DNA of 64,000 bases, taken from positions 418,996,001 through 419,060,000 of the forward strand of contig NW_027362771.1 of the NCBI RefSeq assembly GCF_046119375.1. The letters are read 5' to 3'. Within the stretch, counting starts at the first letter, position 1, and each line of letters begins with the position of its first letter. Position numbers and translations under genes: made by a program. Below, one piece after another: positions 1 through 64,000 of this stretch. The stretch is from Phyllobates terribilis (lineage: Eukaryota). Under the pieces are notes generated by a model. The model saw only the letters and a list, made by a program, of their open reading frames with translations. It did no database searches and was not told the DNA's origin.

Positions 1-754
1 ACCCCTTAAGCCCCGCGGGTGGTTTGCACGTTAATGACCGGGCCAATTTTTACAATTCTGACCACTGTCACTTTATGAGGTAATTACTCTGGAACGCTTC
101 AACGGATCCCCCTGATTCTGAGATTGTTTTTTCGTGACATATTGTACTTCATGATTGTGGAAAAATTTCTTCGATATCACTTGCGTTTATTTGTGAAAAA
201 AACGGAAATTTGGCGAAAATTTTGAAAATTTTGCAATTTTCAAAATTTGAATTTTTAAGCCCTGAAATCAGAGAGATATGTCACACAAAAGAGTTAATAA
301 ATAACATTTCCCACATGTCTACTTTACATCAGCACAATTTTGGAACCAAAATTTTTTTTTGTTAGGGAGCTATAAGGGTTAAAAGTTGACCAGCGATTTC
401 TCATTTTTCCAACAAAATTTACAAAACCATTTTTTTAGGGACCACATCACATTTGAAGTCACTTTGAGAGGTCTTTATGACAGAAAATACCCAAAAGTGA
501 CACCATTCTAAAAACTGCACCCCTCAAGGTGCTCAAAACCACATTCAAGAACTTTATTAACCCTTCAGGTGCTTCATAGGAATTTTTTGAATGTGGAAGA
601 AAAAAATGAACATTTAACTTTTTTCACAAAAAATGTTACTTTAGACCCAATTTTTTTTATTTTCACAGGGGTAACAAGAAAAAATGGACCGCAAAATTTG
701 TTGTGCAATTTCCCCTGGGCACGCAGATACCCAATATTTGGGGAAAAAACACTG

Positions 755-2850
755 TTTGGGCGCACTGTAGGGCTCGGAAGGGAAGGAGCGCCATTTGACT
801 TTTTGATTGTAAAATTTGCTTGAATAATTAGCGGACACCATGTTGCGTTTAGAGAGCCCCAGCGTGCCCAAACATTGGAGCTCCCCCACAAGTGACCCCA
901 TTTTGGAAACTAGACCCCCCAAGGCACCTATCTAGTTGCATAGTGAGCAGTTGCAACCCCCAGGTGCTTCACAAATTGATTCGTAAAAATGAAAAAGTGA
1001 AAAAAAAAACACTTTTTCATTGTTACGAATCAATTTGTGAAGCACCTGGGGGTTCCAACTGCTCACTATTCATCTAGATAGGTGCCTTGGGGGGTCTAGT
1101 TTCCAAAATGGGGTCACTTGTGGGGGAGCTCCAATGTTTGGGCACACAGGGACTCTCTAAATGCAACATGGTATCCGCTAACAAATTGAATGGAAAATCG
1201 GCTCAAATTGTTAGCGGACACCACATTGCGTTTGGAGAGCCCCTCTGTGCCCAAACTTTGGAGCTCCCCCACAAGTGACCCCATTTTGGAAACTAGACCC
1301 CCCAAGGCACCTTTCTAGATGCATAGTGAGCACTTGGAACCCCCAGGTGCTTCACAAATTGATTCGTAATAATGAAAAAGTGAAAAAAAAAACACTTTTT
1401 CATTTTTACGAATCAATTTGTGAAGCACCTAGGGGTTCCAAGTGCTCACTATGCATCTAGATAGGTGCCTTGGGGGGTCTAGTTTCCAAAATGGGGTCAC
1501 TTGTGGGGGAGCTCCAATGTTTGGGCACACAGGGACTCTCTAAATGCAACATGGTATCCGCTAACAAATTGAATGGAAAATCGGCTCAAATTGTTAGCGG
1601 ACACCACATTGCGTTTGGAAAGCCCCTCTGTGCCCAAACTTTGGAGCTCCCCCACAAGTGACCCCATTTTGGAAACTAGACCCCCCAAGGCACCTTTCTA
1701 GATGCATAGTGAGCACTTGGAACCCCCAGGTGCTTCACAAATTGATTCGTAATAATGAAAAAGTGAAAAAAAAAACACTTTTTCATTTTTACGAATCAAT
1801 TTGTGAAGCACCTAGGGGTTCCAAGTGCTCACTATGCATCTAGATAGGTGCCTTGGGGGGTCTAGTTTCCAAAATGGGGTCACTTGTGGGGGAGCTCTAA
1901 TGTTTGGGCACACAGGGACTCTCTAAATGCAACATGGTATCCGCTAACAAATTGAATGGAAAATCGGCTCAAATTGTTAGCGGACACCACATTGCGTTTG
2001 GAGAGCCCCTCTGTGCCCAAACTTTGGAGCTCCCCCACAAGTGACCCCATTTTGGAAACTAGACCCCCCAAGGCACCTTTCTAGATGCATAGTGAGCACT
2101 TGGAACCCCCAGGTGCTTCACAAATTGATTCGTAATAATGAAAAAGTGAAAAAAAAAACACTTTTTAATTTTTACGAATCAATTTGTGAAGCACCTAGGG
2201 GTTCCAAGTGCTCACTATGCATCTAGAAAGGTGCCTTGGGGGGTCTAGTTTCCAAAATGGGGTCACTTATGGGGGAGCTCCAAAGTTTGGGCACAGAGGG
2301 GCTCTCCAAACGCAATGTGGTGTCCGCTAACAATTTGAGCCGATTTTCCATTCAATTTGTTAGCGGATACCATGTTGCATTTAGAGAGTTCCTGCGTGCC
2401 CAAACATTGGAGCTCCCCCACAAGTGACCCCATTTTGGAAACTAGACCCCCCAAGGCACCTATCTAGATTCATAGTGAGCACTTGGAACCCCAGGTGCTT
2501 CACAAATTGATTCATAAAAATGAAAAAGTGTTTTTTTTTTCACTTTTTCATTTTTACGAATCAATTTGTGAAGCACCTGGGGATTCCAAGTGCTCACTAT
2601 GCATCTAGATAGGTGCCTTGGGGGGTCTAGTTTCCAAAATGGGGTCACTTGTGGGGGAGCTCCAATGTTTGGGCACACAGGGGCTCTCCAAACGCAACAT
2701 GGCGTCCGCTAACAATTTGAGCCGATTTTCCATTCAATTTGTTAGCGGACACCATGTCGCGTTTGGAGAGCCCGTGATGTGCCTAAACAGTGGAGCTCCC
2801 CCACAAGTGTCCCCATTTTGGAAACTATACCCCTCAAGGATTTTATTAAG
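755..2850. repeat. Palindromic satellite, ~383-bp period, about 5 units of two alternating hairpin modules
   Basis: Same ORF-track peptides recur every 383 bp (1114, 1497, 1880, 2263). Arms such as GGGGGTCTAGTTTCCAAAATGGGGTCACTTGTGGGGGAGCTCCAA are mirrored by TTGGAGCTCCCCCACAAGTGACCCCATTTTGGAAACTAGACCCCC. Confidence 0.9.
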
Positions 2851-3274
2851 GTGTATAATGAACATTTTGAACCCAGAGGTACGGCACAGAATTTGTTTAC
2901 ATTAGGTCATCATATTGAATAAGTTGTCATTATTCTTGAGCGCAAGTGCTCGCTACTTGAGTTTGCATCGGGTACTCAGGTATGCACCATGTACAGCGTG
3001 TGCTCGAGTGACATGCTCGAGTCCCTGCTCCGCATGTTTCACGGTTATTAGACACCCAAAAAAAAACATGCGGGGATCGCTCGTGCATGGCAGGCAATCC
3101 CCGTAAAGTTTTTTGGCCGCGAAGCATATGGGGCAGTGTCTCGAGCATGTCACTCAAATACCCACGATACTCAATGCATACCAGAGCACCCGATGCAAAC
3201 TCAAGTAGCGAGCACTTGCTCTCAACACTAGTCGCCATATCGTCATCTTTTTTTCATACTTTTGAAAAAAATCC

Positions 3275-3378
3275 CAACCCCAGCCCTAACCCTAGCACAA
3301 CCCTAGCCCCAGCACAACCCTAGCCCCAGCACAACCCTAGCCCCAAACCCAGCCCTAACCCTAGCCCAATCCTAACTC
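3275..3378. repeat. Short CCCTAGC/CCCTAAC-rich tandem repeat inside the DNA element
   Basis: Repeated ccctagccccagcacaa and ccctaaccct motifs. Confidence 0.8.
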
Positions 3379-4471
3379 AAGAGTTTATTTTTGACGCCGT
3401 TCCTTGTGCGGTATAAGTGATTAGACGATTTTATTCTTCGGGTCGGTGTGATTACAGCAATGCCAGAATCATATGAGGTTTTTATGACTGACAGCTGTCA
3501 CACACTAAAAGACGCATTTTTTGTAAAATCTAGTTTTTGCATCGCCATATTTTGCGAGCTATAATTTTTCCAGATTTTGGCAGACAGTCATGTGACGGCT
3601 CGTTTTTTGCGGGATGACTTGACGTTGTCAAGGCAGAATAAACAAAAACCAACAATTCAGGAATTGTTTTTTTTTTTTTTTTTTATTCTGTTCCGCGTGT
3701 GGTAAAATTGATGAGGTAGCTTTATTCTTCGGGTCAGTACGTTTACAGCGGTACCACATTTGTATCATTTTTCTATGTTTTGGCGCTTATACACAATAAA
3801 AGCTATTTTATAGAAAAAAATATTTTTTAGTATCGCTTTATTCTGAGAGCTATAACTTTTTATTTTTCGGCTGATGGAGCTGTATGGCGGCTTGTTTTTT
3901 GCGGGACGAGATGACGTTTTCAGCGGTATCATTTTATTTATATGCGTCTTTTTGATCGCGTGTTATTCCACTTTTTGTTTGGCGGTATGGTGATAAAGCA
4001 TTGTTTTTTGCTTCGTTTTTTTTTTTTTTTTTTTTTACCGTGTTCACTGAAGGGGTTAACTAGTGGGACAGTTTTATAGGTCAGGTTTTTCCGGACGCGG
4101 CGATACCAAATATGTGTACTTTTATTGTTTTTTTTTTATTTTTTTTATAATAATATTTATTGATGGGTACATTATATTTTTATTTTTGGTGTATTATTTT
4201 TTTTATTTTTTTATAATATTTTTGCACATTTTTTTTTTCCACTTTCACACAGTTTATACACTTTATTACTTTGTCCCACTCTGGGACTTTCACTTTTTTT
4301 TTTTCTGATCGCCTGCATGGCACAGGAATGGAGCACCATCCCTATGCCATGAAGGCTGTCAGAAATGCACAGTGTGAAGATTGCTTGGAGATGCACTGCG
4401 CATGTCCAAGCAATCTTCCTGCTCTCTGGTGACCCGAATGTTGTCATGACGACATCGGGTCGTCATGGCAA

Positions 4472-5438
4472 TGACGCGCCCCTGGGCCTGTGTCGCGCTG
4501 CGTTGCGCACGCGGGAGCTTACCCGGAGCCGGATCTCTTGAGGGTTGTAGTCTCGTGGCGGTGACCCGGTCCGTGCCCAGGGAGTCAAACTGAGCGGCGA
4601 TGTAACAGCGGTAGATGTAGGACGACTACGCCACCCGTTGAATGCAGCTATGGAGCTGCCGCTGCAGGACAGTCCGCTGAGGCCGGTGGATGGATGGTGC
4701 AGCGTAGATGGTATAACCCCCAACGGGAGGGGTATGGCCTCAGGGCAGCAGATGTGGATGATGGGGGTAGCAGGAACCACTCAGAGACGGTGCGGTGTAA
4801 TTCAGAGTCTTTACTGGTAACAACGATAGACCCTCCCAGAGTACTTGCTAGTGAACGGGGCCTGGTCAGTCCTTGAGCAGATGGGATCTCCCCTGGCCAG
4901 GCGGAGTTGTAGGCCTCCCAAACTGACTGTACTCTTCTGGCTACCTTGCTAGAAGCGGATATAAGTAGCCCACGTCCCTGAGTGTACCGTGTGGTGCTCA
5001 CCCGTATGGCCGGTGACTCGGGGCCTTCTAATGGCTTCCGCTCCACGATGGCGGTGCTGGTCCCACGCGTGTGACCGTGCCTTCGGGTTTCTGGGCCTGA
5101 GGACCTGAAATCCCCTGCCGGTCGGCTTCTGCTGCTGGGTAAGAGTTAGTCCCCACAGCCTCGGACGCCAGGTCCGGTAAGAAAGCTTCTCAGTCAGGGC
5201 GAGCTCTGCAGCTGCCAGCCCCTGACTCGTAGTAGTATTGCTTCTGCTGTTTCTTGTCTCTACTCTCCTTGACTGACTAACCCTGCCTCAGCCCAGGGTT
5301 TATACAGGGGAAGTTCTTCCCCTCCCAAGACTGGGCAGGAGGTGTGGCATGCACAGGATCCCTGACCAAAGGACCTCCCACCTGCTCTCAGACATAACAT
5401 TACATTACTGTGGAAAACCAGACCCCTGGGGTGCCACA
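4472..5438 (-). repeat. 3' LTR of Gypsy element
   Basis: Direct repeat of 11337-12303. Element sense starts TGTGGCACCCCAGGGG and ends GGCCCAGGGGCGCGTCA. Confidence 0.97.
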
Positions 5439-5447
5439 TTCCCCCCT
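5439..5447 (-). promoter_or_regulatory. Polypurine tract AGGGGGGAA
   Basis: Directly abuts the TG of the 3' LTR on the minus strand. Confidence 0.9.
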
Positions 5448-5802
5448 AGTGAAATTTAGTACTCCGGGACTAAACATATTTTAGAAAAAACATAACAAGA
5501 TATAACAACAATAATAGTACAATAAGAAGAAACACATAAAGGTGGTCACGGCATGTCCGTAACCGGGTGTAGTCTTTGAAGAAAGCAAGGTGTCCATTTC
5601 ACCAAAACATGGAGACGTAACCAGGTAGGGGTCTGTCCTACCCCGAGTCCTTAACAGTCTCTAGTCCATCCTGGGTTACGCTCCAACTATGTACAAGGGA
5701 TTCCCGGTAAATCCACCAAAGACTCCTACAAATAACTAGAAACACAAAATTATACACAAGCAACAATACACAGGTAAACATAAATAAAACAATTTATACA
5801 CT

Positions 5803-8800
5803 TCAAATCCTCCAACGTGCGGGTAACTGGCCTCTAGTGGCCCTAGTGGACCTACGGAGCTGACTGTCTGGCCCTGAACTACAGGGTGTAGGAGCTGTCA
5901 AGGGTAAACTGGGCAGCTGTCTACCGGCTCTTTGTCTCACTAGGGGTACGGCAGGCTCACTATAAGCAGAGGGTTGATCCTCCTGTTCTGCTTGTGTGGA
6001 GTGTTCTGCCTCCTGGACCGGCTGTTCTTCCAGCTCTACCTGTTGCTCCGTAGGTGCTTGGGATGCTGGTTGGAGGAAGGTGAGTACGGGTACCACAACT
6101 GCACCATTGACTTGAGTCCAAGACCGAGGGAAGTCCCCGAGCACAGTACTAACCATATCTTCCCTTTCCTCTACGGGTCGATGGTCTTCTTGTTCCTCTT
6201 CAGGGTTCCTCAGTTGTTCGGGACACTTCTTCAGGTGGTCCCGGGATACAATGGCTGTGGTTTCCCCTCCGTCTTTACTGATGGTACAAACCTTCGGGTT
6301 CTCGTGGCTTGAGGGCAGTACGGTGTACGGGTCCTTCTCCCACTGGTCATCCAACTTGTGGAGCCGTCTCTTCCTCTTCAAGACCTGCTCTCCGGGTACC
6401 AGGGGAACAGCGGGAGCATACTGGTTGTAAGTTTTCTCTTGTCTTTCCCTAGCCTGACAGAGACTTCGCTCCACGCTCTCCTGTACTCTCCGGTACTGCT
6501 GCTGCCTCTCTGTGTCCCAGTCTGTTTCTGGTGAAGTGTCCTCGGGTGTCAGGACTCCCATTTCCAGGTCAACAGGTAACTTACCAGGTCTTGCCCTCAT
6601 TAGGTAAGCCGGGGTACAGTTGGTGGAACCTACCGGGATGTGGTTGTATAGGTCCACCAGATCGGGCAACTTCTCAGGCCACAGACTGCGTTCTTCCAGG
6701 GGCAACGTTTTTAGAAGATCCATTACCACCTGGTTCATTTTCTCACAAAGTCCATTAGTTTGCGGATGGTAGGGTGTCGTCCTTATCTTCCGGCAGCCAT
6801 ACAGATTGCAGAATTCCTGGAAGACCTCCGCTTCAAAGGCAGGTCCCTGGTCCGTCAGCACTTGGTCCGGGTACCCGTGTGGACGGCAAAAGTGCTGCTG
6901 GAAGGCTCTAGCTGCTGTTTGAGCCGTTAAGTCCTTGACGGGGACGACAACCAGAAACCGGGAGTAATGATCCACGATGGTTAACGCGTAGACGTAGCCA
7001 CTTCTGCTTGGGGTCAGTTTTACATGATCCAAGGCTACCAGTTCCAACGGTTGCCGGGTGACGATGGACTGCAGGGGAGTCTTCTGGCTGGCACGGTCCT
7101 TCCTTCTCAGGTTGCACGGGCCACAGTCTCTGCACCACTTCTCGATGGTTCCCCTCATGCCTACCCAGTGGAACCGCTCGCGCAGCAGGAACTCCAGCTT
7201 CTTCCACCCGAAGTGTCCAGCTCCGTCGTGGTATGCCTCCATCACCATGGCTGCGTCTCTTCGTGGCACCACTACTTGCCAGAGTAGTTCATGCGTCCGG
7301 GAGTTAACCATTCTGCGGCACAACTTCCCTTTGTAAAGGAACAGTCGACTCTTCTCTGCCCATAGTTGTTTGGCTTCCTCTGGAGCGTCTGGTTCAAGGC
7401 GAGCCGCCAGCCGAGTCAGCATCTCCTTCACCAGTCGGACGGCAGGGTCGCTGTCTTGCGTTTCCGCCCAGTTGTAGTGGGGTAAGGGGTTCAACGTAGC
7501 AGCCTGCTTACTCCTTACCCGGTGGGAATACTGGATAGTCCCATGACGGTGGAATGCAGGGAGTTCAACTTCTTCCAGTCCCTCCGGATCTTCTCCTCCG
7601 TCCGGCAGGTTGGGCATCCTGGACAGGGCGTCCGCGTTGGTATTGGAGCGTCCTGCCCGGTATTTGATTGTGAACTCGTAGTTGGACAGACGGGCCATCC
7701 ACCTCTGCTCCAGGGCACCGAGTCTTGCCGTATCCAGGTGTGTCAACGGGTTGTTATCCGTGTACACGGTGAACCGGGAAGAAGCGAGGTAATGCTTAAA
7801 GTGCTCAGTGACTGCCCATACTACGGCCAGGAACTCTAACTTAAATGAGCTGTAATTCTCGGGGTTCCTTTCGGTGGGTCGCAGTTTTCGGCTGGCGTAG
7901 GCAATTACTCGTTCCTTCCCCTGCTGGATCTGGGACAGTACGGCTCCTAGCCCGATGTTACTGGCGTCGGTGTAGAGGATAAAGGGCTGGCTATAATCCG
8001 GGTACGCCAGGATTTCGTCCCCCGTGAGGGCCATCTTCAGCTGGCGGAAGGACTCTTCTTCCAGCTCCTCCCATTTGAAGGGCGGCTTCTGGTTCTTGGC
8101 CTTCCGGGACTGGCCTATCAGGAGGTCCTGCATAGGTGCTGCCTTTTTGGTGAAACCGGGAATAAACCTTCGGTAGTAGCCTACCAACCCGAGGAACTGC
8201 CGCACTTCTTTTACGCTGGAGGGGCTTGGCCATTCCTTAATTGCGGTGATCTTATCAGGGTCGGGAGCCACTCCGTCAGCGCTCACCACGTGTCCCAGGT
8301 ACTGCACCTTTGGTTTCAGGAGGTGACACTTGGAGGGTTTCACCTTTAGGCCATAACTTGCCAGAGCTTCGAACACTTCCGCCAGGTGTTTCAGGTGGTC
8401 CTCATACGTCTTGGAATATACGATGACATCGTCCAGGTACAACAGGACCGTCTCGAAGTTTCTGTGGCCCAGACAACACTCCATTAGTCGTTGGAAGGTT
8501 CCCGGTGCGTTGCAGAGTCCGAACGGCATGCAGGTGAACTCGCTAAGTCCCATCGGGGTGGTGAATGCGGTCTTCTCCCGGTCCGCCTCTGCTACAGGAA
8601 CCTGCCAGTACCCGCTAGTGAGATCCAAGGTAGAGAAGAAGTTAGCAGATCTTAAAGCAGCCAATGACTCCTCTATCCTTGGTAAGGGGTACGCATCCTT
8701 GTGTGTGATACGATTGATTTTCCGGTAATCTACACACATCCTCATGGTGTTGTCTTTCTTTCGGACTAAGACTAGTGGAGCTGCCCAGGGGCTACAGCTA

Positions 8801-9939
8801 TCCCTGATCACCCCAGCCTTCTTCATGTCTCTAAGCATCCCCTTGGCGTGTTGGTAGTGTGCAGGGGGTACGGGTCGATACCTCTCTTTTATAGGAGGAT
8901 GGTCTCCCGTGGGGATGTGGTGTTCTACCCCCTTGACTCGCCCGAAGTCTAACGGGTGTTTACTGAACACTCTCTCGTACTCCTGAACCACCCGATAGAC
9001 TCCTTGTTTCTGGTGTGCGGGAGTGGAGTCAGTACCCAGATGTAGTTGCTGACACCAGTCCTCCATGTTTTTCTTAGAGCCGTTACCTTCCTCCGGGTGA
9101 GATGGAGGCAAGGGTTCCACAGATTGTATAGAATTTTGGTTAATGGTATATAATTTGGCTAGCGTGGCATACCGGGGCAGGTACACTTCCCTCTCCCCGA
9201 TATTTATTATGCGAACGGGCACCCTCCCATGGCGTACATCAACCACCCCCCGTGCTGTCAAAATGGTGGGCCTACTGTCCGAGTAAACTGGTTCTACCAT
9301 TGCCTGGTAATCTCTACCTCTCAGACCAATAGCTGCCCGGCACCAAATCATCATTTCACTTTTTGGGGGCATGGCAATAGGAAAAGGGTCACACATTCTT
9401 ACGCTACCAATCTCACCGCCGGAGAGTTCCACCTGTTGCCGTCGCATCAGTGCCCGGATCTCTTTCTGGAGCACCCGCTGCTCGCCGGAGCTGGCGTTCT
9501 TGGCAACCTGCTGTAAAAAGAAAATCACCTCTGCAAGACAATTTTCAATTACATTAGTTCCTAGAGTTATTTTTGGGTGACTCTCATGTTTGTCAATATC
9601 TACAATGATCAGTCCCTGTGCTGCCAGTTCGACTCTACCGATTTTGATAGTCACCTCTTTAAATCCGATCTGTGGCACGGGCTGGCCATTGCTGGCGATG
9701 ATACTCAAGTCGTCGTCAGGGTAGCGGGTAATATCCGAGTCATTCCAGTACTGCTTAAAGAGCACGTACGGGATGGTGGTGACCTGTGACCCGGTGTCCA
9801 GTAGGGCACTCATGGGAATGCCATCCAGTACCACAGGCAAGACTGGACGTCCTCCCACATATCTGTCGCGCCAGTTCGATGGGCCTGGTGATCTTTTTCC
9901 TGGGGGTTGGCCCTCTACCCCAGGTTGTGCCCGTTTAAA
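5803..9939 (-). CDS. pol: Gypsy Pol (protease, RT, RNase H, integrase), expressed by -1 frameshift from gag
   Basis: Track ORF 5803-9858 begins at a GTG; the frame is open upstream to the slippery site at 9939. Motifs: LDTGS (PR), YLDDV (RT), YTDAS (RH), HDGAGH...CRDCGPC and LDHV / TDQG / GLCEK (IN). Confidence 0.95.
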   Translation of the reverse strand, partial: FKRAQPGVEGQPPGKRSPGPSNWRDRYVGGRPVLPVVLDGIPMSALLDTGSQVTTIPYVLFKQYWNDSDITRYPDDDLSIIASNGQPVPQIGFKEVTIKIGRVELAAQGLIIVDIDKHESHPKITLGTNVIENCLAEVIFFLQQVAKNASSGEQRVLQKEIRALMRRQQVELSGGEIGSVRMCDPFPIAMPPKSEMMIWCRAAIGLRGRDYQAMVEPVYSDSRPTILTARGVVDVRHGRVPVRIINIGEREVYLPRYATLAKLYTINQNSIQSVEPLPPSHPEEGNGSKKNMEDWCQQLHLGTDSTPAHQKQGVYRVVQEYERVFSKHPLDFGRVKGVEHHIPTGDHPPIKERYRPVPPAHYQHAKGMLRDMKKAGVIRDSCSPWAAPLVLVRKKDNTMRMCVDYRKINRITHKDAYPLPRIEESLAALRSANFFSTLDLTSGYWQVPVAEADREKTAFTTPMGLSEFTCMPFGLCNAPGTFQRLMECCLGHRNFETVLLYLDDVIVYSKTYEDHLKHLAEVFEALASYGLKVKPSKCHLLKPKVQYLGHVVSADGVAPDPDKITAIKEWPSPSSVKEVRQFLGLVGYYRRFIPGFTKKAAPMQDLLIGQSRKAKNQKPPFKWEELEEESFRQLKMALTGDEILAYPDYSQPFILYTDASNIGLGAVLSQIQQGKERVIAYASRKLRPTERNPENYSSFKLEFLAVVWAVTEHFKHYLASSRFTVYTDNNPLTHLDTARLGALEQRWMARLSNYEFTIKYRAGRSNTNADALSRMPNLPDGGEDPEGLEEVELPAFHRHGTIQYSHRVRSKQAATLNPLPHYNWAETQDSDPAVRLVKEMLTRLAARLEPDAPEEAKQLWAEKSRLFLYKGKLCRRMVNSRTHELLWQVVVPRRDAAMVMEAYHDGAGHFGWKKLEFLLRERFHWVGMRGTIEKWCRDCGPCNLRRKDRASQKTPLQSIVTRQPLELVALDHVKLTPSRSGYVYALTIVDHYSRFLVVVPVKDLTAQTAARAFQQHFCRPHGYPDQVLTDQGPAFEAEVFQEFCNLYGCRKIRTTPYHPQTNGLCEKMNQVVMDLLKTLPLEERSLWPEKLPDLVDLYNHIPVGSTNCTPAYLMRARPGKLPVDLEMGVLTPEDTSPETDWDTERQQQYRRVQESVERSLCQARERQEKTYNQYAPAVPLVPGEQVLKRKRRLHKLDDQWEKDPYTVLPSSHENPKVCTISKDGGETTAIVSRDHLKKCPEQLRNPEEEQEDHRPVEEREDMVSTVLGDFPRSWTQVNGAVVVPVLTFLQPASQAPTEQQVELEEQPVQEAEHSTQAEQEDQPSAYSEPAVPLVRQRAGRQLPSLPLTAPTPCSSGPDSQLRRSTRATRGQLPARWRI
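9881..9939 (-). promoter_or_regulatory. -1 ribosomal frameshift signal: U UUA AAC plus predicted H-type pseudoknot
   Basis: TCT TTA AAC in gag frame; 8-nt spacer; CCTGGGG/CCCCAGG stem; loop GGGCC can pair with downstream GGCCC; pol is in the -1 frame. Confidence 0.8.
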
Positions 9940-10895
9940 GAACAGTACCTTGCCATATGTCCAGGTTGATTGCAGCGGCGGCAGATGGGTCGCCCGTCCT
10001 CGCTGTATCGGTCACTGGGTCTTCCTCTGGCCGGTGGGGTCCTCCTTGGTCGACGCCACGGGATGTCCTCCGGTCCGGATGCCAGCTGGATCTTCCCTGG
10101 GGTGGAAGCCTGTAAAGACTGCACAGTTCGGGTTAGCGCAGCAACGCTCTTAGCTAGCTCTTGGACCTGATGGTGTAGGTCTGGAGCCGGGTCATTGTCC
10201 AAAGCCTGCGCATCAGCTCCCACAGGCCCTGCCGACAAGGGCGCCGCCTCCTGGTGGTAAGTGATAGCAGGGCGCTTGTGGGTCACAACGCCACCCGGTG
10301 CCGGTTCTCGGAGCACCCGGATGGCTCTGTCCTTGAACTGTGCAAAGCCCAGATGGGGATCCTGTAAGGCCATTGCCCGCAACTGGGTTCGGTGGGTATT
10401 ACAATACAGTCCCTCTATAAACTGTTCGGTCAACAGCCTGTCCTCGTTTCCCACTCCATCAGGGTCGGTCTGCTTAATGGCCCTCAGGGCCTCTTGTAGG
10501 TTTAGTGCATAGTCCCTTACACTCTCATGCGCTCGCTGCTTGCACCCGTAGAATCTAAGCTTAATCTCGGCTGAGGTGCGGGTATCAAAGGTGTCCTTCA
10601 GCCGGGTTAGTATCCCTGCGACAGTCTTCCTCCCAGGTGGCCAGGATTTTACTTCCCTTTTGGCTGCCCCGGTTAGTTGGGCCACTAGGATGCTCACTTT
10701 TTGCTCTTCTGTGAGGGGGTACACCTGGAAGAGGCTATCCAGCTTTTCTCTAAAGTCATGCAGGGTATGTGACTCCCCTGAGTACTGGGGTAGCCAAGCT
10801 GCTCCCGGGATATAGGGCATGGTGAAGGGCATAACTGCAGCAGCGGTAGCGCTGGCGGGGGTTGAGGCAGTGAAGCTCTCCTCCGTATCCGACAT
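9915..10895 (-). CDS. gag: Gypsy Gag with CCHC zinc knuckle
   Basis: 326-aa ORF with capsid-like helical core and CRRCNQPGHMARYC; lies between PBS and pol. Confidence 0.92.
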   Translation of the reverse strand: MSDTEESFTASTPASATAAAVMPFTMPYIPGAAWLPQYSGESHTLHDFREKLDSLFQVYPLTEEQKVSILVAQLTGAAKREVKSWPPGRKTVAGILTRLKDTFDTRTSAEIKLRFYGCKQRAHESVRDYALNLQEALRAIKQTDPDGVGNEDRLLTEQFIEGLYCNTHRTQLRAMALQDPHLGFAQFKDRAIRVLREPAPGGVVTHKRPAITYHQEAAPLSAGPVGADAQALDNDPAPDLHHQVQELAKSVAALTRTVQSLQASTPGKIQLASGPEDIPWRRPRRTPPARGRPSDRYSEDGRPICRRCNQPGHMARYCSLNGHNLG

Positions 10896-11313
10896 CTTCC
10901 TCCCCCCTAGTGGACCGTGGCCTACCTTGCGATGATCCTGTTCCGTAGGCCGCGGCTCCGCAGTGGATCGTCAGGGTTGAGGACCTTCCGTCGCGCTCCT
11001 GTGACGTCGGCGTCTGCTGGGCTCCTTCCAGGACCTTACGCAACGTCCGGACGTGAGGCGGGGCTTCAGTTCTCGCGCGCTTTCAGAGTCCACGCCCCTC
11101 TTCTTCCCGCGCGGCGTCCTCAAGATGGCGTCCAATGGCGGGAAAACTCCACGGATGGCGGGAAGAAGGCAGAAGATGGCGCCGGATGGCGGGAAACTTC
11201 ACCGATGGCGGGAAGAAGGCTGAAGATGGCGCCGGATGGCGGGAATCTTCACCACAGGTAAGTTTGAAAAGTCTCTTTTTCAGGCACGCAGTACCCGGTG
11301 GTTGCGGGCACGA

Positions 11314-11332
11314 AATCCTGCCGACTACGCCA
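11314..11332 (-). promoter_or_regulatory. Primer-binding site complementary to tRNA-Ser 3' end
   Basis: TGGCGTAGTCGGCAGGATT, 4 nt (ACTT) after the 5' LTR; complements the vertebrate tRNA-Ser end ...AATCCTGCCGACTACGCCA (tRNA sequence recalled, not searched). Confidence 0.9.
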
Positions 11333-11336
11333 AAGT

Positions 11337-12303
11337 TGACGCGCCCCTGGGCCTGTGTCGCGCTGCGTTGCGCACGCGGGAGCTTACCCGGAGCCGGATC
11401 TCTTGAGGGTTGTAGTCTCGTGGCGGTGACCCGGTCCGTGCCCAGGGAGTCAAACTGAGCGGCGATGTAACAGCGGTAGATGTAGGACGACTACGCCACC
11501 CGTTGAATGCAGCTATGGAGCTGCCGCTGCAGGACAGTCCGCTGAGGCCGGTGGATGGATGGTGCAGCGTAGATGGTATAACCCCCAACGGGAGGGGTAT
11601 GGCCTCAGGGCAGCAGATGTGGATGATGGGGGTAGCAGGAACCACTCAGAGACGGTGCGGTGTAATTCAGGGTCTTTACTGGTAACAACGATAGACCCTC
11701 CCGGAGTACTTGCTAGTGAACGGGGCCTGGTCAGTCCTTGAGCAGATGGGATCTCCCCTGGCCAGGCGGAGTTGTAGGCCTCCCAAACTGACTGTACTCT
11801 TCTGGCTACCTTGCTAGAAGCGGATATAAGTAGCCCACGTCCCTGAGTGTACCGTGTGGTGCTCACCCGTATGGCCGGTGACTCGGGGCCTTCTAATGGC
11901 TTCCGCTCCACGATGGCGGTGCTGGTCCCACGCGTGTGACCGTGCCTTCGGGTTTCTGGGCCTGAGGACCTGAAATCCCCTGCCGGTCGGCTTCTGCTGC
12001 TGGGTAAGAGTTAGTCCCCACAGCCTCGGACGCCGGGTCCGGTAAGAAAGCTTCTCAGTCAGGGCGAGCTCTGCAGCTGCCAGCCCCTGACTCGTAGTAG
12101 TATTGCTTCTGCTGTTTCTTGTCTCTACTCTCCTTGACTGACTAACCCTGCCTCAGCCCAGGGTTTATACAGGGGAAGTTCTTCCCCTCCCAAGACTGGG
12201 CAGGAGGTGTGGCATGCACAGGATCCCTGACCAAAGGACCTCCCACCTGCTCTCAGACATAACATTACATTACTGTGGAAAACCAGACCCCTGGGGTGCC
12301 ACA
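11337..12303 (-). repeat. 5' LTR of Gypsy element
   Basis: Direct repeat of 4472-5438, followed by the PBS in element orientation. Confidence 0.97.
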
Positions 12304-13520
12304 GCAACACCCGGGAAGCCTTTGCAGACTGCGCTGGAAGCCGGAAGAGGAGGTGAGTATCGCCGGTCACCTCCCCTTGCCCCCGCAATGCCGCGATCGA
12401 CTTCGATCGCAGCATCGCGGGGGTTAATGTGCTGGGAGCGGTGCAGGACCGCTCCCTGCACATAGTACCGGGTGTCAGCTGTGACAATCAGCTGACACCC
12501 GGCGGCGATCGCGCCCGCACAGCCTGTGTGCGCGCGCGATCGCGATGACGTACTAATACGGGTCTAGCTCTTAAGTCCCAGGGCACAGACGCGTATTAGT
12601 ACGTCAGATGTTATTAAGGGGTTAAGGGAAATGTGTTTTGCTTACTATGGCTTAGACTGGTGAGAACTTTCCCAGCACATATTTTGCAGTTTATTGCCAT
12701 ATAAGGTTATTTTAATTTAATATATGGAGAACACTGGGCGGTAATCTGTGTGATTTCCTGTGCCTTAGGCCGCACTCAGACGGCCCTTGTGCTGCCAAAG
12801 TTAATGAGCCATATTAGGACTTGACTTATAGGTAATTTTGTAAAAAGAAAACCCCTAAAACATTTAAACTGTTATTAAATATATATCACTTTATAAATAT
12901 TTTTTTTCCTATTTGATAGATGCTAAACCATGAAAATATAATGTACCTAAAATACAGCACAAAGGAGGAAGCTGAAAAAGCCCAAAGGCAAAATGGCAAT
13001 ATATTTTGCCCATTTCTCAAGCTTCGAGTAGAGTCCAGTAATGAGGTATCTGTTCTTCTCGTACTAGTTTTCACACACAGATACTAATGTGTATAAAACA
13101 GGTGCAGCAATGGAGGGTGGAGATGGATGGAAAATAAGTAGATCAAAAGGGACACTGCTTAGCCACACCAAGGGTGCACCGAGCACCTGTGCTTGGTTTG
13201 AACAGTTATTTTATCCTGACAAACTCCGTTTTTACTTCTGAAGACAGATGCAGTACCAGACATGGCGACATATAGACTTGCTGGGTAAGTTACTGCAGTG
13301 AATAGGCCGCTGTGCTCCAGCAATCTGTGATGTCCTTTTGTCCTGCTGTTGCCCCCCAATTTAAGGATTTTGTAAAACCACAGAAAACCCTTTTTAAGTC
13401 TTTAAATATTAATCTGTAGGGTTACTGTGAAGCAACCGTAATAACTGCAGAAAGGTTTTGACATGAGAGCTGTGAATGCCATGCTGAATATAACTCCAAT
13501 TCCATAAGTCACTAGATCTA

Positions 13521-13886
13521 AGGGGTCTTTCCTATGTCAGCCTTTTGTGGCCGAGATGAGAATAGTTCTGCCTAGGTTCCAGCCACTGGAAGTGTAGCTA
13601 CGAAGACGGCCAAAAACAGCTGAGCTACAGGTTCTTCTTGAACTCATTTTCACATATAGATACTGATCTCCTATATAAAACAAGTGAAGCACTGGACGGA
13701 GATAGGTGGGAATGTGCACTGAACTGCTCGGTGACGCCAAGGGTGCTCCGAATGCCTGTGCTTGGTTTGAACAGTAACTATTTATTTCTACATTTGTAGT
13801 CTTTCTGTAGCTCCACTTCCAGTGATCGGAGACAGAATGCAGCTATTTTATCTCGACCATAAAAGGCTGAGATAGGAATAACCTTC
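13521..13886. mobile_element. Degenerate MITE (T2/Kolobok-like ends)
   Basis: Imperfect terminal inverted repeats: CCTATGTCAGCCTTTTGTGGCCGAGAT... vs ...ATCTCGACCATAAAAGGCTGAGATAGG. Confidence 0.5.
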
Positions 13887-14479
13887 TAATGAAGGGATGT
13901 TGGTCTATAATGTGTATCATCATTGTATTTTTGTTGCTGATCTTCTTTACAGTCTGGGCTATAGATTAACCTATTGCGATCTTGCTTTCAGAGTATAATG
14001 CCTGAAGAAGAGCCTGTGTTGTTACAAGATCCAACAGAAAAGGACCACGATCGAATATTAAGCGTACGCCCAACTCGACCAGGAAGGGTCATCTTAAAAG
14101 CGGGCCGCTACTAGGTCATTCCAGGTATCTTTCCCACTGAGCAGGCTCTTCATCTTTGATGGTTGCTGTCCACTATTTCCACCCATTGACCAGACCAGCC
14201 AACTTTGCATAGCGTTAGTAGTCAGGACCACCACAGTGTTTCCTGCCTCAGAGCAGTTAGACTTAGTATTTCTCTCCTCTGCAGCACACAGCTTACCAAT
14301 ACATTGAGTAGGTAGAGGACGCTTGTATCCCATTATAATGGAATCATGGAAAAGTATTATCTGAATCAAGTCCAGCGGTCGGCGCTCATAGCAAGTGAGC
14401 AACTCTGCTACACACAGGCAATCTTCTCATTGCCTGTGCGTAGTACAGGAGATCTGACGAGTGCTGCTTGTAGTCTCCC

Positions 14480-15130
14480 ATGGAGACTATTGAAGTATGC
14501 AATAAGTGTAAAAAAAATGTTTTTCAAAATCTAAAAAAATATAAAAGTTTAAATCATCCCCCTTTCGCCCCATTCAAAATAAAACAGTAAAAAAAAAACT
14601 ACACAAACACATATTTGGTATTGCCACATTCAGAATCGCCCGATCTATCAATATAAAAAAAATTAATCCAATCGCTAAATGGCGTAACGAGAAAAAATTC
14701 TAAATGCTAGAATTACGTTTTTTTTGGTCGCCACAACATTGCAATAAAATGCAATAACGGGTGATCAAAACATCAGATCTACACCAAAATGGTATCAATA
14801 AAAATGTCAGCTCGGCACGCAAAAAATAAGCCCTCACCCGGCTCCAGATCACGAAAAATGGAGACACCACTTTTTTTTTTTAAGCAAACTTTGGATTTTT
14901 TTTTCACCACTTAAAGAAAAAGGAACCTATACATGTTTGGTATCTGTGAACTCGTAATGACCTGGAGAATATTAATTGCAGGTCAGTTTTAGCATTCAGT
15001 GAACGTGGTTAAAACAACAACTGTGGAATTGCACTTTTTTGCAATTTCACCACACTTTGAATTTTTTCCCCATTTTCCAGTACACGATATGGTAAAACCA
15101 GTGATGTCTGCAGTTAAATGCTCGCTCCAG
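14480..15130 (-). mobile_element. Internal fragment of the piggyBac-like family, opposite orientation
   Basis: 14740-14830 resembles the reverse complement of about 3870-3980. Confidence 0.5.
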
Positions 15131-15650
15131 TTCTGCTTTTGCTTTATCTGTGAAATGTTAAAAAGGCCAGGTGTAAAACATCTGTACCAAATAATACTGG
15201 GATGAATTATAAAAATGCTTAAAAAAGAAAATCTGCTAAAACAGAAACCTTTTTTTCATGCAGGACATAGAAAACATCAAGTACCCAGCATCTGAAGCGT
15301 ACAAGTGGCTTAGAAGATCTATGAGGAGTGGTATAAACCGGCAGTAACACCAACACTCAAAAAGGTTTAAGAAACAATTCTTTATCTTTGTATTTTCCAT
15401 TAATAAATAAATAGTCAACTTTACATATAATGTTAAAAAAGTGCCTCACACTGTGAGGGACATAGGAATAGACAATACTTGACGCATAGCATCTTTATAA
15501 AGACTCTGGTGGTTACCTTAATGCAATGGTGATAACAATTAGAGTGTATAGCTGGTCTCAATGCCTGGCAAATAATATATAGCAACATTGTAAAGGGTGT
15601 AATTTCCACCAGATAAAGTTAGCAGATGTAGAGCAGGTCTAATATTCCTC

Positions 15651-15685
15651 CACTCCAGCGCGCGTTTTGTATCACTTCCTCAGGG
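15651..15685 (-). ncRNA. Degenerate minimal hammerhead ribozyme motif
   Basis: CCC-CTGAGGA-agtgatac-AAAA-CGCGCG-CT-GGAG; the GAAA core has become AAAA. Confidence 0.5.
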
Positions 15686-16664
15686 GGCATTTCAGGGAGG
15701 GGGGCGCAGGTACATTAGATAGGTAGAGATAACCAATGATAGCATCGATTGTGGACATGTGATTAGACTGGAAGTGGGGCTAACTGCCGTAAGAGCATAT
15801 GTGGTGTATGCGGCGCATGAGGCCCCAAGACCGCCCCCAACATGTGACCTCCGATTTCTTGCCAGTGAACCACAAGCAGGCAGCATTGTCAGGGTAACTG
15901 CCTGTACACATGCTTAATCCTCAGTATGGGGCAAATGAACAAAAAACATGTATCATCACCAGTGATAAACAGCAGATCCACTAGATAAATATACTGCCAC
16001 ATAAGGTCAATGTCTATAGGTGCCTCAAAGGCAACATTTCAATAAGGAGATCGTTATCACTACTGCAAGGATCAAAGTTGGGGTATATTATGGAGAAAAT
16101 CTGCACTAGCCACAATGTAAACGCACAAGAATTTGTCATCTCATAATTTGTCATACAACATAAAATAAAGAATAAAAAGTAAAAAAATAAACCTCCTACA
16201 TTAAACATATTTCTTCACGAAGGTGTTAAAATAATAATATTGGTAATAATATAATATTTATAGATCACATATAATATTTCTAATATGCAAAAATGCCTGG
16301 AATACCCAACCCAAAGGACGTCTATTATTTCAAACAATGACAATTATTCTATGTGATAAGACAAATATGTGTCTCATAGTGCAAAGGGCAAAAAAATGTG
16401 CTATTACCTTAGACATTAATCATAATTAGTGATACTGTGAATAATTATTATTATTATTATTAAATATTTATATAGCGCCATTAGGTTCCATGGCGCTTTA
16501 CAAGTGTAGGGGCAGACAGGGACACGAACATGAAACATCAAGCAAGGCACACTGGTACAGTAGGGCAGGGGGTCCTGTCCACGAGGGCTCACAGTCTATA
16601 GGGGGTGGGTGGGGAGACATGAGGAAGGGGACAGGAGAGGGTGAGATGGTGTAGCGGATGGGTC

Positions 16665-19600
16665 TCAGTGTGGGCTGTAGGCCTGAAGGAAGAGGTGGGT
16701 CTTTAGGTTTTTCTTGAAGGTTCCCAGGTTAGGGGAGTGTCGGATGTGATGGGGGAGAGAGTTCCAGAGTATGGCGGATGCACGAGAGAAGTCTTGTAAG
16801 CGGTTGTGGGAGGAGGAAATGAGAGGGGAGAAGAGGAGCAGTTCTTGAGAGGAGCGAAGATCGCGCGGGGGGACATATCTGGAAACCAGGTCGGAGATGT
16901 AGGGAGGGGACAGGTTATGTATGGCCTTGTATGTTAGGGTTAGGGTTTTGAACCGTGATCTCAGGGCAATGGGGAGCCAGTGAAGGGTTTGGCAGAGGGG
17001 GGAGGCGGGGGTGAAATGGGGAGATAGGTGGATGAGTCGGTCAGCGGAATTGAGGATGGTGCGGAGAGGTGCGAGGGAGGAAGCGGGGAGGCCAGTGAGC
17101 AGGGGGTTGCAGTAGTCGAGACGGGAGATGATGAGTGCGTGGATAAGCGTTTTTGCCGAGTCCTGGTCAAGGAACGAGCGGATTCGGGCAATGTTCCTCA
17201 GTTGGAGTCGGCAGGCGGTGGCGAGGGCTTTGATGTGGGGCTTGAAGGAGAGGGAGGAGTCAAGGATTTCCCCGAGGCACTTGCCGTGGGAGACGGGTGA
17301 GAGGGTGCAGTCGTTGATTGTGATGGATAAGTTGTGGAGCTGGGGAGAGCGGTTGGGGGAGAAGACGATTATCTCGGTCTTGTCCATGTTGAGTTTCAGG
17401 AATCGGGCAGAGAAGAAGGATGAGATGGCGGATAGGCATTGGGGAATTTTGGATAGTAGGGCGGAAATGTCGGGGCCAGACAGGTAGAGCTGGGTGTTGT
17501 CAGCGTAGAGGTGGTATTGGAGGCCGTGGGATTCGATGAGTTTCCCCAGGCCGAGGGTGTATGCGGAGTAGAGTAGTGGTCCCAGGACTGAGCCTTGGGG
17601 AACTCCAACAGAAAGGGGGTGGGGCGAGGATGAGGTGTGGGAGTTGGTGACGCTGAAAGTCCAGTCCGTTAGGTAGGAGGAGATCCATGAGAGGGCTAGG
17701 TCAGTGATGCCAAGGGATTCTAGGATGTGGAGTAGGAGGGGGTGGTCGACTGTGTCAAAGGCGGCGGAGAGGTCGAGAAGAAGGAGGACGGAGTAGTGTC
17801 GCTTGCTCTTGGTGGTCAGTAGGTCGTTGGTGACTTTAGTTAGGGCTGTTTCGGTTGAGTTGTGGGGTCGGAAACCGGATTGAAGGTGGTCGAAGAGGGA
17901 AGAGGAGGAGAGGTGGGAGGACAGCTTGCTGTTCAAGTAATTTTGAGGCAAAAGGGAGGAGAGATATCGGGCGGTAGTTGGAGACTATTGCAGGGTCAAG
18001 GGAGGGTTTTTTGAGGATAGGTGTGATTGTGGCATGCTTGAAGGATGATGGGAAAGTGCCGGATTTAAGTGATAGGTTGAAAAGATGGGTTAGGGCGGGG
18101 GTGAGGACAGTGGTGAGGTTAGGGATGAGGTGGGAGGGGAGGGGGTCGAGGGCACAGGTGGTGAGGTGTGAGTGAGCTAGCAGAGAGGAGAGGAGGTCTT
18201 CTGTCATGGGGGAGAAACTACATTTGGGTGAAGGGGGTTGGGCGCCGAGCGGCTTGTAGATTGAAGCTTTGTCTGACTTTGTCAATCTTGTTCTTGAAGA
18301 AGGTGGCAAAGTCGTCGGCTGAGATGAGGGGCGAGGGGGGGGTGCAGGGGGACGGAGTAGAGAGTTGAAGGTATTGAAAAGTTGCTTGGGTTTGCGGGAT
18401 TTGGTGGTTATTAGGGAAGAGAAGTAGTCTTGTTTTGCATTCGTGAGAGCAGTCTTGAAGGCGGTGAGGGACTGTTTGAACGGGGTGAGGTGTTCAGCGG
18501 AGTGGGATTTCTTCCATTTCCTCTCAGCCACTCTAGACGTCTGCCGAAGTTTTTTTGTGAGGGGCGTTAGCCAGGGTTGTCTGTGTGCACGGGTTGTGAC
18601 GTGTCAGAGCGGGGCAGCTTGGTCGAGGGCTGTGCTGAGGGTGTTGTTGTAGAGGGTGGCGGCGGCGTCGGCGTCCTGAGATGAAGCTAGGCCGGAGAGA
18701 GGGAGGAGGCACTCGGAGAGTGAGTGGAAGTCGATGAGTTTGAGGTTTCTACGGGGATGGGGGAGTGTGCGGGGAGGGGCGATCAGAGAGGGGGGGAGAG
18801 GGAGGAGAAGGTCAGTAGGTTGTGGTCAGATAGGGGGAGAGGTGAGTTTTCGAGGTCAGCGAGGGAACAGAGGCGGGTGAAGACAAGGTCCAGTGTGTGG
18901 CGGATGAGGTCCATTGGGAGAGACCGAGGGAGGAGGTTAGGCATAGGAGTCAGAGGCGGCGGTGCAGGGGGTGTCAACGGGGATTTTGAAGTCACCCATG
19001 ATGATGGTGGGGATGTCAGAGGAGAGGAGGTGGAGGAGCCAGGTTGTGAAGTAGTCAAAGAAAGAGGAGGGGGATCCTGGGGGACGGTAGATAACTGCCA
19101 GTTGGAGGTTGCAAGGGGAGAAGATGTGCATGGAATGTGCCTCGAAGGAGGGGAGGGGATAGGAGGGGGGCGGCGTAATCGGGACGAAGGAGCATGTGTA
19201 GGCCAGGAGTAGGCCGACGCCTCCACCGCGGGTGTTGTTGGGGCGGGGGGTGTGGGAAAATGTAAGTCCACCGTAGGAGAGGGCGGCCGGGGAGGTTGTG
19301 TCAGAGGGGGTGAGCCAGGTTTTCGTGATGCCGAGGAAGGAGAGTTTTTTGGAGATGAAGAGGTCATGGATGTATGGAAGTTTATTGCAGACCGAGCAGC
19401 AGGCGTTCCAGAGGGCGCCCGGAAGGGAGACTGGGGAAGCAGGGGCGGGAGGGATGGGTCTGAGGTTGTTGAGGTTACGGGGGTTGGTTGTATGTCGTGG
19501 GAGTGGGGGGGTGGTGTGATGGGGTGGGCCAGGATTAGGGGAGATGTCACCCGCAATTTGGAGGAGCAGGGAGAGGGTGAGAAGGTGCGGGCTGGAGAGC

Positions 19601-19750
19601 TTGCGTGGCGGGCATGTTTGTTTGGACATGGAGGGTTGAAAGTGGAGGAACAGTTCTGAAGAGAGGGTGAGGTGAGTAGGTAGGATGGAGGGAGAGATGA
19701 GCATTTCATTACTGGGAGGAGTGATGAGTGGGGGTAATAGGAAGTGGAGA
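16665..19750 (-). pseudogene. L2 ORF2 (APE endonuclease + RT) broken by several frameshifts
   Basis: APE: ALWNA, GITKTWL, GGGVGLL, IYRPPG, MGDF. RT: [40 protein letters not shown]. Pieces lie in different frames. Confidence 0.9.
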
Positions 19751-20089
19751 AGGATGGGAGTGAGGGTGAGAAGAAGCGGGAACATTGCGGGGGTGAGTAG
19801 TGGGCGAGAGGTGACAGGGGTAGGAGGCAGCCCGGGAGCGATGTAGGTGGGGTGAGTCCTAGTGGGGGAAGGTGGCCACATGTGAGGTGCTGCTGGGGGA
19901 TAGGATGCGATCAGGGATGGGGAGCAGTTCAGGGATGGGTTGCAGTCCGGGGGAGAGGTACAAGCAGCCGGGGTAGAGATGAAGGTGAAGTAGCCGGGGG
20001 GTGATGCAGCAGCCGTGGACGAGGTGATGGAGCCTGGATGAGAGGGTGCGGCTGGGGATAGGATGATACGGCAGGGATGGGGTGATGCG

Positions 20090-20640
20090 GCAGGGATGAG
20101 ATGAAGCAGCCGGAGATGAGGTGATGCAGCAGGGATGAGATGAAGCAGCCGGAGATGAGGTGATGCAGTAGGGGTGAGATGGTGCAGTCAGAGATGAGGT
20201 GATGTAGCCGCGGTGAGGTGATGCAGCCGAGATGAGAGGAGGCAGCCGAGGATGAAGTGAAGCAGCCGATGATGGGAAGATGCAGCCGAGGATGGGAAGA
20301 TGCGGCCGAGGATGGGAAGATGCAACCAAGGATGGGATGATGCAGCCGAGGATGGGATGATGCAGCCGAGGGAGGGATGATGCGGCCGAGGATGAGATGA
20401 GGTGGCAGAGGATGGGATGAGGCAGCCGAGGATGGGATGATGCAGCCGAGGATGGGATGATGCAGCCGAGGATGGGATGATGCAGACGAGGAAGGGATGG
20501 TGCAGCCGAGGATAGGATGATGCAGCCGAGGATGGGATGATGCAGCCGAGGATGGGATGGTGCAGCCGAGGATGGGATGATGCAGCCGAGGATGGGATGG
20601 TGCAGGTGGTGCAGCCAAGGATAGGATGATGTAGCCGGTA
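20090..20640. repeat. 20-bp minisatellite (GATGGGATGATGCAGCCGAG)n within the L2 5' region
   Basis: Roughly 18 clear copies plus degenerate variants. Confidence 0.9.
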
Positions 20641-22895
20641 GCTGAATGATGCAGCCAGGGGCTCAGAAGCGGCTGGCAGGGGCAGGGGCAGGCAGCAGGG
20701 TGGGAGGCAGGATGAGAGGCAGCCAGCAGGGTCAGAGGTGGCCAGCAGGGTCAGAGGTGGCCAGCAGGGTCAGAGGCGGCCAGGAGGGTCAAAGGTGGAC
20801 AGGAGGGTCAGAGGCGGCCAGCAGGGTCAGAGGCAGCCTGAGGGGGTTCATTGCGGCCGGGGGGCCGGGTGCGGTGGGGAGTCAGGTGCGGTCGGGTCCT
20901 GTGAAGCTGAGGGCCCAGTTCATTCAGGGGTACGTTGCAGATAAGGGCCTGAACCTGCAGATGGGCCAGGTGTAGCTGAGGGCCCAGCGAGGTCGGGGGG
21001 CATGGTGCGGTCAGGGCCAGCGCAAGCAGGTGCAGTCAGGGGCCAGGTGTAGCTGGGGCCCAATATAGCCTGGGGTACGGTGCAGTCAGGGCCGGCATAG
21101 ACTGGTGCGGCCAGGTGTGGCTGAGGGCCCGGTGCGGCCTGGGGTATGGACCAGACGGTCTTGGCTGCGGTGTGGGCAGCTGTGGGGCACCGGGTCGGGG
21201 CGGGCCAGTGTGGGGGTCCGCTGCACAGTCGATAGGCTGGGAGCTGCAGTGGGCTCCACGCTAGGCTGGGGCCGATAGAGGCACCGAAGGCGTCACTGCC
21301 AGTCCCCGCACAGCCCACGGCCCCGCACCGCTGTGGGGGGTCCCGAGGGCAGCGCTGGCCGCTCCACTTGGTCCTCAGCTGGGTATGCTGCGGTGGACCC
21401 CGTGGGAGCACAGATTGCCCTCTGCGGCCCACAGCTCTGTAGCACCGCGGGGGACCAGGCACAGGTACGGGAGCCCAGGAGGGGGCAGGCCAGGCCGCGG
21501 TCGGGCCTGCAGCAATGGCGGGGTGTGGAGGACAGGGACGGCGGCACTGCACTTACCGGTGGTCCAGGCGGTGAAGAGCCGCACGGAGGTCCGGGGCTGC
21601 AGAAGCGCGGATGAGCGCCGCAGCCTTTGTGGGACCGTGCCGGGAGCGCTGGAGGCACCCGGGTGCCGTCGGTGTCGGGGATTCAGGCCCAGGTGAGGAG
21701 CCGCAGGGCACGGCCGCTGGCAGCACACAGGCAGACCAGCCAGAGGGTCTGGTAGGTGGCCCAGATGGTCGGAGAGTGCCCGAGGGTGGTGTAGGTGAGG
21801 ATGGTAGTGTGTAGGGAGGACGGGCGACCTTGGATGCGGTGGATGGTGTCCAAGTGCCTGGAGCCTCCCTACGTGCGACCATCACCCCCGGCGGCCCTAA
21901 GATAAGAAAATAGACACCAACGCCATTATTCATAAAACGGGAATATGGCTTTATCGAAAGTGAGAAGAGAACATAAGTGCATAAACAATGAAGACATTAG
22001 ACCCAAGTGATAAAAGTGTTATGGCAACCAATCATACGTGGTAGACATATATAGTGCCATACCATACATATCAAAATGCATGACTGATAAAATAGTGATA
22101 TGCAAAACACTCATCAATGGGGACCAGAAAAAGAGACTATGTGTACAAGGGTGGGTGATGGCTTATCAAAGTGAGAGCATTATCCCACCAGTGAAAGTAG
22201 TTATAGGGTATTGTTATCACACCCGTGAGTTTACATCAGGACATTTGTAATATTAATCCGACCTCTTCTCTTACTCATATACACAAGCATCCTCAGCTCA
22301 AGATATTTCAGAGCTAATTTAGCCTAATTATATAGTCCTAAAGGAGATGTTACCGCCAATATAAATAGATATTATAACACCCCATCTATATTATATTATA
22401 TTATATTACATTAAGACCCGTATGTAAATGGCATCATAATTGATCCCCAGGACATTCGATGGCAGTAGTAAATAAAGTCCCGGCAGACTGTTGTTGTAAT
22501 CAGACATATCAAAATAATATGTCTTTTCTTTTGTGTGTAGATATCACCAAAGCATCCTCCGCCAGTCAGAGTTCACCAATCATCAGGTAAGTCCATTACC
22601 GGCCAAATGTCACATATATCAACTACACAAAGAAAAGCTAGATAAGTGAAATGAGATAAGAAAAATTAAACATGATGGAAAACAATCCCCCCCCAGATAC
22701 TGAAACAATTTAAAAAAATGCACTGAATCCAAAATTTTCATGAAGCCCACTAGGTACAACAGTATTTAATCTAGAGATCCATTTGCTCTCTACTAGTGCA
22801 AGCATTTTGCAATTCCTTCCCCGGGACCCATAGATATACAAGATCAATACCTTCTATTTAAAGAATGCTGGAGTTACTCTGATGATGTTGATTAC

Positions 22896-23322
22896 AGCAC
22901 CACTCCAGGGTTTGTTTTATTGCACCGCTGGAGTGCTGCTTTACATATAATTCCCCCCACCCCCTATCTCATACTCACCTGCCACCACCTTCATCCTTTT
23001 TCACTGTCGCTCCGGTTGGTATCCAGCGAAAAGTGACCTACTGACAACTCCAGTGTTTCATGGAGCGGCGCAGAGGTCAGTTTTCAATGCAAGTCTATGA
23101 GGGCCTCATTCTGGCCTCGTTCTGGCCCTCATAGACTTGCATTCAGCTCTTGTGATGTAGCTTCTGACTTTTGGACAGTCAGAAGCTGCGCTCACAAGAT
23201 GGCGCTGCGGAACCAAAGTGGTGCCGAAATATAGGGAAGACGCCGGAGGGTGAGTATATGACCGGGGGCAGGAGGCTTACATTGAAAGCACCTTAAAATA
23301 AACAAACAGCTGGAGTGGTGCC
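22896..23322. mobile_element. T2/Kolobok-type MITE inserted in the PLE arm
   Basis: TIRs AGCACCACTCCAG / CTGGAGTGGTGCC, flanked by TTAC and TTAA; absent from the mirror arm. Confidence 0.55.
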
Positions 23323-25674
23323 TTAAAGTGTCTTGTTGGGTTTGAAGTTCTGTCACATCCTCATCTGTTTTCCCCTTTTCAATATCCCTCTCGTGTTCTC
23401 TGGCTCGAATTCTTAATCCCTTCATGGTTAGTCCTATGTAGATTTTTTTGCACGGACACTCCACATAACATATCGCTCCTCTGATGCACAGGTCAGATGA
23501 TATCTCATAGGACAGGTCTTTGCTCCACTGGAATTTTTTAAATCCTATCAGATATCACATTACTTGTTCATCAAAAGGAGTGATATACAGTATTATTCCG
23601 AGTGTCGGTGCAAAAAATCAGACTAACCTCGAGGGAATTCAGAATCCGACCCAGAGAACACGCGAGGGATATTTAAAAGGGGAAAACAGCATAGGATGTG
23701 ACAACTTAAAACCCAACAAGACACTTTAATCATAATCAGAGTAACTCCAGCCTTCTTAAAATAAAAGAAATTGATCTTGTATCTGTGGGTCCCAGCGGAT
23801 TTAAAAAAAGGCTTGCACAAGTAGAGAGCAACTGGATCTCTAGATTAAATACAGTTGTACCTAATGGGCTTCATGAAAATTTTGGCTTCAGTGCATTTTT
23901 GTAAATGATGTCTTGGTATCTGGGGTTGGGGAATTGTTTTCTATCATGTTTAATTTTTCCTGTTGAACTTTAATTTCACTTACCTATCTTTTCTCTCTAT
24001 ACTTGATATTTGTGACATTTGGCCAGTAATGGACTTACCTGATGGTTGGTGAACTCTGGAGTGATGGATGCGCCCCGGATTGGGAGGTCTGTCCTTCCTG
24101 GTGTCCAACTGGCGGAGGATGCTTTTGTGATATCTACGCACAAAAGAAAAGACGTATTATTTTGATATGTCTGATTACAACAGTCTGCCAGGACTTTATT
24201 TACTACTGCCATCTAATGTCCTGGGGATCAATTATGATGCCATTTACATATGGGTCTTAATGTAATAGAATATAGATGGGGTGTTATAATATCTATTTAT
24301 ATTGGCGGTAACATCTCCTTTAGGACTATATACTTAGGCTAACCAGCTCTGAAATATCTTGACCTGAGGATGCTTGTGAATATGAGTAAGAGAAGAGCTC
24401 GGATTAATATTACAAATGTCCTCATGTAGACTCACGGGTGTGATAACAATACCGTATAACCACTTTCACTGGTGGGATAATGCTCTCACTTTGATAAGCA
24501 ATCACCCACCCTTGTACACATATTCTCTTTTTCTGGTCCCCATTGATGAGTGTTTTGCATATCACTATTTTACCAGTCATGCATTTTGATATGTATGGTA
24601 TGGCACTATATATGTCTCCCACGTATGATTGGTTGACATAACACTTTTATCACTTGGGTCCGATGTCTTCATTGTTTATGCCCTTATGTTCTCTTCTCAC
24701 TTTCGATAAAGCCATATTCCCATTTTATGAATAATGGCGTTGGTGTCTATTCTCTTATTTGCACCTTATTCACAGTATCACTAATTATGATTAATGTCTA
24801 AGGTAATAGCACATTTTTTTGCCCTTTGCACTATGAGACACATATTTGTCTTATCACATAGAATAATTGTCATTGTTTGAAATAATAGACGTCCTTTGGG
24901 TTGGGTATTCCAGGCATTTTTGCATATTAGAAATATTATATGTGATCTATAAATATTATATTATTACCAATAGTATTATTTTAACACCTTAGTGAAGAAA
25001 TATGTTTTAATGTAGGAGGTTTATTTTTTTACTTTTTATTCTTTATTTTATGTTGTATGACAAATTATGAGATGACAAATTCTTGTGCGTTTACATTGTG
25101 GCTGGTGCAGATTTTCTCCATAATAAACCCCAACTTTGATCCTTGCAGTAGTGATAACGATCCCCTTATTGAAATGTTGCCTTTCAGGCACCTATAGACA
25201 TTGATCTTACGTGGCAGTATATTTATCCAGTGGATCGGCTTTTCTTCACTGCTGATGATACATGTTTTTTGTTCATTTGCCCCATACTGAGGATTAAGAA
25301 CCTGTATAATAATGAATTTTCTACATTCCATTTTGGTTCTATAAATGCAATCAATATAGCGCAATCCAATCGCGCTCACTTTGGTAGTGCACATGCGCCT
25401 TCATTATACCCCCCAGACTCTTGCCGTTCTCAGCAATAGTACCAGCTGACACGCACCGTCATTTGTGCAGGGAGTTACCCTGGCAATGTTGCCAGTTTGC
25501 GGTTCACTGGAAGTCACCTATTGGGGGCGGTCTTGGGGCCTCATGCGCCACATACACCACATGTGCTCTTACGTCATTTAGCCCTACTTCCAGTCAAATC
25601 ACATGTCCACATCCGACGCCATCATTGACTGTCGCTATCTATTTAATGTACCAGAGTCCTCCTCCCTGACACGC

Positions 25675-25710
25675 CACCCGAGGAAGTGAGATGAAACGCG
25701 TGTCGGGGTG
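25675..25710 (+). ncRNA. Degenerate minimal hammerhead motif (mirror of 15651-15685)
   Basis: CAC-CCGAGGA-agtgagat-GAAA-CGCGTGTC-GGGGTG; core U changed to C. Confidence 0.5.
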
Positions 25711-25777
25711 GAGGGACATTGGACCTTCTCTGCATCTGCTAACTTTACCTGGAAGGTAATGACACACTTTACAATGT

Positions 25778-26236
25778 TAGTAAAATCATAAACGGCACTC
25801 CAGTATGGTCTGATGAGATGCCGGAGTATGGGGTCTAATCTGGGTATATGGTAGCAGTAAAACTCGGCAATCAGTAGACAAAAGTGAATTTATTTACAAT
25901 AGGTCAGTTTGAAGAAACAGGTTATGACGTTTCGGTCCTACATGGACCTTTATCAGATAAATACTGTGGTGTCATAATGGGATGTGAGCATGTGATGTTC
26001 ACAAATGCCAGTTGAGAACACACGGACTGGGTCAGCTGAACAGGTACAAGGTGTCTGCGCTGCAATAATGTCACTAAATTAGCATCAGGAAGGTGCTTCC
26101 ACTACAGCATTTATCTGATGAAGGTCCATGTAGCACCGAAACGTCATCATAAGCTGTTTCTTCGGACTGACCTATTGTAAAGAAATAAACATCTTTTGGT
26201 GCGCAGCCTGCTGAGTGCCGAGTTTTACTGCTACCC
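25778..26236. mobile_element. ~460-bp insert with inverted arms, each carrying a hammerhead motif; 9-bp direct repeat
   Basis: TTACAATGT at 25769-25777 and 26237-26245. Arms about 25851-25968 and 26104-26235. CTGATAA...GAAACGTC on minus (25921-25960) and CTGATGA...GAAACGTC on plus (26111-26148). Confidence 0.65.
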
Positions 26237-26845
26237 TTACAATGTGGCTGTATATTATTTGCCAGACATTGAGACCAGCTATACACTCCTATTATTATCA
26301 TCATTACATTAGGAGGGTCTTTATGATGCATACTAGCACTAAAACCACCCAAGTATTGTCCTATGCTGAGAGTAGGAGGTCTATTCCTATGTCCCTCACA
26401 GACCCTCTAATTATTATCAGCATTACATTAAGGTAACCACCAGGGGCTTTATGATGCATAACAACATTAAAAACACCCAAGTATTGTCCTATGGTGAGAG
26501 CAGCAGGTCTACTCCTATGTTCCTCACAGTGTGAGGCACCTTTCTAACCTTATATGTAGAGTTGTCTATTTATTTATTAAAGAAAAATACAAAGATAAAG
26601 AATTGTTTCTTGAACCTTATCTGAGTGTTAGCCTGGTCACATTGATTTCCTGTTTCCTATACGGTGACAATAAAAATATACAATAAATATTTACAAAAAC
26701 ATATCATGATGATTTATATAGTATTAAGCAGCCAAACTATTGAATAACCTTTTAACTTATTTATATTTTAACCAATTCTTACATGAACTTTGTACAACAA
26801 AGAACCAAAGTCAGTTTTCAAAAAACGAAGCGGTACACGACTGTC

Positions 26846-27012
26846 CCTTTATTATTTATTTATTTATTTTACTCACTTATATAGCGGCATTAATTCCACA
26901 GCGCTTTACAGACATTATTGGCACTGTCCCCACTGGGGCTCACAATCTAAATTCCCTATCAGTATGTCTTTGGAGTGTGGGAGGAAATCCACGCAAACAC
27001 AGGGAGAACATA
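26846..27012 (-). mobile_element. V-SINE-like SINE fragment with L2-type 3' tail
   Basis: Minus strand CAAGGAGTTTGTATGTTCTCCCTGTGTTTGCGTGGATTTCCTCCCACACTCCAAAGAC resembles the V-domain; ends GCCGCTATATAAGT plus an A/TAAA-rich tail. Confidence 0.65.
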
Positions 27013-27262
27013 CAAACTCCTTGTTAGGAAGGCTATTGCAGACAAATCGGGTGAAGCCATTAGAAGCATACCAAGGAATATTCCCTCTTGCAGCAGACGT
27101 CTCAGAGATAAGTGCCTGGGACATTTTGTCAAATCATTATTGCTAAAAGATATGTTCTGTTGTCTGCCTTATTTACTAAAACTGACTGTATTTACTCAAT
27201 GGATATTTCCAGATGATGTGTATGGAAATAATGTAATTGTGTAATCTACCTGTACATAAAAT

Positions 27263-28064
27263 CAAGACTGGCGTCACCACCTGGTGCACCCAGGCAAGTG
27301 CCGGGACCCTGAGCCAGCAGGGAGGCCCACACACCGGCAAGCTATGGGGCCCGTGAGTCAGGGGGCAGCCCGATGCACTAGGCTCCCACCCCCCCATGCT
27401 TTAAACTGTTTGCCTTACTTACCTCTCCCCATTCCCCACAGCTCCGGTGTCTTCCGTGTCTTCTGACTCTGACGTCTCAAGGCAGAGGGCGCAATGACAT
27501 CACTATAGTACGCCCTCTGTGCCGAGCAGTGCAGAGAGACAGAAGACGCTGAGGAGTCCGGAGATGTGGCTAGGGAGGAGATGTGAGTATTTGATTTTAT
27601 TTTTTTATGTATGGAGCATTATATGGGTCCCAATATTCTGTACGGAGCAATATATGGAGTCCATTATTCTGTACAGAGCATTATATGGGGTCCTTTATTC
27701 TGTATGGAGCATTATATGGGGTCCATTTTTCTGTATGGAGCATTATATGGGGTCCATTATTCTGTATGGAGCAATATATGGGGCTTATTATACTGTATGG
27801 AGGACTATACTGTCCAGTATAAAATGAAGACTTTTGAATCCCCCCAGGGCACGCACTGTGCGCTGTGAGGACTCGCCAGTTATTGAGATATTGTAGAATG
27901 TACAATAGCTATCACTCATGTAGTGTAAAAAGTACGTGAAATGTTTGGATTGTACTATACCTATATCTCTCTGCAATATCGCGCATCATGAATCGTGGTA
28001 TGTGTTTCAGGAGCCCACTAAGAGACTTTTGCCTGAGGCCCACGAAAACTTCGAGCCGGCCCTG
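27263..28064. mobile_element. hAT-like MITE with internal ~31-bp minisatellite (27606-27800)
   Basis: Right end GAGCCGGCCCTG, degenerate left end CAAGACTGGC, imperfect 8-bp flanks CATAAAAT / CATATAAG. Confidence 0.45.
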
Positions 28065-28615
28065 CATATAAGTAATGCTACATTAGCAACATACATCCCA
28101 TAAGGGCTGATTTAGACAGGCTAGTAAGATCATTTTGGTGGGAGAGATGCTTTTAAAGCACACCTGTCAGCAGGACTGTGCTCAGTAAACTACATACACT
28201 GTCAGATGGGTGACATTACACTGATTAACATGATACCTTTGTTGATTAAATCCATCACTCTGACTGCAGACTTGTGAGTCCTCACAATGCGTGCTGTGAG
28301 GATTCTCCTGTGTCAGGAGTGGAGGGCGCAAGTATATGAATTGAACACACGCTCACATGCTGACTTGATGCTGCTGAAGGGAAGAAATACACTAGTGATG
28401 AGCATACCCCAAATAAATGCCCAAATTTTTATTCATTAAAAAGACAACACATACAAAGCCATAAAATCATTTAAAATGCATCATGGTTATCCACTATAAT
28501 AAAGTAAAAAGATTGGGCAAATGCTGATACACAATAAACAGTCATGCAGACCAACATATAGTATATATAAAAGTATGACTGCACAGCCAGCTATAAATAT
28601 ATAGATTCAACATAT

Positions 28616-29339
28616 TGTGACATGCAGAAGTAGTGCTGTTGCTTCAAAAGCATCCAGCAACTATAAGGGTTAACACAGTCACAGGAGACAGGGAGTGGTT
28701 AGTAGAGCCCCATTGGGATTGTGGGGGAGTTGTTTACTGTTCTGGCTGGAGCCTAGAGAAAGGTGGTGTGTTATCTGTATCTGACAGAAGGCAACTGAAC
28801 AGGATTCAGATCAGGAGAGAAAGTAAACACAGGTCAGATAAACTCCCTGAGCTAGCAGTGCAGAGTATTATCGAGCAGGAAGATAAGGACTGGAAGGAAT
28901 TGTGTCACAGGGATCATCTTCCTCATCAAACCCTCCCCCCTCCATTTCCATGCAGGATAAAGAATGCTGTGTACTAGTGAGTCCTTGTGAAGGAAAAGCT
29001 TGCTGTTTATGCATAGAAGTGTGCTGCCAAGAGATATAATCTATGCTGAATTATGCTACTGAAGAGACTGACGTTACTGTGCCTGCTTTATGAGACTGTA
29101 CTGTAATGAAGATTGTTGCTGTAATATCCCTGAATTGCACTGGCCATGCTTCAGATTAAATTCCACTGTGAAACTGTTGAAAAGACTCTTGTCAGATGTG
29201 TCTGGTCAGCAACTGAATCTATCGTGTGCCTGAGGGAAGCTGCAGCCTATTTTTGCCCTGAGTAACGGTTTCCCCAGGATTCCAACAAATTCATGGAACC
29301 CGTCTCGCCCTATCTGAACCTAGCGATGTGCGTGTAATA
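28616..29339 (+). mobile_element. Solo LTR (~724 bp)
   Basis: Starts TGTGACA, ends GTGTAATA (probably mutated CA); ATAT on both sides (28612-28615, 29340-29343); TATAAG and ATTAAA signals inside. Confidence 0.6.
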
Positions 29340-29633
29340 ATATGCTGAAATGTCTATAATATAGAAATAGGTGTAAAAGCTTGAAACTACTCACCAAAGT
29401 TTGAAACTCTAACAACCTCCCAACCCAAAAATAAAGACCTACACATGTGCGGGAACTGAGTGTGTAGTAGTCATTACAGATCCCAGAAGCTGGCATGTAG
29501 AAGTGGAAAACCTTACTAAAGCAGGCATGAGGATGACATTCCCATGTAAGAGTCCCACAATGCCTGAGAAAGGTTAAACGTCGTAACAGAATAGCAAAAG
29601 AAGGGAGGCTAGTAGTGAAATGTGAGAAACAGC

Positions 29634-29674
29634 GCTCAACGCGTATCGCTGTGTGTCACAGCTTCATCAGGGGA
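29634..29674 (-). ncRNA. Degenerate hammerhead motif in a PLE remnant
   Basis: CCC-CTGATGA-A-GCTGTG aca CACAGC-GATA-CGCGTT; GAAA has become GATA. Confidence 0.5.
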
Positions 29675-29986
29675 TGTAAGTGGACTCAACAGGCAATAAA
29701 TAGATTACCACAATGTCAAAAATTAGGCATATCACTCCCAAAATCAAATATTTAACACAATACCCAAAGACATCCAGTCATGGGTAAAAAGGAGTATAGA
29801 CAGTAAACATTTAAAAACATCATGTTTTATTAAATCCAAAATTAATAACAAGTTTTAAAATAATCAGGAGAATGCTTATAGCTGATCAGGGACTCATTAC
29901 ACGAGCCTGTATATTCCACCAAATGCTGATCATGGACACATCTATAATGCTGACAGAAAAAGATAATGAACATCCATTTATATATA

Positions 29987-32008
29987 CAGGTGCTTCTCAC
30001 AAAATTAGAATATCATCAAAAAGTTAATTTATTTCAGTTCTTCAATGCGAAAAGTGAAACTCATATATCATATAGAGTCATTACAAGCAGAGTGATCTAT
30101 TTCAAGTGTTTATTTCTGTTAATGTTGATGAATATTGCTTACAGCCAATGAAGACACAAAAGTCATTATCTCAGTAAATTAGAATACTTTATAACAACAG
30201 CTTGAAAATGTTTTTAAAATCTGAAATGTTGGCCTACTGAAATGTATGTTCAGTAAATGCCCTCAATACTTGGTCGGGGCTCCTTTTGCATCAATTACTG
30301 CATCAATGCGGAGTGGCATGGAGGCGATCAGCCTGTGGCCCTGCTGAGGTGTTATGGAAGCCCAGGTTGCTTTGATAGCAGCCTTCAGCTCATCTGCATT
30401 GTTGGGTCTGGTGTCTCTCATCTTCCTCTTGACAAGGTCAGGCGAGTTTGCTGGCTAATCAAGCACAGTGATACTGTTGTTTTTAAACCAGGTATTGGTA
30501 CTTTTGGCAGTGTGGACAGGTGCCAAGTCCTGCCGGAGAATGACATTTCCAACTCCAAAAAGCTTGTCAGCAGAGGGAAGCATGAAGTGCTCTAAAATTT
30601 CCTGGTAGATGGCTGCGCTGACTTTGGTTTTGATAAAACACAGTGGACCTACACCAGCAGATGACATGGCTCCCCAATCCATTACTGGTTGTGGAAACTT
30701 CACACTAGACCTCAAGCAGCTTGGATTGTGGCCTCTCCACTCTTCCTCCAGACTCTGGGACCTTGATTTCCAAATGAAAATTGGAACTCTGTGATCTTGT
30801 GGAGTATGTCAATGACTGCCTTCTGGACGTCTGTCAAGTCAGCAGTCTTCCCCATGATTGTGGAGCCTACTGAATTAGACTTAGGCTATGTGCCCACGAT
30901 GCAGAAATGCTCCGGATTTTTTCCTGAGCATTTCTGCATCTCCCCTGGCATAAAAAACACATGCGGATTGTACATGCGTTTTTCCTGCCAGGGACATGCG
31001 GATGTGATGCGTTCTTCACATGCATTTCCGCATGAGGGTTGACAAGCGCTTTCCAAGTGATTTTAGCATCACTTGGAAAGTGCCTGTCAACTTGGTCACA
31101 CTATATAAATCCATGCAAACGGCATGGATTTATATAGTGTGACCCCAAAGAATGGTTAAAAATAAAAAAATAAATCTATACTTACCTTCCGTTGGCCCCC
31201 GGAGTCTTGCTTTTCTCCGTCCTGGCTGCCGGCAGATGGCGGTACACTGAAGGACCTGCCGACTTCAGCATCGCGTGACCCGTCACATGGCTATGACGTC
31301 AGCGCAGGTCCTTCAGTCCACCGCGATCTGCTGGCATGGGAGGACGAGTGCAGCGGGGGCCGTCAGAAGGTAAATATAATATTTATTTTTTATTTTATTC
31401 TTTTTTTACAGGTTCTATGGTACCCGGGTCCGGAGGAGAGTCTCCTGTCCTCCACACCCGGGTACCATCCGCACATTGAAACGCATGGAATGCGCATCTA
31501 CATATACAGTGATGCGTAATCCATGCGTTCCAATGCAAGTCAATGGCGGCAAAAACGCAGCGCTTCCGCAAAATAATTGGTAGTGCTGCGTTTTTTTCCG
31601 CAATGATAATCCGCAGTGGAAATTTCCGCAGCATGTGCCCAGCACATGCGGATTATCATTGGGGAACATGGCAGGCCTTCTACCATGCGTTTTTTAAGCG
31701 TTTCTGCAGCGTTTTTGCCGCTGCCGAAACGCTTAAAAAACGCATCGTGGGCACACAGCCTAAGGGACATTTTTAAAAGCTTAGGAGGCTTTTGCAGATG
31801 TTTTTTGTTAATTATTCTCATTTACTGAGATAATGACTTTTGTGTTTTCACTGGCTGTAAGCCGTAATCATCAACATTAACAGAAAGAAACACTTGAAAT
31901 AGATCACTCTGTTTGTAATGACTCTATATAATGAGTTTCACTTTTTGTATTGAAGAAGTGAAATTAATTAACTTTTTTATGATATTCTAATTTTGTGAGA
32001 TGCACCTG
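29987..32008 (-). mobile_element. Tc1-like DNA transposon, internally deleted, with transposase remnant
   Basis: TA|CAGGTGCTTCTCACAAAATTAGAATATC...GATATTCTAATTTTGTGAGATGCACCTG|TA, long TIRs. Minus-strand remnant WGAMSSAGVGPL...QDLAPVHTAKST at about 30250-30860. Confidence 0.9.
30884..31760. mobile_element. MITE nested in Tc1 (superfamily uncertain)
   Basis: TA|GGCTATGTGCCCACGATG ... CATCGTGGGCACACAGCC|TA. Confidence 0.75.
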
Positions 32009-32401
32009 TATACTATTTTCTATGTCTAGGAATATACAAAAATAACACATATAGCGGTAGATGCGTAATTTGATAAATGATACTTCCTGCAATATTTTGA
32101 ATTAAATTAAAGTGCAAGTACCTAGCAGCAGAAGATCCCATAGCAAATCCACCCCATATTTATAGAGCCAAAGAAAAAGGTATATAATAGAATATAAAAT
32201 GTAAATGCCAAGTGCAGAAAACATAGCACCTATCAAAATATTGTAGCCAGTATATATAGCCATATACGCTCACTTTGTCCCCAATAAAAACCACTGTATT
32301 TTGGGCTACAAACAAGAGCTCAATAGGATGCAAATTCATACGACCAATACATCAAGTTTAGCCCTGTTGAGGGTATTACTTGACCAATTAATGTGCATAT
32401 A

Positions 32402-35216
32402 CCGTATATACTCGCGTATAAGCAGACCTTTTCAGCCAATTTTTTCGGCTGTAAAAGCCCCCCTCGGCTTTTACGCAGGTATATACTTTATTGTATATAC
32501 ATTCCGGTGGTGAATAGTGGTGGCGGTGGGGGATTGCTGCGGCAGAGGAGAGGGGCACACGCAGTAGCCGCTCCTGCAGCTACCACGTGTGCCAGCTGCT
32601 AAAGGAAAATTAATATTTACCCATCTCCACGCCTCGAGTGGAGAAGAGTGAATATTAATTTCTTTAATAGCGTGCACATAGTGTCACCAGTGCCGCAGCT
32701 ACAGCTGCGGCTCAGTGATCCTCTGTGCCTGCTACTAAAGAGAATGCATATTCACCCTTCTCCACGCCCATGGGAGTGCAGCCGGCTATAAATTTATAGA
32801 TACAACATATTGTGACATGCAGAAGTAGTGCTGTTGCTTCAAAAGCATCCAGCAACTATAAGGGTTAACACAGTCACAGGAGACAGGGAGTGGTTAGTAG
32901 AGCCCCATTGGGATTGTGGGGGAGTTGTTTACTGTTCTGGCTGGAGCCTAGAGAAAGGTGGTGTGTCATCTGTATCTGACAAAATGCAACTGAACAGGAT
33001 TCAGATCAGGAGAGAAACTAAACACAGGTCAGATAAACTCCCTGAACTAACAGTGCAGAGTATTATTGGGCAGGAAGATAAGGACTGGAAGGAATTGTGT
33101 CACAGGGATCATCTCTCTCATCAAACCCTCCCCACCTCCATCTCCATGCAGGATAATAAATGCTGTGTACTAGTGAGTCCTTGTGAAGGAAAAGTCTGCT
33201 GTTTATGCATTGAAGTCTGCTGCCAAGAGATCTAATCTATGCTGAATTATGCTACTGAAGAGACTGACGTTACTGTGCCTGCTTTATGAGACTGTACTGT
33301 AATGAAGATTGTTGCTGTAATATCCCTGAATTGCACTGGCTGTGCTTCAGATTAAATTCCATTGTTAAACTGTGTTAACCCTTAAAGTTGCTGGATGCTT
33401 TTGAAGCAACAGCACTACTTCTGCATGTCACAATATGTTGTATCTATATATTTATTGCCGGCTGCACCCCATGGGCGTGGAGAAGGGTGAACATGCATTT
33501 GTTTTAGTAGCGGGCACGGAGGATAGCTGAGCCGCAGCAGGAGCTGCGACACTGCTGACACTGTGCGCACGCCATTAAAGAACAGGGATATTCACTCCTC
33601 TCCACGCCCATAGTCCCGGCGTAGAGAGGAGTAAATATCCCGACACCTCACCTCGGCATTTGAGGGCACATGGCAGTGACATCATGTGCTGCTCAGATGC
33701 GGAGGTGAGCTGCTGGCAGAACAGAAGCAGCACTGGAGTAGAGGGAAAGAAGGTGAGTAGAAGTGTTTATTTTTTTTAATTTGTGCAGTGATGGGGTGCC
33801 ATGCATACCAGAATTGGAATGACGGGTGCCATGCATACCAGGATGAGAGGGCCATGCATACCAAGATTGGGAATGAGGGGTGCCATGCATATCAGGATTG
33901 AGGATGAGGGGTGCCATGCATACCAGGATTGTGGATTAGGGGTGCTATGCATACCAGGATTGGGATGAGGGGTGCCATGCATACCAGGATTGGAGATGAG
34001 GGGTGCCATTCATACCAGGATTGGAGATGAGGGGTGCCATGCATACCAGGATTGGAGATGAGGGGTGGCATGCATACCAGGACTGGGGATGGGGGTGCCA
34101 TGCATACCAGGACTGGGGATGAGGGTGTCATGAATACCAGGATGAGGGGTGCCATGCATACCAGGAATGAGGGTGAGGGGAGCCATGCATACCAAGATTG
34201 AGAATGAGGGGTGCCATGCATATCAGGATTGAGGATGAGGGGTGCGATGCATACCAGCATTGGGGATGAGTGGTGCCATGCATACCAGGATTGGGATGAG
34301 GGGGCCAAGCATACCAGGATTGGGGATGAGGGGTGCCATGCATACCAGGATTGAGGATGAGGGGTGCCATGCATACCAGGATTGAGGATGAGGGGAGTCA
34401 TGCATACCAAGATTGAGAATGAGGGGTGCCATGCATATCAGGATTGAGGATGAGGGGTGCCATGCATACCAGGATTGGGGATGAGGGGTGCCATGCATAC
34501 CAGGATTGGGATGACAGGTGCCATGCATACCAGGATTGGGATGAGGGGTGCCATGCATACCAGGATTGGAGATGAGGGGTGCCATGCATACCAGGATTGG
34601 GATGAGGGGTGCCATGCATACCAGGACTGGGGATGGGGGTGACATGCATACCAGGACTGGGGATGAGGGTGCCATGCATACCAGGATTGGGGATGAGGGG
34701 TGCCATGCATACCAGGATTGGGATGAGGGGTGCCATGCATACCAGGATTGGGGATGAGGGGTGCCATGCATACCAGGATTGGAGATGAGGGTTGCCATGC
34801 ATACCAGGATTGAAGATGAGGGGTGCCATGCATACCAGGACTGGGGATGGGGGTGCCATGCATACCAGGATTGGGGATGAGGTGACCATGCATACCAGGA
34901 TTGGGATGAGGGGTGCCATTCATACCAGAATTGGATATGAGGGGTGCCATGCATACCAGCATTGGAGATGAGGGGTGCCATGCATACCAGGACTGGGGAT
35001 GAGGGGTGCCATGCATACCAGGACTGGGGATGAGGGGTGCCATGCATACCAGGATTGGGAATGAGTGGGCAATACTTACCAAGATGGGGAAATTTACCAG
35101 TAGCTGCTGCACTTCCCACCCTAGGCTTATACTCGAGTCAATAAGTTTTCCCAGTTTTTTGTGGTAAAATTAGGTGCCTCAGCTATTCGGGTCGGCTTAT
35201 ACTCGAGTATATACGG
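32402..35216. mobile_element. Tc2/pogo-like non-autonomous element with palindromic interior, captured DNA and minisatellite
   Basis: TA|CCGTATATACTCGCGTATAAGC ... GCTTATACTCGAGTATATACGG|TA. Confidence 0.85.
33790..35065. repeat. 31-32-bp minisatellite (GATGAGGGGTGCCATGCATACCAGGATTGGG)n
   Basis: About 40 tandem copies; source of the repetitive ORF-track peptides. Confidence 0.95.
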
Positions 35217-35303
35217 TAAATTAGATGGCATGAATAGTCAGCTTACTTACAAACATACAGGTGAAGTGTTTATGAGCCCTGTAGCTGCACCCCATGTGAT
35301 GGT

Positions 35304-35480
35304 AATAATAATAATTATAATTTTTATTTATATAGCGCCAATATATTCTGCAGCACTTTACAGTTAAGTAGGGGCATGTACAGACAATCTAAACAATACA
35401 ATGAATCACATGTCAACAGTTACATGAGGAGTGAGGGCCCTGCTCGCAAGCTTACAATCTATATGGAAATGGGGGGAATA
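35304..35480 (-). mobile_element. L2 3'-end fragment
   Basis: (TAA)-rich tail, GGCGCTATATAAAT end motif and TAGATTGTAAGCTTGCGAGCAGGGCCCTC, typical of L2 3' UTRs. Confidence 0.6.
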
Positions 35481-35719
35481 TGACATACTTTGATACATAC
35501 ATCAGATGGTATATACTGAATAATATATGATGGTATATAAATATGGAGTGAGCAATTAAATTTCCCAAGGGGTCACATGAGAGAACATGACTGTTGTGAA
35601 GGGACAAACCAGTAAGCTGAAATGAATTCTGCTCAGCATTAATATTAACTACAATTAAAATTAATTTAAAATATCACTTAACATTGATCAGAATTAAGTA
35701 TGCTGACATCCCCCTATAT

Positions 35720-36125
35720 AACGTATGAGCCCGTACATAGCCCACCCATATGCCAGATGAGCACACACACAGCCTCCTGTATACAGTATGAGCCCCCACG
35801 TAGCTCCCTATATACAGTAGGAGACGCAACATAGCCTCCTATATACAGTGTGAGCCCCCACTTAGTCTCTCTGCATACCAGATGAGCCCTCACATAGCTT
35901 CCTTTATACAGTATGAGCCCCCACATAGCCTCCTATATATAGTATAACCCCTCCACACAATCTCCTATATACAGTGTGAGGACCCCCATAGCCTCCTATA
36001 TACAGTGGGGGGACCCAAATAGCCTCTCTATATTCAGTATGAGCCCCCACATAGCCTTCTATATAAAGTGTGAGCTCCCACATAGTCTCCTATATACAGT
36101 ATGAATCTTCACATAGCTCACTATA
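35720..36125. repeat. ~31-bp minisatellite (CAGTATGAGCCCCCACATAGCCTCCTATATA)n
   Basis: About 12 degenerate copies. Confidence 0.8.
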
Positions 36126-37202
36126 TGCAGGCACACAACCCATACACATATGAAAGGAAAAAAAAACACCACATAGTCACCTTGCTCTCGTTCCCCTGGC
36201 ACTCTGCTTCGGTGTCTGATGCACTGACTCTCCACACAGCAGACGCGATGTAGTGACGTCATCACGTTTGCTGTGTCAGTCGCACACGATGACTGGTGGA
36301 AGTAGGAGTCGGCGGCTCCATCTTCCACCATTGTATTCACTGTAGTCTGCATCCTGAGGATGCAAATACCGGTAATATTGGGATAGCAGAGGGTATGGTG
36401 CGGTCCTTGGGCCACAGTTTTCATCCCTTCAGCTGTTTCAGTCTGCTGGTTAGACTTTGTAGTTACAGTATAATATATACCAGCCATTGGCAGACATCAG
36501 TCGTACTATTCACACATTAACCTGTACATAACATCTGATGTCTGTTCACACAGTACACCACATACAGTATATAGGGGAATACATGACTGGTATATAATAC
36601 ACTGACTACAGACATCTGATGGTATATAGCAATGTGTATTTTTAAAACATCTTGTGTCACAGCAGATAAGTCACTAAGAATCTTTATACTGGATCTGGTA
36701 TATTATGTACAGATACAGCAGCGGGGATTTTATAAATAACTACACGAAAATAAATGTAGATGCAAGCAGGTGTAGTGTTATAGAAACTTAAAACTTAACA
36801 TTTATTACCATAGGATAAAATATGTGCAAAATACAAGGACATAAAAACACACAGATGAACTGTCTGTGATATACAATAGCCAAAAAACTTCCATATATTG
36901 TTGCTTCCAAAGATAAAGATATATGTCATATAAGCATATTATATCTCTGACACAACCAAGGGAAAAATGGCAATAAGAAAAAATGGAGCCTGCGGTACAC
37001 TATACCAACTGGTTGTGCCTCAAATATGTGAGAACATGGAAACGTTAGCCCTATCAATGGTGACCATTTAACCTTACTATATATAGAAATGGAACATCCT
37101 CACCAGTTTTGATATCCGTTCACGCTCTCAGACTTCAGAGTAGCTCCATATGATGGGGGCAGACCAAAACTCATAAGGTCACCAGCCCATCACAAAATAC
37201 CG

Positions 37203-37243
37203 CTCCCGACGCGTTTCTTAGCCTTAGCTCGTCATCAGGGGAA
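37203..37243 (-). ncRNA. Minimal hammerhead ribozyme motif (inverted copy)
   Basis: Reverse complement of the motif at 39378-39416. Confidence 0.65.
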
Positions 37244-37411
37244 AAGGAGAGAAGACATGCGGTATGCACGCTGCCCAAAATCGCGCAGCTCATTCACCAG
37301 ACAGCGCCATCTGACACTTTGATAAGTCCTCTTTTAAATCCTGGTCGCGCTATGTTCGCGATCGTGTCACTTCCGGTTCCGGTCAACTGACATCCGGTAT
37401 GTGGAACGCAG

Positions 37412-38560
37412 ATTGAGGGTGGCGAAAACATTTTGCTATGGGTTCGATATATTGATGATGTCCTAGTTTTGTGGAAAGGGGACAAAACATCTTTTGGAAA
37501 CCTTGTGGAAAGGCTGAATTACAATGACCTTAACCTACATTTCACTTTTGAGTTTGGCCCCCATGAGTTGCCCTTCCTTGACATTTTGATACGGATAGGA
37601 AGGGATGGAGAGATAGGGACTAGTACATATAGGAAAACGACTGCCTCAAATTCTTTCCTCAGGTGGGAAAGCAACCATCCAGTCCCCCTTAAGAGGGGCA
37701 TACCGAAGGGGCAATTCATGAGGGTCCGGAGGAACTGTTCGGACGATGCCATCTTTAGAGCCCAGGCTACTGACCTCTGCAAAAGGTTCTATGAGAGGGG
37801 TTATCCAAAGAAGGTAATAGCTGAGGCCGATGAGGGGACTTTGGCCAGGGACCGCTCCTCCCTGTTACACCCATCTCCAAATTTGGATAAGGATAATACT
37901 TTCTGCAGACTTATCACTACATTCACCAACCAGTCATATACGGTTCGTAGGATACTACAAAAACATTGGCCAATTTTATTAATGGACGAGGACATTGGTG
38001 ACGTGGTCGACTCTAGACCCATGATAACCTACAAAAAGGGCAGATCCCTTAGGGACAGATTGGTCCACAGTCACTATATGGGCCATATGGGGAACAAATG
38101 GTTGAAAAGTTCCACAATTGGTTGTTTTAGGTGCAGTGGATGCGTATCATGTAAAGTTATCACGCAAGGAAAAGACTTCACAAGCAATGTCACCGGGAAA
38201 ACATTTGTTGTCAAACATTTCATTAACTGTAGATCCAAGGGAATTATCTATATGGCCAAATGTGTCTGTGGAATGGAATATGTGGGGAAAACAAGGAGGG
38301 AATTGAGGAGAAGAGTGGGGGAACATCAAAGGGATATTGTCCTGAAAAGAGACACCCCCCTGGCGAAACATGTGAATAACGTACACCCGTACAGCAGGGA
38401 TACAATACGATTTATGGGAATTGATAAAGTCATGGCCCCACCAAGAGGGGGCGACTGGGACAAACTGATTCTGCAAAGAGAGACGAAGTGGATCTTTAGA
38501 CTGCGTACAATGGCTCCTCACGGCCTCAATGAGCAGTTGTCCTATAGGTCATTCCTATAA
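37412..38560 (+). pseudogene. 5'-truncated copy of the PLE RT/GIY-YIG ORF
   Basis: Starts just upstream of WVRYIDD; matches the C-terminal half of the 780-aa ORF except for rare substitutions (EADEG vs EAYEG). Confidence 0.9.
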
Positions 38561-39377
38561 GTGCAGGGTGAACTAGGGAGAGGAGTGTAGGGACAGCCGT
38601 CGAGGAGTGGGGGCGCCATCTGCGCAGGTCTTTAGGGTGCCAACCTCCACTGTAAGGTAGGGTGACTTTGTTAGCTACTTAATAGGGCTTTTTATAGGTC
38701 CCCTGGCCCCCTACATTTATGTTTCTCTCTCTCTCCTTTTCTGTGATTTGCGGTCCCTCCTAGTTCCCCTCATGGGTCCCCTCATATTCCTTCTTATATT
38801 TTTTCATACCTCCCCTTTTTTTCATAATTTCATTTTCATCTCCATATTTTTTATCTTCATTACCCTATTTGGGTTTCAAGTGCGCTCTTGGGCTCGGCCG
38901 TGGCACCCACTGTGCGGTTTTGACCTATGAAGTATCTCCAGCTCCTGAACCACTGGGGCAGAACAGACGCGGTTAGTATATACCGCCGCATATATGGTAT
39001 GTTCCTGGATGAGTGTCAGCTACTGTTTTGTCAGGATACTCGCCCTGGTTTGGGGTATTTGTGGATGGGAGGGCTTCTTGGCACCATCCAACACAAGATG
39101 TCAGTTGGCTACCTTGTGTGCCCCTTAATCGTCGCTCCGTAGTGTGCGGTTTCTTCCTTGTATGTGATGCGCACACCGGAAGTGACGCTTGCGTGTCACA
39201 GCCGGCATCTGCGTTCCACATACCGGATGTCAGTTGACCGGAACCGGAAGTGACACGATCGCGAACATAGCACGACCAGGATTTAAAAGAGGACTTATCA
39301 AAGTGTCAGATGGCGCTGTCTGGTGAATGAGCTGCGCGATTTTGGGCAGCGTGCATACCGCATGTCTTCTCTCCTTT

Positions 39378-39416
39378 TCCCCTGATGACGAGCTAAGGCT
39401 AAGAAACGCGTCGGGA
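39378..39416 (+). ncRNA. Minimal hammerhead ribozyme motif in PLE 3' region / pseudo-LTR
   Basis: TCCC-CTGATGA-cg AGC taag GCT aa-GAAA-CGCG-TC-GGGA. Palindromic ACGCGT stem III as in dimeric PLE hammerheads; stem II imperfect. Confidence 0.65.
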
Positions 39417-39931
39417 GCGGTATTTTGTGATGGGCTGGTGACCTTATGAGTTTTGGTCTGCCCCCATCATATGGAGCTACTCTGAAGTCTGAGAGCGTGA
39501 ACGGATATCAAAACTGGTGAGGATGTTCCATTTCTATATATAGTAAGGTTAAATGGTCACCATTGATAGGGCTAACGTTTCCATGTTCTCACATATTTGA
39601 GGCACAACCAGTTGGTATAGTGTACCGCAGGCTCCATTTTTTCTTATTGCCATTTTTCCCTTGGTTGTGTCAGAGATATAATATGCTTATATGACATATA
39701 TCTTTATCTTTGGAAGCAACAATATATGGAAGTTTTTTGGCTATTGTATATCACAGACAGTTCATCTGTGTGTTTTTATGTCCTTGTATTTTGCACATAT
39801 TTTATCCTATGGTAATAAATGTTAAGTTTTAAGTTTCTATAACACTACACCTGCTTGCATCTACATTTATTTTCGTGTAGTTATTTCTAAAATCCCCGCT
39901 GCTGTATCTTGATAATTGAATAATAAGTGGT

Positions 39932-40704
39932 ATGGCTGGATTTCTGTCAGTAGGTATAGACACCAGCCAGTGGGCCACCGAGGCCAAAGAGGTCTTTTCT
40001 GAGCGCACTTTTGCCCAAAAAAATACACTCCCACTTTTTCGGCCGCTTTTAGAGAATCAACTAAAATTTATAAACAGCAGATTACATCCTGGTGGGAGGT
40101 ACAAACACTTGAGAATTACCTAAGGGCAGGCATCGTCCCGAGGAACCTCCGGATTACTTTGTTCCCTTCATTTCGGTACAAGAGTCAGACCCTGCTGAGT
40201 CTCTGGGAAAAGGAGGCGACCGCGAGTTCTTTAAGATTTATGAAACTGCTTCTAGATGAGGAGAGGATTACATTAGCAGCTTTGAATGAATCATTGAGAA
40301 CACAAGTGGAATTAACCAAAAAATTTTCCTTGGAACCTGAATTTAATGCTAAGGAAACGCTACTTCAGAACACAATAGAAAGATTTCAATATCATCTGAA
40401 GGAACGGAAGCATAAATTTTTTATTAAAGATTTACAAGAGTTCAAGGAAAATAAGGCTTATAATTTTCTCTCTAATAGGAGTCCAAGATATCCGGACACA
40501 GACATTTCGTCCACTGACACTGATCTCTCTGAGTCAGAGGTTAGATCCAAATCACATCGTGGTAGACAGAGGGGAAGAGGGGGCGGTAGGATTCGTGGCA
40601 GAAATAATAGCAATAGGAGATCCCCCCTTAGGACTCATTTTTTAGAGGAGGGTTATCCACTACGCAACCGCCTCAATCTGAGCAATCCAGCACCGACATT
40701 ATGA
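39932..40704 (+). CDS. PLE upstream ORF (~257 aa if one frameshift at the A7 run 40017-40023 is corrected), coiled-coil with R/G-rich tail
   Basis: MAGFLSVG...FAQ joins KYTPTF...SWWEVQTLENYL...LFPSFRYKSQ in the -1 frame. Tail RGRQRGRGGGRIRGR. Stop overlaps the ORF2 start (ATGA). Confidence 0.65.
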
Positions 40705-43043
40705 ATCCCCAAATCATAAACCTATCCTCGAGGAGCCTCACTTCCTTAGAACTGGAGGTCTTGGATAGGGGTCTGACTTTTGTGCCGACAACAGACTACA
40801 ATTTTTTTGAGGTTATAAAGGATGTAAACTTATTTGTGCGCAAGTTGAAGTGGCGCAAGCACTTCATTAAGATTGATAAACAGGCATGCGCAGAACTGGG
40901 GGTCCGTGAAGAACTCCTACCTGATATTAGAACCCTTTTTCACCTTGGCGATGCTGATCCTAACCTTGAGGGTAATAGTCCATTCACCAATTTGAAACTG
41001 AAGAGCACTAAAATGCCACCCCCACAGAGTGATTTGAGTCCCATTGATGTATTTCTGAACATGGTGACTAATGACCTGAGAGACCTGGAGAATGATTCCA
41101 GACGCTTTAGACACAATTTCACTCGTTGTGAGATGCAGGCACTGAGATCACTGGAAAATGATCAACACATTACCATAAAACCTTCGGATAAAGGAGGTAA
41201 CGTGGTGATCATGGATACCAGTGACTATCACTTGATGTGCAGTGTAATACTAAACGTCAAGGAGTGTTATAGCACATTAAATGCGGACCCCACGAGTAGG
41301 TTTTCTCAAGAACTGGAGGAACTGGCAAATGAGGCTATGAGGGATGGTATTTTAAACAAACAGGAGAGAGACTTTATCTGTCCAGTCCATCCAGTTATGT
41401 CCACCTTTTATAGTTTACCAAAGGTACATAAGGGCCTGAATCCACTGAAAGGATGCCCCATAATATCCGGGACAAACAATCTAACCCAAAATCTGGGAAT
41501 ATATTTGGAGAAGGTACTTAAACCCTTTGTCTTAAGTTTGAACTCATTTATCGGTGACACCAACGACCTGCTCCGCAAACTAGAAGGTATGACAGTTGAT
41601 AAAGACGTGACTCTAGCTAGCATAGATGTCGAGTCATTATACTCCTCAATACCCCATGATAGTGGTCTGGAGGCGATACGCTTTTTCCTTCTTGGGAGAG
41701 GCAAACAATTTGAGCGACACAATCATTTCGTGATGGAGGCCCTGCAGTTCTGCTTGACAAAAAATGTGTTCCTCTTCGGTGGGAAATACTTCCACCAACT
41801 CAGGGGTACTGCGATGGGGAGTCCATGTGCCCCATCGTATGCCAATTTATACCTGGGTTGGTGGGAGGAAACCGTGGTGTTTGGGGACATCCCCATTGAG
41901 GGTGGCGAAAACATTTTGCTATGGGTTCGATATATTGATGATGTCCTAGTTTTGTGGAAAGGGGACAAAACATCTTTTGGAAACCTTGTGGAAAGGCTGA
42001 ATTACAATGACCTTAACCTACATTTCACTTTTGAGTTTGGCCCCCATGAGTTGCCCTTCCTTGACATTTTGATACGGATAGGAAGGGATGGAGAGATAGG
42101 GACTAGTACATATAGGAAAACGACTGCCTCAAATTCTTTCCTCAGGTGGGAAAGCAACCATCCAGTCCCCCTTAAGAGGGGCATACCGAAGGGGCAATTC
42201 ATGAGGGTCCGGAGGAACTGTTCGGACGATGCCATCTTTAGAGCCCAGGCTACTGACCTCTGCAAAAGGTTCTATGAGAGGGGTTATCCAAAGAAGGTAA
42301 TAGCTGAGGCCTATGAGGGGACTTTGGCCAGGGACCGCTCCTCCCTGTTACACCCATCTCCAAATTTGGATAAGGATAATACTTTCTGCAGACTTATCAC
42401 TACATTCACCAACCAGTCATATACGGTTCGTAGGATACTACAAAAACATTGGCCAATTTTATTAATGGACGAGGACATTGGTGACGTGGTCGACTCTAGA
42501 CCCATGATAACCTACAAAAAGGGCAGATCCCTTAGGGACAGATTGGTCCACAGTCACTATATGGGCCATATGGGGAACAAATGGTTGAAAAGTTCCACAA
42601 TTGGTTGTTTTAGGTGCAGTGGATGCGTATCATGTAAAGTTATCACGCAAGGAAAAGACTTCACAAGCAATGTCACCGGGAAAACATTTGTTGTCAAACA
42701 TTTCATTAACTGTAGATCCAAGGGAATTATCTATATGGCCAAATGTGTCTGTGGAATGGAATATGTGGGGAAAACAAGGAGGGAATTGAGGAGAAGAGTG
42801 GGGGAACATCAAAGGGATATTGTCCTGAAAAGAGACACCCCCCTGGCGAAACATGTGAATAACGTACACCCGTACAGCAGGGATACAATACGATTTATGG
42901 GAATTGATAAAGTCATGGCCCCACCAAGAGGGGGCGACTGGGACAAACTGATTCTGCAAAGAGAGACGAAGTGGATCTTTAGACTGCGTACAATGGCTCC
43001 TCACGGCCTCAATGAGCAGTTGTCCTATAGGTCATTCCTATAA
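40701..43043 (+). CDS. Penelope-like RT + GIY-YIG endonuclease (Neptune-like Cys linker), intact
   Basis: 780 aa: KPSDKGGNVV, SIDVESLYSSI, GTAMGSPCAPSYANL, YIDD, CFRCSGCVSC linker, IIYMAKCVCGMEYVGKT...R..GEH...H...ETKW...GLN. Confidence 0.96.
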   Translation: MNPQIINLSSRSLTSLELEVLDRGLTFVPTTDYNFFEVIKDVNLFVRKLKWRKHFIKIDKQACAELGVREELLPDIRTLFHLGDADPNLEGNSPFTNLKLKSTKMPPPQSDLSPIDVFLNMVTNDLRDLENDSRRFRHNFTRCEMQALRSLENDQHITIKPSDKGGNVVIMDTSDYHLMCSVILNVKECYSTLNADPTSRFSQELEELANEAMRDGILNKQERDFICPVHPVMSTFYSLPKVHKGLNPLKGCPIISGTNNLTQNLGIYLEKVLKPFVLSLNSFIGDTNDLLRKLEGMTVDKDVTLASIDVESLYSSIPHDSGLEAIRFFLLGRGKQFERHNHFVMEALQFCLTKNVFLFGGKYFHQLRGTAMGSPCAPSYANLYLGWWEETVVFGDIPIEGGENILLWVRYIDDVLVLWKGDKTSFGNLVERLNYNDLNLHFTFEFGPHELPFLDILIRIGRDGEIGTSTYRKTTASNSFLRWESNHPVPLKRGIPKGQFMRVRRNCSDDAIFRAQATDLCKRFYERGYPKKVIAEAYEGTLARDRSSLLHPSPNLDKDNTFCRLITTFTNQSYTVRRILQKHWPILLMDEDIGDVVDSRPMITYKKGRSLRDRLVHSHYMGHMGNKWLKSSTIGCFRCSGCVSCKVITQGKDFTSNVTGKTFVVKHFINCRSKGIIYMAKCVCGMEYVGKTRRELRRRVGEHQRDIVLKRDTPLAKHVNNVHPYSRDTIRFMGIDKVMAPPRGGDWDKLILQRETKWIFRLRTMAPHGLNEQLSYRSFL

Positions 43044-43859
43044 GTGCAGGGTGAACTAGGGAGAGGAGTGTAGGGACAGCCGTCGAGGAGTGGGGGCGCC
43101 ATCTGCGCAGGTCTTTAGGGTGCCAACCTCCACTGTAAGGTAGGGTGACTTTGTTAGCTACTTAATAGGGCTTTTTATAGGTCCCCTGGCCCCCTACATT
43201 TATGTTTCTCTCTCTCTCCTTTTCTGTGATTTGCGGTCCCTCCTAGTTCCCCTCATGGGTCCCCTCATATTCCTTCTTATATTTTTTCATACCTCCCCTT
43301 TTTTTCATAATTTCATTTTCATCTCCATATTTTTTATCTTCATTACCCTATTTGGGTTTCAAGTGCGCTCTTGGGCTCGGCCGTGGCACCCACTGTGCGG
43401 TTTTGACCTATGAAGTATCTCCAGCTCCTGAACCACTGGGGCAGAACAGACGCGGTTAGTATATACCGCCGCATATATGGTATGTTCCTGGATGAGTGTC
43501 AGCTACTGTTTGGTCTGGATACTCGCCCTGGTTTGGGGTATTTGTGGATGGGAGGGCTTCTTGGAACCATCCAACACAAGATGTCAGTTGGCTACCTTGT
43601 GTGCCCCTTAATCGTCGCTCCGTAGTGTGCGGTTTCTTCCTTGTATGTGATGCGCACACCGGAAGTGACGCTTGCGTGTCACAGCCGGCATCTGCGTTCC
43701 ACATACCGGATGTCAGTTGACCGGAACCGGAAGTGACACGATCGCGAACATAGCGCGACCAGGATTTAAAAGAGGACTTATCAAAGTGTCAGATGGCGCT
43801 GTCTGGTGAATGAGCTGCGCGATTTTGGGCAGCGTGCATACCGCATGTCTTCTCTCCTT

Positions 43860-43898
43860 TTCCCCTGATGACGAGCTAAGGCTAAGAAACGCGTCGGG
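43860..43898 (+). ncRNA. Minimal hammerhead ribozyme motif (full-length copy)
   Basis: Same sequence as 39378-39416. Confidence 0.65.
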
Positions 43899-45155
43899 AG
43901 CGGTATTTTGTGATGGGCTGGTGACCTTATGAGTTTTGGTCTGCCCCCATCATATGGAGCTACTCTGAAGTCTGAGAGCGTGAACGGATATCAAAACTGG
44001 TGAGGATGTTCCATTTCTATATATAGTAAGGTTAAATGGTCACCATTGATAGGGCTAACGTTTCCATGTTCTCACATATTTGAGGCACAACCAGTTGGTA
44101 TAGTGTACCGCAGGCTCCATTTTTTCTTATTGCCATTTTTCCCTTGGTTGTGTCAGAGATATAATATGCTTATATGACATATATCTTTATCTTTGGAAGC
44201 AACAATATATGGAAGTTTTTTGGCTATTGTATATCACAGACAGTTCATCTGTGTGTTTTTATGTCCTTGTATTTTGCACATATTTTATCCTATGGTAATA
44301 AATGTTAAGTTTTAAGTTTCTATAACACTACACCTGCTTGCATCTATATTATGTACAGGGATAAACACTGTACTGAACACATCTGGACCTGCCTACAGGA
44401 CCTCACATATTATATATGGGGCCATATAGTAGAATCTGATGTGCTGTAGGTTCAGGTGTAATCAGTCTGGGTCCTGTATTGTGAGGTCTGTGGCCTCTGC
44501 TGGGGCTCAGTGTGATTTATTGCACCAGAATGAACTTTCCACACTGACAGGACGACCCTAATCTGCATCGAAGTTCAGACTCCTGCAATAACTTACACGT
44601 AGCCCCTCTGACCTGACAATATAGAATCCTGGGTGAGGAGATGAGCAGCGTCCTGCTGCCCCCTCACTGCAGACCTTCTGACCACATATTTATCCACGGT
44701 GGTCTCTGATCCACAGGCTCCTCTCCGGCACTAAATCAGCTCCAGGCGCCCTGTGTCATCAAAGCAGCAGACGCAGCCACGTAGTGTGCAGTGCAGGGAG
44801 CGTGTCTGCATCTCTGCGATGTGGCAAGCACAGCTGCTGAACAAAGGTACAGTGCGGTTCCCCGTATTTTTCGGACCACAAGAAGCACTTTTTTCCCCCC
44901 AAACTTGGGAGGAAAATGGGGGGGTGCGTCTTATGGTCTGATCAAAAACAGTTGCATACGTGATAGTTGTGGTGGCAGCAGCAGAAGAGGTGAGATGCTG
45001 CGGGCCAGTGTCTAGCTAGGGAGTGGTGAGCGGCACTACTTTCCGGTGTGCGCGGCCATCTTCCTGAAGCTGTGATCTACAGGAAAATAGCCGCCCAAGC
45101 CGGCGCATGTGTGGCGCCCCTGCTACGCATGTGTGCCACAGATCCTAGAGGGGTG

Positions 45156-47791
45156 TGTAGCACCCCGAGGGCTCGGCTGCTACAGGGGTATTGCACCTCA
45201 AACCAGAGGTGTGATATTCCACTCCCGGGTAAGGATGGAGTGTGGACCAGGACTCGTTAGGCTGCATGTGTAGCACCCCGAGGGCTCGGCTGCTACAGGT
45301 GTATTGCGCCTCAAACCAGAGGTGTGATATTCCACTCCCGGGTAAGGATGGAGTGTGGACCAGGACTCAGTAGGCTGCATGCACCACACACACCCCATTT
45401 CCGAGGGACAGCTCAACGGTGCTCCCACTAGACAGAAGTGCAGGCACGACAGCATCTGTCCCTGGCTGGAGTGGGGAGGGGAAAGTACACCCAGTGGTGT
45501 AGGAGCAGATAGGGGTGGGTCTCTGGGCATAGGTAGGAGCCCATCGGTTGCTAGTCACCTGGGCTCGGGTGTTAGAAGGAGGTATATAAGGTGGGCACCA
45601 TCTTAGAGTAGTGAGTTCAGTCAGGAGGAGAAAAGGAGAGGAGCTCAGCCAGAGAGGGCTGACAGGGAGCTGTGGCTCAGTCTGGGCCCAGCTCCAGAGG
45701 CAGGCCTGGAGTGGAGGCCAGAAACAGCAGAAAGAGAGAGAAGAAAGAACAGAAAGGAAAGTAAGAAAGGAACTGGAACATAGGAGAAAGGAAGCAAGGA
45801 ACACAGAGAAAGGCCCAGAGACACGAAGACAGAAGGAACCCCATATGCCCAGGAGATACAGGGTGAAGGGTTGGCAGAACAGGGTACCGGAACCCAAATT
45901 GGTGGAGGCAACAGATTCCTCAGCCAAAGACCGGAGGTTGTTACCACATCTTGGTGCGACCCCTCACTACATCCACCAGGAAGGCATACCATATAGGGTC
46001 AGGGACGCAGAGATCAGCGTGCCCAGAGAAGGCCCGAGGGAGCTGGACAAAGGTGGGTCACTGGTGGGGATGGCCAGAGAAAGGAAAGGAAGGGAGCCCT
46101 GTGCCACGCTCTGGAATTGCCTGGGAGTTGGTCGAGTCCCTTGCCTGGTGAACGCAGCATGGCTCAGGCGGTCCCTCATGTGCACAAGTGACCAGAATAA
46201 CAACCGTGAGTAAAGCTTTGGAAACTGCAATTACAAGTCTCTGTGTTTCATCGCCGCACCAGCACCATCAGTACTGGGACACTCACACCGTCACTCCCAT
46301 CATCCACATTAGCTGCCCTGAGGCAATACTTCTCCCGTGGGGAGTTATCCCATACTCGGCTGCGCAAACAACATCAGCCTCAGCGGTCGGCAGCACAGCG
46401 GCGGTCCCCACTGACCGCAATCCACGGGTGGCGTAGTCGGACAATTACAATACCAATAGACTGCCACTGGTTTGACCGCCCTGGGCACGGACCGGGTCAC
46501 CGCCACGGAGAACTACAACCCCCAGCGATCCGGCTCCGGGTATCCCCCTGCACAGCACGGGCCCAGGGGGCGCGTCACATGCACCACACACACCCCATTT
46601 CCGAGGGACAGGTCAACGGTGCTCCCACGAGACAGGAGTGCAGGCACGACAGCATTTGTCCCTGGCTGGAATGGGGAGGGGAAAGTACACCCAGTGGTGT
46701 AGGAGCAGTTAGGGGTGGGTCTCTGGGCATAGGTAGGAGCCCATTGATTGCTAGTCACCTGGGCTGACACATAGAGGGAAGTATATAAGGTGGGCACCAT
46801 ATTAGATCTGAAGTCAGTTCAGTTCAGTCAGGAGTTCAGCCAGAGAGGGCTGACAGGGAGCTGTGGCTCAGTCTGGGCCCAGCTCCAGAGGCAGGCCTGG
46901 AGTGGAGGCCAGAAACAGCAGAAAGAGAGAGGAGAAGGAACGGAAAGGAAAGTTAGAAACAAGGAACTGGAACATAGGAGAAAGGAAGCAAGGAACACAG
47001 AGAAAGGCCCAGAGACGCGAGTAAAGAAGGAACCCCATATGCCCAGGAGATACAGGGTGAAGGGTTGGCAGAGCAGGGTACCGGAACCCAAATTGGTGGA
47101 GGCAACAAATTCCTCAGCCAAAGACCGGAGGTTGTTACCACATCTTGGTGCGACCCCTCACTACATCCACCAGGAAGGCATACCATATAGGGTCAGGGAG
47201 ACCAGAGATAGGTTTCGCCAATAGAAGGCCCGAGGGAGCTGGACAAAGGTGGGTCACTGGTGGGGACGGCCAGAGAAAGGAAAGGAAGGGAGCCCTGTGC
47301 CACACTCTGGAATTGCCTGGGAGTTGGTCGAGTCCCTTGCCTGGTGGACGCAGCACGGCTTGGGCAGTCATCGCCTGCAGGATTGACACGAATAACAACT
47401 GTGAGTAAAGCATTGGAAACTGCAACCGCACGTCTCTGTGTTTCATCGCCGCACCAGCACCATTAGTACTGGGACGCTCACACCATCACTCCCACCATCT
47501 TCCACACTAGCTGCCCTGAGGCAACACTTCTCCCGTGGGGAGTTATTCCATACTCGGCTGCGCAAACTACATCAGCCTCAGCGGTCTGCAGCGCAGCGGC
47601 GGTCCCCACTGACCGCAATCCACGGGTGGCGTAGTCGGACACTTGTTACAACATTAAGACTGCCACTGAATTGACCACCCTGGGCACGGACCGGGTCGCC
47701 GCCACACGGAGACTACAACCCCCAGCGTCCCACCAGAGACCCGGCTCCGGGTAACTCACACACGTGCGTACATGGCCCAGGGGGCGAGTCA
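45156..47791 (+). mobile_element. Middle solo LTR (1323 bp net), TSD GGTG, same family as the CSD element LTR
   Basis: GGTG|TGTAGCACCCCGAGGG...GGCCCAGGGGGCGAGTCA|GGTG; interrupted after 113 bp. Confidence 0.9.
45269..46577 (+). mobile_element. Inner solo LTR (1309 bp), TSD CATG, same family
   Basis: CATG|TGTAGCACCCCGAGGG...GGCCCAGGGGGCGCGTCA|CATG; the host LTR resumes with CACCACACAC. Confidence 0.92.
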
Positions 47792-49428
47792 GGTGCATGA
47801 ACGGATTCCTCCACAAGACGCCCTCACAGCATACACACACCTCCACCTTCCACCTCAGACCACCAGAGGGAGCCCGTTAGGGATAGAAATAGGGAAGGTG
47901 GAGCTAGGCAGAGTAGTTCCTCTGAAGAGTTCCTGCAGTAGAGAAGCCTGAGAGAGGTCAGCCTGCAGTGGAGCTCAGTCCAGAGAGAGCTCAGGTTAGT
48001 GAGCCCAAGGCATGCCGACGCCATAAGAGCGGTGAAGTGCGGCAAGCTGCCGCTAGTGTGTACAGCCTAGTGAGGGCCTCGAGCGAGGCCGAAGGCTAGA
48101 GGAGTGAGTAGCATTGGGGGCAGAGGAGCTGTACAAGCTCACCCCAGAAAACAAATACCGGACACCGGGTCCGCGTCTACAGGGCCGTATATCCCCCTGT
48201 AGAGACAACCGGAGACCCCTGGAAGACTTCAGGTCCCAGGATCACCCAAGAGCTGATACGTAACAGAGCCATGAGTCATGGAGACCCCACAAGCTGGGAG
48301 TGTGTACTCCAAGAGAAGGCCCTACCACAAAGTCAGCCGGTGCAGGACAGAGACAAAGTTAGGCCTAGCTCCAGGCAGGTCAGAAACTTACCACACAAAG
48401 GCAAGAAACAGGAGGCCCTATACCCGCTCACTGGGGAGGATCCTGATATGCACCCTTCACCCTACAGTGCTCCGGGATGTGGCTGAATTTCCATCAGTAA
48501 AAGGTACTGAAGTGACTATTGTGTCTGTCCCTGTTTTTACTCTGGCCCGGCTGGGTCACCTCTGTCCTGCATCCCTGCATCTCATCTCCCCGCTGCCCTG
48601 AGGCCTAGCTCCACCTGTGGGGAGCTATACCATGCAAGCTGCCTTAACACCGGCCTCAGTGGACTGCCGCAGTACTGGTGATCCTCACCAGACACCACAG
48701 GTGGCGTCACGAACTTATATATATAATTATCCACTCCTTTTAAAAGAGAGGCCCAGGGTACGGCCCAGGGAGCCGACTACTGCGACATCCCCAAGATCAG
48801 ACAACAAGGCCCGGGCGCCGAGTCATCCCCATCCCCTAGGCGCGACACATGTGCAGATTTGTAGCATGGGCAGCCATTGCCCTGTAGATCACAGCTTCAG
48901 GAAGATGGCTGGAAAGCCACGCCCACAGCTCTGCCACACCGCTCACCAGCCCCTGCCTGCAGCTCTGCCATGCCGCTCACCGGACCTGGCCCGCAGCTCT
49001 GCCACACCGCTCACCTGCTCCGGTCTGCAGATCTGCCACGCCGCTCATGGGACCTGGCCCACAGCTCTGCTACACCGCTCACCGGACCTGGCCCGCAGCT
49101 CTGCCACGCCGCTCACCGGCCCAAGCCCGCAACTCTGTCACGCCGCTCACAGGCCCCGGTCCACAACCAGACCCCGGGCCCCAGCCGTCTCACCTCTTCT
49201 GCTGCAGCTGCCAGGTTCCTGAGGGAGGGAACAGAGGGCCCATCAATCCTGCTCCACCACCACTGCAACTCCTGGCTGCTGGAGCACCGGCTTCCTGAAG
49301 GACCCTGCCTCCTGTGACCCTCGCTCCACCGCCCCCCAGGTAAGATAACGTACCTATTCAGACTATAAGGCAGGCTCCCATCTTATAAAAGATATTTTTT
49401 TCCTATATTCCACCCCAAAATTACGTTA

Positions 49429-49501
<73 letters not shown>
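49429..49501. repeat. (CTAT)n microsatellite
   Basis: About 18 perfect tetramers. Confidence 0.97.
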
Positions 49502-49505
<4 letters not shown>

Positions 49506-49620
49506 CCGTTAGGAATTGTTCTGCTGGTTCGAGAGCAGTCACCCTTGCAGTCAAGTGACAACTAGAGTGTCAGCTATGTCGGTGAATAGAACACTGCAGG
49601 ACATGGCTGACATTCTAGTT

Positions 49621-49806
49621 CAGGGTTCCCCAACTCCAGTCCTCAAGGCCCACCAACAGGTCATGTTTTCAGGATTTCCTTAGTATTACACAGGTGATAA
49701 TTGCATCACCTGCACAGGCAATAATTCCATCACCTGTGCAATACTAAGGAAATCCTGAAAACATGACCTGTTGGTGGGCCTTGAGGACTGGAGTTGGGGA
49801 ACCCTG
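49621..49806. mobile_element. hAT MITE, 186 bp, almost fully palindromic
   Basis: CAGGGTTCCCCAACTCCAG...CTGGAGTTGGGGAACCCTG with 8-bp TSD TTCTAGTT. Confidence 0.93.
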
Positions 49807-50240
49807 TTCTAGTTGACTCATGAGAGCAGGTGTGCAAAGTGCATACTTGTAGTTACATAATAACTGCTGGAACCGGCAGAATCCAACCATGTACTGTATA
49901 TATTATATTAAATTATATGTCTGGCATCTACTTTATTCATTGTCTGTGGAACTGATGGAAATAGCTGAGTGCAGCGCTCAGCAGCTCTATAGATAATGAA
50001 TAGAGAAGAAACAAAACATGCACAATTCTGCTCCATTCTGGACTGCAGAGCCCTGTTCTCAGAATATCTGGGGAGCCCAGTGATCGAATCTCCAGGGATC
50101 AGCAATTATGCACAATCCAATATACCGTACATACACACACATATACATAATATACATACACATATGCCGTACATACACACAAGCACTTATGCCGTACATA
50201 AACACACACATATACCGTACATACACACACATCATACATA

Positions 50241-51458
50241 TGTAGCATCCCGAGGGCTCGGCTGCTACAGGGGTATTGCACCTCAAACCAGAGGTGTGAT
50301 ATTCCACTCCCGGGTAAGGATGGAGTGTGGACCAGGACTCAGTAAGCTGCATGCACCACACACACCCCATTTCCGAGGGACAGCTCAACCGTGCTCCCAC
50401 TAGACAGAAGTGCAGGCACGACAGCATCTGTCCCTGGCTGGAGTGGGGAGGGGAAGGAAAACCCAGTGGTGTAGGAGCAGATAGGGGTGGGTCTCTGGGT
50501 ATAGGTAGGAGCCTATTGGTTGCTAGTCACCTGGGCTCACACATAGAGGGAGGTATATAAGGTGGGCACCATCTTAGAACAGAGTTCAGTTCAGCCAGAG
50601 GAGAAGGACAGAAACAGCAGAGAGAACAGGAACAGAAGAGAAAGGAAACAAGGAACAGAACATTAAGAGAGGCCCAGAGACACGACAGAAGAAGGAACCC
50701 CATAGGCCCAGGAGATTGCGGGTGACGGGTTGGCAGAACAGGGTACCGGATCCCAAATTGGTGGAGGCGACTAATCCTCAGCCAAAGACCGGCGGTCGTG
50801 ACTATATCTTGGTGCGACCCCTCACTATACCTACCAGGAAGGCACACCACATAGGGTCAGGGACGCAGAAATCAGCATACTAAGAGAAGGCCAAAGGCAG
50901 CCAGACAAACGTAGAGTCACTGGTGGGGCACGGCCAGAGAAGGGAAGAGAAGGGAGCCCTGTGCCACGCTCTGGAATTGCCTGTGAGTTGGTCGAGCCCC
51001 TTGCCTGGTGGACGCAGCACGGCTTGGGCAGTCACCGCCGGTGCCGAGGTGACTAGGACCAGTAAAGAACTGTGAGTAAAGCATTGGAAACTGCAACCAC
51101 ACGTCTCTGTGCTTCTTCGCCGCACCAGCACCACCAGTGCTGGGACGCTCGTGCACCATCACTCCCATCATCCGCACTAACTGCCCTGAGGCTATACTTC
51201 TCCCGTGGGGAGTCGTCCCATACTTGGCTGCGCATACAACATCAGCCTCAGTGGTCTGCATCGCAGCAGCGGTCCCCACTGACCGTAATCCACGGGTGGC
51301 GTAGTCGGACAATTATAATACTACTAAGTCTGCCACTGGTTTGACCACCCTGGGTACGGACCGGGTCATCGCCACGGAGACTACAACCCCCAGCGATCCG
51401 GCTCCGGGTATTCCCCGCATACACGTGCAAGCACAACACAGGCCCAGGGGGCGAGTCA
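50241..51458 (+). repeat. 5' LTR of CSD element
   Basis: TGTAGCATCCCGAGGG...GGGGGCGAGTCA, followed by ACTT and the PBS. Confidence 0.95.
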
Positions 51459-51462
51459 ACTT

Positions 51463-51487
51463 TGGCGTAGTCGGCAGGATTCAAACC
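51463..51487 (+). promoter_or_regulatory. tRNA-Ser primer-binding site (extended match)
   Basis: TGGCGTAGTCGGCAGGATTCAAACC; first 19 nt identical to the PBS of the autonomous Gypsy. Confidence 0.92.
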
Positions 51488-51897
51488 AGCCCGCTACCAC
51501 CGGGTACTGCGCGCCTTCAGAGACTGAGATACTTACTGTGGTGAAGTTTTCCCGCCATCCGGAGTCATTTCCCGCCATTGGACGCCATCATGGGTCGTTT
51601 CCCGCCATCTTCATCCGTTTTTCCCGCCCCGGCAGAGCGGACGCCATTATGTGCGCACCAAATGACAGCAGGAAGCCGCCTCCCATTGTGGGCCAGGTCC
51701 CAGAGTGGCGCCAGAGAAGGGGCCCGCCCCCAGCAACTATGAGTGCAGCAATGGAGATGTCCATCAACGTGGGGGGGCTGCCCCTAAAGGTGATTGTCAG
51801 CAGATGCCCCCAAGACCACCCCCCATAGGGGCGGATAGGAAAGAAAACTGTGGGGCCGCGTGCGGCCTGGATCAGTCAGGACACACCACACCCGGAG

Positions 51898-53280
51898 ATG
51901 GAAGGAGCCGCAAACCCCACCAGCACCCTGGCCCACAGCCTGCTGCAGGCCGAACCACCGTGCAGCCTGACGGAGTTGCTGGCGCAGCTGCCCAGAGACC
52001 CGGAGTGTGCGCGAGTAGCGCTAGAAGATCTAAATCGGAGGATGGTCCGGGCGCAGCGAGATGTGTTTGCCGGGTGGAAGGAGGAGTTGGCCCGGCAGCA
52101 CGTAAACCGCCAGCAGGAGACAACACCAGGGCCGGGCAGCACGCCTGCCTCCGAGGGCGGTGAAGGTGGACCGGCAGCTGCGGACGCCGCCGCGGAGGAG
52201 GCCACAGAGACTGAGGCAGGTAACGGGGACGTCATCACCCCAAACCCTGAGGCCACCAGCCGGCCCCCACCTTCCGTTGCGGGACCCGAAGCCCCGGGGA
52301 CCGTACCTGACACCACGCCTCCACCGCCGCCAGCTAGGCCTCAGGCTGCAAGCGTCGCTGTCACGCCCCGCCCCACGCTGTGCCCTTTGAACCCGGGCGC
52401 AGTAAAGAGAGAGACGTCACAGGCCGGGACGCAAGGCCTAGTGCACCCGGGCGCCACTGCCTCACCAGCACCCCCTACCTTGACTGTGCCACTCCCGGGC
52501 ACAACCAGCAGACGACCACCGGCCTGGTCGCAAGGCCGAGTGCCCCCGGGCGCTGCTCCCCGACTGGGGTCCCCTGCCATACCACCGCTGGGCGTGGACC
52601 TGTTTGCCCATCATACTGGTCCGGATGGACTGCTGCTGGAATGGCCGGCTGAACTGACCAGCGGTCAGCCCTGGAAAACCCAGCCCCCGCGCGAGCCTCT
52701 GATACCGGCTCCGGAGCCCGTACAGAACACCCCGCTCCCGCTGGAAGACGCCCAATTTGAGTGGGACCCCACTGGCGAAAATCTAATGGGGTTCCCCCAA
52801 GAAACCCGGGCGGACACAGCCTGCCGCTTGGAGTCCTGCCGTCAGCAGCTGGCGATCTTCGAGAGAGAGCGGCGGCAGAGACGCATCAGGGAGGAGCGAC
52901 TCCAAGCCCGGAGCGCGGAACAAAAGCGGAGGGCCCGCCAGGACTCCCAAGCCATTCGCGGTCCTCGAACCACCGGGACCGTGGTAAAGTTCCAGCTGGA
53001 GCACGGCTGGGGCTTCATTAGATACCCGCAGGCCGCAACCGACGTCTTCGTGACCAGAAGAGACGTTGAGAGCCACCTGCCAGAGGGACATCACGGACGT
53101 GACCTGTACCCTGGTGACGTGGTCACTTACACCCGGCACAAGGGCGCTAAAGGACTGTACGCCCTCCATGTCCACCGCTTGACCGAGGAGGAACTGCGGT
53201 ATCGCCCAGACACTGAGTACCCTGAGGGTCCGGACGGACCTGAAGACTACCCAGTAGAGCAAGGAGGACATCATTATTGA
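51898..53280 (+). CDS. 460-aa protein: helical N-terminus, Pro-rich linker, Arg/Glu-rich coiled coil, C-terminal cold-shock domain (about 52972-53181), acidic tail
   Basis: First in-frame ATG at 51898 (track start 51850 is GTG). TGTVVKF..EHGWGFI (RNP1-like), DVFVT (RNP2-like), LYPGDVVTY...GAKGLYALHV align by eye with CspA TGIVKWFNADKGFGFI...DVFVH...GAKGPAAGNV. Confidence 0.88.
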   Translation: MEGAANPTSTLAHSLLQAEPPCSLTELLAQLPRDPECARVALEDLNRRMVRAQRDVFAGWKEELARQHVNRQQETTPGPGSTPASEGGEGGPAAADAAAEEATETEAGNGDVITPNPEATSRPPPSVAGPEAPGTVPDTTPPPPPARPQAASVAVTPRPTLCPLNPGAVKRETSQAGTQGLVHPGATASPAPPTLTVPLPGTTSRRPPAWSQGRVPPGAAPRLGSPAIPPLGVDLFAHHTGPDGLLLEWPAELTSGQPWKTQPPREPLIPAPEPVQNTPLPLEDAQFEWDPTGENLMGFPQETRADTACRLESCRQQLAIFERERRQRRIREERLQARSAEQKRRARQDSQAIRGPRTTGTVVKFQLEHGWGFIRYPQAATDVFVTRRDVESHLPEGHHGRDLYPGDVVTYTRHKGAKGLYALHVHRLTEEELRYRPDTEYPEGPDGPEDYPVEQGGHHY

Positions 53281-53936
53281 ATAAACGGTAAAATGAACTG
53301 TATATAGTTACCCGTCAGGGTATAAGAACTGTTACTGAATTGGAGTATGGTCCCCGTTGGGACTAATGTGGAGCTGTTCCATGCCAAAGTTGCCATTATA
53401 ACCTTTACCAGGCTGAGGACTGTGAACAGCCATTCCCCCTTACCAACTGGCCGAGGACTGGGAACGGCCAATCCCTTGTAAATAGTTGTGCTTCTTAAAG
53501 CGCCCCCTACTGGTTTTATAAAAGAACTGCAACGTCTACCTCAGGACGAATTAAATGGATTGTTGCACCCTTAAGAGAAAGTGAACACCTGGTCGCGAGT
53601 TGCACAGCGGCCAGAACTCAAGAATGTGTTTTTGAAAAAGAAAAATGTTTCACTTGAAAATGTTTTATATGAAAAGGTTTTATATGCTGCTAGAGTAATA
53701 ATGCAAATGTTTTATGTAATGTTTTATATGCTAAAAGAGTTCCGGTAGTTTTGACCATAGCTAGTGAAAGAAGAATGTTAAAGAAAAGAAAAAGTGTACC
53801 AGTAACGTTAAAAGGGAAAAGTGCCTCCCATAAAGGGATGGGTTAATAGTGTCTTATATGCGAATGCATTCTAAAAATTTTGTATGTTTAAATTGTTTTT
53901 ATTCTTTTCCAGCCCGAGGACGTGCTGTGATTTACC

Positions 53937-53945
53937 AGGGGGGAA
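53937..53945 (+). promoter_or_regulatory. Polypurine tract AGGGGGGAA
   Basis: Abuts the 3' LTR; identical to the PPT of the autonomous Gypsy. Confidence 0.9.
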
Positions 53946-55163
53946 TGTAGCACCCCGAGGGCTCGGCTGCTACAGGGGTATTGCACCTCAAACCAGAGGT
54001 GAGATATTCCACTCCCGGGTAAGGATGGAGTGTGGACCAGGACTCAGTAAGCTGCATGCACCACACACACCCCATTTCCGAGGGACAGCTCAACGGTGCT
54101 CCCACTAGACAGAAGTGCAGGCACGACAGCATCTGTCCCTGGCTGGAGTGGGGAGGGGAAGGAAAACCCAGTGGTGTAGGAGCAGATAGGGGTGGGTCTC
54201 TGGGCATAGGTAGGAGCCCATTGGTTGCTAGTCACCTGGGTTCACACATAGAGGGAGGTATATAAGGTGGGCACCATCTTAGAACAGAGTTCAGTTCAGC
54301 CAGAGGAGAAGGACAGAAACAGCAGAGAGAACAGGAACAGAAGAGAAAGGAAACAAGGAACAGAACATTAAGAGAGGCCCAGAGACACGACAGAAGAAGG
54401 AACCTCATAAGCCCAGGAGATTGCGGGTGACGGGTTGGCAGAACAGGGTACCGGATCCCAAATTGGTGGAGGCGACTAATCCTCAGCCAAAGACCGGCGG
54501 TCGTGACTATATCTCGGTGCGACCCCTTACTACACCTACCAGGAAGGCACACCACATAGGGTCAGGGACGCAGAAATCAGCATACCAAGAGAAGGCCCGA
54601 GGCAGCCGGACAAACGTAGAGTCACTGGTGGGGCACGGCCAGAGAAGGGAAGAGAAGGGAGCCCTGTGCTACGCTCTGGAATTGCCTGGGAGTTGGTCGA
54701 GCCCCTTGCCTGGTGGACGCAGCACGGCTTGGGCAGTCACCGCCGGTGCCGAGGTGACTAGGACCAGTAAAGTACTGTGAGTAAAGCATTGGAAACTGCA
54801 ACCACACGTCTCTGTGCTTCTTCGCCGCACCAGCACCACCAGTGCTGGGACGCTCATGCACCATCACTCCCATCATCCGCACTAACTGCCCTGAGGCTAT
54901 ACTTCTCCCGTGGGGAGTCGTCCCATACTTGGCTGCGCATGCAACATCAGCCTCAGTGGTCTGCATCGCAGCGGTGGTCCCCACTGACCGCAATCCACGG
55001 GTGGCGTAGTCGGTCAATTATAATACTACTAAGTCTGCCACTGGTTTGACCACTCTGGGCACGGACCGGGTCATCGCCACGGAGACTACAACCCCCAGCG
55101 ATCCGGCTCCGGGTATTCCCCGCATACTCGTGCACGCACAACACAGGCCCAGGGGGCGAGTCA
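53946..55163 (+). repeat. 3' LTR of CSD element
   Basis: Direct repeat of 50241-51458. Confidence 0.95.
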
Positions 55164-55234
55164 CATACACACACATATTCCGTACATACACACAAATCAT
55201 ACATACACACACATATATACTGTACATACACATA

Positions 55235-56812
55235 CAGTAGGGAAAATAATTATTTGATCCCTTTCTATTTTTGTAAGTTTGCCCACTGACAAAGACATGA
55301 ACAGTCTATAATTTTAAGGGTAGGTTAATTTTAACATTGAGAGATAGAATATCCAACAAAAAAATAAAGAAAATCACATTGCATAAATTAGATAAATTTA
55401 TTTGCATTTTGCTGTGAGAAATAAGTAGTTGATCCCCTACAAACCATTATGAGTTCTGGCTCCTACAGACCAGTTAGACGCTCCTAATCAACTCGTTACC
55501 TGCATTAAAGACAGCTGCCTTACATAGTCACCTGTATAAAATACTCCTGTCCACAGACTCAATCAGTCAGACTCTAACCTCAACAACATGGGCAAGACCA
55601 AAGAGCTTTCTAAGGATGTCAGGGACAAGATCATTGACCTGCACAAAGTGGGAATGGGCTACAAAACCATAAGTAAGACACTGGATGAGAAGGAGACAAC
55701 TGTTGGTGCAATAGTAAGAAAATGGAAGAAATACAAAATGACTGTCAATCGACATCAATCTGGGGAACCATGCAAAGTCTCACCTCGTGGGGTATCCTTG
55801 ATCATGAGGAAGGTGCGAGAACAGCCTAAAACTACATGGGGGGAAATTGTTAATGATTTCCATGCAGCTAGGACCACAGTCACCAAGAAAACCATTGGTA
55901 ACACATTACGCCTTAAAGGCTTAAAATCCTGCAGTGCCCACAAGGTCCCCCTGCTCAAGAAGGAACATGTGCAGGCCCGTCTGAAGTTTGCCATTGAACA
56001 CCTGGATAATTCTGTGAGTTATTGGAGAAGGTTTTGTGGTCAGATGAGGCAAAAATTGAGCTCTTTGGCATTAACTCAACTCACCATGTTTGGAGGAAGA
56101 AGAAGGAGGAGTACAACCCTAAGAACATCGTCCCAACCGTGAAACATGGTGGGAGAAACATTATACTTTGGGGGTGCTTTTCTGCAAAGGGGACATGACG
56201 ACTGCACCGTATTGAAGGGAAGATGGATGGGGTCATGTATAGCGAGATTTTGGCCACCAACTCTTTCCCTCAGTAAGAGCATTGAAGATGGGTTGTGGCT
56301 GGGTCTTCCAGCAAGACAATGACCCAAAACATACAGCCAAGGCAACAAAGGAGTGACTCAAAAAGAAGCACAGTAAGGTCATGGAGTGGCCTAGCCAGTC
56401 TCCAGACCTTAATCCCATAGAAAACTTATGGAGGGAGTTGAAGCTCCAAGTTGCCAAGCGACAGCCTCAAAATCTTAATGATTTAGAGATGATCTGCAAA
56501 GAGGAGTGGACCAAAATTCCTCCCAACATGTGCGCAAACCTCATCATCAACTACAAAAAATGTCTGACTGCTGTGCTTGCCAACAAGGGTTTTGCCACCA
56601 AGTATTAAGTGTTGTTTGCCAGAGGGATCAAATACTTATTTCTCACTGTAAAATGAAAAAGAAAAATTATCTAATATATCCAATGTGATTTTTTGGGGGA
56701 TATTCTATCTCTCAATGTTAAAATTAACCTACCCTTAAAATTATAGACTGTTTATGTCTTTGTCAGTGGGCAAACTTACAAAAACAGCAAGGGATCAAAT
56801 ACTTATTTCCCT
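55235..56812 (+). mobile_element. Tc1-like DNA transposon, right terminus clipped
   Basis: TA|CAGTAGGGAAAATAATTATTTGATCC with long TIRs; right TIR ends ...GGATCAAATACTTATTTCCCT and fuses to another Tc1 fragment. Confidence 0.9.
55588..56608 (+). pseudogene. Tc1 transposase with frameshifts and stop
   Basis: [16 protein letters not shown]..., [25 protein letters not shown] spread over different frames; TGA at a conserved W. Confidence 0.92.
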
Positions 56813-56816
56813 TGCT

Positions 56817-57262
56817 TGTTTCACACTTTTTTTGTTAAGTATATAATTCCACATGTGTTAATTCATAATATTGATGCCTTCAGTGTGAATGTACAATTTT
56901 CATAGTCATGAAAATGCAGAAAAATCTTTAAATGAGAAGGTGTGTCCAAACTTTTGGTCTGTACTGTATATATATATATACAGTACAGACCAAAAGTTTG
57001 GACACACCTTCTCATTTAAAGATTTTTCTGTATTTTCATGACTATGAAAATTGTACATTCACACTGAAGGCATCAAAACTATGAATTAACACATGTGGAA
57101 TTATATACTTTACAAAAAAGTGTGAAACAATTGAAAATATGTCTTATATTCTAGGTTCTTCAAAGTAGCCACATTTTGCTTTGATGACTGCTTTGTATAC
57201 TCTTGGCATTCTCTTGATGAGATTCAAGAGGTAGTCACCGGAAATGGTTTTCACTTCACAGA
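56817..57262. mobile_element. Two ends of a second Tc1 family back to back across (TA)7
   Basis: ...CCAAACTTTTGGTCTGTACTG (TA)7 CAGTACAGACCAAAAGTTTGG...; arms about 150 bp. Confidence 0.8.
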
Positions 57263-58295
57263 TATATATAAACACAAAACACACATCATAAAAACAGGTA
57301 AGGTAAGGAAGAAAAAATAGTGCATTAAAATATGTATCTTATAGAAAGGGATGGATGTACCACATAAATTAATTATTCATAGTAACGAGCAGTATACAAG
57401 ACTAAGTTGGTTTCTACTAACTACTGAGAAGGTTGCACAGATTATACCAGATTGTTTTCCGAACAAGGAAGATCCATTCAGAAATGCAATTAATAGAAAA
57501 TATAAAATAAGATCTACCAATACATTGACGGGGAATAAAATCTAATATTTAAACAGCCAAGAATTGCATCAATCTACCCACATGTGCTACCAAGGTGTAT
57601 ATCCACCTAATACTTCAGATGTGCTGAAAAGATAAGGATTGCATCAAACTGCCCACATTTACTGTCAAAGTATATATAACCAATTTCAAGTGCGGGTATG
57701 CCAGAAAGACTATTATAAGGTAAGGTTTATTCAAAGAAATCCTTTTTGCACATATTGCTACTTTAAAGTGCAGATGTGCTGGATAGACAGGGATTGCATC
57801 AAATTGCCCATATGTACTATCAAAATCTATAGTCAATTTAAAGTGCAAATATGCCGGAAAGACTATTATAAGGCAAGATTCTTTCAGAGAAATTCTTTTT
57901 ACATGGCCCAATTATTCAATAAATTTATCAGATACATGTACAATCTGCAAGAAATCAATTATCCAAATGATTAGTACTTCTCACAGGTACAGCTACATAG
58001 AAAAAGATTGGCAACCCTGTCCCACTTATAATTCAAATAGGTGGCCTAGCAAAAACACCTATCATATGACCAAAAATACAATTACTTGCAGCAATTTCAT
58101 ATTTTGTTCTATGCTTGGCACTAATCAATTATCCATAGGTGACCCATATCACTGAATGCCAAGTAATTTAATGCATATCTTACTCAGACCACCTGTAAAT
58201 GAGATGGACAAGAAAGCGACTAGTAATGTCCATATGAGGAAGCCCATGTACATAGAAATACCCAACCTGAGTGGCACAACTCATCCTTCTCCACC

Positions 58296-58334
58296 ACCTC
58301 CAAAGCGTGTTTCACTTCTGCTTCGTCAGGGAGT
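58296..58334 (-). ncRNA. Degenerate hammerhead motif in a PLE 3' region
   Basis: CTCC-CTGACGA-agcagaagt-GAAA-CACGCTT-TGGAG. Confidence 0.5.
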
Positions 58335-59439
58335 GGTGGTGCAGAGGGAATGAGAACCCTAAATAGGGAGGAGACAGCTGTTACTACTTACCAGGGGACG
58401 TCCTGATTACTGGGCGCCACCAGTGCACGCCTTCACCGCCGTCACCATCACACCCGGTTAGCGTCATCCAAGTGCGACAATGTCACAGTCAGATGACCCA
58501 CCTCCTGAGCGCGAGGGAGAGAGCGAGTGGCGCGCACGCGCAGACGGCGCACAATGTCACCGCAGCCATGATGGAATAGGGCAAAGGATATGGGCAAAGG
58601 AGAAGAGCGCAAACCAAATAAAAAAATATATCCCAAGAGATCCAGATCATAGTAATAACAGATCAAAAAGCATCATTGGACAAAGACTGCTTATGTATGT
58701 ATATATGGAAGCACCTATGGGTTGGTCAAGGTGCCATCACATCATAAGTTCATCCAGAGAATATAATTGATCAACATGATTACAAGCGATTAATAACATC
58801 CTTAATCTCCATATGAATTAGTTTGACATTAATAATCCATTATATATAAAAATTAATTTTACAATGATAATCCATTATATATACATGTCAATAATATAAT
58901 TACTATAATCATAAACAGAATTGCAGATAAATAATGCCATTCTTAACCAGTAATGCAATTAATGTAATACAGAAACATAGATAGTTGAATATCATTCTTC
59001 GCCAACAATATAGTTAATACAATCATAGACCTAATTGAAGACAGTTAGTAGCATTCTTAGCCAATGCAGATATTCTTTGATGTTATTCGTCTGTTGTATG
59101 AGTATATTTATCTCATTATAATAAATACCCAATAAACAATAGCCAAATTTGGAAAGCACCATTCAAAGAGTGCATATTTCATAATCACTTTCAAAAGATG
59201 ATGTCTTCTATTGTTGTCAATTCTAATAAAATCCCATTATCCTTATAGTCCCACAGCTGCAAGGAAACCCTCCTCCCAGTGATGTTGATTATGAACGATC
59301 CGATTTCTAAAAATAAATGTGTATTTAAAAACCGTTAGGAACATTACACATACACACATAGACTCTACCCTAATTCCAATCAGACCAGGATTCACCCAAC
59401 ATGAATGATCATTATTTCATCAAAATTCAGTCATAAACA

Positions 59440-60110
59440 CCCTTTAAGGAGAGGCTCCAAAAAACTTGAGAAACCCAACTGCTCATTCAAGCCTCTAGGA
59501 GTCATACTCCTAAGCATGGTTATCCACTTACCTGTGATAGTTTTTTAAACATATTTCCCCCACAATTTCCAGGATAAATTCTATCTATCCCTCTCACTTT
59601 AAGGAGATGCTCCTGATGTGGATGATAATCCCTGAAGTATCTCTCTAGGGGTTTAAGTTTCCCAATGGCACCTACCTTGTTTCGTCCAATGTTGTCCGCT
59701 GCCCTGATATCTTTAATATGTTGCAAAACCCGAACCCGTAGTTCTCGAGTTGTCATTCTTATATACATCCGGTCACACAGGCAGGTTTCCTGATAGATTA
59801 CATGCGTAGTTCTAGAATTGATGAAGTGCAATATCTTATATGAGCGTTGACCACTTGAATCCTCAAATGAATCAGTCTTCACAATATATTTACATGCCGC
59901 ACAATTGCCACAAGCTCATGTGCCCCATTTTGGACCTTGTGAGCCGAACAAGTAGGAAGAGGTGTCTGGTATATGATGACTGTGCACCAGAATGTCACGC
60001 AGTGTTTTACTTCTTTTTGCTGTTATCAGAGGCTTGCTGGGAATCAATGGTGCAATGGAGGGATCTTGCTGCAAAATCGGCCAATGCTTAGAGATGACGT
60101 TAGTCATTTC
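59440..60110 (-). pseudogene. Decayed PLE C-terminus (thumb linker + GIY-YIG); AT-rich 3' region extends left to about 57300
   Basis: SKHWPILQQDP...RSKTLRDILVHS; INSRTTHVIYQETCLCDRMYIRMTTRELRVRVLQH; PRGLNEQLGFSSFL-like end. Confidence 0.8.
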
Positions 60111-60687
60111 CCTCCAACGAGAGTGATAGTTCGTTATAAATCGTAATTGCTGATTTATTATGCACTATATCAAAATACACCAATCAGCCATACCACTAAA
60201 CATCGATCAGCCATACTACTAAACACCGATCAGCCACACCACTAAACACCAACTTACACTGTTCCTGTTAGAACACTCCTGTTAATTTTTTCTATTTTGC
60301 TGGTCACATGACTTTTTGCCTATTTAATCCAGCTCCGCCCTCCTGGCCTTGCTGGACTTCAGTGTTACATTTACTCTTAAGCTAGCCAGGTGCCTTGTAC
60401 CTTACTCTGTAGTTTGCTTGGTCTTTTGACCACTAGTACTTCTGTTTGTTTGTTCATCTTTGCTCTGCTACAATTTCTGCTAGGAGGTGTCCAACTATAT
60501 CCCAGTCCTTAGTTCTTGTAGGGACCCCTCCCTTATATCTATAGGTCTGCGTTCAGACTAGCCGAGTACTTAGGCGGGTCTGTTCACAAGGAACAGGTCC
60601 CCCGCTGCATCGTAGGGAATCAGCTTAGCCCTATTGTAGGGACAGTTTTCCTATCTTTCCTTAGTGTTTGTAGCAGTTCATAACAGT

Positions 60688-60696
60688 AAGTCCAGC
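60688..60696 (+). promoter_or_regulatory. Self-priming PBS (AAGTCCAGC), complementary to LTR 60351-60359
   Basis: GCTGGACTT lies 30 nt after the start of TATTTAA (60321-60327); no TGG-type tRNA PBS after the LTR. Confidence 0.7.
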
Positions 60697-60739
60697 CCAA
60701 AAAAAAAAACACTCTAAGGAAAGAAATCCTGATTTCAGC

Positions 60740-61882
60740 ATGGTGTCGGTTCAGGAGTTGGCTCAACGCCTGCAGGGACTGTCTTTGGAGGTGGCCGAGC
60801 TCCAGCAACACGTGAGTAGCTGTCCTGGAGCGCATTTTGTCGAACCGAAGGTAGGACTGCCAGATTTTTTTTATGGTAAACGGCAAGATTTTTTTCACTT
60901 TAAAAACGCTTGTTTATTATATTTTCGTTTAAGACCCAGATCCTCGGGGAATGAATCACAGCGCATTGGGTTTATAATGTCACTTTTGCGCAAACAACCA
61001 CAGGGATGGGCCTTTTCTCTACAACCTAATGATCCGTGTTTTAGATCTGTGGAAGATTTTTTTTCTGCTATGGGGTTGTTGTATGATGATCCTGATCGAG
61101 TCTCAACTGCTGAAACTGAATTAAGACGTTTGAAGCAGGGATCAGGTGATGTGGAAAATTATTGTACATACTTCAGAAGATGGTCGGCTGAAGTGGAATG
61201 GAATGACTCAGCATTAAAATGTTTGTTTCTTGATGGTCTAGGTGAAAGGGTTAAGGATCTGCTGATTGCCTTCCCAAAACCTAGAACCTTGCAGGAGGCA
61301 ATGCAATTAGCCATACGTGTGGACAGGAGACTGCGTGCTAGGAGTAATGAAGAGAAATCTACTGCCATGGCTTCTAGTTTTCAGAGGGTCTGTTCTGAGG
61401 GTGGAGAACCGATGGAGATTGGGGCGATGTCACCCCACTCTCAGGAAAAAGACCGCAGGTTTGCTAAAGGATTGTGTTTTTATTGCGGTAAATCTGAGCA
61501 CTTTATTAAGAACTGTGTGCTTCGTTTGAACAAAGAAAAAAAAAAAGAGGTCAGTTACGCCCGCATAGCTTGTTTAAACTCAAAAGGAGTATTTCTTTCT
61601 GGAAGCACCTCATTCCAGGAGGAGTTGATTGAATTTCGGGTATTTGTGGATTGTGGTTCAACACTCAATGTGATTGATGAGGGTTTTTTGGAAAAATGTA
61701 AATTAGAATCCAAACTTTTGTCATCTCCTATTTCTGTGGTTGCTGTTGATGGCTCTCCCTTGAAAGGTATTACTCACAAGGTTTTTGAATTTCCCCTCAC
61801 CATCAATGGTATCCACCAAGAGAATTTGGATTTGGCGGTATTAAATAATTTGCCTGCTCCAGTGGTTTTGGGGTTACCTTAG
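60740..61882 (+). CDS. gag: Gag-protease ORF, ended by a probable TGG-to-TAG nonsense change
   Basis: EPKVGLPDFF, LRRLKQG, EPMEIG, CFYCGKSEHFIKNC, VDCGST; ends VVLGLP* where LPWL is expected (downstream LKLHNPVLDW). Confidence 0.85.
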   Translation: MVSVQELAQRLQGLSLEVAELQQHVSSCPGAHFVEPKVGLPDFFYGKRQDFFHFKNACLLYFRLRPRSSGNESQRIGFIMSLLRKQPQGWAFSLQPNDPCFRSVEDFFSAMGLLYDDPDRVSTAETELRRLKQGSGDVENYCTYFRRWSAEVEWNDSALKCLFLDGLGERVKDLLIAFPKPRTLQEAMQLAIRVDRRLRARSNEEKSTAMASSFQRVCSEGGEPMEIGAMSPHSQEKDRRFAKGLCFYCGKSEHFIKNCVLRLNKEKKKEVSYARIACLNSKGVFLSGSTSFQEELIEFRVFVDCGSTLNVIDEGFLEKCKLESKLLSSPISVVAVDGSPLKGITHKVFEFPLTINGIHQENLDLAVLNNLPAPVVLGLP

Positions 61883-64000
61883 TTAAAATTGCACAATCCT
61901 GTACTGGACTGGTCTACCAATGAAATTAAGTCTTGGAGTCCTAAGTGTTATGATAGATGTTGCAACGGTCGCATTGCTGCTGTGGAAAGAGGGGAATTAC
62001 CTGTACCTATTCAGGATTTTTGGAAGGTTTTTTCTGAGGAGGAGTCGCAAGTTTTGCCTCCTCATAGGGACTATGATTGTACTATTGAGTTTGTCCCTGG
62101 AGCAACTCTTCCCAAGAGTCGCTTATTTAATCTTACTATCCCTGAGAGAAAGGCCTTGGAGGAATACATACAGACAAGCTTGGCCGCCAGTCACATTAGA
62201 CCTTCTAAGTCACCTGTGGCTGTTGGATTCTTTTTTGTAAAAAAAAAAGGACGGCGGTTTACGTCCATGTCTGGACTTTCGCGAAATTAATAAAATTACA
62301 GTACGCAATTCCTACCCACTGCCTTTAATTCCTGACTTGTTCAACCAGTTAGTGGGGGCCAAGTGGTTCTCTAAGATTGATCTCCGGGGGGCATACAATT
62401 TGTTACGTATGAAGGAAGGTGATGAGTGGAAAACTGCTTTTAACACTCCAGTGGGTCATTTTGAGAATCTGGTTATGCCCTTTGGTCTTACCAACGCAAC
62501 AGCGTTTTTTCAGAACCTTATTAATGACATCCTAAGACCGTTGATCGGTAAGAATGTGGTGGTGTATTTGGATGACATTTTGATTTTTGCGCCGGATCTG
62601 GAGTCTCATTGGCAGAGCGTACGTGAGGTATTGCAGTTGTTAAGCGACAATTCACTTTTTGCTAAGCTGGAGAAATGTGAGTTCGCTGTGCAGAGAATTA
62701 GTTTTTTGGGCTACATTATCTCCAGCAAGGGATTTGAGATGGACCCGGTGAAGGTTCAGGCAGTTCAGGAATGGCCTAGGCCTATTGGTTTGAAACCAAT
62801 ACAGAGATTTTTGGGTTTCGCCAATTATTACAGAAAATTCATTAAGAATTTTTCTATAATTGTTAAGCCGCTGACCGATCTCACCAGGAAAGGTGCGAAT
62901 ACGGTCCAGTGGACTACTGAGGCCATTGAAGCTTTTGTGTATCTCAAGGAGAGGTTCAGTTCTGCCCCCATCCTTATGCAGCCTGATGAGACCAAGCCTT
63001 TTTTGGTCGAGGTTGATGCTTCTTCGGTGGGGGTCGGTGCTGTTTTGTCTCAGGAAAACAAGGATGGAGTACATCCCTGTGCTTTTTTTTCAAAAAATTT
63101 TTCTGAGACCGAACTTAATTACGATGTCGGTAATCAGGAATTGCTGGCGATTAAACTCGCATTTGAACATTGGCGTCATCTCTTGGAAGGTGCTAAATTT
63201 ACCATTCAGGTTTTTACTGATCATAAGAATCTGATCTATCTTGATGCTGCCAAGCGCTTGAATGCCCGTCAAGCTAGGTGGGCACTTTTTTTTTTGCGGT
63301 TTAATTTTTCTGTTACTTACATTCCGGGTACTAAGAATGTAAAAGCTGATGCTTTATCTCGCAGTTTTTCTCCCATGGTTGGTACCGAGGAGAGCATTTT
63401 ACAGGAAGGTGTTGTGATAGCAGCATTGGACTCCGGTTTGGAAGATGGGATTCTGAAAGCCCAGGAGGATGCCCCATCTAACACTCCCCATGGGAGGTTG
63501 TTTGTGCCTTGGAACTTTAGGAGAGATTTGTTTGTGGAGTGTCATGAGTCTCGGTTGGCAGATCATCCAGGAATTTCGGACACTAAGAGACTCGTAGGTC
63601 GCAGTTTTTGGTGCCCTGGGTGGCAGAAGGAAGTCATTAAGTGGGTGCGTCAATGTACTGTGTGTGCTAGATCTAAGTCTTCACATGCTCCTGCTGCGGG
63701 GTTGCTTTGCCCTCTGGAGGTTCCTAGTGCTCCTTGGACGCATCTTGCTATGGATTTTATTACTGACCTTCCTGCCTCTGAGGGTTTCACTGTTATCTGG
63801 GTGGTCGTGGACCGTTTTAGCAAGATGTGTCACTTGGTTCCCTTCATCAAACTGCCCTGCGCCAAGACACTCGCTAAGGCTTTTGTTAAAGAAATTGTCA
63901 GGCTCCATGGCGTTCCTACCGACATTGTTTCCGATAGGGGACCTCAGTTCGTGGCTCGTTTTTTGCCTTTTGTGACAGGTTGGGAGTCCATTTGTCATTT
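61883..64000 (+). pseudogene. pol: Sushi-type pol (RT, RNase H, partial integrase) with frameshift
   Basis: PPHRDYDCTI, FFVKKK frameshift in an A run near 62240, VYLDDI, EVDASS, H...HPG...CTVC, WTHLAMDFITDLP, VSDRGPQF. Confidence 0.88.

Follow-up and report, generated by a model that had tools for sequence, protein, structure and literature searches.

Non-autonomous LTR retrotransposons, such as those of the LARD and TRIM classes and the mouse ETn element with its MusD helper, are generally regarded as retaining paired LTRs, a primer-binding site (PBS) and a polypurine tract (PPT) while having lost gag-pol, sharing cis parts with an autonomous partner that must supply the proteins, and they are usually treated as non-coding hitch-hikers. 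LTR retrotransposons can nevertheless acquire modules from outside the gag-pol set, as observed in bdelloid rotifers, whose elements keep gag and pol and carry additional ORFs (ORF3s) that are env-like, esterase or exonuclease genes, with no cold-shock domain (CSD) being reported there (PMC5408684). Here, we analysed a 64,000-nucleotide stretch of DNA from Phyllobates terribilis (contig NW_027362771.1, positions 418,996,001 to 419,060,000), hereafter the window, and confirmed the original prediction that positions 50237-55167 hold a non-autonomous Gypsy-type LTR retroelement whose only cargo is a cold-shock-domain protein. In contrast to the LARD, TRIM and ETn elements, which are usually treated as non-coding, the family to which this 4.9-kb copy belongs keeps one long ORF under purifying selection, and we found no published description of a CSD in an LTR element. 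The element and the related sequences in the window are composed of the following features:

50237..50240 (.), target-site duplication (TSD), left copy (CATA)
50241..51458 (+), 5' LTR, 1218 bp, with TG..CA ends
51459..51897 (+), leader, untranslated or weakly coding
51463..51487 (+), PBS for tRNA-Ser (AGA/TGA isoacceptors)
51649..53280 (+), maximal reading frame, from an upstream ATG conserved in three copies to the stop
51898..53280 (+), intact 460-aa ORF, the element's only gene
52000..52122 (+), predicted N-terminal helix (aa 35-75), conserved in the closest relatives
52123..52806 (+), Pro/Ala-rich linker predicted disordered (aa 76-303), with a short conserved motif near its end
52807..52953 (+), predicted long Arg/Glu-rich helix (aa 304-352), directly before the CSD
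52966..53178 (+), CSD, predicted five-stranded barrel (aa 357-427)
53281..53936 (+), 3' untranslated interior
53937..53945 (+), PPT abutting the 3' LTR
53946..55163 (+), 3' LTR, 1218 bp
55164..55167 (.), TSD, right copy (CATA)
4472..12303 (-), autonomous Ty3/Gypsy element of the likely helper lineage
45147..47730 (+), array of two partial LTR copies of the same LTR family (85-94% identity)

The two LTRs align over 1218-1219 bp at 97.7% identity, with 28 mismatches, no indels and a JC distance of 0.023, both starting with TG and ending with CA, and the window copy is not young (2.3% LTR divergence). The CATA duplication is present on both sides, but the element sits inside a 21-25-bp CA-rich tandem repeat found on both flanks, so that the 4-bp match is weak evidence on its own; six relatives, however, have clean and different 4-5-bp duplications (ACAA, CATT, GGCCC, TAAA, TAGT and TATC). 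The first 20 nt of the PBS (51463-51482) are a perfect reverse complement of the 3' end of tRNA-Ser-AGA/TGA, and the match extends to 24 of 25 nt (PMC10359600). The same PBS occurs in the Gypsy element of the window and in L001, one of the relative loci, while other family members use the Ser-CGA-type end. The 3' untranslated interior has blocks conserved in L001 and L002 (a second relative locus), including a motif just upstream of the PPT.

The cis parts are related to those of the Gypsy element at 4472-12303, an autonomous element (PR-RT-RH-IN order) with 967-bp LTRs that are 99.7% identical, a TTGC TSD, and uninterrupted gag (326 aa) and pol (1351 aa) ORFs. The last ~300 bp of the 5' LTR are 73-75% identical to the LTR end of this element, the first ~150 nt of the leader are shared with its leader (77% identity to 11336-11185, with TTCCCGCCAT-type repeats), and it has a matching polypurine tract. 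No gag or pol remnant was identified in the 2.5-kb interior: CSD is the only Pfam family found, and tblastn with the gag and pol of the window's Gypsy element retrieved nothing at E<2 in the window copy, and was also negative for five relatives.

The 460-aa ORF starts with an ATG-GAG conserved in relatives, in a good Kozak context (476 aa if counted from an upstream GTG). The frame opened by the upstream ATG at 51649 carries one in-frame stop in the window copy but is open in L001 and L002; its extension shows a dN/dS of 0.62-0.94, no third-position excess and a dS lower than that of the ORF, and we interpret it as a conserved RNA leader that is probably not coding. Antisense ORFs (163 aa in the window and 471 aa in L004, a further copy) lie in different registers relative to the sense frame in different copies and were treated as by-products of GC-rich coding sequence.

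The CSD was identified by its Pfam profile (PF00313; E=1.2e-7, 31.9 bits against a cut-off of 27), which also matches 12 of 13 family members, and the RNP1-like HGWGFI, RNP2-like DVFVT and GAKG motifs noted in the original prediction are in the translation. AlphaFold2 predicts a barrel of five strands (pLDDT about 90), for which Foldseek gives TM 0.78-0.89 and rmsd 1.6-2.5 A to CspA, Bc-Csp and YBX1, the top 50 hits all being CSDs. The family profile matches vertebrate Y-box CSDs best (57 bits, against 44 for bacterial Csp, 24 for LIN28 and 22 for CARHSP1), with YB-1 and YBX2 as the best scores and the long eukaryotic loop aligning with at most a one-residue gap. However, the Trp and His residues that seem to stack on bases in YB-1 align with Lys and Thr/Asn in this family (Lys and Thr in the window copy), and binding could therefore be altered or weak. 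The Arg/Glu-rich stretch preceding the CSD is a predicted 50-residue helix (pLDDT above 90), itself preceded by about 220 residues predicted to be disordered and by the N-terminal helix (pLDDT about 80).

The ORF is not unique to this copy. An exhaustive search of 1.84 billion representatives found family-specific hits only in frogs, with relatives in Phyllobates, Ranitomeya, Anomaloglossus and Bufo. Eight of ten relative loci examined are LTR-flanked with a tRNA-Ser PBS immediately after the 5' LTR, and LTR identities run from 96.8% to 100%; L003 (only a 339-bp repeat, no PBS) and L009 (a long gene model) could not be resolved as LTR elements. The 9.9-kb L006 element, which could have been an autonomous carrier of the gene, is a CSD element interrupted by one nested insertion with a 1142-aa ORF that has no Pfam hit and is not gag-pol. 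PBS type mostly follows the CSD clade, only the L005/L007 pair being mixed, which is too weak to support shuffling between clades. Between the window copy and L001, dN/dS is 0.145 in the CSD, 0.28 in the Arg/Glu-rich helix, 0.43 in the linker and 0.34 over the whole ORF, and all 28 pairs scored among 8 copies show an excess of third-position changes, with dN/dS of 0.13-0.44 wherever dS is not saturated. These ratios are rough, since dS between most copies is near or beyond saturation, and the relatives came from annotated proteomes, which favours intact ORFs, but they are well below 1. The profile and structure hits, the relatives, the dN/dS values and the absence of detectable similarity to gag thus support the original interpretation, although the roles it proposed in the germline, in packaging or against silencing remain inference.

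We are highly confident that the region is one copy of a non-autonomous LTR retrotransposon family of hyloid frogs, which keeps the cis-acting parts of a Ty3/Gypsy lineage and in which gag and pol have been replaced by a single gene, kept under purifying selection across element lineages in at least four frog genera. We infer that the element is transcribed from its LTR and that its RNA is packaged, reverse-transcribed from a tRNA-Ser primer and integrated by capsid, protease, RT and integrase supplied in trans by the Gypsy relatives, a helper relationship that rests only on shared cis sequences and is suggested by young copies among the relatives. The CSD was probably taken from a host Y-box mRNA, as judged from profile scores and not from a phylogeny. 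The protein probably serves the element, and this explanation as a whole is favoured over its rivals. The specific role that seems to us most likely, although only tentatively and without expression, RNA-binding or oligomerisation data, is that it binds single-stranded RNA, most likely the transcript that encodes it, acting as a coat or chaperone in place of the nucleocapsid part of Gag, so that the RNA is stabilised and competes well for the helper's particles. The host proteins YBX1 and CSDA were recovered with the LINE-1 ORF1p ribonucleoprotein (PMC3753637).

Alternatively, the protein may act on the host, mimicking or competing with Y-box proteins and altering translation, mRNA storage or small-RNA silencing in germ cells to the element's benefit. 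The CSD is of Y-box type, the purifying selection is equally compatible with this role, and Gypsy elements are reported as highly expressed in poison-frog ova (PMC6278860), but nothing points to a host target, the protein lacks the Y-box C-terminal domain and its CSD is only 25-30% identical to that of YB-1, and we consider this unlikely. It is similarly unlikely that the ORF is a very diverged Gag building the element's own particle, with the CSD standing where the zinc-knuckle nucleocapsid normally sits. The ORF does occupy the gag position just after the leader, it has a nucleic-acid-binding domain at its C-terminal end, as Gag does, and L002 holds a sister non-autonomous element with the same PBS that keeps only gag. 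However, BLASTP against the window's gag gives E=1.5, hhalign of the family against a gag alignment gives a probability of 0.06%, no Retrotrans_gag, PNMA or zf-CCHC profile hit occurs in 13 members (the window's Gypsy gag itself hits these profiles weakly, zf-CCHC just above its cut-off and PNMA and Retrotrans_gag below theirs), AlphaFold2 finds no capsid-like domain, and Foldseek against viral models returns only phage and giant-virus CSDs. A neutral passenger, that is, a captured host fragment with no role for element or host, is improbable: functionless gene capture seems to have a precedent in maize Bs1 and the linker is poorly conserved, but the low dN/dS in the CSD, the third-position excess in all pairs scored and the intact ORF in copies from four genera with two different tRNA-Ser PBS types argue against it. 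Finally, a host gene, domesticated or ordinary, merely lying between two LTRs can be all but dismissed, since, although NCBI gene models exist for the relatives (one named 'Y-box-binding protein 2-A-like'), the copies lie at unrelated loci, each with its own TSD, PBS and PPT, LTR identity reaches 100%, and several gene models are chimeras with neighbouring transposase, zinc-finger or R3H genes.

If the protein serves the element's RNA, nucleocapsid-like function can be supplied by a captured cold-shock domain, and a parasite of a retrotransposon could invest in its own RNA-handling protein. It is possible, although doubtful, that a lineage of LTR retroelements swapped Gag-Pol for a host-derived Y-box cold-shock protein and kept it under selection through tens of millions of years of frog evolution, as a protein-coding parasite of Gypsy elements whose own RNA coat or chaperone lets it compete for the helper's particles; this would be the LTR-element counterpart of ORF1-only LINE derivatives, with a cellular RNA chaperone standing in for nucleocapsid. 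The family, which spread in frogs with very large, Gypsy-rich genomes, also gives a datable case of probable host-gene capture by a Gypsy-type element in vertebrates, and explains several odd or chimeric 'uncharacterized' and 'Y-box-like' gene models in frog annotations.

Helper-dependent LTR elements with a captured cellular-type gene are themselves not without precedent. In replication-defective, acutely transforming retroviruses, viral genes also appear to be replaced by an intron-less cellular-type coding sequence between LTRs, with dependence on a helper; here, however, the cargo is an RNA-binding domain, kept through long germline amplification in several genera and not in a somatic one-off, and the backbone is Gypsy-type. 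HAL1 ('half-L1') elements likewise seem to be helper-dependent and to encode only an RNA-binding protein, and LINE-1 ORF1p (PMC10202459) shares with the product described here the layout of a long helix followed by an RNA-binding domain, but these belong to the non-LTR class, and ORF1p uses a trimeric coiled coil, an RRM and a C-terminal domain, there being no RRM in the frog protein. Vertebrate Y-box proteins (YBX1, YBX2) are the best sequence-profile match for the family CSD, but only about 33 residues follow the CSD in the window copy, with no C-terminal domain of alternating basic and acidic clusters, the near-invariant Y-box CSD sequence is not retained, and the gene is intron-less and LTR-flanked; it is therefore not a member of the YBX family and is, at most, derived from one.

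A self-comparison of the window revealed two direct repeats that are 97.7% identical over about 1219 bp, with 28 mismatches, no indels and a Jukes-Cantor distance of 0.023, each of which starts TG and ends CA. The features of the element and of its surroundings within the window are the following:

50237-50240 and 55164-55167, CATA on both sides of the element
50241-51458, 5' LTR
51463-51482, PBS, beginning four bases after the 5' LTR
51649-51897, upstream extension of the reading frame of the ORF
51898-53280, the one long ORF of the interior
53937-53945, purine run (PPT) abutting the 3' LTR
53946-55163, 3' LTR
50120-50240 and 55163-55236, CA-rich tandem repeat with a 21-25-bp unit, into which the element is inserted
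4472-12303, minus strand, complete, young Ty3/Gypsy element
45147-47730, two adjoining partial LTR copies of the same LTR family (85-94% identity), the first with a duplicated 5' part and the second 5'-truncated, with no interior between them
48917-49165, GC-rich tandem repeat with a 34-bp unit, about 7 copies
55588-56142, Tc1/mariner transposase fragment (Sleeping Beauty-type HTH and Tc3-type HTH domains), just downstream of the element
16001-22000, strongly G-over-C skewed stretch (GC skew 0.34-0.59, GC up to 64%), including a 20-bp tandem repeat of about 30 copies at 20009-20605

Since the CA-rich tandem repeat continues on both flanks, the 4-bp CATA match carries little weight by itself. 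The PBS is a perfect 20-nt reverse complement of the 3' end of tRNA-Ser-AGA/TGA (PMC10359600), and the match extends to 24 of 25 nt. The ORF is 460 aa long from an ATG in good Kozak context, or 476 aa from an upstream GTG. The original prediction, which had described paired LTRs, a CATA duplication, a tRNA-Ser PBS, a PPT and a single 460-aa ORF at 50237-55167, is confirmed.

A single Pfam family, CSD (PF00313), was identified in the 460-aa protein, at residues 359-426, with 31.9 bits against a cut-off of 27, and a phmmer search against PDB sequences retrieved bacterial Csp and YB-1. The AlphaFold2 model, obtained with a 13-sequence family alignment, is composed of a helix at residues 35-75 (pLDDT about 80), a disordered Pro/Ala-rich stretch at 76-303, a long Arg/Glu-rich helix at 304-352 (pLDDT above 90) and a five-stranded barrel at 357-427 (pLDDT about 90), and the same topology was predicted with 3 sequences. 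Foldseek against the PDB returned only cold-shock domains in the top 50, with TM of 0.85-0.89 to CspA and Bc-Csp and 0.78-0.80 to YBX1, while only phage and giant-virus CSDs, and no Gag, were observed against predicted viral structures. A profile of 13 family members scored 57 bits on YB-1 and YBX2, 44 on the best bacterial Csp, 24 on LIN28, 22 on CARHSP1 and 20 on CSDE1, and the long eukaryotic loop aligned with at most a one-residue gap; the domain is therefore Y-box type. Nevertheless, the protein is not a Y-box family member, as identity is 25-30% and the Y-box C-terminal domain is absent. In the alignments to YB-1, the Trp before RNP1 and the His of RNP2 align with Lys and Thr/Asn, respectively; these seem to be two of the four base-stacking residues of the YB-1/RNA structures, the other two positions, both Phe, being kept.

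No trace of gag or pol was detected in the element with the gag and pol of the Gypsy element at 4472-12303 (tblastn, best E 2.3). BLASTP of the ORF against that gag gave E=1.5, hhalign of the family against a gag alignment gave a probability of 0.06%, and none of the 13 members hit a capsid, zinc-knuckle, protease, RT or integrase profile.

We then investigated the distribution of the family. A word-indexed search of 5.8 billion proteins retrieved two relatives in Phyllobates terribilis, and an exhaustive profile search of 1.84 billion representatives retrieved 138 CSD proteins, of which the family-specific ones are all from frogs (Phyllobates terribilis, Ranitomeya variabilis, R. imitator, Anomaloglossus baeobatrachus, Bufo bufo, whose model is named 'Y-box-binding protein 2-A-like', and a few unnamed run assemblies). 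The remaining hits are dinoflagellate multi-CSD proteins and bacterial Csps. Several NCBI gene models are chimeras of a family copy with a neighbouring gene, and the Phyllobates gene models P0002, P0009 and P0147, in which a piece of the ORF of this element is fused to a Harbinger transposase, a KRAB zinc-finger array or an R3H gene, are likely annotation chimeras. Of ten loci retrieved (L001 to L010), eight are flanked by long direct repeats with a tRNA-Ser PBS right after the 5' repeat, whereas L003 and L009 could not be resolved. Six have clean and different duplications (ACAA, CATT, GGCCC, TAAA, TAGT and TATC). Two PBS types occur, both matching published tRNA-Ser 3' ends, the AGA/TGA type and a Ser-CGA-type fragment.

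LTR length and LTR identity at the eight LTR-flanked loci.
L001: 1247 bp; 100%
L002: about 1200 bp (3' copy shorter); 94-97%
L004: 1284 bp; 99.5%
L005 (Bufo): 1132 bp; 96.8%
L006: 1150 bp; 99.8%
L007: 643 bp; 99.2%
L008: 1174 bp; 99.7%
L010: 1017 bp; 98.7%

The 460-aa ORF is intact in the window copy. The same frame continues upstream to an ATG conserved in three copies, L001 and L002 among them, and this extension (51649-51897) carries one in-frame stop in the window copy, whereas it is open in L001 and L002; in L001 and L007 the frame is even open back through the PBS into the LTR. Codon statistics suggest that the extension is a conserved RNA leader rather than coding sequence, so we do not consider the gene as broken. 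The L002 copy has one frameshift. The L006 copy, an Anomaloglossus CSD element (L006:1584-11479), is enlarged to 9.9 kb by one nested insertion, which carries a 1142-aa ORF with no Pfam hit; by visual inspection, its C-terminal part looks like a reverse transcriptase followed by a GIY-YIG-type motif, which would suggest a Penelope-like element. In the Bufo bufo relative (L005:6061-10896), the CSD sits at the start of a 362-aa ORF with a long C-terminal tail, and is preceded by a same-frame 155-aa ORF, separated by one stop; the domain order therefore differs from that of the dendrobatid copies.

Selection was estimated by the Nei-Gojobori method for the window copy against L001, a pair with a dS of about 1.15.

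dN/dS by region, window copy against L001.
Whole ORF: 0.34
CSD: 0.145
Helix before the CSD: 0.28
Linker: 0.43
N-terminus: 0.44

All 28 pairs scored among eight intact copies showed an excess of third-position differences. The dN/dS was 0.13-0.44 wherever dS is not saturated, including a within-species pair at 0.235. As caveats, dS is high, only alignment stretches with at least 30% local identity were kept in this comparison, and annotated proteins are biased towards intact ORFs. Antisense ORFs were also observed, but these lie in different registers in different copies and are regarded as by-products.

The Ty3/Gypsy element at 4472-12303 has LTRs of 967 bp, 99.7% identical, and TTGC as TSD. 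Its gag ORF (326 aa) is uninterrupted and hits zf-CCHC above the cut-off and PNMA/Retrotrans_gag just below theirs, and its pol ORF (1351 aa) is also uninterrupted and ordered PR-RT-RH-IN. This element shares with the CSD element the LTR termini, the last ~300 bp of the LTR (73-75% identity), the identical tRNA-Ser PBS, about 150 nt of leader, with TTCCCGCCAT-type repeats, and a matching PPT, whereas U3 and the interior are unrelated. We also identified, in Phyllobates, a second non-autonomous element with the same PBS (L002:1139-6199), which keeps a gag (PNMA-like, just below the Pfam cut-off, plus a weak CCHC hit), 71% identical to that of the Gypsy element in the window, but has no pol domains, being a gag-only sibling of the CSD-only family. 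From the shared cis parts, we infer that this Gypsy lineage is the likely helper.

We hypothesize that the element is transcribed from the LTR, and that tRNA-Ser-primed reverse transcription and integration are carried out by helper proteins. The CSD is inferred to have been captured from a host Y-box mRNA, since the gene is intron-less and Y-box type, and the protein is hypothesized to act as a coat or chaperone of the element's own RNA, in place of nucleocapsid. The alternatives considered were a host-directed Y-box mimic, a diverged Gag, a neutral passenger and a host gene.

No description of a cold-shock domain in LTR retrotransposons was found in literature searches, or in the poison-frog TE papers and the rotifer ORF-capture paper, although Repbase and Dfam were not covered. 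Helper-dependent LTR elements and gene capture are both known, and a conserved, selected CSD gene as the sole cargo is, as far as we could check, new. In layout, the protein resembles LINE-1 ORF1p, with a long predicted helix followed by an RNA-binding domain, and host Y-box proteins were recovered with the LINE-1 ORF1p RNP (PMC3753637).

Follow-up and report, generated by a model that had tools for sequence, protein, structure and literature searches.

A gag- and pol-less LTR element with a cold-shock domain in Phyllobates terribilis and its probable U5 exchange with Gypsy helpers

Within the 64,000-nucleotide stretch of Phyllobates terribilis DNA analysed here (the window), we found a high-copy LTR element, S, which lacks gag and pol and encodes a cold-shock-domain (CSD) protein with a signal of purifying selection. 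The evidence makes it probable that a Gypsy clade primed by tRNA-Ser copies S in trans, that S is likely kept in step with its helpers by exchange of U5, and that the autonomous subfamily A2, not the neighbouring A1, is the likely helper of its lineage.

S lies on the plus strand at 50241..55163 (4,923 bp) and is flanked by the target-site duplication (TSD) CATA at 50237-50240 and 55164-55167. The 1218-nt 5' LTR (50241..51458), adjoining this TSD, differs by 28 mismatches and one gap from the 3' LTR (53946..55163), which was delimited by comparison with the 5' LTR and by the TSD. The 3' LTR begins with TGTAGCACCCC, where the 5' LTR has one substitution, and both LTRs finish with GGCCCAGGGGGCGAGTCA. 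A TATA-like box at 50552..50560, whose function is inferred, occupies the same position in other S copies and sets the predicted boundary between U3 and R roughly 340 nt from the start of the LTR. The motif AGTAAA at 51075..51080, which 95% or more of the 94 copies aligned have kept, is the predicted poly(A) signal, and the R/U5 border is predicted about 20 nt 3' of it, giving a predicted U5 at 51100..51458, a module common to, and apparently exchanged with, the autonomous subfamilies. After an ACTT spacer comes a primer-binding site (PBS) at 51463..51482, 20 nt complementary to tRNA-Ser(AGA/TGA); 6 of 20 fetched loci were tRNA-Ser genes according to ARAGORN. Three copies of the leader repeat TTCCCGCCAT follow at 51549..51608, and the polypurine tract (PPT), AGGGGGGAA, lies at 53937..53945. 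S thus has the two TG...CA LTRs, the tRNA PBS, the PPT and the TSD of an LTR retrotransposon.

Exact junctions numbered 26,657 for the S type and 30,081 for the A type, and controls gave 0. Copies had distinct TSDs and near-identical LTR pairs, indicating that S was amplified as a unit at dispersed sites. In a census of 80 junction loci, taken in genome order from the first 20 Mb of one contig, 32 carried gag-pol, 44 carried the cargo open reading frame (ORF) and 4 carried neither. Pfam profiles matched only the CSD in S, with no gag, reverse transcriptase or integrase, and no gag or pol match was detected in the 44 cargo-bearing loci. From the signals and mosaics shared with Gypsy elements, we infer that S, as a non-autonomous LTR retrotransposon, is mobilised in trans by helper proteins. 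LARDs are longer than about 4 kb and have a non-coding internal region; S reaches that length but has a long ORF, and it is likewise neither shorter than 1000 bp nor non-coding, as a TRIM would be. Its LTRs, PBS, PPT and TSD, the lack of replication enzymes and the probable dependence on Gypsy-type helpers resemble LARDs and TRIMs, including Helenus and Ajax, as outlined in PMC10886601, which describes TRIMs as non-coding elements of less than 1 kb, whereas S has 4.9 kb and a protein under purifying selection. Together, the S and A lineages, with about 27,000 and 30,000 exact junctions, represent a sizeable share of the recent growth of this 10.6-Gb genome. Contigs of four runs of one study, guessed to be RNA, covered 30 of 30 bins, a coverage that cannot show transcription, its ends or its strand.

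The cargo ORF spans 51649..53280, with a putative start at 51649 taken from the alignment, and is interrupted in the window copy by an in-frame stop at 51826-51828; the preliminary description of this DNA had not included it. It encodes, in order, a short helical region, a proline-rich linker, a long helix, the CSD and an acidic tail. The N-terminal region had no Pfam match, and the CSD (52972..53175) matched PF00313 with 31.9 bits against a cut-off of 27. A word-seeded search for homologues gave 2 matches among 155 candidates, and a full HMMER scan reached further. The CSD model (pLDDT 82) predicts a five-stranded OB fold in agreement with Csp and YB-1. Of the RNP1/RNP2 motifs, GWGF and VFV are retained, but two stacking residues of YB-1 are missing, its Trp and His aligning to Lys and Thr. 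A frame of at least 450 codons including the CSD was intact in 30 of 44 unselected S copies, and dN/dS for the CSD was 0.06-0.18 in all nine pairs, which are non-independent and have dS near saturation. These values point to purifying selection on the cargo.

The window also contains, on the minus strand at 4472..12303, an autonomous Ty3/Gypsy element of subfamily A1, with LTRs at 11337-12303 and 4472-5438, three mismatches between them, and the TSD TTGC. Its zinc-knuckle gag (9915-10895), its pol frame (5803-10011) in the order PR-RT-RH-IN and the lack of an env frame are those of Ty3/Gypsy; the gag also had a weak match to the PNMA family, below the Pfam cut-off. Its LTR ends are TGTGGCACCCC and GGCCCAGGGGCGCGTCA. 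The preliminary description had listed LTR ends, the ACTT spacer, the first 19 PBS bases, the PPT, a 4-bp TSD, a U5 block and the leader repeats as common to the two elements, and all are present in both: the spacer and those 19 bases are identical, the PPT is the same, and the leader repeat occurs five times in A1. The local alignment score was 186, whereas none of 50 shuffles scored above 27. However, the likeness does not consist of isolated motifs; it is a continuous block of 300 nt with 73-74% identity, to which the leader adds about 150 nt at 77%. Moreover, the proposed extent of 50241..53960 stopped short of the true end at 55163. That the U3 regions differ was confirmed, the unshared predicted U3 and R having an identity of 0.46, at the level of shuffled sequences (0.44).

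Evidence for exchange came from comparing LTR regions among copies. In U3/R, measurable in 55 of 63 S rows, passengers matched the window copy at 72-89% identity and the closest of seven helper rows at 47-59% (shuffle, 44%), and this region separated passengers from helpers cleanly, whereas the predicted U5 tree mixed both. The U5 tree of 96 rows had 12 label changes, of which at least 7 were forced, and one origin appeared in 0% of bootstraps; the AU test on 94 rows rejected a single passenger clade (p 1.5e-76). Vertical descent alone is rejected because this tree interleaves the two kinds of element. Along the LTR, S and the A2 copy L106 were 82-97% identical per 40-nt window in U5 and 42-65% upstream, the identity switching on just 3' of AGTAAA and off after the PBS. 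In six pairs of A2 copies and S1, the passenger lineage of the window copy, the left border fell at one place, beside the poly(A) signal, and the PBS marked the right border. Further mosaics of the two lineages are L175, L177 and L068; L177 is a short CSD-tail element with a whole A-type LTR. The earlier view that recognition sites are conserved while promoters diverge is therefore incomplete: passenger and helper copies share 94-97% identity over the whole U5, and these sequences are better explained by repeated exchange of U5, which would likely have taken place through template switching in shared particles, than by conservation alone.

Such pairs of helper and passenger with LTR exchange are known mainly from plants, and a partnership of autonomous and non-autonomous elements with LTR swapping was reportedly described in soybean by Du et al. 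in 2010. As in that pair, passenger and helper subfamilies are tied by exchange of LTR sequence, and S shows this kind of swapping, limited to U5 apart from the whole A-type LTR of L177. It differs in its vertebrate host, in the restriction of the swap to predicted U5 with U3/R unalignable, and in the selected, non-retroelement protein that it carries. With tens of thousands of young copies, a vertebrate case offers a natural record of the sites at which reverse transcriptase switches template and of how a passenger tracks its helpers. Non-autonomous, integrase-less grass pararetroviruses with homogenised regulatory regions, as outlined in PMC5491270, are similar in that the partnership operates through region-specific recombination of non-coding signals and partners shift over time; S and A, in contrast, are LTR retrotransposons with a U5-limited swap.

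As to which autonomous element is involved, one reading, close to that of the preliminary description, makes S a dedicated satellite of the neighbouring A1, its likeness reflecting selection on reverse transcriptase and integrase sites while promoters drift. Besides the signals common to both, other passenger subfamilies are 85-94% identical to A1-side U5, and, since the whole clade has PBS, PPT and ends in common, the enzymes of A1 could probably work on any of its members. At the level of the clade the proposed pairing stands: S lacks gag and pol, and its primer, PPT, ends and TSD length are those of an autonomous Gypsy clade. The specific A1 partnership does not. A2 gave the best LTR-tail match for all 23 S1 rows, 18 of them chosen by similarity to the window copy, with 84-97% identity against 72-80% to the window A1; the tail of the window S was 90% identical to A2 and 76% to A1. 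In a separate set, the U5 of 26 of 28 gag-bearing loci was closer to S than to the window A1. Ages by LTR divergence were 0.003-0.030 for S1 (22 of 23 rows), 0.003-0.026 for A2 (6 of 9) and 0-0.009 for A1 (22 of 23). Younger S1 copies, from 0.003, overlap A1 in age, but the window S, at 0.023 (2.3%, against 0.3% for the window A1), predates the sampled A1 copies. With vertical descent alone also rejected, the dedicated-satellite reading is largely refuted, and we regard it as highly improbable. That another autonomous family might be the true partner had been foreseen, and A2 answers to this in its closer LTR tail and matching age range, though not in near-identical whole LTRs: none of the 32 census helpers, compared through seven representative rows and the window copy, and none of 28 other gag-bearing loci had these. 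An autonomous family with S-type U3/R was likewise sought, and none appeared among 18 variant PPT-junction loci, the 32 census helpers and the 28 gag-bearing loci. These comparisons suggest that A2, and not the A1 copy nearby, is the likely helper of the S1 lineage. Against the exchange reading stands the window S itself, with only 89-90% identity to its best A2 match. So does the youngest passenger subfamily: its 29 rows have a U5 of their own, 79-85% identical to the best helper, and none of 42 same-strand spacings of one of its motifs in U5 had the autonomous length, so a matched U5 is not needed for success.

Two further readings accept S as a passenger or derivative but explain its U5 or its partnership otherwise. 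Sharing of U5 could stem from ectopic recombination or gene conversion at the DNA level between the tens of thousands of copies, its products then being spread by retrotransposition, with no need for co-packaging. L104, with an A-type 5' LTR, an S body, an S-type 3' LTR and a junction inside U5, has unlike LTRs and therefore indicates that DNA-level events or the assembly also produce chimeras; passengers with a helper U5 would result, too, if such a copy were transcribed, and copy density is very high. Chimeras of this type, however, were found at only 1 of 80 loci, and the borders shared by the six S1/A2 pairs are those predicted by first-strand transfer, although they are also the limits of homology and not decisive. 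We consider this route unlikely. In the other reading, S descends by deletion from a now extinct autonomous element with a CSD accessory ORF, its partnership with A being secondary or incidental. The passenger U3/R and ORF do form an old lineage (dS 0.5-1.5 between subfamilies), and bird retroviruses captured CSDs beside their normal genes (PMC12287698). Nevertheless, none of the 44 cargo-bearing census loci had a gag/pol remnant, no integrase lay upstream in any of the 18 variant-junction loci whose LTR start was S-type, and copies with identical LTRs show current activity, so a living helper is needed; this reading appears very unlikely, though such an origin by itself may have taken place.

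Under the favoured reading, of a passenger exchanging U5 with its helpers, the U3 promoter of S itself would drive its transcription, and its RNA would enter particles together with helper RNA. On one of the two RNAs, minus-strand strong-stop DNA would be primed, would copy U5 and could then jump to the other RNA, in either direction, at a short shared stretch near the poly(A) signal. Both LTRs would end up with passenger U3-R and helper U5, followed by the passenger leader, which is the mosaic pattern seen. The importance of U5 would lie in its two predicted boxes for tRNA contact and in the right integrase end that it contains. The cargo would most likely act as a single-strand nucleic-acid chaperone favouring translation, stability or packaging of S RNA, the weakest step of this scheme. 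A host-type RNA-binding domain is kept under selection and the passenger is not shrinking, which raises the question of whether the cargo serves passenger, helper or host. An improbable extension is a two-part retrotransposon in which the CSD protein aids both genomes, as RNA chaperone or shield against host silencing, and the two lineages, yoked by swapping a U5 cassette that grips the primer tRNA at three places, together drove part of the genome gigantism.

A CSD within an LTR retroelement is also described, in PMC12287698, for 46 bird endogenous retroviruses with captured PF00313 domains, from several captures and with no function shown there. In those, the CSD was added to a retroviral genome; in S it is the sole recognisable domain of a Gypsy passenger without gag or pol that has tens of thousands of copies. 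Our search of the open literature gave no CSD-carrying Gypsy passenger and no U5-internal PBS copy in frogs, though Repbase, Dfam, subscription papers and supplements may contain the family; in the accessible text of poison-frog transposable-element papers among the matches listed, 'cold-shock' did not occur.

The two predicted tRNA-contact boxes lie within U5 of S. The first, at 51297..51308, repeats the initial 12 bases of the PBS in the same sense; it is complementary to the 3' end of tRNA-Ser and found in 92 of 96 elements. The other, at 51371..51384, part of the U5 block already listed for this DNA, is complementary to the primer tRNA-Ser at its 5' end, and this predicted pairing is modestly favoured in energy over shuffles. 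PMC1635307 describes split or extended primer-binding sites for Drosophila gypsy, Ty3 and Ty1, and S resembles these in its predicted second tRNA contact outside the canonical PBS. The second site of gypsy, however, is close to the 3' end of the RNA, where the anticodon and T stems pair with it, whereas both boxes of S are in U5. A folding switch between the U5 box and either the internal PBS copy or the PBS was considered and, in the form modelled, rejected, at least four expected pairs forming in 0 of 72 foldable copies, after 24 of 96 copies without exact motifs had been left out. In the sister family C, the U5 PBS copy and the tRNA-5'-end box both change with the primer. The PBS of this family, located by a DNA search, lies behind a longer spacer. 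The window holds a solo LTR of family C on the plus strand (45110..48847, TSD CATG), with its own PBS copy at 48702-48714; it hosts two nested S-lineage solo LTRs on the same strand (45156..47791), the inner at 45269-46577 with TSD CATG and the outer with TSD GGTG.

The passenger element S, which lacks gag and pol, extended from 50241 to 55163 with the target site duplication (TSD) CATA, and its LTRs of 1218 nt each differed at 28 sites and by one gap. The autonomous Gypsy of the window was found on the minus strand (12303-4472); its gag and pol frames are intact, the pol domains are ordered PR-RT-RH-IN, and its two LTRs differ at 3 sites. Every motif that the preliminary description had listed for the pair, i.e., ends, spacer, primer binding site (PBS), polypurine tract (PPT), TSD, U5 block, and leader repeats, was recovered. 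The common block was continuous over the final 300 nt of the LTR (73-74% identity), about 150 nt of the leader were also alike (77%), and the local alignment score was 186, with 27 at most in 50 shuffles. The remaining LTR showed no likeness above shuffled sequence (identity 0.46 and 0.44, respectively). In S, a TATA-like box lies at position 312 of the LTR and a conserved AGTAAA some 380 nt upstream of the LTR end, from which U3 is predicted to be short, R long, and U5 about 360 nt in length; with these predicted borders, the part not in common would be U3 and R, and the part in common U5. The A leader contained ACTTACCTG (11263-11255, minus strand), a perfect splice donor on the antisense strand, and an acceptor-like pyrimidine tract with AG was observed just upstream of the PPT in both lineages (53897-53912).

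The exact junction of LTR end, spacer, and PBS occurred 38,102 times in the genome (control, 0), and PPT junctions 26,657 times in the passenger-type and 30,081 times in the helper-type form. Of 100 junctions listed, the first 80, which all lie in the initial 20 Mb of contig C1, contained gag-pol in 32, cargo in 44, and neither in 4 cases. This census was supplemented with 18 of 20 best matches to the window cold-shock domain (CSD) and the two window elements, leaving out two whose 3' part was missing or interrupted. U3/R sequence sets the two classes apart: in the 55 measurable passenger rows (of 63), identity was 72-89% with the window copy and 47-59% with the best of 7 helper rows. In the last 280 nt, passengers and helpers were mixed, the 96-row tree having 12 label changes, at least 7 of them forced by well-supported branches. 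An AU test (L139 and L104 omitted) rejected a single passenger clade with p 1.5e-76, a value that gives direction and not size because the tree model is strained by mosaic sequences.

The window passenger belonged to a group of 33 rows (23 passengers and 10 helpers, including one long-branch row; support 100/100), outside which the window Gypsy fell. For all 23 passengers of its subfamily, S1, the best match was a helper from the A2 subfamily (84-97%), identity to the window Gypsy being 72-80%. The preliminary description had read S as a satellite of that Gypsy, with conserved RT and integrase sites and diverged U3 promoters; the signals common to both stood, and the closest U5 partner turned out to be A2, at 90% for the window copy vs. 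76%. A2 is also a distinct RT lineage (third-position distance 0.20-0.26). The comparison of ages that had been proposed bore out overlap with A2, since LTR-pair divergence was 0.003-0.030 in S1 and 0.003-0.026 in A2; in A1, the window Gypsy subfamily, it was 0-0.009. A targeted search gave 30 further loci, 28 with gag; U5 was nearer the window passenger than the window Gypsy in 26 of these 28 (best 89%), and passenger-type U3/R was found in none of them. A second passenger group (10 rows) matched A1-side helpers at 85-94%. The youngest (29 rows) had a distinct U5, 79-85% identical to the best helper, and of 42 spacings of one of its U5 motifs, 41 were passenger-sized and none helper-sized, which argues against U5 matching being strictly required. 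Two autonomous loci, L126 and L127, combined an A2-type RT with an A1-side U5, and U5 was therefore transferred between helper subfamilies too.

In S1/A2 pairs analyzed in 40-nt windows, identity rose from about 60% to 75-100% directly after AGTAAA and dropped past the PBS; in second-group pairs, the left border lay about 80 nt further in. During retroviral replication, minus-strand strong-stop DNA is the source of both progeny U5 copies. If this DNA were started on one RNA and moved to the other within the short common stretch near the poly(A) signal, one parent would contribute U3-R and the leader to the product and the other parent its U5, in both LTRs, and this is the pattern observed. Either direction is compatible, with S as donor or recipient. 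Such a strand transfer needs co-packaging and would therefore be indirect evidence for the helper-passenger relation. U5 mosaics could also arise by DNA-level recombination, in line with locus L104, whose two LTRs are unlike and whose junction falls within U5; its transcript could yield similar progeny. Recombination within families during reverse transcription is covered in sections of a review (PMC6894440). The best explanation, in which we place fair confidence, is a gag/pol-less passenger with CSD cargo, likely helped by A2 and likely having exchanged U5 with it. Short mosaics combining a helper leader or LTR with a cargo tail represent further exchange. The short mosaic passengers L175, L117, L177, L068, and L151 had internal regions of about 1.4-1.6 kb; the types were an S LTR followed by an A2-like leader and a CSD tail, an A LTR and leader joined to a CSD tail, and an old remnant of gag with the 3' end of S.

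Of 20 loci fetched from the genome, 6 were tRNA-Ser(AGA/TGA) genes, to which the PBS was complementary; L209-L214 proved to be retrocopied tRNA-Ser 3' halves with a terminal CCA rather than genes. In addition to the integrase end, U5 carried a second copy of the start of the PBS, in the same sense and about 165 nt upstream, in 92 of 96 elements. The sister family C, with gag 36-37% identical to that of A, has a PBS matching tRNA-Ser(CGA), and its U5 copy corresponded to its own PBS start in 29 of 30 loci including variants (12 exact; L179-L208; 48702-48714 in the window). The U5 block of the preliminary description was complementary to primer tRNA-Ser bases 1-11, or 1-6 plus 11-18, with a mean duplex energy of -19.4 vs. 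-14.3 ± 2.8 kcal/mol for shuffles, 4% of which were as low; in the window S copy, it was outside the best 8 of 324 windows for predicted tRNA pairing. At the position of the tRNA-5'-end box of A and S, 21 of the 28 family C loci scored had a box that agreed with the family's own tRNA at 6 of 7 bases. Judged by sequence, both boxes change with the primer between A/S and family C. Folding predictions lent no support to pairing of the boxes within the element RNA (0 of 72 copies). On this one family comparison, we hypothesize that they may provide an extended primer contact; second tRNA sites of gypsy, Ty3, and Ty1 are described in part of PMC1635307.

The S internal region encodes a long frame in which a long helix is followed by a C-terminal CSD (Pfam score 31.9 bits; cut-off 27), and the structure model (mean pLDDT 82) resembled bacterial Csp and YB-1 structures, with two YB-1 stacking residues substituted. 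The window frame is broken by an in-frame stop at 51826-51828; a CSD-bearing frame of at least 450 codons was retained in 30 of 44 passengers of the unselected sample. Between subfamilies, dN/dS was 0.06-0.18 for the CSD (9 of 9 pairs), 0.12-0.23 for the preceding part (7 of 9; two saturated), and 0.43-0.89 for the proline-rich linker, in pairs that are non-independent and have high dS. Among 1.8 billion representatives, the nearest single-domain relatives were uncharacterised proteins labelled Phyllobates, Ranitomeya, Anomaloglossus, and Engystomops. In protein P0129 (labelled Anomaloglossus baeobatrachus), a related CSD is preceded by WRSRQD, the translated PBS of the A/S clade, which suggests that another frog genus harbours an element of this kind. 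P0008 was a host gene model with a CSD piece fused at its front. CSD capture by bird ERVs appears in section 11 of PMC12287698.

Autonomous and non-autonomous soybean LTR elements reportedly maintain their partnership through swapped regulatory sequence. S is like a LARD or such a soybean-type passenger in mode of working, and differs from LARD and TRIM elements in not being non-coding. In grass pararetroviruses, sections of PMC5491270 describe a partnership maintained by regulatory-sequence exchange. Excerpts of PMC4131045, PMC10886601, and PMC3424704 held no description of the S family, and in the literature searched, repeat databases and supplements aside, we found none of a gag/pol-less CSD passenger with U5 exchange. 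The present analysis adds the pairing at the level of subfamilies, an exchange limited to U5, the agreement in age, estimates of selection, and U5 boxes that track the primer.

At 45110-48847, a family C solo LTR contained an S-lineage solo LTR, itself containing another, all three with intact 4-bp TSDs. Tandem S arrays with common LTRs (LTR-internal-LTR-internal-LTR) were observed at L039, L040, and 31.09-31.10 Mb of contig C1, and one A2-type junction recurred about 40 times on the same strand at intervals of roughly 100-400 kb, forming a large segmental repeat array at 392-399 Mb of contig C2. The window also contained an RT frame between 700-nt inverted repeats (36711-44350), which we take to be DIRS-like from its layout, a LINE-type RT fragment (16665-17984), a Tc1 transposase fragment (55540-56142), and an unrelated Ty3-capsid gag-protease frame (60674-61882).
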